A stretch of DNA of 48,590 nucleotides, the filler included, from Jimgerdemannia flammicorona (Eukaryota): the NCBI GenBank assembly GCA_003990765.1. It is 2 parts of 2 records of this genome, joined end to end, with 100 filler letters (N's around TTAATTAATTAA, not from the genome) between each part and the next. Parts side by side here need not be neighbours in the genome. Positions count along the whole stretch, not along the records: positions 1 to 24,250 come from RBNJ01001000.1; 1 more part is not named here. One strand, given 5' to 3'. Below the pieces are notes generated by a model, which was given only the letters and a program-made list of their open reading frames with translations, was not told where the DNA came from and searched no databases. Shown piece by piece: positions 1-48,590 of the stretch. The position numbers and the translations under genes were made by a program. Each line of letters begins with the position of its first letter. Positions within the stretch are counted from its first letter, which is position 1.

Positions 1-123
1 AAAAAAAAAACTAAAACTATTATATTTTAGTAGTAATGATAAAGTTATATATATTTCATCTTATTAAAAAAATCTTATATAAATTTGAGAACTAGTTATA
101 ATTAGTTAAATTAAATATAGTAT

Positions 124-390
124 TATAATATAGTAGACACATAACTGTATAAATATATCAGATTTCTGTATCTTGAAAACTTGATCTTTTTTAACTTTGC
201 AGAGTCCTCAGAATGTAGGAGTAGGTGAGTTCAAAGTGTATCTGCCCACAGGCTTACTATTTCTCTTTGCTTTAAATTATTTTGATCTGAGGTTTATTTA
301 CTCTAAATACTGAGAATATTTATATAAGTTTGCTAGCTATAAGATGACTAAGTTATAACTATGTTTTCTATGAGTCACTTTTCACAAGTG
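124..390 (-). repeat. 3' LTR of element A (portion alignable to the 5' LTR; true LTR may extend further right)
   Basis: Aligns to 14753-15030; on the minus strand contains TATAAATA followed by AATAAA. Confidence 0.75.
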
Positions 391-539
391 TTAATTCTTA
401 ATATTTGTTAAATCTTTAACATCTGTGAAATCTCAATATTTGTAAAAATGTTAACATTTACCAAAACTTTAACATTTGTAAAATGACTACTATTTGTAAA
501 GCTATATTATATTTGGAAATCAGATTTAGATATATATTA

Positions 540-1032
540 CAATCAAATATCTATCTTCTAATTTATATTTCTAATTTAGATCAACTATCACAACTTTCTC
601 CTAAATAGGTAATTTGTTCTTGAAATATCCTATTCACTTAAACTCTCAAGATTCTACAAGTTATATCTTCTTATACTGTATAATTTATATTATTATATTC
701 TCCCAATAGTGTCTTTTGATATATCTGAAATCTCTTGAGACTACTTTTCAGAAATGAGCTAGGACTGGCCTATTATCTTTTAATAACTTATTAATCTATT
801 TAGTGATAGTAATTTATATATAAGAGAGCTAGTACTCTTTAATCTAGTCTTTTTTTCCTATCTCTGATTGTAAGTTTAGTAGCTATTCTAACTTAAAGTA
901 TTCTTAAAGTTCTGGTAGACCTTGAAATGTGAAATTCATAATAAGTATATCTATATTATACTCTAGATACTATCAAAGAATTCCTCTATTTGGGGTGGCT
1001 TAGTAGTATACTATTGTCTTTCTATGGCTCAT
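540..1032 (-). pseudogene. Decayed accessory ORF of element A, homolog of the LTR-encoded protein of B and C
   Basis: Manual translation from ATG 1032 through stops gives PEL*EYFKLE*LL...ITK*INKLLKDNRPVLAHF*KVVSRDFRYIKRH. The second block aligns without gaps to B TAKKIHQIFRHAPWSIPNLEYVRVSDFRDLSSH, and the first resembles B WQEYEIENLL. Confidence 0.5.
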
Positions 1033-1079
1033 TATGTAGTGTTAGTAATATTGAGAGCTATAGCAGTACTCTATTAATT

Positions 1080-2253
1080 AGCCATAATACTTCTTGAGTT
1101 AGTTTTAGCAAATAGTAGTAAGGATGATTGTACCTGAGAGTTTTCATAGTCAAAAGGTAATTTCTTTTATATCTTATATAAGGTAAGATCTTTCCCACTT
1201 CAGCTTTTATAACTATGAAGCTTCTACTATGTTTCAATATACTAGAACTTTGTCTCTTATCTTGATAATCTCTAGAGACCTGTGAATCTTTTCTGTATTA
1301 TTCTGTTATAGTATCTGTATCTTGGTTATATAATTCTTAACCTTTTTTCTGATTTGATATAGTCTTTGAACATTTATATCCATATATTTCTATATAGTAT
1401 CTCTATTAGATAATAAGATTTCTTGAGAACTTTCTTCTCTATATAGTATTTCCTAAGAAGTAAAATAGATACTTTGTGATCAGATATTCCAGAGAGCAGA
1501 TAATACTATTGATAGATAGTGATCCTAATTTTCATAGTTATTGCAGATCTTGATGATGATATTCTTGAGAGTTTTATTAGTCTTATCTATTTCTCTAAGA
1601 GTAATAGGCTGTAGTCTGAATGTACTGGATCTTATACTTCTTGTAGAGAATCTCAAAGAATTGGTTTACAAATTCTATTTCACTGTCTATAGTTACTTGT
1701 AATAGAGTCTTAAATTGGCAGATAATTTCTTTATAGAAGAAATTAGCAATTGACTATATATTGGCTTCTTGAGAGATCCTATCTCTATCTATTTCATAGA
1801 AAGATCTATAATAATAATGATATATTAGTTTCTAGTCAAAGTCAAGGATAGAGGACTAATTACATCTATTACTATGTGGGCAAAGAGTACTAGTTCTATA
1901 TATGCTAATCCTAGAGTCTGATTTCATTGATCTTATTTCTGTTTTTGACATTTGTCACAGATTTTGATAAATTGTCTAATACCTTTCTCTATTTCAGACC
2001 ACTATATTGTTCTTCTTACTTTTTCATAGATATTTATTTCTCCTAGATAGCTAAGTTTATATACTAATTTCATTACTTACTTCTTCTTGTATTTGGGTAT
2101 AACTAATAGCTTTTCTTTCTTCAGTATTTCTCTATTGGTTTTGAATTATTTCTATATTCTATTGATAATCATTTGTATCCATTTTTCCAGATATTGGGGC
2201 ATCTTTTACTGTCCCAGATAGATGATAATTTCATAGTAAAGCTCTTTATTCAT
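1080..2253 (-). pseudogene. Integrase relic of element A
   Basis: Starts MNKELYYEII like B; nucleotide collinearity with B integrase (CDKCQK zinc finger, core, ..LKKYY end); many stops. Confidence 0.8.
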
Positions 2254-3455
2254 TATTGATTTATAGGTTGGAGATTCTTCAGAGTATCTGTAAGAGAGTA
2301 TCTATATTGGCATTGGTTCTTTTAGGATAGTATATGATAGTTATTTATAGGTCTACAACTTCATAATCTATCTAGCATAGATTTCTTTGGATTACTCAGT
2401 GATCAGTAGCTAGGTGAGAGCTGAATGATCTGTCTGGATAGTGAAGTATCTTTTAGTAAGATAGTAGTAGAACTTTTCTATAGTCTAGATAACTGCAAGA
2501 TATTCCAACTTATAAGATTTATATTCTTTTTCAGCTCTGCAGATTCCTTGACTGAAATATATAATGATATATTCTACTTTGTCCTTCTTCTGAGCTAGGA
2601 CTACTCCTAGTTCTTGTATACTTATATCTATCTGTAGAATGAATTCTTGAGTCCAATCAGATCTTCTAAAATGAGTGCTTGGGTCAGTCTGATCTTGAGT
2701 TCATCAAATACTTTTTATTGTCTGCCAGTCTATTGGAACTTGATATCCTTCTTATTGAGTTTGTAGATTAGATCTGCAATATTGGAGAATCCTTTGATAA
2801 ATCTGTAGTAGTATAAGATGAGTCCCATAAAGGCTTGGGCTCTATCTTTCCATATCATAGTAGAAGATTTTGTTCATTATTTTCTGGAAGCTTACTGGTA
2901 TATTGTACATTCTGAATAGCATTTATAGGTAGACATAAGTTTCATCTGGAGTGATGAAGGCTGACTTCTTACTTACTGCTTCTATAAGACTAATTTGATA
3001 GAATTCTGAATATAAATCCAAAGTGCTATAATACTATACTTTATCTTCTAGAGTCACAAGGATATTGCTGATGAGAGGTAGTGGTTGACAATCCTTCTTA
3101 GTAGTCAGATTGAGCTTCCTGTAATCAGTATAGAGTCTTGGAGTGAATTCTTCTAGTTTTCTTTCCTTCTTTAGAGCTAGTACAACCGGTGAAGCCTAAG
3201 GACTGCTGGCTTCTTTAATAATACTGGCTTCTACCATCTGCTTGATTTCTTCTCTAAACCATTCATAGTAGGCTGACAGAATTAGTCTTGCTTTTTGGTA
3301 GATTGGTTTAGTGTCTCCTATATCTATATCATAATAGTAGTATGGGGTTTTTTCTTTGATATCCTTGAAATCTATGGCCAGAATATGTATCCTTAAATTC
3401 ATAGAGTATCTTCTTGAGTTCCTTTTTGAGTAAAAATTCATTTCTAATAATATAG
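2254..3455 (-). pseudogene. Reverse transcriptase/RNase H relic of element A
   Basis: ORF 3196-3441 (DIGDTKPIYQKAR..EASIIKEASSP) matches the B RT N-terminus; downstream sequence collinear with B RT/RH, with an internal deletion. Confidence 0.8.
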
Positions 3456-4948
3456 TATCACATAGTGGTTGTTGAGTCCTTCAAATACACCAGATTCTCT
3501 TCAAGGTGTATCTCTTAGACTAACTCAAGTTGTTATAAGCAAGTTCTTATTGGAGTGCCTTCCCAAGGTCTTATAGTTCTCAAACTTCTTATCTTTAACT
3601 GTCTTGTTATCTCTTAGATTGCTTGTAAGAAAGTGTGTATATTGCACTGAGAGGAACTGACTTTATTTCAGAGGAAATAAGAGAGGTATTTATATAAAAT
3701 ATAATTTAATGGTTGCTAAGATATAAAGCTAAATATAAATTCCAATAACTAAAACTACTAAGTTCCAGGGCTGTCATTATTTAGTATCACATCAAAATAC
3801 CAGTGCTGGAATAATTTTGCATCATCTCAGAATGCCAGTGTTGGCATTATCCAGTATTACATGAGAATACCGGTGCTGGCATTATCCAGTGTAACAAAGA
3901 ACTTAGAGCAGAAAGTTCAGGATTATGGGGGCTTCATCATTATCATCACTGAAGGAGATGAGATCCGCGAATTCGTCATTTTCATATGCTTCGATGTTAT
4001 ATGGGATGATGTCATCGATGATATCATCACATTCAGCTGTGGCGGAGAAATCGGGGACAAGGTCTGGAGCTCTCCAGTCTATGAGGTTCTCTTCCACAAA
4101 ATAAGGAACAAATGTGGGGTCTTGGAGAGATCTAACCTGGATGCTTGGGCCTTGGAATACTGAGATCAATTCTTGCAGGAATTGATCTGGGTTGTCCTGA
4201 AGGATAGGGTGCCAGAAGTCTTCTACTTCTTCGCTGTTGAGGGTGATAGTGGACTGGGCTTCTGTAGCCACCCTGGCTTCTAGTGCATTGATATGGTGGG
4301 ATGATAGGTCTCTGAAATCTGAGACTCTAACATACTCCAAGTTGGGGATCGACCATGGTGCATGCCTGAAGATCTGATGAATCTTCTTAGCTATCCTTGT
4401 TTCGTATATATCCATGGGAGTGGTATCTTGTAGCTCTTGGGTGCTGGCCTGTGGGAACTCCCAGCAGAGGAGGTTTCCTATTTCATACTCCTGTCATATT
4501 TAGAGGTATTCGGTAGTAATGGTGATCCTTGTTTCCATTTTGCAGTGGTAGAGAATAAAGTGATAAGGGTCTGCAGTACCCAGGTTGACACTAGGAGTCC
4601 TTCTTGAGTGGGTCCTCATGGCTCTTCTGATGTCTTGGAACATCCTTTCCTCGACTGAGATACCTTGGTGATTTCTTGACCTTGAGATTTGGCAGGCAGC
4701 AGGCATTTTGTTTGTAGTAAGTCTTTGAGCTATTTTGGGATTAGTGGTTCTTGTTGGTTGCTGCTACTGCGGTTCCTTGATCCTTCTTTTATATTCTTCA
4801 AGATGCTTGTGCTGTGGTCACAATGACTCACAGTTGGTCATCATTGCTCATCTTATATGCTGTATGATCTTCTTGTGCTCCAATCTAGTGGCTTGTAAGG
4901 AAAGGCTGTCTCCTGTGCTGATATCATCATTCTGGAGTCACTGTTATA
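3456..4948 (-). repeat. 3' LTR of element B (1493 bp)
   Basis: Direct repeat of 10646-12137; both termini mutated from TG..CA to TA..TA. Confidence 0.95.
3903..4706 (-). pseudogene. LTR-encoded accessory protein, 267 codons, 3' LTR copy (two nonsense codons near 4493-4502)
   Basis: ORFs 4500-4706 and 3903-4415 share a frame; the stops sit where the 5' LTR copy has Q and W codons. Confidence 0.8.
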
Positions 4949-4958
4949 TCTTCCTCCT
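4949..4958 (-). promoter_or_regulatory. Polypurine tract of element B
   Basis: AGGAGGAAGA on the minus strand immediately before the 3' LTR. Confidence 0.8.
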
Positions 4959-5262
4959 GAATAAGGATCTTCCTGAGCATCCTTATTCATTGGTCTAGTT
5001 CTGAAAAATTTGCTGATCCCATAACCTCTGGCAAGGGGTCAAAAACTGGTATTTATGGGCTAGCATCTTCCCTTTGTATTTTGGCATGATGGTGAAGGGT
5101 CACTCCCTTCATATAGAGCAAGGGCCTGATTCTGATCTTGACCAATCAGTTGACAGTTCGAACTTCTCTGACTGTGAAAGTCTTATGGATGAGTAGTTGC
5201 CAGTACCGTATCCCTTAGAGAATGGTCCAGACAGATAGTCTGCTGGTCACGGGACATGCTGT

Positions 5263-6507
5263 TATGATTTGCGGACTAGAACCTCATGGGCGGTCATCAC
5301 ATTTTGCTTCTCTTGTATAGGTTCGTGGTACTTCTTAAGTCTGTTCCTATGTACCATGGTAGGCAGTATAGTCCCTGAAATTTTTCTAAGCCAGAAGGTA
5401 GTTCCCTTGATATCTTGCACATAGAAGGGTCCTTCTCATTTGGGCTCCAGTTTTCATGACCATGAGGCTTCTATTATATTTTGATACAGTAGAACCTTTT
5501 CTCCAATTCAGATGGGTTCTAGGGCCTTGTGATTCTTTTCCGCATTCTTCCTTATCAGTGCTTGTGACTTAGTGATGTAATCTTCAGCCTTCTTCCTGAT
5601 TTGGTGTAGTTTCCGGATTTCTGCATCAACCCATCTCCAAGTTAGGTCTAGATTTGTAGCTGAGGTTCCATTAGAATCTTCTTCTCTGAAGAGCAGCTCT
5701 CTTGGGGTAAAATGTGTGCTCTGTGACCATATATCTCATAGAATGGAGAGGGTAGTTGGGAGATAGTTATCCCAATTCTCATATGTCTCTGAGATCTTTG
5801 CTAGGATGTTCTTAAGGGTCTTGTTGGTTCTCTCTGTCTGTCCATTTCCTTGAGGGTGGTATGCAGTGGTCTTGATGTGCTGGATCTTGTATTTCTGGTA
5901 TATTATCTTGTGGAATCCATTGACAAATTCTGTGCCATAGTCTGTTGTGATTTGCTTTGGTGTCGTAGTGGCAGATGATTTCTCGGTATAGGAAATTGGC
6001 TATAGAGAGTGCATTGGCTTCTTGTAATGCTCTTGCCTCTATCTATTTGGTGAAGAGGTCTATAATAACTATAATATAGTGGTTTTCTGATAGTGTTACT
6101 GGTAGTGGTCCAATGATATCTATTGCAATGTGGTGGAAGGGGATAGGCTCAATTCTTGACGATCCGGGTGCCTGGTCTTGCTGATCTTGTTTCTGTTTTT
6201 GGCACTTATCACACCCTTTGACAAATTGGCACAGGTCTTCTTCCATCTTGGGCCACCACATGGTTCTTCTTGCCTTATCATATGTGTTGGTTCCTCCTAA
6301 GTATCCTTGCTCATGTACTTCCTTCATTACTTGATACTTCTTGTGTTCAGATATTACTAGCTTTCCTCCTTTTCTGAGTATAGTGTTGTCTAATTCAAAC
6401 TATTTCCAAGTCTGGTTGATGATGGTGATTGTCCAGAGTTTGAGGTGGTTGGGCATCTTCTGCTGCCCAAGGTAGCTGATTAATCCATAGTATAGCTCCT
6501 TATTCAT
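5263..6507 (-). pseudogene. Integrase of element B, separate ORF with its own ATG
   Basis: VHEQGYLGG..WWPKM..CDKCQ zinc finger, IAIDIIGPLP and ITTDYGTEF core, AYHPQGNGQTERTN, EPK*EGPFYV GPY/F motif; a few stops and a frameshift near 5965. Confidence 0.9.
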
Positions 6508-6508
6508 A

Positions 6509-9500
6509 TTAAATAGTCTTGATGGAGATGTTTCGGGGTGTCCTTGAGAGTACATCAGCATTGGTGTTGGTCTTTCCTGGGTGGTGCTTGACAGTACAGT
6601 CATATTCTTGCAGCCTGTAGATCCATCTGACATATATTCCTTTGGGGTTCAGAGTGTGGAATAGCCAGGCAAGAGCGGAATGGTCTGTTTGAATGGTGAA
6701 GTGTTTTCTAGCTAGGTAGTAGTAGAACTTGTCTACTGCCCAAACTACTGCTAAGTATTCAAGCTTGCATGACTTATAGTTCTGTTCTGCTCCATGGATA
6801 CCTTGGCTTGCATAGGAGATAACATATTCATGTCCATCTTTCTTCTGAGCTAGGACTGCTCCAAGTCCTATAGCACTTGCATCTGTCTGCAGGATGTATT
6901 CTAGGTTCCAGTCTGGTCTTCTGAGGATGGGTGCTTGGGTCAACCTGGTCTTGAGTTCATTGAAGATTTCTTGGTACTCCTTGGTCCATTCAAATTTGGT
7001 CTCCTTCTTCAGTAGCTCATAGATAGGTGCTGCAATGTTGGAGTATCCTTTGATGAATCTTCTGTAGTAGCTGGCCAGTCTAAGGAAGGCATAGACTTCT
7101 GTGGTTGTTCTGGGTCTTGGGTAGGCTGCAACAGCCTCAATCTTCATAGGGTCTGTGTGGATTCTGGTCTGGTTGATGAGGTGTCCTAGGTAGGCGATTT
7201 CTTGAGCTGCAAACTTGTATTTCTTGGGCTTGATGTAGAGGCCATACTCCTTAAGCCTCTTAAGGGCTAGCTGTATATGGTTGATATGTTCCCATGCAGT
7301 GTTGCTGAAGATGATCACATCATCAATATAGACAAAGAGCCATTTTCCAATCTCGTTGCTGAAGACTCTGTTCATCATTTGCTGGAAACTTGCTGGGGCA
7401 TTGCACATTCCAAATGACATTCACAGATAGATATAGGTAGCATCAGGTGTGATGAAGGCTGATTTCTCACTAGCATCTTGAGTGAGACTGATCTGATAGA
7501 AGCCTAAGAACAGATTCAAGGTGGTGTAGTATTTAGCTTTGCTTTCAAGGGTGGTAAGGATTTCTTGAATATTCAGCAAGGGCTGCCTATCCTTCTTAGT
7601 GATGGCATTGAGTTTCCTGTAGTCAATGCAGAGTCTTGATGCAAACTCTCCAGACTTGCTTCCTTTCTTCGGGGCAAGGACAATGGGTGAGGCCCAGGGG
7701 CTGATAGCTTGCTTGATGATTCCAGCTTCTTCCATTTCCTTGAGTTCGGCTCACAGCCACTCTCTGTAGGCAGGTGGTATGGGTCTGGCTTTCTGGTAGA
7801 TAGGCTTTGTATCACTAGTATCAACTTTGTGGTGGTACTTGGGTTCTTGATTGTGGATATCCCTAAAGTCTGTAGCAAGTACTCCTTCATTCTGGTACAG
7901 GATCTTGAGAAGTTGTTCCTCTAGGGGAAATTTTTCTCCAATGGTATATGTGTGCTTGTTCTGGTCCTTGTCTTTCTTATGCTCAAGTTCAGTAATCTTG
8001 GTGGCAGCATAGGCTCCTCTTCCAGTAGATCCAAAGCCTTGTTCTCCTCTCTTGGTCTTGATAAGTTCAGTGGCCTCTATGATCTTGGGCTTCTTGATTT
8101 CGTAGATCAGCATCTGGCCAATCCTGTCATGCTTCTTGACTTCGAAGGGGGTGGTGTGATTATGATTTCTGACTATGAGAAAAATCTCACCAGTATAATC
8201 AGGGTCAATTACTCCTCCTTCAACTGAGATTTCGCTTTTGGCCAGACTGCTCCTGATCTTGATAATTCTGGTATAGTTTTCTGGCAGCTTGACTCCAATT
8301 CCAGTACCAAGTAGGGTGGTGGTCTGTAGTTCGAGGGTAGCATCTTGGATGCTGGCAAGGTCCATTATTATGGCTCCTTCAGTCTTGTATTCTGGGATCT
8401 TGGCTTCAGGGTGAAACTTCTTGATCTTGAGGATGATGTCTGATTCTTGTTCCTCCTCATCATCACTGTCAGCTTGAAGCTCTGGGGGCTGGTCATCTTC
8501 TTCAGCTTTCCTTTTTGCTTCGGCAGCTTCTTGCTCATATTTCTGTTGGCAGATTTTCCTGACTTCGCTGATACAGGACCAGCAGTCATTCAGGTGTTCG
8601 GAGCAGTACATTCTAGTACCATGGGGGCATCTTCCTTGAGGGGCATACCCATCGATGATCTTGTTATACCACTGCTCATCTGTGAGCTTGGGTGTCTTGT
8701 TCTTGTTCTTGTTCACTGAGTGCATGAAGACCTCTGTGTCTTCTTCATCTCCTTTCTCCATGTCTGACAGGACTCCTTTGTGGACATTGATAGAAACTCG
8801 TACCTTTCTTCCTCTGTAGTTGATCTGCATCTTCTGGGCATTGAGGTCAATGATGGCCTTGGCCTTGTGAAGCCATTGGTTGCCAATGAAGATGTCATAG
8901 TTGGTGGTGCTTGTAACAATCATGTCTACTGGGATGGTAGCTCCTCCTATCTTAATGGGGACTTCTCAGATTTTGCCAAGGGGGGTAGCTCATATACCAT
9001 CTGCTGTGACATAGATCATCTTGGTGGACTCTTCAATATCCCAACCTAGGCAGTCAATTGCCTTCTTGCTCATGAGGCATCCTCCAGCACCAGTATCAAT
9101 GATGGTATCAAAGATACAGTCTTTGATCTGGCAGAGGGTATAGGCTGATGTCTTACACTGGTCTTCGGATTCTTCATCTGAGTTCTCAGATTCTTCTTGT
9201 GCATTGTAAGCTTCTACAATCTTGTACTCTTGATTCTTGACAATAGTTGCAAGTCCTACTCTCAACTGCTGTCTGAAGGCAGAGACTTCAGCTAGCTGCC
9301 CAAAAGTGGCATTGACCTTCTGTTCCTTAAGGTCCTTATAGATGTCATACTGGTGGATCTTGGTCTTGTACAGCTTCTGTTCCTTCTTGCTCTCACTTTC
9401 TCCTGAGACTGGAGTAGTGCCTTCAATAATTTGGTAGGCAGCTTTATCTAACTCTATGTCTTGATCAATCTCCTCATTTTGGGTCTTGCTTTGAATAGTG

Positions 9501-10525
9501 ACAGTTGAAATCTTCTTTGGTCTTCCAACTGGCTTGCTGTTGCTCTTCTTGTCATAGGGCTTGGACCAGGTTCTGGTACCTTCAGTAGCAGGGTAGAATT
9601 CAAGCTCCTCATAGTATTCTTCATCATCAGTGTCACTGATCTCCTCGATGACTACTGTATTAGTTTGTTCTCTGGTTCTGCTAGCATTGCTTGGTTGGGC
9701 TTTGTGTCTCGTTTTGGTCATGCAAATCTTTGCATAGTGGCCTTCTTCTCTACATCTAAAGCATGTGATATTGCATTCTTCTGTAGCAGCTGCAAATCTC
9801 TGTACTGGTCTCCTGTTGACACTTTGGACTTCTCTAATAACATCACCAAGGTGTACAGTCATCTTGGTGAACTGCTTGGCAAGTTCTTCCACTGGGTCAG
9901 CTTTGGCTATCTTGGGGGTAGGTGGGGTTGGTTGTCTGTTTACAACTGTGGTAGGTAAGATACTAGTTGGCTTTGATGGCTCCATTTTTATGCCAGTTAT
10001 TTTCTCCATTGAGTGTTCGGCAGGGTGTCTGGCAGTCCAATATCTCTGTACAAAGACCACTTTCTGATCAAGGGTCAGTATAGCTGGGGTAGACCGAATT
10101 GCTAGGGCAATTTCAGGGTGAACTCCTTTGAGGAAGGTTGAATCTGCTATTTGTTCCTTGAGGTGGTCATCATAGCCAGCCAAGACAATCTGGTGACAGA
10201 TTCAGGTATAGAATGAGTTGGGATCTTCACTAAGTCTCTGGCAGATAGTATTGAGTTGATCCTTGAGAGCTTGCTTGATCTCTTTAGTATAATATGTTGT
10301 TCTAAGGAAGGCCTTCATATTGGCAAGTTTGGCTGCACTAGCATCAACAATGGTGGCTGCATTGAACTTGTCTCTAGCAGATCCTCTGAGACTGACTGGT
10401 AGAAGGGCCAATTGAGCATCCACACCAAGGGCTCATATAGTAGTGAATTGTTCAAAGTCTTCAATGAAGGTCAGGATTGACTCTTCAGTAGTATATTCAT
10501 AGAATGTAGGGGGGTGCATTTCCAT
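6509..10525 (-). pseudogene. gag-PR-dUTPase-RT-RNase H polyprotein of element B, one reading frame broken by nonsense codons
   Basis: ORFs beginning at 10423, 10183, 8923, 7735 and 7420 share a frame; motifs CFRCREEGHYAKIC, IIDTGAG, dUTPase motifs, RLCIDYRKLN, YIDD, TDAS, TDHSAL, NADVLSR. Confidence 0.93.
8020..8430 (-). other. dUTPase domain in element B pol
   Basis: Trimeric dUTPase motifs RSSLA, GGVIDPDYTGEI, RIGQ, RGEQGFGSTG. Confidence 0.93.
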
Positions 10526-10624
10526 TTTATCTTGAATTCTTGCAGAGGTGACTCTTGTAGTCAGGGTAGTTGTTGTGGGGGTTGTTTGTTTTTCAGCTTG
10601 AAAGTGAGGGATTCATCTTAAATC

Positions 10625-10642
10625 ACCAGTCAATGGGCACCA
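10625..10642 (-). promoter_or_regulatory. Primer-binding-site-like motif of element B
   Basis: TGGTGCCCATTGACTGGT begins 3 nt after the LTR end; conserved in D (from 15968) and degenerate in A. tRNA identity not determined. Confidence 0.65.
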
Positions 10643-10645
10643 AGT

Positions 10646-12137
10646 TGTCACATAGTGGTCACTGAGTCCTTCAAATACACCAGATTCTCTTCAAGGTGTA
10701 TCCCTTAGACTAACTCAAGTTGTTATAAGCAAGTTCTTATTGGAGTGCCTTTCCAAGGTCTTATAGTTCTCAAACTTCTTATCTTTAACTGTCTTGTTAT
10801 CTCTTAGATTGCTTGTAAGAAAGTGTGTGTATTGCACTGAGAGGAACTGACTTTATTTCAGAGGAAATAAGAGAGGTATTTATACAAAATATAATTCAAT
10901 GGTTGCTAAGATATAAAGCTAAATATAAATTCCAATAACTAAAACTACTAAGTTCTAGGGCTGGCATTATTTAGTATCACATCAAAATACTGGTGCTGGA
11001 ACAATTTTGCGTCACCTTAGAATGCCGGTGCTGGCATTATCCAGTGTTACATAAGAATACCGGTACTGGCATTATCTAGTGTAACAAAGAACTTAGAGCA
11101 GAAAGTTCAGGATTATGGGGGCTTCATCATCATCATCACTGAAGGAGATGAGATCCACGAATTTGCCATTTTCGCGTGCTTCAATGTTATGCAGGATGAT
11201 ATCATCAATGATGTCATCATGTTCGGCTGTGGCAGGGAAATCGGGGACAAGGTCTGGAGCTCTCCAGTCTATGAGGTTCTCTTCCACAAAATAAGGAACA
11301 AATGTGGGGTCTTGGGGAGATCTAACCTGGATGCTTGGGCCTTGGAATACTGAGATCAATCCTTGCAGGAATTGATCTGGGTTATCCTGAAGAATAGAGT
11401 GCCAGAAGTCTTCTACTTCTTCACTGTTGAGGGTGATAGTGGACTGGGCTTCTGTAGCCACTCTGGCTTCTAGTGCATTGATACGGTAGATGATAGGTCT
11501 CTGAAATCTGAGACTCTAACATACTCCAAGTTGGAGATTGACTATGGTACATGCCTGAAGATCTGATGAATCTTCTTAGCTGTCCTTGTTTCGTGTATAT
11601 CCATGGGAGTGACATCTTGTAGCTCTTGGGTGCTGGCCTGTGGGAACTCCCGGCAGAGGAGGTTTTCTATTTCATACTCCTGCCACATTTGGAGACATTC
11701 GGTAGCAATGGTGATTCTTGTTTCCATTTCATGGTGGTAGAGGATAAAGTGATAAGGGTCTGCAGTACCCAGGTTGACACTAGGAGTCCTTCTTGAGTGG
11801 GTCCTCATGGCTCTTCTGATGTCTTGGAACATCCTTTCCTTGACTGAGATACCTTGGTGATTCCTTGACCTTGAGGTTTGGTGGGCAGCAGGCATTTTAT
11901 TTGTGGTAAGTCTTTGAGCTATTTTGGGATTGGTGGTTCTTGTTGGTTGCTGCTACTGTGGTTCCTTGATCCTTCTTTTATATTTTTCAAGATGCTTGTA
12001 CTGTGGTCACAATGACTCACAGTTGGTCATCATTGCTCATCTCGTATGCCGTATGATCTTCTTGGGCTCCAATCTGGTGGCTTGTAAGGAAAGGCTGTCT
12101 CCTGTACTGATGTCATCATTCTGGGGTCACTGTTACA
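10646..12137 (-). repeat. 5' LTR of element B (1492 bp)
   Basis: Minus-strand TGTAAC...GTGACA termini; TATAAATA at 10877-10884, AATAAA at 10852-10857, ~33-bp tandem repeats at ~10960-11085. Confidence 0.95.
11093..11895 (-). pseudogene. LTR-encoded accessory protein, 5' LTR copy (stop at 11542-11544 and 1-bp deletion near 11490)
   Basis: ORFs 11542-11895 and 11093-11461; 803 bp versus 804 bp in the other LTR. Confidence 0.8.
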
Positions 12138-14640
12138 ATAGCTATACTTGTTTGTAATTTCCTCCTTCTTGTGGTCTAGTTCAGTAATCTTGATACTGGT
12201 GAATACTCTTCTTCCTATAGATCTAAATCTCTTCCTTCCTCTCTCTGTTTTCTTAAACTTTTTGACTTCTATGATCTTTAGTTGAAGAACTGGAAAGATT
12301 AATATCTGTATCAGTCAATTCTTCTTCTTAATTGGAAATAAAATTATAGAGTTATGGTTTTTAGTAATAAGTAGTATTTCTCTGATATAATCTGAATCAA
12401 TGACTTCTCCTTCAATAGTAATCTCACTCTTGGCCAGGCTACTTCTTGTCTTGAGGATTCTGATATGATTTTTTGGAATAGTTATCTTCAGACTAATTGT
12501 AAGTAGAGTAGTTATCTGGGACTCAAATATGTTTTCTTCTTTATAGTAATATCTATTCTAGCTACATTCTCTGACTTATATACTGATAGAACTATATTAG
12601 AGTGGATTTTCTGAATCTTGACCTTGATTTCTTCTTCATCCTCACTATCTTCTAAAAGAACCAGTAATTTATCATTTTCTTCCTTCTTCTTCTCTTCTCT
12701 TGTCTATTTTTCAAGGGCCTTCTGTCTTCTTTCATAGTAGATCTTCTTATTGTATTTATACACTGATAGTAATTATTAATATACTTCATACAGTATATCT
12801 TGATTCTATACAGACTTCTTGTGATATATATCCTTCAATGATTCTCTTATACCAGTCTTCTTTACTAATCCATTCAACTTTCTTCTTCTTTTTTTGAGTA
12901 GTCACTATAGGCTTCTTCTTGCTCACTTTCTTCTTTCTCCATTTCAGAGAGTACTTCTTTGTTAACATTAATGGAAATCTGCATCTTCTGTCCTCAGTAG
13001 ATAATTTACATCTTCTGAGCATTCAGATTAATTATTGCTCTGGCTTTATGAAGTCATTGGTTGCTGATAAGGATATTATAGTTGATTGCATTAGTTACAA
13101 TAATATCTACTGAGATAGTTACTCCTTCAAACTTAATAGAGACATCTCAGATCTTTCTCAGAGGTATGGCTCTTATACTATCTACTGTGATAAATACCAA
13201 CTTGGTTGCTTCTTCAACCTCCCAACCTAGGCAGTCTGCTACTTTCTTGCTGAGAAGACATCCTCCTACTCTAGTATCAATGATGACCTTAAAGATTCTA
13301 TCTTCAAATTGACAGGTTGTATAGACAGAGGTCTTATAATTATCTTTACTTTCTTTTCCTAAGTCTTCTTGAACATTGTTAGCCTCAGTTATCTTCCAAC
13401 CTTACTTCTTAGTTATCTCAGTAAGTCTATATCATATTTACTATCTGAATGTGGAGATTTCCACAAGCTGACCAAAGGTTGCATTGATCTTTTATTAACT
13501 GAGGTTCTTGAAGATATCGTACTTGAAAGTTTTGGTCTTACAAAGCTTCTTCTTCTTTTCTCCTTTACTAGCTGGAGTAGTTCTTCAAATGATATCTTGG
13601 ATAGTCTGTTCTAACTCTATATCTTGATTCATTTCTTTAGCTTGGCTTTCTATAGCAGTCTCCATCTGTTTCTCTACTAGATTCTTCTTGGGTCTTTCTG
13701 GTGATCTCTTGTAGAGTTCCTTATAAAAATCTTTCTTAGTAGTCTATATAAGATAGACCTCTTATTATTCTTTATCTGATTCTTCAATCTCTTTGAAAGT
13801 GATAGTATTGACCATTTTCTTATTCCAAGTAGTATTGCTTAGCTGTACCTAGTACTTAATTTTACTCATATATTTATATAAGTATTAATCTTCTTCTCTA
13901 CAAATATAGCAGATATCTCTCTTTTTGTCTAAGGTGGTGATAAACTTCTGAACTAGATGGTAATCTTTTTCTCTGATTTCTTTTACTATATCTCCTAGGG
14001 TCACTATTTCTTTACTACTTAGTAGCTCTTAGTTGAGGTATATTTCAATTGATCACTATGTTAGAGATTATACTAATTGCCTTAAGTGCTTCAATTTTAA
14101 CTCCAGTGACTCTTTTTATTATATAGTCTTGTAGATATCCAACTATCTAGTATCACTAGATATAGATAACCTTCTGTACCAGATCCAGGACTATTGGTGA
14201 TAAGCAGATAGCTATGACTATCTTTGGGTAGACTCTCTTCATAAAGATTATCTTAACTACTTGATCTCTAATTATAGTATCATAATCTGCAAGAATTATC
14301 TAATATTGAATTCTGATGTAGAATATATTTAGATACCCACTCATTTCTTGATATATTGTATTGAGCTGATTCTTCAGAGCTTACTTAATCTTATCTATAT
14401 AGTAGGTGGCTCTAAGCCAGGCCTTCTATACTATCAGCACTGTATCATTATCATTTCCTATATGGATTATAGCTGTAAATACTGCTCTTGCTGAGTCTTG
14501 GAGACTGAAGAGCATAAGGACTACTTACTGCCTTGCTGTCAGAGTTCTTATAGTAGTATATTACTTGAAATTATCAATAAAAGTGATAATTGATTCATCT
14601 AAAGTATATCTGTGGAATACTGATGGTCTCATATCTATCT
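12138..14640 (-). pseudogene. gag-protease-dUTPase relic of element A
   Basis: KVIIDTRVGGCLL (protease) and RSSLAKSEITIEGEVIDSDY (dUTPase, ~12205-12625), collinear with B; many stops. Confidence 0.8.
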
Positions 14641-14752
14641 TATTTAAATATCTTAGTTTGATTTATATAGTTATTCAGATAGTAGCAGTTATTCATTATT
14701 TAGTTTAAAAGTAAGAAATTTGCTTTGAATTACCAGATAATGAGTACTAAGT

Positions 14753-15030
14753 TATAATATAGCAGATACATAACTGTGTAAGTATATTAAATTTCTATAT
14801 CTTGAAAACTTGATCTTCTTTAACTCTATAGAGTCCTTGGAATATAGGAGTGGGTGAGTTCAAAGTATATCTATCTACAGGCTTATTAGTTCTCTTACTT
14901 TCTCTTTACTTTGAACTATTTTGATCTGAGGTTTATTTATTCTAGATACTGGAGATATTTATATAAGTTTGCTAGCTACATATAAGGTGACTAAGTTATG
15001 ACTATATTTTCTGTAAGTTACTTTTTATAC
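14753..15030 (-). repeat. 5' LTR of element A, truncated
   Basis: Matches 124-390; followed on the minus strand by a degenerate copy of the B PBS region. Confidence 0.75.
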
Positions 15031-15300
15031 TTAGACTTCTACTTTATTATTCCATTCTATATTATATTAATACAAAGGTATGGATATATCCTTTACTCAA
15101 TCTCATATGAAACCTCCTCTCTCTTCCTCTTTCCACCTCTCCAGAGAGTTCTCAACTCCCTAGCAACCCCAACCCTCTCTCTACTCTTTCTGCAAATATA
15201 CTTCACAAGTCTCCTATAGATTCTCCCTTCAGATGTCTACCCCTACTACTAACTATTCAGAATATCTAGTAATAGTCACTCCTATCTTACAACTTATACC
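15030..15300 (-). mobile_element. Probable 3'-end fragment of a LINE
   Basis: Starts TTAGACTTCTACTTTATTA, similar to the LINE 3' ends at ~29920 and (inverted) ~36925; weak. Confidence 0.35.
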
Positions 15301-16096
15301 CTAAGTGCTAAATACTGACCATCCTCAAATATATAAAGTCAATATATGTGAAATGCATGACCTATATAATAAGATGGATGAAACATTCATAGATCTCATC
15401 TTCTTCAGCAATAATGAAGATGAAGCCCCTATAGTCCTGAACATTCTACTTTAAAGTTCTGGATGATACCAAATTCTGCCAGTATTCTTTTCTCATATAA
15501 TAGTTAATTCTTCCACTGGTATTCTGCTTCTGTATGACTCAGAATTCTTCCAGTATTCTTTTCCTATACTACTGAATTCTATCAGTATTCTGAACTTATA
15601 CAACTATCTATATCAATACTGGAATCTATACTAACAACTATAGTTTTCTATATTTCAGTATTTTATTTAGTTATTGGAATTTATATTTAGCTTATATCTT
15701 AGCAACCATTGAATTATATTTTATATAAATACCCCTCTTATTTCCTTGGAAATAAAGTCAGTCCTCTCAGTATAATTCATACAATTTCTTGCAAGCAATC
15801 TAAAGAGATAACAAGACAGTTTAAAGATAAGAAGTTTGAAAACTATAAGACCTTGGAAAGGTACTTTAATAAGAACTTGTTTATAACAAACTTGAGTTAG
15901 TTTAAGAGATATACCTTGAAGAGAATCTGATATATTTAAAGGACTCAGCAACTACTACATGATAACTTGGTGCCCATTGGCTGGTGATTCAAGATGAATC
16001 CCTCACTTTCAAGCTAAAAAACAAATAACTACTACAATAACTACTCTGACTACAAGAGTCACCTCTGCAAGAATTCAAAATAAGATGGAAATATAT
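15300..16096 (+). mobile_element. Element D: partial LTR, PBS and gag start of a B-family element, interrupted by element C
   Basis: DLIFFSNNEDEAPIVLNILL* matches the B LTR-ORF end; 15660-16096 is the reverse complement of B ~10515-10950; LTR ends at 15964. Confidence 0.85.
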
Positions 16097-16228
16097 TGTG
16101 ACGTACACAATTGACAATGGAGTACTGGTGACTGCTAAGATCAGACGACATAATGGTGTGACAATCAAATAGACAGCCTGACCTATTAGGTGATCATCCC
16201 AAAAGAAGACAAGATGATCTGAGCCAAA

Positions 16229-17289
16229 ATGAAGACCACGTTATTTAAGGAACCATACTCCGCCTCAGGAATCAGCACCAAAGAACCAAGTACCCACCAC
16301 ACAATACCTCCCATTTGCCAAACCAACCAGACCTCCCACCACTCTACCCCTTTGCCTGGCCCAAAGACCCTGATCTTTGAAGCTATCAAGAAGGCCATCT
16401 GGCGCCCGGATACTTCTGAACACTTGAACTTCTATACTGAGGACCTTGGATACTTCATCAACTACTGGTATATAATGACCCAACAGCTCAAAGATACTAC
16501 TGAACGAATGACCCTCTGGCATGACTATGAAATCGGACACCGCCTCCGCAATGAGACTCAAGAAGACGACCAGGAAGACCTCATTGCCGAAATGTTAACC
16601 ACCAGCCAGCTAATCAAGAGAGCCCTCCGTGTCCATCAAATCTTCCGCCATATCCCCTGGGCTATAGCACACTTGCAAGGAGTAACAGCTGGCAGCCTCT
16701 CCCGCCTTTCAACTGAAGATGCTGACTGGATAGAATCTGAAGTAGCCAATGCTATTGGCAGCAACTGCATCACCATAGGAAGCCAACAAACCGAACCTAC
16801 TCAGCCAGGTTTCCACACTACCCCACTCCGAGACAACCATCAAGGTCACCTAATGAGTCTTATGGAGATATTTGAAGGACCGCCCATCACTATAGAGACA
16901 CCTGTTGGAGCTACCCCAACCACCCACCACCTGTCAGCCACAATTCACACCTCATCATTTGGGAACCAAATCAAGAAGAAGCCCAAGAAGTTCCTGTCTT
17001 TGAAGAGGAGGCCCAAGAACTCCAAGACCCTGCCCCTGAAGAAACCCCCTCTGACATTAAAACTGACGAGCCTTCAGAAGAAGAAGAGGAGCAACAGAGA
17101 GTCTATCAGTCCTCTGTCCGCATTCAAGCTGTTCAAGGGTTGGAGAATGTTGTTGAAGATGACTGGCCACTTTTCTACCCCCTCACCTCTTGGCCGGCGC
17201 TTCCCCCCTTTGAGGAGAGATATGATGAAGAAGAAATCACAACCCAGCAAGATTTGCCTGCCACGGACAAAGGGTACTATTTCCTCTAG
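16229..17289 (+). pseudogene. LTR-encoded accessory protein of element C (frameshift near 16920-16945)
   Basis: N-terminal ~235 aa homologous to the B LTR ORF; the acidic tail NSHLIIWEPNQEE..KGYYFL* continues in another frame to TAG 17287-17289. Confidence 0.75.
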
Positions 17290-17319
17290 AGTACCGCCCA
17301 TCAGCTATGAGAACCCAGC

Positions 17320-17560
17320 TTTTGTCAGCAAGTCCGTTTCCAGCATTGCTACCCAGTACCACCATTTTCAGCATTTTGTCAGCAGATCCGAATTCAGCAT
17401 TGCCACCCTCCACAACTGTTTCTGGCAACAATCATTGTATCATGTCAGCTCATCCGAATTCAGTGTTGCTACCCAGCACAACTATTTTCAGCATTGCTAT
17501 CCAGTGTCGCCATTTTCAGCGTTTTGTCAGCAAGTCCGAATCTAGCGTTGCTATCCCCTA
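17320..17560 (+). repeat. Tandem ~55-65 bp repeats in LTR C
   Basis: Repeated TTTTGTCAGCA(A)GTCCGAATTCAGCATTGCTACCC units. Confidence 0.8.
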
Positions 17561-17859
17561 CAACCCAATCTGTAGTAAACAATAGCCTGTATCTTGCATC
17601 GTGCAAACCAATAGCATAAGTTCGCCACAATGTAGTATACCTTAGCCTTAGTCATACCCCCTCTCCCATAGCTAGCAAACTTGTATAAATAACCCATATT
17701 CTTAGAGTGAATAAACCTCAGTCAACTGGTTTTGAGAAATAACCACTGCCTCCAAGAGACCGGATAAATTCTGAGAACAAGATAACTAGAGCAACGATCG
17801 CTCAAGGTTTGAGTTAAAGAATTTTCTCTTGCCATGGAAAGAAAGAAAACATTACAAGA

Positions 17860-18115
17860 ACCGCCGCCATTCAAGACCCAAGACCCAGCCAAGGATTCAA
17901 GGCTATGACCACTGCCATTCGACCGCCGCCATTCGAGACCTGAGACCCAGCCAAGGATCAAAGAACCCAAGGAATCCAAGTTACCCAGCCAAGGATTCAA
18001 GACACAACCGCCATGCATTCAGACTGCCATTCGGACCTCCATGCATTCGACTGCCATTCGAGATTCAAGACCCGGAAGACCCAGAAACCCAAGGATACCC
18101 AGCCAAACAAGACCA
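17860..18115 (+). repeat. Second degenerate tandem array in LTR C
   Basis: Repeated ACCGCCATTC(A/G)AGACCC and CCCAGCCAAGGATTCAAG modules. Confidence 0.7.
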
Positions 18116-18572
18116 TAGCCTAAGACCCTCCAAGATACTCGAATGACCGCCAAAGACCCAAGTTATCCTGCCCTTTCAAGCTAAACAAGATGGACGAGTG
18201 AACCGTCAACCTCCATTTTTCCCGACCTACTGTGCCACGAACCACTTAAAGTCAAGACTGTCGCCCACTTTAATTGACCGCATAAAGAGCAAGACCATCA
18301 AGACCGTCGCCACCAAGTTATTCACCACCTTTTTCTACTGGATATTGAGCCATTGAACAATCAAACAACCTCATCTACTAAACAATTGAGCTATCATCGA
18401 ACGAACTCCTGCTATCAAATATCACACGAATCGAACAAGCCGATCACGTGACCATCGACCTGTAACTGCCGCGAACGTCATCAATGCATTCAGTTATCCA
18501 TCACGTGCTTCACCAGTGGCACACATTGAGCCGTGCAGTCGAAGTTCATTATACATAATCAATGCCACATTT

Positions 18573-18590
18573 TGGGGGCTCAACTGGGAA
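18573..18590 (+). promoter_or_regulatory. tRNA-Pro-like primer binding site of element C
   Basis: TGGGGGCTCAACTGGGAA, 3 nt after the LTR end, resembles the classical Pro PBS TGGGGGCTCGTCCGGGAT. Confidence 0.75.
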
Positions 18591-18803
18591 AGTTTTCAAA
18601 AGACTTGACCATTTTGCTCAAGAACCCAGCTATCTACAGTAGAGAACTTAGCAGGACCAAGTCAGCAACCAAACCAGGGGCAGCAACAGCCCTCCTCAGC
18701 AGAAAAGAAAGCCCACACCCTTGTCAGGACAGTAGCCAGGACCCTATTAAATACCAGTAGCCAGAAAACCAAATCAGAAGAAAGAAGTGACCCAGATTAC
18801 GGT

Positions 18804-21800
18804 TTGACTTCAAGAGAAAGGAGACGACTCAGAGGACAACCAGAACCACCCCTTCAGATCCAAGACTTAGGCCAAGAAGAAGAAGAGGATATCCCCAAGG
18901 AGTATCAGACCTTTATCCATAGGAAGAACTCAGACAGAAGCAACTACATAACTACTGTTGTCACTCGAGTCACTCCACTAGACCGAGTATACTTTGAAAC
19001 ATCAGAAGGAGAAGAGGACTATCATCCATATCAACCAGAACAAGACGACGATTGGGGATCAGACCATCAAAGGAATGAATTCAACCTATACTATTATCCA
19101 GACAGTGACACTGACCCACAGCAGCAACCAGATGAACCAGACCTCACTACTTCACAACAGCAAGGGGCAGACGAACTCACTATCAGTTATATCAGTCCAC
19201 TCCCACCATTAGTTGCCCGAACTTCAGTACCCTAGTCACTCACACCTCGCCACTATCACCAGTCAATCAGAAGATCTCCACCACTACTCAGAACTTCAAC
19301 CCCAGCATTAATTAGAAGAGCCAGATTACCCTCACCCTTACCAAGACACCACCCTCTGCCAGCACCACTAGTTCATCAAGTACTAGCACCACCACCTTTC
19401 CTATCACCCTGAGGATCCGTCAGATCCCCTACCCCTGAACAATACTCAGATAGTGAAGATGAGCCAGACATGAGCTACCTTCAGAAGTTCCATGGTGCAG
19501 ACAATGAAGACATCGAGGAATTCTTTGGAGAAATTGAAGTTCAAGCAGCCGCCAAACAATGGGATGCTGCAAGAAAACTCAGAATTGTGGAGTCACTCCT
19601 GAGAGGACCAGCCCTACAGAGGTATAATCAAGCCAAGCAAGCCAGAGGAGGAATCCATACAGAGGAACTGAATGATGGCCTTCAACCTGATAGGAACCAT
19701 GTAGCAAGGTACATGATTCATAAAGCCTGGCTCCGTGCCCAGTTCAATGGATTCGAGTGCCAACAAGAAGCACAGGAGGCTTTGACCTATATGAGCCAAG
19801 CCGCCAATGAAACCCCTAAGAGTTTCTATCATCAGATTCAAGCTCAAATAATCAAGGTGAACCTTCAACCAGCAGTCCAACTGGCCCTAGCCTCAACTAC
19901 CTTCCTCAATGGCTTATACCTAGAACTCCAAAGGCAAGTTATCAGGATGGGATATCGAAACATTGAACAGCAAGTTGCTGGAGCACAAGGATGTTGGGAA
20001 GCAGATTATAGACCAGTACAACAAGTATAAGGCTATCCTGAGCCAATCCGAGCTGAAACCCTAAGGACCAGAGGAACAACTATGGAGCAAGAGAATGCCT
20101 TCCTCAGAGCCCAGATAGCCAACTATGAGAACAGACCAGCACCCACAAATCCGACTCCATTCAGACAACCACAGCAGCAGCCACCATCAAGAGTTCAAGA
20201 AGACCCTATGACAACACTCACCAAGCAAATGAAGGACCTGGCCATTGCGGTTGCTCAGCTGAACAACCAAGGTAGAAGACAATAAGACTACCATCATGAT
20301 AACAGACCAGACTACTGGCACCAAGACAACAGAGGTCCTGCCCCCACACCACCAGCTGCAACTATAGCCTCATCAGCAACTAGTTCCTATAGTCCCACCT
20401 GCTTCAGCTGTGGAAATCAAGGCCACATCCAGAGGAATTGTCCAAGGAACCAATCCACCCAGTCCAATGACAGAAATGTCAACCTCTTTCAGGTAGATGA
20501 AGAGACTCAGGAAATGGAAGAAGAAGCAGCCTGGCTCCATGGTCAAGAAGATGACATCTACCCATACTTCGAGGCTTTTCCATCCAAGGTGACATGGGAA
20601 GCTGCCCCAGCAGAGACCAGAGGACGAGGAAGACCACGAAGGAACCCCCCACCTCAACTGCCAGTAATGGTATCCACCGGCAAGCATCCACGACATGGCC
20701 ATTCTTCTTCAGACACTCCACAAGAACAGGAGAAGCGAGCTAGAAGAGATACTCCTGAACCAGAAGCCGGACCATCTAGGACAACCCCCAGCTCTACTCT
20801 GCCAGACTATGAAGAAGATGAGCGTATGAGCATAGAATCTTCAGCTGATGAAATGCCCATCAGGAATGAGAGACTACACCCCAAGGGACCAAGACACCGA
20901 AGAAGCAGCAAGCCCCATGCAGCAGCCTCACTTTGGGAACATATCCGCCTACAGAATGCTGGTCTTACAGTTGAGCAAGTCCTCAAGAATGCACCAGAGG
21001 TCAGGCGAAAATTCCTGAAAGAAGCCAAGGAAGATACCAAGAGACTTCCAGTCCAAGGACCATACACTCAAGAACCTAGCACTATCCATACAGTCCATGA
21101 GAGCCAGCAACATGAACATCAATCTACAAGACTCGCCGATGGAAAAGTGTATGGTGAAAATGCCAGAATTCTTATCGATACTGGAGCAGCAGTATGCATC
21201 ATCACCCAAAGGATGTTGGAGCGAATTGGATGGGGAATAGATAAAGGAACCAAAGCAAGAGTTATCATGGCCAATGGATCAGCTTCCACACCCCTTGGAC
21301 TTGTCAGAGGCATCCCCATTCAAGTTGGAAAGGCCTGCCTCAATGTACCCAAAGCCATCATGACCCCCGCAACCTCCTATGACCTGATCCTGGGGACTGA
21401 CTGGTTAAGCCAAGTTGGAGCCAATGTAGATATCAAGAAATAACTCCTGGTCTTCTCCATTCATGGACAGAAGCACAAGGTGCCCATTGACTCGAAAGGA
21501 TCATCAAAAAAGACAAATCAAGCCTCAGAAACAGAATGGCAAGGACATGGTGACACCCCTACCACTACTGAGAATGAAAGCGAGGCCAATTTCCTACAAG
21601 AACTAGGAAGTGATTTCGATGCCCCAAGGGACCAAGAAAGTGAACAAGAAGACTCTTTCATTGGAGTTATTGGTGTTGAAGGCCTGGAAGAAACCATTGA
21701 TAGAGCCATTAATGCAAGGACAGCACTTGAGTTTGCAGGACCTTCTGCTCAACCACCACCACCACTGGTAGAAAATCAGATCATGCGAGCCTTTCATCAA

Positions 21801-24250
21801 GGCATATGCGAACACTTCATCAGCTTCCACTCACTAAGAGATGATTGCAGCAATTGCCGAATCCTGGATCTCAAGAAGATTCCAATGCCAGAAATTGATG
21901 ACAAGGACGAATTGAAGCAAGCACCATCCCACAGCCGAATGCAACCTCCAACCCCGAAGACCTTCAAGAAGACCTATAAGGAAGGACAGAAGATCCTCGC
22001 CTGCCAAACATTCGAGTCCCTTACCATCGAAGGAGAAAGCAACAGCTCTTACACCATCACTCGGGCCCTCCAGATCACACAGCTCACCTATGACAAGTAT
22101 TGGAAGAGATTCCCTACCAGTAGGGAGGTCAAACAGCGAAATGAAGACTTCATCAAGAAGGGACATTGTGATTGTGAAAAAACCTTTACCTGCTACTAGT
22201 GTGAACATCGAGATATTCACCTCAGCGAAGATGTCTACAAGAGCCGAGTCAAGAGAAAGGATCCCGCCCTGCAAGAACCTTGAATTCGCTGGGCCTGTCG
22301 GAAGTGCAAAGAAATCAACCATGAAGGAGACTGCAAGTTCAAGAGCAAGACCTCTATCTGGGACCTACCATTGGAAGTTCTTGCCATCATTTGCTGGTAC
22401 TGCCACCCTCATCAAGGAAACGAAGGTATCAATCTTGCCTTCATCCTTATGGAAGCTCTGGACCCTCTAGGAAAGACTGGATTCAATTATACAAGAAACT
22501 CAAAGACAGGAGCTCACTGGCCTTTCTTCAAACTGGAGCGCATAGACTTCTCACCTACACTGGCAACAGCTGAGGCGCTATTTCTCAAAGCTCAACCAAT
22601 TATCCAGGTCAAGCTGCTTTTACCCTGGGCACAGCCACCTCTTGCACAAACAGAAGGATCAGTTGGTTATGACCTCTGCCTCACCTACCAAGCAAGAATC
22701 TGGCCCAGAAGTACCAGGACTTTTGACCTACAGATTGCACTCGCTATACCACCTGGGCATTATGGACAGTTGGCCTCAAGATCCTCATTGGCAACCAAAG
22801 GAGTCACAGTAGAAGGAGGAGTCATCGATCAGGACTACCAAGGTCCCTTGAAGGTCATCATCCGCAATTCTAGTAGAACCTGCCGATTCTTCAGTCCTAT
22901 GGAAGTCATCTGCCAAATTCTGTTTATCAAGACATCACAGCTGACCATCCAAGAGATAGATCAACTAGAAGATACCAATAGAGGACAAGGAGGCTTTGGA
23001 AGCACCAATAGAAATATATGGACACCACCTATCGAGGTTCATTTGGCAACAGTTGCTCAATTCCGACAAATGAGACCCCATATCTGCTGCCCAATCTGAG
23101 CAAGAGAAGACATCCCCCTGCAGCCCTACCAGCAAAAAGGCCTAGATATGCATCTATCAGTAGAAGCAAACAACTTGATATTTGCACTATTACTGGAGCT
23201 TCAAAAGGAATACCACATCCTCCTGGCTGAAGAACGAATTCATGACCAGATGTCACCAATCTACATCCCTATCAGAAACTCAGGCTTCAAAGTGATAACT
23301 ATCCCCAAGGGAACAACACTGGGATATTTCAAACCACTGATAGACACCTACGAGGAAGAAGTCTTCGAATTCTTGGGAAATGGCAAGCCCTCTCCGGTCA
23401 GACTGACGGTACCAGGGAGGAAGACTCAGCAAATTCAGCAATCAAAGCCATCAACATCGAGACAACTCTAACCAAGGACCAGCAACAACAAATACAGGAG
23501 TTGATAGAGGAGTACAAAGATATATTTACCACCACATACGATAACTTCCCACCATATCAATACGGAGAACACCCTATACATACTGGAGATGCAAGACCAA
23601 TCTGACAATGACCCTACCGAACACCACATCATCTGATTGAATTCGAACAACAATACATAGACGAAATGCTACGAAATGGAGTCATCAGACCATCATCAAG
23701 CCCCTGGGCCTCACCAGCAATCATAGTACCAAAGAAAGGAGGATGGAGATTAGTCGTAGATTTCAGAAAACTCAACAAAGTCACCACAGAAGATGCCTAC
23801 CCACTGCCAAGAATTGATGACCTCATCAATGCTCTTGGAAAAGCCAAATACATGACCACTACCGACCAGTTCCAAGGATTCCAAGTAATACCCATTGCCA
23901 AAGAAGATATCTGCAAGGCGGCCTTCATCACCAGACGAGGACAGTATGAATACCTACAAATGCCCTTTGGACTCTGCAATACACCCGCCTCATTCCAACG
24001 AATGATGAACTATGTCTACCAGGACCTCATTGGAAGAAATGTACTAGTGTACATAGATGATGTAATCATCTACTCTGAGACATTCGAGCAGCATTTGCAA
24101 GACCTCCGTGAAGTATTCAATACCATTTGAAATTCAGGACTCAGACTCAATGCCAAGAAGTGCTTCTTTGGAAAACATCAAGTCAAATATCTGGGATATG
24201 TTGTCTCAGCTCAAGGAACACATGCCGACCCCTGCAAGGTGGAGAAAGTC
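18804..24250 (+). pseudogene. gag-PR-Cys-rich-dUTPase-RT polyprotein of element C
   Basis: ORFs starting 18804, 19470, 20082, 20514, 21480, 22371 and 23148 share a frame; motifs CFSCGNQGHIQRNC, ILIDTGA, DLILGTDWL, dUTPase; frameshift near 23400; RT SPWASP, VDFRKLN, MPFGL, YIDD. Confidence 0.92.
22605..23010 (+). other. dUTPase domain in element C pol
   Basis: GSVGYDL, SRSSLA, GGVIDQDYQG, ICQ, RGQGGFGST. Confidence 0.93.
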
Positions 24251-24350
24251 NNNNNNNNNNNNNNNNNNNNNNNNNNNNNNNNNNNNNNNNNNNNTTAATT
24301 AATTAANNNNNNNNNNNNNNNNNNNNNNNNNNNNNNNNNNNNNNNNNNNN
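24251..24350. other. Assembly gap with artificial stop linker
   Basis: N run with TTAATTAATTAA at 24295-24306. Confidence 0.97.
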
Positions 24351-25550
24351 TTTTTAATAGACTCAATGTCCTGCAGATTTTTATTAGAAGAGAACCTAGA
24401 CTATATAGGCCAAAACCCTCTCCCATCACTCACCAAGCACTGCCCTCTCTATGAATCTAGACTAACTATTGTCTAGCAGCTCAATCATATCAGATACAGC
24501 AGGGCCTATATTGGCCTGTATCTCATTCTGTATACATACTATACTCTTCCTACTACCAGGGAGAACTCAGCCATATGCTAATGACTGAAAGTATATGCCC
24601 AAAACCCCAATGTATATATAAGGCCATGCTTGAGCCAAATAGAGACTAGCCTCTGCCACTCTAAAGAGAATGATAGGCAAAGAAAAAACTCTTATCAAAG
24701 TACATCATGGTGGATAGGATTTGGTTCTCTCAGATGAGGTGAGTAGAGGACTTATACATAAGGTAGGAGAAGACCCCCAATACCCCACTACTCAAGCCTG
24801 CAGACCTTGATCATGTTGCTATGTCAGCTCCCAGTTCTAGTTGAGTATAGTTAAGATGCCTAAAATAGGTAGCCTTGGGCCCCCCAACTCCCTCTCAATG
24901 ACTAGAGTCTAACCTGCCAAATTACCAAAAGAAGCTGAGAGTGTTACCTACCACCTAACTGCTCTATACCAATCAAAAGGCCCCACTGAAGCAGCACCTA
25001 CCCCAGCCCCTATGACTGCCCCCAGTCTGGTACCCTACTGGTTCACCATTATTATCCTTCCTCTTATCTGTAACAGCCATCTCCCCTCCTATCCTGACAA
25101 TACCTGAAAAACAATCACCTATGCCAGAACCACACTTACCAGGAAGCTTGCCAAAGTCAGAGGGCCCCACTACAGACACTGAGGATCTGCAGGTAACCTA
25201 TACTAAGCACTTGATACCCAAGGTCAGTCAACTCTCTATGTAGCCTGTGATACATATACTGAGATAATACCTTGTTGATGATAGCAAAAGGAAGAAGGTG
25301 CCACACCAAAATGAGTATACCCCAGATGTAGCCAAAGGTATCAGAAACTGTGAAAAAGTGGAGAAGATACTGATCTGATACTGATAAAGGGGTAACTCAT
25401 TACTATTGCCTCCCTCCCACTGTCTTATAATAGGTATAGTAAACTAATCTAAGGTAGAGAGGGTAGTAATTGTAGAAAGTGGACTTAGAAGGTTGTCTAC
25501 TAAGCAATTATGACCAGTAAGATAGCAGTGAAAGAGACAGTAAGCAAAGT
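24351..25550 (-). mobile_element. Poly(A) retroposon family X, copy 1
   Basis: Collinear with 42623-43866 over its whole length; T run abuts the gap. Confidence 0.8.
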
Positions 25551-25835
25551 GATTGCTATCATAAGGATAAGGAGAGTAGTAAAAATAAGTACAGAAAGAG
25601 CCAGTGGTGTAGAAACTATTGTGGCATAAGCCAGTAAGGTCATGTGAATACTGCCAAAATGAATAATAATAGTAGTCTTTTCTTCACTCAAGCAATATAT
25701 ATAGATAACAGTTCTATTGTCAGTTCTACCAACTCAATATCTACAACTTGTCAGCCACACACTTTTAACATTATGAAAAGTGATAATATCAACAGTACAA
25801 GTAGCAAATATGCCAATACTGCTGATAATAATGAT

Positions 25836-28800
25836 GTTTGGCTAATGGATTCTAATGCTATATAATACATAACAGTCCACCAGAAGTGGTTTTCAATGTA
25901 TGAACTAGTGCTCCCAAATGAGTTGAATCAATTCGAATCAAATCAAATTGAGGGTTAAACAAGTGAGGGTCTGATTCGAACCCTAATTTTCAAAATGCAA
26001 TAACTCAACGTAAACTCATCCAAATCTAACATACTTTAGCTTGTTAGAATCACATTAATACGGTGAATCTAACAAGCTAAAATACGTTAAATTTGGATGA
26101 GTTTTCGTCGAGTTATTACATTTTGAAAATTAAGGTTCGAATTAAACTTCAAATCGAATTGGACCTTTGATTCGATTCAAATCGAATCGATTCAAATCGA
26201 ATCGAATTGGACCCTTGATTCAATCGAATCGAATCGAGTTTGGGCCAAATTCAATTCGATTCGATTCAATTCATTGGGAGCACTAGTATGAACCCTTCAA
26301 GCATTCAGTGCCAATTAAATTAGGTAACAACAACATAATATATATTCAGAGAAAAGAAAATGTTAGCATACATCTCCATGGGAATATCACAGAGCTTACT
26401 ACAACTCTTATAGATATACTATATACTCTGAAGATAGGAAAGAACCTCTTCTCCATAGACAAGATGATGGCTTATAGTGATAAGAAAATTTACATATTTC
26501 CCAAAGGTATAACCATATATGATTTGCATAGCAGAAATAATACCAAAGAGTTAATGATAGCCTTGAAATGAGGCAATTTATATATGATCAACAGTATGCT
26601 GAATGGAAATGGTATAGTAAAAGCCTCTGCATATGTAACTATAACTATATCCAATGCTAATATTTGGTATCAATGCTTAGGATATATCAGTATAACAAGC
26701 TTTAAACATATGATGAGGAGTGGATCCATCAGTAGATTGCTACTGAATATACACTCTGGAGATAATTTCTTTTGCAATAATTGCATAGCAAATAAAGCTT
26801 CCCAGTACCTATTTGAGAAATGATTGAAGCATGTCTCAGAGATCCTTGATCTCATATATACAGATATATGCAGACCAATGTATATACCATTGTACTCCAG
26901 AAAAGTATTTTATCACATTTATTAACAACTATATGTACAAGACATATATATATTTCCTATTGGTAAAGAGCAAAGTATTAGAAAAATTCACAGAATTCAA
27001 AGTAATCACCAAGAATGAAACAGGATATAGAATACACACTATATGCTCAGATAATGGATAGAAATATAACAATGGTCTGTTTAGACAGTTCTTGATAAAA
27101 TATAGCATATACCATCAAATAACAGTACTCTATATATCTCAGCAGAATAGTGTGGTCAAACAATTCAATTGAATAATAGTGGAGATGGTGCATATGATGA
27201 TTAATACTGCTGGATTAAGATATTCCTATTGAGCTGAAGTGGTAAATACAATGGTATATATATACAATCAATGTATTTCTCAAGCACTAAGTAAGGATTC
27301 CAATAATAAGAAGAATGATAAGGATCTTACTCCTGAGGAATTATGGAGTAGAATGAAGCCAGATATATCTCATCTATATATATTTAGCTATGAAGCATAT
27401 GTCCTTAATAAAAGCAATACCAATCAGCATAAGTTCAAACCAAAAGCCGGTAAGTATATATTCCTTGGGTATAGTAAAAATAGTAATACTTATAGGCTTT
27501 GGAATCTATGCAAGTGGTATATAGTTATATCCTATAACATATAATTCAAGGAATTCAAAAGAGATTGAGATCAAGAGATTCATATAGAAATACTAGTCAA
27601 AAATCATTTTCACCAATAACTATCATCAGTAAGTTCTATATCTCTCAGACTATCATAATCATCTATAGGACAGCAATAACTAATACCAACCTCTCCAGTA
27701 GTGAACCAAAATTATTTTCAATCACTATATATACCAGAGTCACCTGAGCCAAGAATAACTGAAATCAAAGATGAGGATAATGAAAAATCCAGTAGTGATG
27801 AGGAATTTGCCACTAGAGGCAAGCAAAAGCCAAAGCATAAGCTCAGAAATATAACTCATTCTGACTTAGAAGATTACTGAGATATACCAGCAAGCTCTCA
27901 ATAGTAACATAAGAATTATATGAGCTATACTAATATATACAAATATGCATACATATATAGTGACATCTGATGAGCCAAACATATATGATAAAGCCATAGC
28001 TGGGTCAGATAGTAAGAAATAGCAATACATGATGGATGAGAAATATGATTTGCTCATCAAGAATAGTATCTGGGATTTAATACTCCTTCCAGCCAATCAA
28101 TAGGCAATAGGATCACACTAGGTATATAGGATCAAGTATAAGAGCAACAGAAGCATAGAGTGATACAAAGCATGCTTTGTTACTAAGAGTTATTTGCAGA
28201 ATTATAGCATAGATTATGATGAAACATTCTCATCAGTGTTCAAGCTTATATTGCTTAGAATACTCCTTATAATCGGTATACTATATGACCTCGAAATCTA
28301 TCAAATAGATATAAAGAGTATTCCTAAATAGTGACATAGATACTGAACTATACATCCATCAACTGCAAGGCTACAAAAATGATCAGAATGATGAACTTGT
28401 ATGCAAACTCCATAAGAGATTATATGGCATCAAGAAAGTGGTGCAATTATAGAATAAAAAGATTAATAAGTATCTCCTTAATAATAGATTTATGTACTGC
28501 AAAGTAGATAATTATATATACATTCAATACTATGATAATAGCATAGTTTTCATTGGCATTTGGGTTGATGATATAATCATTATTACCAGCAAAAATCAGC
28601 TTAACAGAGTAAAGGAAACCCTATACCAAGAGCTTAAAATGATAGATATATGTAGGTAACACATTCTTCTTTTTAAGAATATCAATTATATGTGATAGAA
28701 ATACATATGCTATATACCTCTTACAAGTCTATTAGAACTCTGATGGATACTTCTATGAAGTTAAGGAAGTCCAACAATAATACATATAAGGATGATGACA

Positions 28801-29531
28801 TTATATCTGCCAAGAACACCAACATTTCCTACAGATAAGCCATTGGTTTCCTCATGTATTTAATACTTAGAATGAGGCCTGATATATTCTTCACCATCAA
28901 TAAAGTAGTGCAGTATTGCTTATGCTATGACAACTTACACTGGTCAGCAATCAAGAGGATTTTTAGATACCTAAAGGGATCAGCATATACTATACTCATA
29001 TTGAGTGGTGATATTAGATTGAGTAAGAGTAATGGCAAAAATAATGGTATCTGGTTATCCAGCATATATGATACTGAATGGGCAGGTGATTTAGATGACC
29101 ACTAATCTATAACTAGATATCTCTTCTATATTAGTGACCAAGGGTCCACTATCTCATGGCAAATATATAAATAGAGTTCTGTGGTAACCTCATCAACACA
29201 AGTGGAGTATCAGGCATTATTAAGTATAATAAAGGAGGCCATTTGGCTCTATAAACTGCTAAAGAAGTTAGGATTCACTCAGAAATGAAACCTTATACTC
29301 ATCTGGCAAGACAACAAATTGACAATAGTACTTGCAAAAAACTCTATACATTACAGCAGAATAAAACATATTGATATACTCTATCATTTCATTTGGGAAA
29401 GTATTAAGTATAGAACTATATACTTAGAGTACACCCTGATAGAGAATATAATTACAGATTCACTCACCAAAGCTCTTCTAAAGCCAAAGTTCAAGCTATA
29501 CATTGAAGGAATGGGTCTTACAAGCAGATAA
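25836..29531 (+). pseudogene. Copia pol relic (PR-IN-RT-RH)
   Basis: ORF fragments 26308-26571, 26584-26823, 26831-27061, 27239-27544, 28854-29105 and 29319-29531 carry Copia motifs. Confidence 0.9.
25906..26285. mobile_element. 380-bp MITE, hAT-type
   Basis: TIR TAGTGCTCCCA...TGGGAGCACTA; 8-bp TSD GTATGAAC at 25898-25905 and 26286-26293; interrupts the Copia protease. Confidence 0.92.
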
Positions 29532-29959
29532 TCACAGGACTTTTCAGACTCTCAAAAGTCTCATACTGTATATACATTTTACATCTATATTGGTTACATC
29601 TCTTATCTATGAGTAGATTATATACATTACATTTTTTGTGGGTATTATGGATATTTCAGAACACTTTTTGACCTTTAGATATAGGATTTCTAGTTTGTAT
29701 TTTATTGCAAGTTGCAATTCTCTTTTTTGGATACAGTTTGTATTCTTTTTGATTTATATATCTCATTGAGCAAGAGTATTGAGATGACAACTTGATATAT
29801 ATCTATGTGACCTTTCTATACCAACATTTTTTTCATCAGTCTTATATTATCCACTGTCTATTAGTAACATATAAATTTATGTTATATATTTTATTTTATT
29901 TTATTTTTTTTTATAGTCACTCAGACTTTGTCTTTATTACCAGTCTATGAATAAGTATA

Positions 29960-32900
29960 CATTATCACCATCTACTACCCAATCTCCATAGGGGAGTCTC
30001 TTCCTGCCTCCTTATAAATAAAGATCACTCTCTCACCAATAACTCCAACTCTTCTGCCACTCTGTCTACAGATTTTCTCCACCAAGCAGTACCTCCGCCC
30101 ACCCCACAGCCCTCAACCAAGCCACCAGCCTGTCAAGGTATCTTCCATAAGACTCTGCCACTGTAATGACTGGCTCTCCAAGTCTTGTCTCCTCCCATCT
30201 TTAAATACAAATAGCCAGTAACTAGCCAGCCCCACCCAAATGACCAATGCCCAGCCCAAGATAAGTCATTCCTTTCCTACCCCCTCTACCAATCGATCCC
30301 TCAAGTCCTCCCACCTCTCCTGTACTTTACCTCTCCTACACCTCACCCCCAAGCAGTCTCCGATAGCCCTCCAAAAGTCCCCCAACACCTCACACTCTTC
30401 TAGCCAATGTTCTGGCATCTGTACAAAGCCCCCTTCCTGCCCTACATTAAGGCACTCCTCACAGTTGAAGCAACTCTCTATGATTAGGTGCCCTGAGCAG
30501 AAGTTGAGTATTATATTTCTCCTCAGCATGCACCACTAGACCATCCAGTACTTTGGTGGCATCTACTAATACACTGTGGCACTCCAGGTCCAAACATCTT
30601 GCCAGTCCCACTCCTCTCCAATTCCAACTCCTTGCCAACTGCTAAGTCATAGATCCTGGCCTGGTCCTCTTTGGCATTCCATTCCATCACCAATATCGAA
30701 CTCAATTAAAGGAATGCCACCCAGCAGTATACTATTCTATCTCTATATTGCTGGGTCCTAAGCCACCTCTCCCTCATTCCCTTGTCAGCAAATACCAATG
30801 TGGTACACCCCCTCTGCTATCCCCCACCGGAATCCTTTGTATCATAATAGTTTAATGTTCTGAAGTCCAACCAATGAGAGGAGATCGCCAGTCAAATCTC
30901 TTGGCAATGTCCACCTCTCCCAGATCTTCTGTAGCAGGGGAACCCAACTACCTCCTCACAGCTCTACTGCTCTCTTTAGCCACCATGCCCTCAAGCAGTG
31001 TAATCACTTGGGAAAGTCCACCAGCCGAAGACCCCCTCTCTCTACTGGTAGGGATAAGGTCTCCCAACCAATCTAACTCTGTCTGCCAGCCCAGACCTAT
31101 CTCTTTGCCACCTTCACCAATCTCTTCACCACCCAGGCTGGGAAGTCCAGATAATAAGCCAGATACTATAGCTTCAGCAGCCAATAGACATTCAAAATCG
31201 AAACCCATCCTACCAGAGAAAAGTGTCTTTCCCCCCAACCCTACAGGTCCTCCTCCCAGATTCCAATCCTCTGCTCCCACCAAAGCCTGGTCAGCACCAA
31301 CCCATAGACTGACAAATAGATGCCCAAATACTGCACTGTCTTACTGGTGGAGACAATTGTTCCTATAACTTCTCCTCCCACCAGACTGTTGCCTAGTATC
31401 ATTGTTTCACACTTATGCCAATTCAACTTAGCCCCAGAGTTCTCCTCATACCACTCCACTGTCTTCTTGAGCTCCTCAACATCAGCAATTAATCCCAAAC
31501 CAACCACCATATTATCTACAAAGACCCCAACTTTCCACTCAATTCCATAAATAGAGAGCCCTGCTACCCTCTGTCTAATTCTGTCCATTAGGGGTTCCAG
31601 GGAAAGGACATACAAAATGGGAGACAGTGGGTCCCCCTGGGGCACCCCCCTACCCAGGGGGAATGCTACCCCTCTATGTCCATTATACATGATGACAGCC
31701 CTACTCCCTTCCAGTAGGCTGACCATTGCTGACCAAAATTGGTGTGGAACCCCCATTCTATCCAATACCCTCACCAGCCAGACTCGGTGCACCTGATCAT
31801 AAGCCTTCTCCTGGTCCAAGAAGACTAGATACCCATCCAGTCCACAGGCTCTCACCCCTTCAATAACTCCATATACCCAGGCTGTGCCATCCCTAATGAG
31901 CTGACCACCCACAAATCCCCTCTGCTCAATACCCACGACTTGCTGGACCACCTTCTGTAGCCTTGTAACCACCACCTTAGTCACCAACTTTCTGTCCATA
32001 TCTAGCAACATTATTGACCACCAGTTCTTCCAATCCTCTTGCCTTCCTTTATTCTTATAAAGCAGCATCACCAGCCCAAGATCCTGCTCACCCACCCATC
32101 TCCCTGTCTGTAATATAGAGTCATACAATGCCATCATCTCTCCCATCACACCTGGGACTCCAACCATTCGCTTCCAGAAGTCCCAGGGCAGACCATCCTC
32201 TCCAGGTGCTATACCCAGAGTTGTCGTGGCAAGAACCTGGTAGATCTCATCCTTCTTTACAGATATCACCAGGTCACCTAGCCCTTCTACCTGTAGTGGG
32301 TGCCAATTCTCCAATGTTCAATCAATGGCAGCAGCATCTGCCCCACCCTCCTCCTCACTCCACAAACTGCTCCATCGCTCCTTCAATGATCCAAGAATGT
32401 CCTGCACTCCATGCACTAGTATACCATCTGAGTCCAGTACTCCTTCCCATTGTTGCTGTACCCTCTTTGCTCTAAGAGCCCTTGTGAGAAACTGAGAAGA
32501 CCTCTCTCCATCCTCCAGCACCTGCCAATGAAGCCATGCCACCAAGCTTTGCACTCTTGTCTCTTCCTCTTCCTGTAGCACCTGTTGTAGTTCCCTAACC
32601 TCCATCTTTGCCCTTATTACTCTCCAATCTTCTTCTCCCTCTAACATTGCCAGTCTCACCCACTCCTCCAGAAGCCAAGTCAATCTAGTAGAAGCTTACT
32701 GCACTCTTCACCTTCTCTGCTTCCCTGCCTCCTTGCCAGCCTCACTCCAGTAAATCCTGGCCATCTCTTTCATCCTCATCCACCAAACCCCAATTGAGGT
32801 ACCTTCCTGTCACCAGATCTCCACTCTCAGCTGAATATCTTTAGTCCACTCATTCTATCAGAACTTGTCATCTAACAAAGAGAAATTGAGGCACTAATGT

Positions 32901-33634
32901 CCAGGCCCATCCCCACTTCTCCCAAAGTACCCCTGTCCCAAAAGGCCCCAGTAATCTGACCATAGGCACCACTCCACTTTCAGTGACTTCCAAACATCTC
33001 AGCCCCAGCAGCTGGCTATCAGAATCCAGTTGATCCTAGTCCCCAGGCCCCCAGCCCAATGTGTATAAACCCTCCTATCCCCCCAGTACTCCCTACCAGT
33101 ATCCACCAGTGCACTGAGTCTTTCTACTTCCTCCCACATTGCCAGTCCCCCACTCCTGCTCTCAGCACCCCATCCTCCATCTGTTCTATCCATCAGTATA
33201 TCCCGAACTATATTGAAATCTCCCCTAAGCATATCCACCCCAGCTTCTGCAAGAATCACACTCTCCTGGAGACCCTTCACCCAATCTATATACTCACTCC
33301 ATACAGTAGGGCAGTAACAGGAGCTAACTGTAACTGGCTCTCAGCCTGCATGAATCCACTCACCCCAGACCAGCCTCTCTCCCCAGCTCCTCATATCGCT
33401 TAACTCCCCTCTGCCCTTCCAAACCAGAATTCCAACCTTGCCTTTCCAAATTGCCATGCCTCCCCATTCCTTTGTCCATTCTATCCTATCAGAATCATCC
33501 TCACACCTGACATCCTGCAAGAGGAAGAGATCAGCCTCCAATTCCTTCAGCTAAGTAAAAATGTTCCTATGTCTAACAGTACCCCATAGCCCATTCACAT
33601 TCAAAGAAAAAATGTTGGTTATACTGTTCATCAT
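29960..33634 (-). pseudogene. LINE ORF2: APE endonuclease, reverse transcriptase, C-terminal Cys/His motif
   Basis: SLNVNGL, LLQD, RGDFN, TRINWIL; APGEDGLP, LDQEKAYD, GVPQGDPLSP, FVDN (degenerate YADD), YLGI; C-terminal PEHWLEEC. 3' limit approximate. Confidence 0.9.
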
Positions 33635-33649
33635 GAAATACATTTTGTT

Positions 33650-35685
33650 ATTAGTTGATCTCTACTGCTCTATATTCATCTCCTCCTGGGCTATGTCCAG
33701 ATTATGTTCTGCCATCACCTCCTCCTCTTCAGCCCTCTGAGCCTCCGATCCAGCCAATAGCTCATTTATCTCCCCATCTGCCTTCTTCTCAAACTCCTCT
33801 CGGTACTCAATACAAGCCTCCTGCCAAAGCTGCAATCCATGATACCTGTTTCAGCAGTATTCAGCCCTCTCCCCAGTGACAACTGCCATCTCTGCCTCCC
33901 ACTCCTTGTCTACTTCATATTCTTCCTCCTCCAGATACACTGCAAGAATTTCTGCCTTCAGTGTCATCATCACTCCATCCCCCTTCAGTATCTGCACCCA
34001 GTGCTCATCACTCATCATTCACAGGTCCACCTCCCCCAACTCTTCTGCTGCCAGATTATTCATCATCCTGTACATCCAGAGTAGGTTCCCCACCTCCTTC
34101 CCTCCAGGGGTTGCCAGTCTCCCTCCATCCATCATTGTGGTGTCAGCTCCAACACTCACAGCCTCATACCACACCTCTGGGACATCCACCAGTTCCTCCT
34201 CTCCAGCCTCCACCACATGTCCCCCATTCATTACCTCTGGAACTTCAAATTTCACCTATTGGGCCTCCAGCATTGTCACATCCTCCACTATCTTGTTTCA
34301 GAAAGCTGGGCCTTACCTGATAAGAGGAGAAGGAGAGGGGAAGTCCTCCCAGGCCTCCTCCCAAACCTCAAAGGTGCCATCAGTGTATGGATCATTAACT
34401 TTCACCTCCTTCTCCTTCCCTGTCTCCTTCCTGGCATTCCCACCCCTCTCGCTAGCCCAGGCACTCACTTTGGCCCCCTCCATGCCCATCATCTTGCTCG
34501 TATCCTCCAGTGGTCTGCCACCCAGTTTAGCCAGTAGGTCCTTCTGTCTCTTATGCCTCTGAGCTCTTTCCCACTGCACCTTATCCACCTGAATCCACTT
34601 TCCATCCACCACCTCTAAGTGCATTGACTCTACAAAGGCCTTCTAAGTCTTGGCTTGCTGCTCCACAGTACCATTCAATTCTTCGAGTGCTTCTAATAAA
34701 TCCTCTTCCTCCTCCTCACTTCTCTTCACTCTCATTATCTTGCACAAGATTGCTCCCCAGACCATCACTGAAGGCCAGTCCCTCACCTTCCCAGTAGCTT
34801 CTTTCCCAGCCAGCTGAATTCTCACATCCACATTCCTAGTCCTGAGTGAGGTCCCTTTCCAGACCCTGAATCTGATATCCACTACCTCTCTATACTCTGC
34901 TATGACTTTCTCAACTCTCTTTCTCATCTCTCCTGCCATCACTGTGGGCACTCCTTTCACTAGCAGTTGGACTACTCTTGGATTCCATTTCAAGCACCAT
35001 GTCATCAGAACACACACCTCCCCAACTACCAACCCCACCTTCAGTGCCTCCTCCAGCAGCTCCATCTCCTCAAAACCCACTTCCACACTCTCCAGTCACT
35101 TCAAAAACTTCACTGACACAGCTCCTGCCATCTGCTTAGCAATAAGCCCCAGCACCATTTTTGCCATCACTACTAAGCCCCAGAAGTACAATGTAACTAC
35201 AAATGCTGAGATCGATTTCTTGAATAACAGGGCCACCGCCAGGTCCATCACGCCATCTGCCAAATCTCCTTGTCTTCGAGCCTCAGCTGCTTAGCCTCAC
35301 CATCAGCCATCACATCTGGATTTTTTTCCAGATTGGCAGTTCCATCTCCATCAGCAGTCACACTCCCCCTAGCTGCTACTCCTCTAGCTCCACTGCCCCC
35401 CCTTCCAAGGACTACTCCTCCACACATCACCTCCTTCTTGGTCTCCTTGCCCTTCCTTAGCCAGCCCTCCAGCCCTGATGCCTGCTGCCTCCCTTTCACT
35501 ATCTCCACAAAGCTTGCCCTCTCAGACTCTTGGTCTCCACCATTACCTCCACTCCTTCCACATCCTCCTACCAGCAGCCCCCTCATGCCCCCCCCTGGGC
35601 CCAGGCCCCTCCCCATCTGCTGCTATTCGAAAGCACTTGGGCCACCCTGCCCAGTACACACCTCAGGTTGCTTGTCGGTTGCCAT
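33650..35685 (-). pseudogene. LINE ORF1 (Gly-rich N-terminus, RRM-like segment, charged C-terminus)
   Basis: ATG at 35685; ORF pieces 35248-35616, 34643-35086, 34313-34624 and 34019-34255 lie upstream of ORF2. Confidence 0.7.
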
Positions 35686-35824
35686 GTTGTTAGTCTCTTT
35701 TCTCCAAAAACAATGTTATAAGTGTCTTCCAAAGGTTGTATAACCTGAATAGTACTGATATTATATATTTTATCAATAAAATTGCCTCTTCCTCTTATAA
35801 GGATATATATGAATATATACAATA

Positions 35825-36950
35825 GACCTTCTGAAGAGGTTACACTGTCTTAGAGCTTAGTGGTTGAAGAGAACTATTGAGCTATATAGAGATGGATGAG
35901 TACCCTGAAGAGGGTCTGAGAAATATAGTTCTTTCCTAGAGGATTCTCAGGCAATTTGCTATCTATAGTAGATCTGAAGAATAGTAGATAGTATAAGGAG
36001 TTCTGATGAGAGATGATAGATAGTACTCACTATATTGGTCTACACTAGAGAGATACTGAAGGAGAGATATACTGGGATCCAGTAATATAGAGGTGAGAGA
36101 GGTTGCTGCTGGGTGGCTCCCCTCTAGTAGACTTTAATATTAATACTAGATTAGAGTACTAATGAGAAATGAGCTGGGATCTGTGGCTGGTCAGCTGGTA
36201 GTTGATTGGTATTGATGAGGAGTGAAATTGAACTAATGTCTGATCATAGAGCATAGAGGTGTAATAGTAACTCTCTTCAAAATTCTGGATAGTATAGTGG
36301 TATATACTAAGGAGAAATATCATATTGAACTTTTACTTAGGTCATTTCATTGATGGGGGAGTCTTTGACTATAAAGAGTATTATAATATTGAGCAGGAGG
36401 AGAATTTTGTACAAATGTCAGAACATTGACTAGATAAGTAAGAAGTTCTTGGAGATTTCTAGAAATTGATTAGTAGTTACTTAAAGATACAGTAGTGAGT
36501 GAATAGAGAGGGGGGTTATTGGGAGAACTTGAAAGTATGTTTAGTAGAGTGTATTGATAATAAGTAGCTTATAATTGATTGGGCATTAGCAGTGTAAGTA
36601 AGTTTGGCTAGACATTAGCTATATATATTTAAGAATAACTAGTAGATAGAGCTGGAGGAGTAGTTGATATAGTGGGGGAGATTAATGATAGATATTATAT
36701 CTGGCTGATAGAGGGGGTGGGGTCTTCAGAGTAGTCACTATTACTATCTGGTAGAGAGTATTTGCAAGAAAAATAGTAGGAGGGTTGTAGTTATTAATGG
36801 CTTAGTAGTATTTTAATATAAAGAAGTAAAGGGGGAGAGGGGGGCTCTAGAGAGATTGGATAGAAGATTGGATAGTTGTATATTATATTGAAATAGATTG
36901 ATTTGATAATAAATACAAAAGTCTAAATAATAATAATAATAATAATAATA
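35825..36950 (+). mobile_element. 3' part of a decayed LINE with (TAA)n tail
   Basis: 35825-35960 is inverted-homologous to 38780-38930; 3' end resembles that of the 29895 LINE; TAA repeats at 36928-36951. Confidence 0.7.
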
Positions 36951-37360
36951 ACTCATAAAAGGCCTTTATTTCATATTATTTAAATATAAAGTAGACTAAG
37001 TAACAATATTTATAGGATAAGTTAATGCTAATTATTATATCAATAGATGGAATGATAATTAGAACCCAGATAGTACTTTTAATAATAATAAGTACTATGA
37101 GATTAAAGATTTCTATATAACTATAAACTTATAAGTAAAATAAGTTACTACTTATTTTATAGATATAGCTACTCAGTAGTGACATAATTTCTCAGTACAT
37201 CCTCTCACCTAGGAACTTATACTGAAATTAATATAAGTAAAGGAGATAATAATTGCCCTAACTATAAAGTCTACCCAGCTACTATAGGCCTAAAGAAACT
37301 GACTATCCAATAGTTCTATAGCTCTGCCCACATCACTAAAGCCAGAACCAAACTCAAGAA

Positions 37361-37362
<2 letters not shown>

Positions 37363-37393
<31 letters not shown>

Positions 37394-38505
37394 AGAATCA
37401 AGTCTCTGTAGATTTTTATTAGAAGAGAACCTAGACTATATAGATCAAAACTCACTCCTACTCTCCCTCTTCTGAGCACTACTTCTTCATTATTTTTAGA
37501 CTATAAAGAGAACTAGCAGTCTTATTATCTCAGCTATATAAGGGCAGTATTGTATATCTTTGTTTCAATAATATATAGACCAGACTTATCTATTTATCAG
37601 AACTAGATCATCAGACTAATATTATGAGAGTATACCTATATATCAGATCTAGTAATACTGGAACTGAATAATATATATAATATCTCTGATTCCAAATAAA
37701 AACCAAAGATAAAGAAAAAAAAACCCTCTAACTAACTAATAAGAAGTAGAATGAATTTATGGCAGATGAGTAAAGAACTTATATATAAGACCTCCTCAAA
37801 AGAACTGACAATTAGACTAAGGTCTAAAAAAACTCCAATTTTACTCTCTGAGTCTGTGGACCTCAATTACATATATTAGTATATTAGCTCTTAGTTCTAG
37901 TCAGGTACTATCAAATGAGGAAGGTTATACTCTTTAAACCTGTAGGTCTCAATTGTATTATCATGTCAGCTTCTGGTTCTAGTTGGATATAGCTAGAATA
38001 CTGACTACTATACTACCTCACCTTCTACTAGCCAATCAAATAGCCCTACTGAGATAATATCTACCTCACTCCAATGACTACTCTCAGCCTAACATCTGAT
38101 TGATTTACTATTATTGTTCTTTCTTCTATTATCTCTCCTCTCATCTCAATCCCACTCAAAAAACAATCATCTATACCAGAACTATACTTGCTGGAAAGCT
38201 TGCCAAAGCTCAGAGAGCTCTACCATAAATAATGACAACCTGCAGGTAACCTATACTAGCACTTGATACCTAAGGTCAGCCAACTCTCTATATAGTCTAT
38301 AATATACTATGACAATACTTCATTAGTAGTAGTAAAAGAAAGAAGATATTACACTCAAACAAGTATACTTCAGACATAGCTAGAGGTATCAGAAATATAA
38401 AAAAGTAGAAAAAGTACTAATCTGATACTGATAAAGAGACAACTCATTACTATTGCCTCTCTTCTACTGTCCTGTAACAGATATAGCAAATCAACCCAAG
38501 ATAGA
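37363..38505 (-). mobile_element. Poly(A) retroposon family X, copy 2 (divergent interior)
   Basis: T run at 37363-37389, then homology to copies 1 and 3. Confidence 0.75.
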
Positions 38506-41500
38506 GCCCAGTCCCACATCTTACTAATGCCTGCTGACTGCTAGTCTATTGGCTACAGATTCTATTCCATCTTCTATTGATACTCTATACTAATACTAAT
38601 ATCAAATTCTATCAGTAGTAAACCACTCAATAGAAGTCTGTCTTACCTCTATATTGCAGGTCTTCATTATATCTCTCTCTTATTACTATATCAATATAAA
38701 CTAATATAGTGAGCCCCCTCTACTATTCTCTATCAGAATCCTCTATACTGTAAGCATCTACTGCTTTTTAGTCTAATCATTAATAATAAATTACCTAAAG
38801 AATCTCTAGGAGAGAATCTTGTCTCCTAGACCTTCTATATTAATAGTACCTATCTTCTATCCTGTAACTTAATAACTCTCTTCAACCACTAAGTCCTAAG
38901 GCAATACAATATCTTCAAAAAGTCTACTAGATCTAGACCTTCTCTATTCACTAGAGTCACTAAGACCTTCCAACTTATTTGACTCTATCTTTTGATCTAA
39001 ATCTAGTCCTTAGCTATCTTCAATAACCTCTTCACCACTTAAGTCAGAAAGTTTAAGTAATATATTAGATACTATAACTTTGGCAACCAGTAAACATTAA
39101 GAATTAATACCTACCTAATAAGAGAAATATGATACCCCCTCTCAACTCTGAAGGATCTCCTCTCATTCTACTATCTTTCTCTCTCACTAAGCCCTAGATA
39201 TATAAGACTGATCTATATACTAACAGAAATATGCTCAGATATTATACTATCTCTTCAGTAGTAATAATAGTACTTACAATATTCCTATGTACCTATCAAA
39301 CTATTCTCTAGCACCATTGTCTCACACTTATATCAGTTGAGCTTCACTCTAGAATACTTCTCATACCAGTTCACAGTAGCTCTCAGCTCACCAATATCAT
39401 CAACAGAACTAAGTTCAACCACTATATTATCAGCAAAGGCCCAATCTTTCAGACAATCTTTAAGACTAAAAGCCCTAATATCTTGTAGCAAATTCTATCT
39501 ATCAATAACTCTAATGACAAAGTATATAGAATAAGAGACAGTAGATCCTCCTGAGAGACCTATCTTTTTAATGAGAATAGAATACCATAATGTCTATTAT
39601 ATAAGATTGCTGTCTAGCTACTCTCTAATAGACTGATTATTAATAACTAGAATCAGTAAGGGACACAATTCTCTCTAATACCTTCTCTAGCCAGACTTAC
39701 CATATCTAATCATAGGTCTTCCCCTGATCCAGAAAGATCAACTATCTATTCAGTCTACTAGTTCTTATCCTCTCAATTATACTGTGAACTTAGGCTATCT
39801 CATCTCTAATTAGTCTATTATCAACAAAACCCCTCTGCTCAACTCTTAATACCTGTTGAGTCATCTTCTGCAACCTTATAATAATTATCTTTGTGACTAA
39901 CTTCCTATTTATATCTAAGAGTATAATTAGTCTCCCAATTCTTTCAATCCTCTCTCCTGCTCTTATCTTTATATATATAGCAGTACTATTAGACTGAGAT
40001 CCTGACTTCTAACTCACTCTCTAGATATAAGGATAAAGTTGCATAGTACTATCATCTCTCTCAATACTCTTAGAACTCTTACTATCTTCTTTCAAAAGTC
40101 CTAAGGCAGGTTATCTTTACTAGAAGCTATATCTTGTTTTATAGCTAACAAGATACTCAAAATATCATCCTTTTGAACTAGTTGAACTAAGTATCTAAAC
40201 TATCAACCTGTGGAGAATACTAATTCTCCAGAGAGTGCTCAATTATCTTCTCATCAGTACTTCTTTCCTTACTCTACAGGTCTTTCTATCTATCCTTTAA
40301 AGAACTCAAGACTCTCTACATCTCATTCACTAGAGTACTCTTCTCATTAAGTACTCTATCTTACTACTGTCTTATCTACCTTACCTGAAGAAGCCTAGAT
40401 AGATATTTAGTAGGTCTCTCACCTTTCTCAAGCCCCTGCTATTATAGCTGAGCTACTATATATACTCTATATATAAGTCTTCTCTTCTCTCAATACTCTC
40501 TTCAACCCCTTCACCTCTAGCTGGGTCTGTCTCAGTCTTTAATCTTCCATATTCTTCTGCTCCAACATCTCTGCCTACTTCAGCTATAATCTCTCTATTC
40601 TATAGAAGGCTCACCTTATCTATTATCTCTACTAAGCCCCTTTAAACCTGTTAGTCTTACCTTGGTAGCCTTCTTTAACTTCATCTAACAGACTCTCACT
40701 GGAGACTTCTTACTTTTCTAGAGAACATCTTTATCTTAATATTCTCTATCTAAGTATTCTACAACTCCTTCTTCTTTAACAAGGAGGAATTAAGATACCA
40801 ATGTCCAAGCCCATCTCTATTCTTCTTAAACCAGCTATACCTTAATAGCTTCTAATGATTAGATCATGGGTACTACTCTATCTCTAAAGTTACTCAGATA
40901 TCCATCACCCAGCAGTCAGCTATCAGCATCTAATCTATCTTTATTTCAAGTTTATTCATCTAATGAGTATAAATTCTCCAATTATCTCACACAATTCTAC
41001 TAATATCTACTAATGAACTTAGATGCTCTATTTTCTTTTAAATGTCCAGACTGCTACTATAGTCTATAGTATATCTCTCTCTATTAGTTCTATCTAATAG
41101 TATATTCTATACTATATTAAAGTCTCTTCTCAGTATATGTATCTATACCAACTTTCAGTAAGTATACTATACTTATAAAGTCTATCTAGCCACTCTACTC
41201 AGTCACTCTTAACTATAATAATAAGAGCCTATTACTATTAGATCTCACCCTAGTCTTTGCCACTTCTTCTATACTAAGTAGTCTATTTATCTCTCATTCT
41301 TATATAGTTCTCTCTTATCTCTCTATACCAGAATTTCTATCTTACTTCTCTAAACTACCATACTACCTCACTCTCTTATCTATGTCTGTCTATTTAATTT
41401 CTCTTTATAGTATATATTCTATAGTAGAAAAAGATCTGCCTCCAAATCCTTCAGTTAAGCAAAAATGTTTTAATATCTCACAGAGTTCTGTAGATCATTT

Positions 41501-42616
41501 ATATTTAATAAGAAAACATTAATTATATTGTTTATAAAAAAAAAAAAAATTATATTATAGTCTCATCTCCTTTACAGTTCTATACTTATTTCCTTTCTAG
41601 CCATATCTAGATCATACTCTACAATTACTTTCTCCTTCTCAACCTTAGTATCTAATCTAACTAGTATCTCAGCAATCTCTTTATCATTCTTAATCTCTAT
41701 TTTCTCCTTATACTCCTTATATACTATCTGCCAAAGCTGTAATCTATATCTCTGCTTCTACTGGAAAGCAATATACTCCTTAGTAACTACTGTCAATTTA
41801 GCTTCTCTTACTATATCTATCTCATAGCCTTTCTCTTTCAACAATACAGCCAGAATCTCAGTCTTTAGCTTTCTTATTATCTCATTACTTCTCAATACTC
41901 TTGCTCAGTACTTCTTACTGAAAATATATAAGTTTATCTCTTCTAACTTCTCTATAGTCAACTTATTCATTATTGCACATATCTATCACATATTACTTAT
42001 ATATTTCTCATCTAGAATCACAGGTCTCTTCTCTATCAGTAGTATAGTATTAGCTTCAGCACTAGTGGACTCATCCCACTCCTCTTCTGAAATATTATAT
42101 AGCTTATCTACCTCTATCCTAATCATCTGCCCTTTTTTTTATTATATTTGATACTCCAAACTAGATTCTATATATGTATGCTCCTCATCTCTATATTCTC
42201 TATAATTCTTCTTTTTTTAAATATTTACCTATATTAGATATTCCTCCTCCTTCTCTCAGACCTTAAGTATATCATTGTTTAGAGCTATTGACTTCTTATC
42301 TCTCTACTTAATATTATATCTTTCTTCTTTTCTCTCACTCTATTTTTAGCCCAATTACTTATCTTCACTCTTTTCAAATTCTCTCTAACTCTAGTTATTA
42401 TTCTCTTCTACAGACCAGTCAGCAGATCTCTCTATCTCTTCCTTCTCTGAGTCTTCTCTCATATCAACTTATCTATATATACATATCTGCTTATTATTTA
42501 CTACTTCTATATATATTAATATCACATAAGTCTACTATATCACTACATAATACTCTACTGCTCTACTGAGTTTCTTCAGGGCCTCTAGCAAATTCTTCTT
42601 CTCTTTCCTATTCTAT

Positions 42617-42622
<6 letters not shown>

Positions 42623-42691
<69 letters not shown>

Positions 42692-43866
42692 TTTTATAGA
42701 CTCAGAGTCCTGCAGATTTTTATTGGAAGAGAATCTAGACTATATAGGTCAAAACCCTCCCCCACTATCTATCAAACACTACTCTCTTATTAACCTAGGC
42801 TAGCTATTATCCAGCAGCTCAACTATGCCAGGTGTAGCAGGGCCTATAGTGGCCTGTATCTCATTCTATACACCATGCTCTTCCTACTATCAGAGAGAAC
42901 TCAGCTATATGCTAATGACCAAAAGTATATACCTGAAACCCCAATGTATATATAAGATTATGTCTGAGCCAAATAGAATAGCCTCTGCCACTTCAAGAAG
43001 AATGACAGGCAAAGAAAAAACCCTTATCAAAGTATATCTCAGTAGATAGGGTCTAGTTCTCCCAGATGAGATGAGTAAAGAACTTATATGAAAGATAAAA
43101 GAAGACCTCTAATACCCCACTACTCAAGTCTGTAGGCCTTGATTACATTGTTATATCAGCTTCTAGTTCTAGTTAAGTATAGCCAAGATGTCTGAAATAG
43201 GTAGTCTTAGGTCTTCTGACTCCCCTCAATGACCAGGGTCCAACTCCACATATTGCCAAAAGAAGCTGAGAGTGATACCTACTATCTAACTACTCTACAT
43301 AAATCAAAAGACCCCATTGAAATAGCACCTATCTCAGTCCTGATAACTACCTCCAGCCTGATACTCTACTGGTTCACTGCTATTGCCCTTCCTTCTATCT
43401 ATAATGGCCATCTCTCCTCTCATCCTGATAATACTCAAAAAATAGTTACCTATACCAAAATTGTACTTACCAAGAAGCTTGCCAAAGTCAAAAGGCCTCA
43501 CCACAAGCACTAAGGACCTGCAGGTAACTTATACTGAGCACTTGATGCCCAAGGTCAGCTGACTCTCTATATAATCTGTAATGCATCAAGACAATATCTT
43601 GTTGGTAATGGCAAAAGGAGGAAGGTACTACACTAAAATGAGTATACTCCAGATACAGCTGAAGGTACTAGAAACTATGAAAAAGTAGAGAAGATACTGA
43701 TTGAACACTGATAAAAGGACAACTCATTACTATTGTCTTCCTTCTACTGTCCTATAATAGGTACAGCAAACCAATCCAAGGTAGAGGGGGTATTAGTTGT
43801 AGAAAGTAGACTCAGAAGGTTGCCTACCAAACTATTGTAACTGATAAAGTAGTAGAGAAAAGAGTA
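42623..43866 (-). mobile_element. Poly(A) retroposon family X, copy 3
   Basis: Long T run to 42690; AATAAA ~30 nt before the tail on the minus strand; 11-bp TSD TCTATTTTACT at 42612-42622 and 43867-43877. Confidence 0.88.
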
Positions 43867-45127
43867 TCTATTTTACTCTTATTATCTTATAAATAAAGAT
43901 ATTCTATATTAGTACTAAAGGCCAGTCTCTAGTCTTCTCAGTAGTCTCTCTTTCTTTAAGTTAGAGCTATATATTTATATTTCTTATCTTAAATAAGATC
44001 TCCTTCTAAACTCAGAATCCAATATCTATTATTTTCTTATACTTCTTTATAACCTCCTTAACTCTCCTCCTTATCTTGATAGTTATCACTATAGATACTC
44101 CTTTTACTAAAAGTTATATAACTCTCAGATCTTATCTTAGATATTGAGTCATTAGTACTACCACTTTGCTAACTAATAACTCAGTTCTCATAGCCTTCAC
44201 TAACAGCCCTTCTTTCTCAAATCTCACCTCAATCTCCTTCAGTTTATATAGAAATTTCACTAAGATAGCTTTAGTCAACTAATTTATAATCAGACCCAAG
44301 ACTATTTTAATTATTACTACTAGCTTTCAGAAATACAAAGTGACTGCAAATTTCAAGATTAACTTCTTGAATAATAGAACTACTATCAGATCTATCATAC
44401 TATCTACTAGGTCCCTCTTCTCTATGTACTCTATCTGCTCAGCCTCACTATCAGCAGTTATATCTGGATTTTTTTTCAGATCTACTATTATCTTTCTATC
44501 AGTAGTTATACTCTGACTACTTATTCTAGATCTTTCAACCACTATACTAACTCTACTAGACAATACTCATTTAGCTCTCTCAGTTTTTAACTTCTTTTTT
44601 TCCTCTTATTATTTATCTCTAATATCTCCAAACCAATCTCTTGTCTTTATCTTATTATAAAACTCAACTATTCTAATCTCTTACTACTTAAGCTAGACTG
44701 CAGTTCCTCTCTAATAACCTATTACCTATCAGTACTGCTAAAGAATCTCATTCCCATGCCATATCCTCTCCTAACATGCTGTCAGTCAAACAGCCCAGGT
44801 CTATCTAATCTAGTATATCTATTAGATTTCTATTTATTAATATATTATTAATATGTATCTTTTCTTTAAAAACTATATAAAAAGTATTGTGAGTTATTTA
44901 TATAACATGAGTTATATTGGAGAAAGGTACTGATCTAAATAAAAATGTTTTTAAATCTTATATATATATATATTTTTTTAAAAAAAAAACTTAAATTTAT
45001 AATATCTTTTTAAATTATTTAAGTCTATAATTTTCTAAATTTAACCACTTTCTCTTAAAGAAACTAGAACAACTATACCTTGGTAGCAATGGTAAAGTTA
45101 TATCTTACCTTATTGAGAAATCTCACA

Positions 45128-45167
45128 TAACCTTAACCCTGAACCCTAAACCATAACCCTTACCCCA
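45128..45167 (+). repeat. Short degenerate (TAACCC)n telomere-like tract
   Basis: TAACCT TAACCC TGAACCC TAAACCA TAACCC TTACCCC. Confidence 0.55.
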
Positions 45168-45988
45168 ATGCTGAAGGCTGAAATTTCGTACAGCCTCTTG
45201 CAGGACATGCTCGTGGTTTGGTCTCGGCAGCAGATTTGACTGACCCACTCCTCTCTACTCAAACTGAGAGGTTTTAGTCCTCAGTAATATGTATATCTAT
45301 CAAATAGCGCCTCGTTACCAGTGCATGGACAATGGGATTATGATGGAGATTGTCATACCACAACCGACAAAACACGATCGGTTGAGTCCAGGACCGGATC
45401 TTCATCTGGACAACAAATATTTCCTTTTGAATGCTAGGAACCTCGTCCACGCCACGGCTTGTGCACGCGTCTCCTCCGTCTGTGCCTTGTTCTTTTATAA
45501 TCGCGATGTCTTTGTGATGCGCGCGAGGTCGATTTATATGACCATCGTCACAGGTCAATCACGTCTCTCCCCTCCTGACTCACCGGATTGATGATGACGG
45601 CCAGCTTGCCCATGCGTAAATCTTTGATTAGTCTAAGAATTGAATGCCATCATGGCGGCCGGGAGAGAGGTGTACTGATGCATAATTTATCTCATGCATT
45701 GTGGGTGGGTGGCTTTATTACTGGTTCAAGCTGATGTTTATTTTATTTATTCATCAAGTTGCTACTATTGTTTGTGAATTGATTAAGCAATTGTCCGATG
45801 CCAAGCATTACAAATGAGGTCTGTTAGATTTTCAAGTGTTCGGGCGAACGAATCAATGACAACGCACGAAATACAGAATAAAGCCTGAAGATGTGAAATG
45901 GTACGAAGGGTTGAAATATCGAGAGAGAGAGACGAGATAAAATTACAAATATTCTGATAGCATTATTTTACAAAACTATTATATTTGC

Positions 45989-47720
45989 TCATCCCAATGC
46001 CAACACACCAGCGGACAAAAGAGAAGCACCAGCGACAGCGCAACCGCGGAACCTCCAACGTGTGCTCGACGTAGCCGATGTTGTCGAATTAGTCGTAGCG
46101 TTCCTTCCCGCCGTTAGATCCGTGCACCCCTGATCTGACTGCCTCTGCGGCGTAGCTGTCTGCGCGTATCCACTGAATTGGCACGCCTGCGGGACCTTCT
46201 TCTGCGCGACGTAATACGCATTGTAAACGTAGCTTAACTTGTCAATTGGAGCGCAGAATGAATATTTTCCATATAGCCCCTGTGTGCCGTCCACGGTGAT
46301 GTCCGCACACGATGTCATACCGCATACGATACCGAGCTGCTTTCCTACCGAGTCGTTCATGGTCACCTGGCCATTACTGACGCACGAAAGCGACGATACC
46401 ATACATGTGCATACCGCCTCCGAGGGTGTCGGCGGGAGCTTGGTCGAAGCGCGCCAGCTCGAGCTCGCGGGAGGACATGGTTGCCCCTGGCGCGAGGACG
46501 AGAATTGGTCCATGTTCACACCATTCGGACTGACACCCGCCAGTGCCTTCTGCAAGTTGTCGTAATCCGTTAGCGTGGTAACTTGCCCCGTCGCCTGATC
46601 GATTTGGACAAGCCCGTAGTTATTGGCCTCCTCAGTCCACTCGTAGACAATGCCGCCAGACCACACATCCGTCATGTTCGAGCTGTAAATCGTCGCTACC
46701 TCCGCGAAGACGCGCGGTGTGACCAGGTTGCAGCCGTATTCGGAGAGGATGACCGGGATGTTGTAGGTGGAAAATGTGAGGGTGCGGTTCGCGTAGCCCG
46801 AGGTTTGGAAGTTGACGGTCGTGCCGCACCATTCGTAGAGGTTCAGGCCGTAGAAGTCGACCTTGTCGATTGTAAAGATGCAGTGAATTGAGCAAGCCTG
46901 AGTATTCAATTATGAAAATGATTCTCTAGCTCAGAAACATATCCAACATTTCTTACCTGCTCAGTGGGATCCCCACAGTCGAAATACGCATCCAACTGAT
47001 CCCGAATATCGGCATCATCATTGCTCGAATACCCGACGGGGATATATCTGCTTTTCGTGGCCTTGATATACGCCTTTATATCGCGGATCGAGGCTTTGAC
47101 GAACGCCGACGCGTCCGTGTTGGTATTGTTGTTGGTCACCTCGTTTCCGCCAAAGAAGGCCATCGTATTCGGGTATGAGGAAAAGGCGTCCACTGTCGCA
47201 GTCAGTGCTTTGTACAGACTCAGGTCGTAGCTTGGCTTTGATCGGTCGATTGAGTTATTGGGAGAGGTTAGGTCCAGGATCAGGTAAATGCCCGCGGATT
47301 CAAAGGCTTTCATGCAGTCGTCGTGGTTCAGGGTCGGGTCCACCTGTTTAAATAATTGATTATTTTTCCATGACAAATCCTTGCTGCCTATTGCAAAAGT
47401 GAAAGCATTGTTGTCTCAGCACGCACCTGGTACACACGGATCACATTTATCCCCAGCTTCTGCATCAGCGGTATATCCCGCTGACATGCTGTCGGTTGGG
47501 CCAGAGGGTCCACGACAGATGTTCGCGGCTGATAGGCAACGCCCTTGACGAAGAATTCATTCTTTGTCACAGAGTCAAAGAACTTGTAGCCCTTGATGAC
47601 GATGGGATTGATGGCGTCGGCGGCGGGAGAGCACAATATGACGAGGACAGAGAACAGAAGGAGGAGCGGAAGCGAGAGAAGGCCACACGGGGAGGGTGGA
47701 TACCAGGCAGAGGATCTCAT
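45989..47720 (-). CDS. GAS1: GH72 beta-1,3-glucanosyltransferase (Gas/Gel family) with X8/CBM43 Cys-box, probably GPI-anchored; exons 47720-47427, 47343-46957, 46861-45989 (~517 aa)
   Basis: Signal peptide, PIVIKG, KGVAYQ, IRVYQ|VDP, GNEV and SEYG catalytic glutamates, [26 protein letters not shown], Cys-box, Ser/Thr stretch and hydrophobic tail; GT-AG introns. Symbol denotes the family, not proven orthology. Confidence 0.95.
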
Positions 47721-48590
47721 TGGGTGTTTGGATGTGAGGTGCACGACGAAAGATGAAGAGGGGGAACAAAGAAAGAGTATGACACTTTGAAGGTGGGACA
47801 GAGTGATATATTTAAACGGTGAGATCGGATCGGGATCTATATGACGTCACAGTCTTAACTTGTGAGCTTGCGATACAATCCTTAACATCATGCCCCTTTG
47901 CCACAAATTAATTCGGAAAACGCCCACCATTGGTTTCGTTGTAATCATTCAATCATGGTTTGGTTTGCGTGCTATGCTTTTCCCACGACATTATCAACCC
48001 CCACGAATATTTCTCGGGCCCATTGAATGGAACAAATTATATGACGACCTGCTAACGTATATGGTTCAACGATAAAATTGTCTCTCTTTATGGTGCAAAT
48101 CGGAAATTTATGACGATTGAATCTCACTAAGATGAATGATTATCCAAGAGCCGAGACTACAATGGAATTTGTAATGAATTAAAAGGAGTAGAGTAGGGGA
48201 CGGGAGATACGGGGAAAAGAAACCGATTGATATGTGCAAATCCAAATAGAAGGAAAGGGGCGGGGGACAAATGTATAAATTACATGAAAAGAAGGCAATG
48301 AGAAAAAGGGAGGAATGATTAAGCACAGATTTTAAAGTCATACACCCGCTTTAACCGAGAAATCAAATATATGTAAAGGACACCAAAAAGGTGTTCATGA
48401 CCGTCCTTGCTAAAATTAAACGCGGAATAACGAAACGGTAACGATAAAAACGAACAGGACTATGGTCGTGAATAAGGAAGGATAAGAAAAAAAGAAGAAA
48501 AAAAAAAAAGTCTTTTTGAAGCGGCTTCGTTCATCTACAACGAACTAAAGCGATCTAAAAATCTCCGCAAAACAGGATATTGCTTTTTTT

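What the first reader, a model, noticed from the sequence alone, without database searches (positions are those of the whole stretch)
2253..6556. Integrase is a separate +1-frame ORF with its own ATG in both A and B
Seen: in B the RNase H frame ends ..KTI-TAA-t-ATG (ATG 6507, MNKELYY). In A the ATG of MNKELYY (2253) is also exactly 49 nt from the Asp codon of the ADxLSR motif, the same +1 offset. Established: Ty3/Gypsy integrase is normally cleaved from one Pol polyprotein. Inference: an identical offset in two diverged elements suggests programmed uncoupling (reinitiation, frameshift or spliced mRNA) rather than decay.
Basis: partly seen in the sequence, partly recalled or inferred. Interest (0 to 1): 0.78.

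Follow-up and report, generated by a model that had tools for sequence, protein, structure and literature searches.

The report
Retrotransposon clade with stand-alone integrase gene
Two decayed fungal jumping genes belong to a large group in which integrase, normally cut out of one long protein, is its own gene whose start codon overlaps the stop codon of the gene before it, which suggests that ribosomes stop and restart to make it.

Summary
Confirmed, with one correction. Nested Ty3/gypsy-type elements A and B both put the integrase (IN) ATG 49 nt from the Asp of ADxLSR, in +1 frame. B's 'KTI-TAA' is private decay (2 of 30 copies); the family stop overlaps the start: AUG-AA-UAA. Offset 49 holds in 1170 of 1213 genome matches. 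A third family in the window uses AUGA (22 of 22 readable copies). None of 48 metagenome relatives with RNase H upstream is fused; intact ones have one gag-PR-dUTPase-RT-RH ORF (1281-1746 codons) and a separate IN. In the core group, 24 of 28 have the stop within -8..+5 nt of the IN AUG, in six geometries. Sixteen split elements form one clade against 26 fused ones (SH-aLRT 99). Best mechanism: termination-reinitiation (~0.6, untested); rivals: separate IN mRNA, or minor -1 frameshifting (slippery sites in 3 of 12 lineages). No TURBS motif. Ten literature searches found no description. This scan noted the same feature before on other pieces of this genome.

The parts
10646..12137 (-). Element B 5' LTR (about 1.49 kb, TG...CA)
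   Evidence: 93.8% identical to the 3' LTR
3456..4948 (-). Element B 3' LTR; 4-bp target site duplication ATAG at 3452-3455 and 12138-12141; B is inserted inside A
   Evidence: flanks; A pieces on both sides
6500..10525 (-). B ORF1: gag (CCHC)-protease-dUTPase-RT-RNase H in one frame of 1341 codons, 7 premature stops, no frameshift, no integrase
6500..6556 (-). B junction: Asp of ADxLSR (6556), private premature TAA (6511-6509), IN ATG (6507-6505), family ORF1 stop TAA (6502-6500) = AUG-AA-UAA
5262..6507 (-). B integrase ORF (H2C2, core, GPY/F-type motif), about 415 codons, broken by stops and a private 2-nt deletion near 5964
   Evidence: end position counted from the translation
2246..2302 (-). 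A junction: Asp (2302), IN ATG (2253-2251), ORF1 stop TAA (2248-2246), same ATGAATAA
1084..2253 (-). A integrase, heavily decayed
   Evidence: tblastn 2253-1084
2347..3384 (-). A RT-RNase H, decayed
12138..14638 (-). A gag-protease-dUTPase, on the far side of the B insertion
16223..24250 (+). Element C, a third dUTPase-bearing gypsy family, cut by the N gap before its junction; other copies of its family have an AUGA (-1) junction

Best explanation
A and B are dead copies of a clade of Ty3/gypsy-type LTR retrotransposons in which ORF1 encodes Gag-PR-(dUTPase)-RT-RNase H and integrase is a second cistron with its own conserved AUG (shown by sequence). Most likely the ribosome ends ORF1 at a stop that overlaps or abuts the IN AUG (AUG-AA-UAA in A and B) and a fraction reinitiates (inferred, untested). 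Since Gag and RT-RH come 1:1 from one ORF, this would be the element's expression switch, giving less IN than Gag (inferred). IN would then have to enter the particle without a covalent link to Gag-Pol, plausibly in cis on the RNA it was made from (speculative).
For: Split: offset 49 in 1170 of 1213 genome matches; 0 of 48 metagenome loci with RH upstream fused; intact ORF1s of 1281-1746 codons lack IN domains, the next ORF has H2C2+rve; 9 of 9 listed RT-RH relatives at >=52% identity lack IN domains; 16 split elements are one side of a branch against 26 fused, SH-aLRT 99. Start codon: Met1 invariant in 15 of 15 INs down to 40% identity; A or G at -3 in 30 of 30 B and 30 of 30 A loci. Coupling: 24 of 28 core loci have the ORF1 stop within -8..+5 nt of the AUG, in six geometries and both shifted frames (-5 x3, -1 AUGA x9, +2 UAAUG/UGAUG x6, -7 x3, -8 x2, +5 x1), while the tail after the motif varies from 16 to 45 codons; 15 of 16 clusters at 70% identity against a control rate of 351 of 1016 internal AUG/frame pairs (p about 1e-6; 0.002 counting only six geometries). 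One genome holds +1 (A, B) and -1 (C) geometries. A hairpin with different sequence but the same shape ends just before UAAUG/UGAUG in 6 loci (z -3.6 to -7.2). Precedents with such overlaps: caliciviruses, influenza B, fungal victoriviruses and hypovirus CHV1 (2.5-4.4% restart), non-LTR SART1 (passages of PMC10275272 and PMC5972666; abstract of PMC2699510).
Against: No translation or RNA data. No TURBS motif (UGGGA in 1 of 28 loci within 100 nt). No upstream structure in the three closest relatives of A/B (z 0.3-1.0). In the sister subclade only 2 of 20 loci are directly coupled; 18 have 40-830 nt spacers (4 of them hold two small ORFs, the second ending -5..+7 nt from the IN AUG), so a free IN AUG also works without tight overlap. 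Family C has C at -3 (24 of 24 matches). IN starts in M-N create AUGA and AUGAAUAA automatically, and lineages are related, so the p values overstate. Phase-correct -1 slippery heptamers lie 15-24 nt before the stop in 3 of 12 lineages (0.22 expected). The tree is a quick search without bootstrap on a limited set of fused elements; RT-RH alone gave no support (0.08) for joining the two split subclades.
Confidence: 0.6

Rival explanations
1. IN is translated by normal scanning from its own mRNA (spliced from the LTR leader, or from an internal promoter in RT/RH); the overlap is a by-product of compaction.
For: Good -3 context in A and B families and in several spacer-type relatives; 18 of 20 sister-subclade loci have spacers. 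A YAG lies 10 nt before the AUG in 12 of 30 A-family loci, and a YTRAY within 70 nt in 16 of 30 B and 21 of 30 A loci. Extra ORF3s of LTR elements are typically made from spliced messages (passage of PMC5408684); foamy virus Pol likewise (recalled).
Against: No conserved acceptor: nearest YAG is at -69 in 30 of 30 B loci, with 1-2 AUGs in between in 29 of them; at about -122 in 23 of 24 family C matches; from 0 to none within 150 nt across 27 core relatives. It does not predict that the stop tracks the AUG through six geometries. An internal promoter could not be tested.
Confidence: 0.22
2. A programmed frameshift near the end of RNase H yields an ordinary RT-RH-IN fusion at low rate (+1 in A/B, -1 in most relatives), alone or beside restart.
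For: IN frame is open 47 codons upstream in 29 of 30 B loci. Phase-correct X XXY YYZ heptamers 15-24 nt before the stop in 3 of 12 lineages with -1 geometry (L098; L102/L106; L104/L110/L115/L116) versus 0.22 expected from the ORF1 body, p about 0.0015, post hoc.
Against: Nine of 12 lineages have none, including the sisters L099 and L111. In L108 and L126 the IN frame is closed one codon before the AUG. Direction differs between families of one genome. An invariant Met1 is not expected inside a linker. Windows 0-50 nt past the junction are not unusually structured. The background rate may be too low for a C-rich tail.
Confidence: 0.12
3. Decay: a frameshift in a defective ancestor spread by non-autonomous copies that borrow integrase.
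For: A and B are both dead, with many stops; LTR differences are 89 transitions of 92. Two relatives (L132, L161) have a single in-frame stop between RH and the IN ORF.
Against: Intact relatives keep both ORFs open for 1281-1746 and 371-543 codons; HHCC and D-D-E residues are invariant or nearly so; B's 1341-codon ORF1 has no frameshift; no fused helper family appeared among the nearest relatives.
Confidence: 0.02

Closest known systems
Canonical Ty3/gypsy (Metaviridae) LTR retrotransposons, incl. dUTPase-bearing fungal elements (PosPlaTy3-5, Phanerochaete, Tuber Tmt1) and bdelloid Juno/Vesta/TelKA
   Same: TG..CA LTRs, 4-bp TSD, CCHC gag, order PR-dUTPase-RT-RH-IN, H2C2+rve integrase (passages of PMC2864245 and PMC5408684; Tmt1 seen only as a citation).
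   Different: Those are described with IN inside Pol (one Gag-Pol ORF, or gag and pol ORFs). Here the break is between RH and IN and, in the core group, there is none between gag and pol.
Termination-reinitiation in victoriviruses, hypovirus CHV1 (UAAUG), caliciviruses and influenza B
   Same: Overlapping or adjacent stop/start after a long ORF (AUGA, UAAUG, short overlaps); victorivirus and hypovirus cases work in fungi without TURBS motif 1 (passages of PMC5972666, PMC10275272; abstract of PMC2699510).
   Different: RNA viruses; calicivirus TURBS motif absent here (1 of 28); upstream hairpin only in one subgroup; pseudoknots not tested; no functional test.
SART1 (UAAUG) and LINE-1 ORF1/ORF2 coupling
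   Same: Retrotransposons that restart translation for a second ORF; L1 does so across a 63-nt spacer, like the spacer-type relatives (passage of PMC5972666).
   Different: Non-LTR elements; their second ORF carries RT, here it is integrase alone.
Foamy virus Pol and fission yeast Tf1 (recalled, no call)
   Same: Foamy virus makes enzymes apart from Gag and packages them via RNA; Tf1 has one ORF and lowers IN after translation.
   Different: Foamy virus separates all of Pol by splicing; Tf1 keeps IN in the polyprotein.
Troyka; lokiretroviruses
   Same: Unusual LTR lineages checked as possible matches.
   Different: Troyka has CG..CG ends and 3-bp TSDs (first fifth of PMC12440569); lokiretrovirus pol includes IN (passage of PMC7947760).

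Membership tests
Ty3/gypsy (Metaviridae) | LTRs with TG..CA ends and 4-6 bp TSD | tested here: met
   B: 1.49-kb LTRs, 93.8% identical, ATAG duplication; one end decayed to TA
Ty3/gypsy (Metaviridae) | Domain order PR-RT-RH-IN with gypsy-type RT/RH and H2C2 integrase | tested here: met
   Pfam on B and on intact relatives
Ty3/gypsy (Metaviridae) | RT/IN phylogeny within gypsy-type elements | tested here: inconclusive
   Split clade nests among fused gypsy-type proteins, but no named reference clades and no true outgroup were in the trees
Canonical Ty3/gypsy pol organisation | Integrase is part of the Pol polyprotein | tested here: not met
   0 of 48 metagenome loci fused; 21 of 1213 genome matches in frame
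Calicivirus/influenza B TURBS reinitiation | Stop and start within about 20 nt | tested here: met
   A, B, C families; 24 of 28 core loci
Calicivirus/influenza B TURBS reinitiation | Upstream motif complementary to the 18S rRNA loop (UGGGA, recalled) | tested here: not met
   1 of 28 loci within 100 nt; the host 18S stretch printed has a U-rich loop there (helix assignment recalled)
Victorivirus-type stop/restart | Structured element (pseudoknot) in the 32 nt before the overlap | tested here: inconclusive
   Hairpin in 6 UAAUG/UGAUG loci, none in A/B relatives; pseudoknots not modelled
Any termination-reinitiation system | Downstream ORF output depends on upstream termination | not testable with these tools
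   needs reporter or ribosome profiling
Troyka | CG..CG termini, 3-bp TSD | tested here: not met

The most novel reading that the evidence does not exclude
An old, widespread fungal lineage of LTR retrotransposons has moved its translational control point from the gag/pol boundary to the RNase H/integrase boundary, makes integrase (and small extra ORFs) by stop-restart on a polycistronic genomic RNA, and packages free integrase without a Gag-Pol link: a replication design not found described for LTR retroelements.
Probability: 0.45. Interest if true: 0.85.

Novelty: new variant of a known kind. Interest (0 to 1): 0.7.

Why it matters
In LTR retrotransposons and most retroviruses integrase reaches the particle because it is tied to Gag-Pol until protease frees it. 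A successful clade (over a thousand junction copies in this genome, relatives in soil metagenomes, and an IN-less RT-RH relative annotated in Rhizophagus clarus) that does without this link raises testable questions on IN packaging and stoichiometry. It also offers six natural stop/start geometries for studying reinitiation after long ORFs in fungi. In practice, annotation pipelines would score such intact elements as broken or as lacking integrase.

Tried and rejected
Viral contigs: no relative with the single protein; one distant chromodomain element with the alignment (L171, split with a 38-nt overlap, outside the clade). Sequencing runs: no RNA holder listed, which says nothing on expression; four contig sets laid on the junction showed no joints and no shared indel at it (one contig of one run has small insertions near 6482-6486). 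Long hits of the profile search were ordinary fused gypsy proteins; four looked up were pseudoscorpion gene models; they served as controls. IN-only and RT-RH-only trees gave weak support for one split clade (0.55 and 0.08). TURBS motif search negative. CCCC tracts 5-45 nt upstream in 13 of 27 core loci versus 122 of 1155 windows: not used, as it may reflect Pro codons and kinship. The A/B counts and the ORF1 translation were flawed (pattern hit a second site; wrong frame) and were redone. Literature: ten searches and passages or parts of ten papers found no LTR element with a separate IN cistron; the library lacks subscription papers and Repbase, and no supplements were read. No structure or complex prediction was run, as neither would decide the question.
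Full report
Observation. The window comes from a 231-Mb, 35,354-contig genome; an intron-split GH72/X8 glucanosyltransferase gene at 45989-47846 points to a fungus (inference). Two gypsy-type elements lie on the - strand. B is full length (LTRs 10646-12137 and 3456-4948, 93.8% identical, 4-bp TSD ATAG) and is inserted in the older A, whose parts lie on both sides. B's gag, protease, dUTPase, RT and RNase H sit in one frame of 1341 codons with 7 premature stops and no frameshift. In both elements the ATG of MNKELYY lies 49 nt from the Asp codon of ADxLSR, in +1 frame. The family stop lies inside ATGAATAA, 5 nt after the A of the start codon, in A and B alike.

Genome-wide test. Offset 49 held in 30 of 30 B-family and 30 of 30 A-family loci, the best-scoring of about 1600 candidates each; the ATG itself is kept in 29 of 30 and 26 of 30. 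Exact-match patterns spanning motif and IN start found 1170 matches at offset 49, 29 shorter and 14 longer. By my count of the printed lengths 21 of 1213 are in frame (15 one-base and 6 ten-base deletions, at various places and in several subfamilies), mirrored by 10 one-base insertions: ordinary indels. These patterns presuppose an MNKE-like start, so a fused family with another linker would not be seen by them. A third element, C (16223-24250, + strand), is cut before its junction; of 30 loci of its family, 22 had a readable junction and all 22 have CAA-ATGA-A, a -1 overlap at offset 80; 6 gave no junction (too short or no hit) and 2 were missed by the motif search.

Relatives. Fourteen IN homologues at 40-90% identity align with an invariant first Met, with HHCC and D-D-E kept. 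A search of longer proteins found fusions only at 36% identity or less (6 of 8 hits; the two closest were IN alone). Of the best 80 of 435 metagenome loci, 48 had RNase H upstream of IN; the other 32 were too short or gave no RH hit and were not counted. None of the 48 is fused; two (L132, L161) have only one in-frame stop between RH and the IN ORF. Intact ones (L092, L094, L101, L106) have one gag-PR-dUTPase-RT-RH ORF of 1281-1746 codons without IN domains, and where scanned (L094, L101) the next ORF has H2C2 and rve. An RT-RH search agrees: the 9 of 120 listed hits at 52% identity or more all lack IN domains, one at 51% is fused, and a Rhizophagus clarus protein ends 10 residues after the motif start. 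A tree of joined RT-RH and IN alignments puts 16 split elements on one side of a branch against 26 fused ones (SH-aLRT 99; two subclades at 100; quick search, no bootstrap). Single-domain trees were weak on the union, though the subclade holding B had support 1.0 in the RT-RH tree with no fused member.

Junction geometry. In the 28 core loci (those closest to B by IN), 24 have the ORF1 stop within -8..+5 nt of the IN AUG: AUGnnUAR x3, AUGA x9, UAAUG/UGAUG x6, 10-nt overlap x3, 11-nt overlap x2, UGAUCAUG x1; two more keep UAAUG/UGAUG behind an earlier stop, one is decayed (+47), one lacks the ATG. The tail after the motif runs from 16 to 45 codons, so the stop follows the AUG while both move. 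Control: 351 of 1016 internal AUG/off-frame pairs have a stop in a like window; 15 of 16 clusters are coupled (p about 1e-6, or 0.002 for six geometries); kinship and the M-N start make this optimistic. In the 20 sister-subclade loci only 2 are directly coupled; 18 have spacers of 40-830 nt, four of which hold two small ORFs chained by short overlaps up to the IN AUG.

Mechanism. Shown: separate ORF, conserved AUG, coupling in the core group. Inferred: termination-reinitiation (0.6). Such overlaps drive restart in caliciviruses and influenza B (passages of PMC10275272), in fungal victoriviruses and hypoviruses without TURBS motif 1, and in SART1 and L1 (passages of PMC5972666); CHV1 restarts at 2.5-4.4% (abstract of PMC2699510). 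UGGGA occurs in 1 of 28 loci; a stable hairpin ends just before the overlap in 6 UAAUG/UGAUG loci (z -3.6 to -7.2; 7 of 28 below -1.5 in that window against 1-2 in eight other windows), with changed sequence and kept shape between L099 and L110, but the relatives of A/B have none. A separate mRNA (0.22) is not excluded: no conserved acceptor was found, but an internal promoter could not be tested and no RNA run was listed. Frameshifting (0.12) cannot be general, since L108 and L126 close the IN frame one codon before the AUG and one genome has both +1 and -1 families; yet phase-correct -1 slippery heptamers occur in 3 of 12 lineages against 0.22 expected, so a minor fusion route in some lineages is possible. 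Decay (0.02) is refuted by the intact relatives.

Known versus new. It is a gypsy-type LTR element by termini, TSD and domain order, but fails the canonical feature of IN inside Pol. dUTPase between PR and RT is known (passages of PMC2864245, PMC5408684, PMC6431247). Troyka and lokiretroviruses do not match; the 'separate ORF' hits in PMC2582038 and PMC4427930 concern gag/pol or a LINE. Ten searches of the open library found no description of a separate IN cistron in an LTR element; Repbase, subscription papers and supplements were not seen. Comparisons with Tf1 and foamy viruses are recalled. The scan's index holds 17 earlier notes with these words; the 8 shown are from other pieces of this genome and reach the same reading; I consulted them after forming mine and they are not independent support.

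Verdict. Real, clade-wide, apparently undescribed gene layout; mechanism likely but untested. New variant of a known kind; interest 0.7.

Noticed in passing
L100:5960-6652, L104, L110:1345-2004, L114, L115, L120 (after IN): A homologous third ORF (118-230 aa, 23-72% identity among loci, no Pfam hit in the two scanned) overlaps the end of IN; L144 and L155 have another related ORF3, in L144 joined to IN by AUGA.
   Followed up: partly
window 3903-4763 (-) and 11093-11952: B's long LTR carries ORF-like sequence ending ...DLISFSDDNDEAPIILNFLL; no Pfam hit for 3906-4493; possible extra ORF running into the LTR.
   Followed up: partly
L147, L154, L157, L162 (between RH and IN); L163:807-1190: One or two small ORFs of unknown family sit between RNase H and integrase, chained by short overlaps.
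   Followed up: partly
L134:645/646, L136:327/328, L140:3165/3166: In the sister subclade a single in-frame stop lies just before the protease-RT ORF (gag upstream confirmed in L140): possible read-through at gag/pol in addition to the IN split.
   Followed up: no
L144, L145, L155, L137 ORF1 C-terminus: ORF1 continues 265-397 codons past RNase H before the stop; no Pfam family seen there in L144 and L155.
   Followed up: no
P0212, P0216, P0232, L099, L104, L110, L114: The ORF1 tail keeps a peptide like ERLxKxGP; it coincides with the hairpin in some loci, so RNA or nascent-peptide constraint is possible.
   Followed up: no
window 3458-4946 vs 10648-12135: 89 of 92 LTR differences are transitions, mostly at CpA (42), CpG (23) and CpC (21): methylation- or RIP-like decay.
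   Followed up: no
window 30400-36400 and 38550-39970: Non-LTR-type RT element on the - strand (RVT_1 at 31244-32317) with partial repeats nearby.
   Followed up: no
window 45989-47846 (-): Host GH72/X8 glucanosyltransferase gene in three ORF pieces.
   Followed up: partly
window 24353-25533, 37363-38506, 42692-43860; 25920-26198: A 1.2-kb repeat in three copies (74-80% identity) and an inverted repeat with 85-nt arms 9 nt apart.
   Followed up: no
L171: Viral-collection contig with RT-RH and a separate chromodomain integrase overlapping by 38 nt, outside the clade: possibly an independent split.
   Followed up: partly

Follow-up and report, generated by a model that had tools for sequence, protein, structure and literature searches.

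A conserved gene inside the long terminal repeats of dUTPase-bearing fungal Ty3/Gypsy elements

Complex retroviruses place coding sequence in the U3 part of the long terminal repeat (LTR), as in MMTV sag, the overlap of HIV and SIV nef with U3, and the bel region of foamy viruses. To our knowledge, a gene laid out inside the LTR is known from complex retroviruses and not from retrotransposons. In the available parts of two sources, extra genes carried by LTR retrotransposons are placed between the two LTRs (PMC7264820; PMC6431247). The same portions locate additional ORFs (aORFs), such as the env-like genes of Athila and Bagy2, the antisense ORFs of Grande, RIRE2 and Retand, and ORF1 of Ogre, within the internal part of the element, in most cases after pol and before the 3' LTR (PMC7264820; PMC6431247). 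Among fungal elements, brtn of the Boty-like elements of Botrytis and Sclerotinia is antisense and situated between pol and the 3' LTR, again according to the accessible parts of the sources (PMC7264820; PMC8365987). Fungal Gypsy elements that bear a dUTPase include Tmt1 of Tuber and elements of Phanerochaete and Postia; the accessible sections of the paper describing them make no mention of an LTR-borne ORF (PMC2864245). A phrase search of the literature, in the text portions it covered, returned no report of a retrotransposon LTR that houses a conserved ORF, and the supplementary element drawings of PMC8365987 and PMC12581995 might show some.

We analysed 48,590 nt of DNA from Jimgerdemannia flammicorona (GCA_003990765.1), filler included, hereafter the window. 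It is one strand in which 2 parts of 2 records of the genome are joined end to end with filler, and these are not necessarily neighbours in the genome. We found that a dUTPase-bearing fungal Ty3/Gypsy lineage carries an extra gene, 267 to about 340 codons long, wholly inside the LTR. One carrier in the window, element B, is a complete Ty3/Gypsy element on the minus strand (3456-12137) with 1.49-kb LTRs and a 4-bp target duplication, CTAT/CTAT, at 3452-3455 on the 3' LTR side and 12138-12141 on the 5' LTR side. Read on the minus strand, the 3' LTR runs from 4948 to 3456 (1493 nt) and the 5' LTR from 12137 to 10646 (1492 nt); in blastn, 3458-4946 matches 10648-12135 at 93.8% over 1489 nt. The 3' copy ends in TA..TA, as against TG..CA in the 5' copy. 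A polypurine tract (PPT), AGGAGGAAGA (4949-4958), adjoins the 3' LTR on its upstream side, and the primer-binding site (PBS) TGGTGCCCATTGACTGG (10626-10642) begins TGGTGCCC. Element B thus has the terminal organization of Ty3/Gypsy elements: direct repeats, a target-site duplication, and a PBS and PPT adjoining the LTRs. The internal region (4959-10625, minus strand) encodes gag (CCHC), protease, dUTPase, RT, RNase H and integrase with several frame breaks, and its Pfam matches follow the Ty3/Gypsy pol order of protease, RT, RNase H and integrase. The dUTPase lies between protease and RT, as in Tmt1 and the Phanerochaete and Postia elements.

Both LTRs of element B contain the ORF on the minus strand. 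The copy in the 3' LTR (3903-4706) comprises 267 codons, from 4706 to 3906, plus a stop, and is interrupted by in-frame stops at 4500-4502 and 4494-4496. These two positions encode Q and W in the 5' LTR copy (11093-11895), which instead loses its reading frame through one 1-nt deletion near 11490. Sense in orientation, the ORF sits between the PPT and the TATAAATA/AATAAA core, which spans 3662-3694 on the minus strand of the 3' LTR (TATAAATA at 3687-3694, AATAAA at 3662-3667). The combination of TATAAATA and AATAAA is also compatible with a fungal poly(A) signal. A further motif, TATAAAAG (4786-4793, minus strand), precedes the ORF ATG by ~80 nt and is a candidate promoter for it. Whereas aORFs are internal, both B copies lie inside the 1.49-kb repeats.

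Two other elements in the window, both on the plus strand, extend this arrangement. Element D (15353-16092) retains the 3' part of a B-like LTR with the last 33 ORF codons (15353-15451; tblastn E 3e-6), followed by the core, PBS, leader and a gag ATG (16086), where it is interrupted by the insertion of element C. The 5' LTR of C occupies 16098-18566, its start falling within 16091-16098 (TGTGAC) and its 3' end being uncertain, with PBS-like strings near 18513 and 18568. Contigs that continue beyond 16092 as gag of D back the 5' boundary. The ORF of C (16304-17289) is also broken, making three of three copies in the window: ATA replaces the start codon at 16304-16306, and a 1-nt frameshift changes the frame after 16929. 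Other copies of C have ATG at 16304-16306 and one extra C after 16929. The C core follows at 17684-17715, with TATAAATA at 17684-17691 and AATAAA at 17710-17715. The internal region (18609-24250) encodes gag (CCHC), protease, dUTPase and the start of RT, in the same Pfam order as in B up to that point, and is cut off at 24250, where the contig gives way to an N-TTAATTAATTAA-N linker; the window thus holds one C LTR.

The ORFs of B and C align significantly by BLASTP (E 2e-13 with 32/93 residues identical, and E 9e-10 with 28/99) and by tblastn (E 2.2e-15 over 204 aa). Their identity, 28-34% over ~200 aa, is on par with that of dUTPase (34.5%), and gag is conserved less, only a 36-aa patch aligning. 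An earlier sequence-only reading of this DNA had claimed a 267-codon ORF with differing lesions in both B LTRs, in sense and upstream of a TATA/AATAAA core, its C-terminus in D and a homolog in the LTR of C. The observations on B and D bear this out, as does the homolog in C, between the C 5' end and the core. Because a second C LTR is absent from the window, we infer its residence in the LTR from position and not from a repeat.

A fourth element lacks the gene. Element A is an old relative whose short LTRs on the minus strand (3' LTR 124-393, ~270 nt; 5' LTR 14753-15036, ~284 nt, then a decayed B-type PBS) share ends and core with the ORF-bearing LTRs and have no ORF module. Its sole TATA box is TATAAATA, and only ~45 nt lie upstream of the core. 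LTR structure therefore does not depend on the gene, which may be dispensable or provided in trans.

Relatives of the ORF are few. A family profile recovered 11 cluster representatives only, among 1.84 billion proteins. Intact members are P0009 (271 aa), P0001 (325 aa), P0006 (331 aa), P0016 (342 aa) and the ORF of a metagenome contig, L001 (323 codons), although only open frames enter protein databases, which biases intactness as evidence. A first metagenome scan with the family alignment gave 593 pattern matches and a scan of viral contigs 82, none of them confirmed; a second metagenome scan gave one contig of 1345 nt. The order of ORF then core seen in B is common to D, C and L001, the last being shorter than needed to display a terminal repeat. 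Start and end motifs are common to at least five sub-lineages. Like aORFs, the ORF is thus conserved, occurring in B, D, C, L001 and the database relatives. Profile searches of the 1.84 billion proteins disclosed no host paralog, and neither did the 7848 candidates for longer or fused forms, none of which matched at E up to 0.001.

Comparison of B with L001 over 264 codons points to constraint on the protein. We obtained pS 0.686, pN 0.263 and an omega of 0.175, which is approximate because dS is near saturation. Differences fall at the three codon positions as 89/61/128, and pN/pS is 0.384 in frame, whereas shifting the frame gives 0.99 and 1.38. The 323-codon frame of L001 remains intact at 57% amino-acid identity to B and pS 0.69. 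A dN/dS of ~0.18 together with this frame-specific signal indicates purifying selection, and the LTR ORF is a real protein family maintained by it.

We then compared the product with described proteins. In five full-length members the first 45 residues have a net charge of +1 to +8 and the last third one of -17 to -26; the distant P0019 has -2 and -10, so that a basic N-terminus with an acidic tail characterizes 5 of 6 members. An AlphaFold2 model from 14 sequences is all helical over residues 50-165, with pLDDT 74-92; an earlier model from 11 sequences (pLDDT 38.8) was discarded. No membrane segment was found, the top Kyte-Doolittle 19-residue mean across six members being 1.09. Pfam assigned no family to the protein, whether searched in pieces or as full-length members; among 14 members, there were only single matches (1/14 each) to four unrelated families, with a best E of 0.026. 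A PDB sequence profile search found nothing at E up to 10. Fold searches, from which fold novelty does not follow, were also negative: 0 hits at E up to 0.001 for Foldseek against PDB with the second model (best 0.71) and for BFVD (best 0.063), and 0 at Z of 5 or more among 48,161 chains for VIA-align (best 3.5). The best ESM Atlas feature score was 0.83 with TM at most 0.33, under the tool's own bars. No known DNA-binding domain appeared in the Pfam search of 14 members or the VIA-align fold search, nor a zinc knuckle or chromodomain in Pfam searches of members. Against 1119 window ORFs the family profile matched the LTR ORFs only, which rules out a gag duplication, and relaxed tblastn beyond the known window copies gave E of 0.62 or worse. 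The product lies outside any described family. These results accord with the earlier proposal of a selected protein (dN/dS not near 1) that is not env and whose family went unrecognised. The Pfam and family-profile searches likewise tie it to neither gag nor pol, nor to any recognisable host gene.

Set beside the systems described above, the ORF has a distinct combination of properties. It resembles retroviral U3 genes in lying downstream of the PPT, in sense, and in being accessory and not structural, its U3 placement depending on TATAAATA acting as the genomic promoter. It differs from them in its fungal host, in an element without env, and in that an LTR-internal promoter may take the place of splicing; the database searches detected no sequence or fold similarity to sag, nef or bel (Pfam; PDB sequence; Foldseek PDB best E 0.71, BFVD 0.063). 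With aORFs it shares the character of an extra conserved ORF without host paralog or assigned function across whole Ty3/Gypsy families. Unlike them, it is wholly in the LTR, hence duplicated, would survive in solo LTRs, and has no membrane segment. Like brtn, it is an extra gene without assigned function in a fungal Gypsy element, but it is in sense and inside the LTR; it is the published layout that sets the two apart.

The box TATAAAAG and its context ACAAACAAAATGCC are common to B and L001, and C has a counterpart in TATTTAAG, an imperfect TATA 55 nt before the start. In all three lineages read (B, C and L001), the interval from box to start is free of ATG. A conserved TATA-like box with the ORF ATG as first ATG suggests a dedicated promoter in every LTR. 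Our preferred reading, to which we give a probability of about 0.6 on sequence grounds, is an LTR-borne gene in U3 with its own promoter and a trans-acting regulatory product. TATAAATA would be the genomic RNA promoter, as element A suggests, and the ORF would hence be in U3. As reverse transcription copies U3 to both ends, each element carries the gene twice. Transcription of the ORF would start from its own TATA-like box near the LTR 5' end, with polyadenylation at AATAAA of the same LTR, so that any LTR, be it 5', 3' or solo, would amount to a complete gene of about 1.1 kb. We thus take the ORF for an accessory gene of U3 that is probably served by its own upstream TATA promoter and the LTR poly(A) signal. 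Judged by composition (basic at the N-terminus, helical in the core and acidic-hydrophobic in the tail), the product might be a nuclear regulatory protein, and it might act in trans on element expression by activating the core promoter or countering host silencing. We only tentatively extend this to LTRs, solo ones included, that are autonomous genes making a trans-acting nuclear protein, which would turn on the core promoter beside it or dampen host silencing by cytosine methylation or RIP-type mutation, leaving ORF-less relatives such as element A dependent in trans.

Other routes of expression can be envisaged. The ORF could lack a promoter of its own and be expressed only from the 3' LTR copy, via a spliced or subgenomic derivative of genomic RNA. 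The predicted genomic RNA does carry the ORF at its 3' end, and such a route is known for U3-overlapping genes of complex retroviruses, e.g. MMTV sag and HIV nef; we nonetheless regard it as somewhat unlikely, since the TATA-like box followed by the ORF ATG in 3/3 lineages would be superfluous under splicing. Conservation of that upstream box would also fit an arrangement in which TATAAAAG is the sole promoter and TATAAATA/AATAAA, TATATA-like and AATAAA elements being suited to fungal poly(A) signals, serves as poly(A) signal only. The ORF would then come first in a genomic RNA with an R of ~1.1 kb, and whether the 5' poly(A) site is used or bypassed would decide between an ORF mRNA and genomic RNA. 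This would leave element A promoterless, with the same core, ~45 nt upstream and no second TATA, and would entail an unusual strong-stop DNA of about 1.3 kb, making it quite unlikely.

The role of the product, or the existence of a gene at all, can likewise be read differently. A real gene could encode a factor that associates with particles or targets integration, as a chaperone or tether, in place of an expression regulator; the basic N-terminus could bind nucleic acid, and a chaperone role is proposed for LTR-element accessory ORFs in the available part of PMC7264820. Against this, the product resembles neither gag nor integrase of the window, and searches for a zinc knuckle or chromodomain found none; we judge it unlikely. 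Finally, the frame could be a decaying captured host fragment, or be held open by DNA-level constraints on U3, as the breakage of every window copy, the tiny family (11 representatives in 1.84 billion) and the ORF-free existence of element A might suggest. The frame-specific excess of synonymous change, the intact 323-codon frame at its distance from B, the motifs shared by at least five sub-lineages and the failure of searches to find a host paralog or longer fused form make this highly improbable.

A selected gene inside the LTR widens what LTRs can be, as it is duplicated in each element and would persist in solo LTRs. Thousands of 'dead' repeats could thereby become copies of a trans-acting factor. 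The arrangement may also indicate a simple path to retroelement complexity, in which a downstream ORF could be brought into U3 if the plus-strand priming site shifted. Should the product control the element or work against genome defence, it would offer a new handle on the inflation of transposon-rich fungal genomes. If the LTRs are autonomous genes, they would be a fungal retrotransposon counterpart to the regulatory genes of complex retroviruses.

The window holds nested fungal transposons, and the finding of an open reading frame (ORF) carried in a long terminal repeat (LTR) is confined to its first contig (positions up to 24250). Element B, on the minus strand, has an LTR pair (3458-4946 versus 10648-12135) that is 93.8% identical over 1,489 nt by blastn. 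Its 5' LTR (12137 to 10646; 1,492 nt) starts with TGTAACAG after CTAT and ends in TGTGACA; after ACT follows the primer-binding site (PBS), TGGTGCCCATTGACTGG. The 3' LTR (4948 to 3456; 1,493 nt) starts immediately after AGGAGGAAGA, with CTAT past its end. The interior codes for CCHC gag, protease, dUTPase, reverse transcriptase (RT), RNase H and integrase. The LTR pair, CTAT flanks, PBS and gag-pol interior therefore identify B as a complete Ty3/Gypsy insertion. Between its LTRs we counted 93 substitutions (91 transitions and 2 transversions) and one 1-nt indel. CpG (10 of 56 sites) and CpA (21 of 283) were the contexts changed most often, and no change was counted at CpT: a mixed pattern of cytosine deamination or RIP-like change, not classical CpA-only RIP.

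The ORF spans roughly positions 240-1045 of the B LTR. Its 3' copy runs on the minus strand from an ATG at 4706 to a stop at 3903-3905, giving 267 codons with two internal stops that read as Q and W in the 5' copy. The latter (11895 to 11093, minus strand) keeps the same frame and is broken by a lone 1-nt deletion near 11490. The sequence-only reading had described exactly this, an ORF in both repeats with different lesions, and had placed it in sense orientation upstream of a TATA/AATAAA core. That arrangement holds in the 3' LTR, where TATAAATA (3687-3694) and AATAAA (3662-3667) lie downstream of the ORF and a second TATA-like box, TATAAAAG (4786-4793), lies upstream, all on the minus strand; the order is the same in element C and in L001, a metagenome contig. 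Antisense open frames of 133 codons (3762-4163, plus strand) and 110 codons (11021-11353, plus strand) overlap the ORF in the two LTRs and may be mere by-products of the sense frame.

Two further elements lie on the plus strand. D (15353-16092) is a piece of a B-like element in which the ORF is reduced to its last 33 codons, and which also includes the core, LTR end, PBS, leader and gag ATG (16086). Its retained ORF C-terminus, also claimed earlier, matches at E 3e-6. D breaks off at 16092, and TGTGACG opens at 16098. Contigs from one read run (2 records, median 110 nt) continue past 16092 into B-gag-like sequence, and one further contig matches from 16091 on with an unrelated flank upstream; C is therefore an insertion into D, with its 5' end within 16091-16098. 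The ORF of C (16304-17289) lies 3' of this start and 5' of a core (TATAAATA at 17684, AATAAA at 17710) homologous to that of the B and D LTRs (alignment A4), which places it, by our inference, inside the LTR. Past the core, PBS-like strings occur near 18513 and 18568. Gag, protease, dUTPase and the first part of RT come next, and there the contig end cuts the element, so that the window holds one LTR of C and no second copy. Downstream of the ORF and core of C (17290-18150), other copies vary in length, with contigs omitting 64-225 nt at several joints; this region contains degenerate repeats and, at 18007-18060, a 28-nt tandem repeat.

The C copy of the ORF is broken, its start reading ATA and its frame shifting after 16929. 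The G of an ATG was present in all three runs with cover (one contig each), and an additional cytosine after 16929 accounted for all depth in two of the three runs (out of four) that covered this point and for 70 of 193 depth units in the third. Intact relatives read uninterrupted through the frame-shift point. The proposal that C encodes a clear homolog of the B protein was borne out by significant alignments (E 2e-13, 34% of 93; E 9e-10, 28% of 99).

Element A, the older and heavily mutated relative in which B is nested (pol DNA 66-69% identical), offers an LTR without the ORF. Its minus-strand LTRs (393 to 124 and 15036 to 14753; about 270-284 nt) start with TGTGAAAAGTGAC, as in C and B, and share termini and core with C and L001; a decayed PBS of B type comes after them. 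The core, CTTAGTCAT...TAGCTAGCAAACTTATATAAATA...AAATAAACCTCAG, sits ~45 nt from the LTR start. Neither the family profile over window ORFs nor a relaxed homology search found an ORF trace in the A LTRs. The ORF module therefore lies between LTR 5' end and core, and an LTR can lack it. Because TATAAATA is the sole promoter candidate in an A-type LTR, the ORF would belong to U3 rather than R.

Further relatives of the ORF occur in public sequence data. L001 (1,345 nt) carries TATAAAAG, an intact 323-codon ORF, TATAAATA and AATAAA. Word-indexed searches returned one cluster for the C query (P0001; 82% identity, 6 members, from 202 candidates) and seven for the B query (57-85%, from 51 candidates). 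A profile search of 1,835,955,588 representatives returned 11 proteins at E<=0.001, six of them at E<=1e-10; more distant members are P0015, P0016, P0019 and P0021. Full-length members start with MPA or MPP, and the B branch ends LNFLL-like. Close copies occur in contigs of runs labelled as soil metagenomes; in run X1, 174 of 1,233 contigs were at least 99% alike.

Comparing the B 3' LTR copy with L001 over 264 codons gave pS 0.686, pN 0.263 and an omega of 0.175, approximate because dS is near saturation. Differences at codon positions 1, 2 and 3 numbered 89, 61 and 128, and pN/pS was 0.384 in frame versus 0.99 and 1.38 with a one- or two-base shift. The core was more constrained (0.32) than the tail (0.67). 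Post-insertion divergence between the two B copies gave 0.88 for the N-terminal and 0.34 for the C-terminal part, from few changes. ORFs taken from databases are, by construction, always open; the intact L001 frame at such divergence is the strongest single item for selection. In the B-C comparison, conservation of the ORF is close to that of dUTPase (34.5% identity) and below that of RT (42-54%); gag aligns over a 36-aa patch only. Between B and L001, dN/dS was not near 1, and the frame-specific constraint upholds the proposed selected protein.

An origin in gag or pol was rejected: the family profile matches none of the other window ORFs (1,119 in all), gag and pol included. We found no membrane-like segment in the protein, in agreement with its earlier assignment as not env, nor a longer fused form, a Pfam family or a PDB sequence match. 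Net charge in five full-length members is +1 to +8 over the first 45 residues and -17 to -26 over the last third; the corresponding values for the distant P0019 are -2 and -10. AlphaFold2 on 14 sequences (mean pLDDT 65.8, pTM 0.56) predicted a helical core at residues 50-165 (pLDDT 74-92) and a disordered tail. Fold searches with this model found no convincing neighbour, from which fold novelty does not follow.

Across the window, younger copies (GC 0.42-0.50) are interspersed with decayed AT-rich DNA (GC 0.24-0.33). The contigs are joined artificially at 24251-24350, where TTAATTAATTAA, a six-frame-stop linker, lies between two 44-N runs. On the second contig, direct repeats of ~1.2 kb (24353-25533 versus 42692-43860, 80% alike; also 38034-38506) are probably LTRs of another decayed element; the family profile search found no ORF homolog in them. 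An RT ORF (31244-32317, minus strand; RVT_1 E 5.7e-28) within a strongly C-skewed block (30000-36000) is part of a different retroelement. The sole host gene recognised encodes a GH72 glucanosyltransferase with an X8 domain (45992-47846, minus strand), of a family typical of fungi; its split over three frames is probably due to introns.

Additional ORFs of LTR elements are located in the internal region according to a review devoted to them (PMC7264820) and one on large transposons (PMC6431247), whereas the ORF of B lies within both terminal repeats. The same reviews, with PMC8365987 concurring, describe brtn of Boty as antisense and between pol and the 3' LTR, unlike the sense ORF inside the LTR here. 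The searched text on truffle Gypsy clades (PMC12581995) leaves ORFs unmentioned. Literature phrase searches gave no match for a gene borne in a retrotransposon LTR; an earlier description may exist in the primary brtn and Tmt1 papers or in supplementary figures. Fungal Gypsy elements with dUTPase, including Tmt1 of Tuber, are on record (PMC2864245); B (7754-8965, minus strand, E 1e-25) and C (22284-23096, plus strand, E 1.8e-28) likewise carry this domain, between protease and RT.

Together, these results confirm that the LTR contains an accessory gene which is under selection and is not env; its expression route and function we infer. Translation by scanning is not possible for a far-3' ORF of genomic RNA, which would call for a separate mRNA. 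TATAAAAG and ACAAAC(A)AAATGCC are common to B and L001, and C has TATTTAAG 55 nt upstream of the ORF start. Because such a box lies upstream and the ORF ATG is the next ATG in all three, with none in between, we favour an mRNA that would start within the LTR and end at the poly(A) signal of the same LTR, by which 5', 3' and solo LTRs would all be competent. The U3 position itself could, speculatively, have arisen when the plus-strand priming site moved upstream of an ORF formerly between pol and LTR. The charge layout, a matter of composition only, points to a nuclear regulator whose acidic tail would be activation-like.
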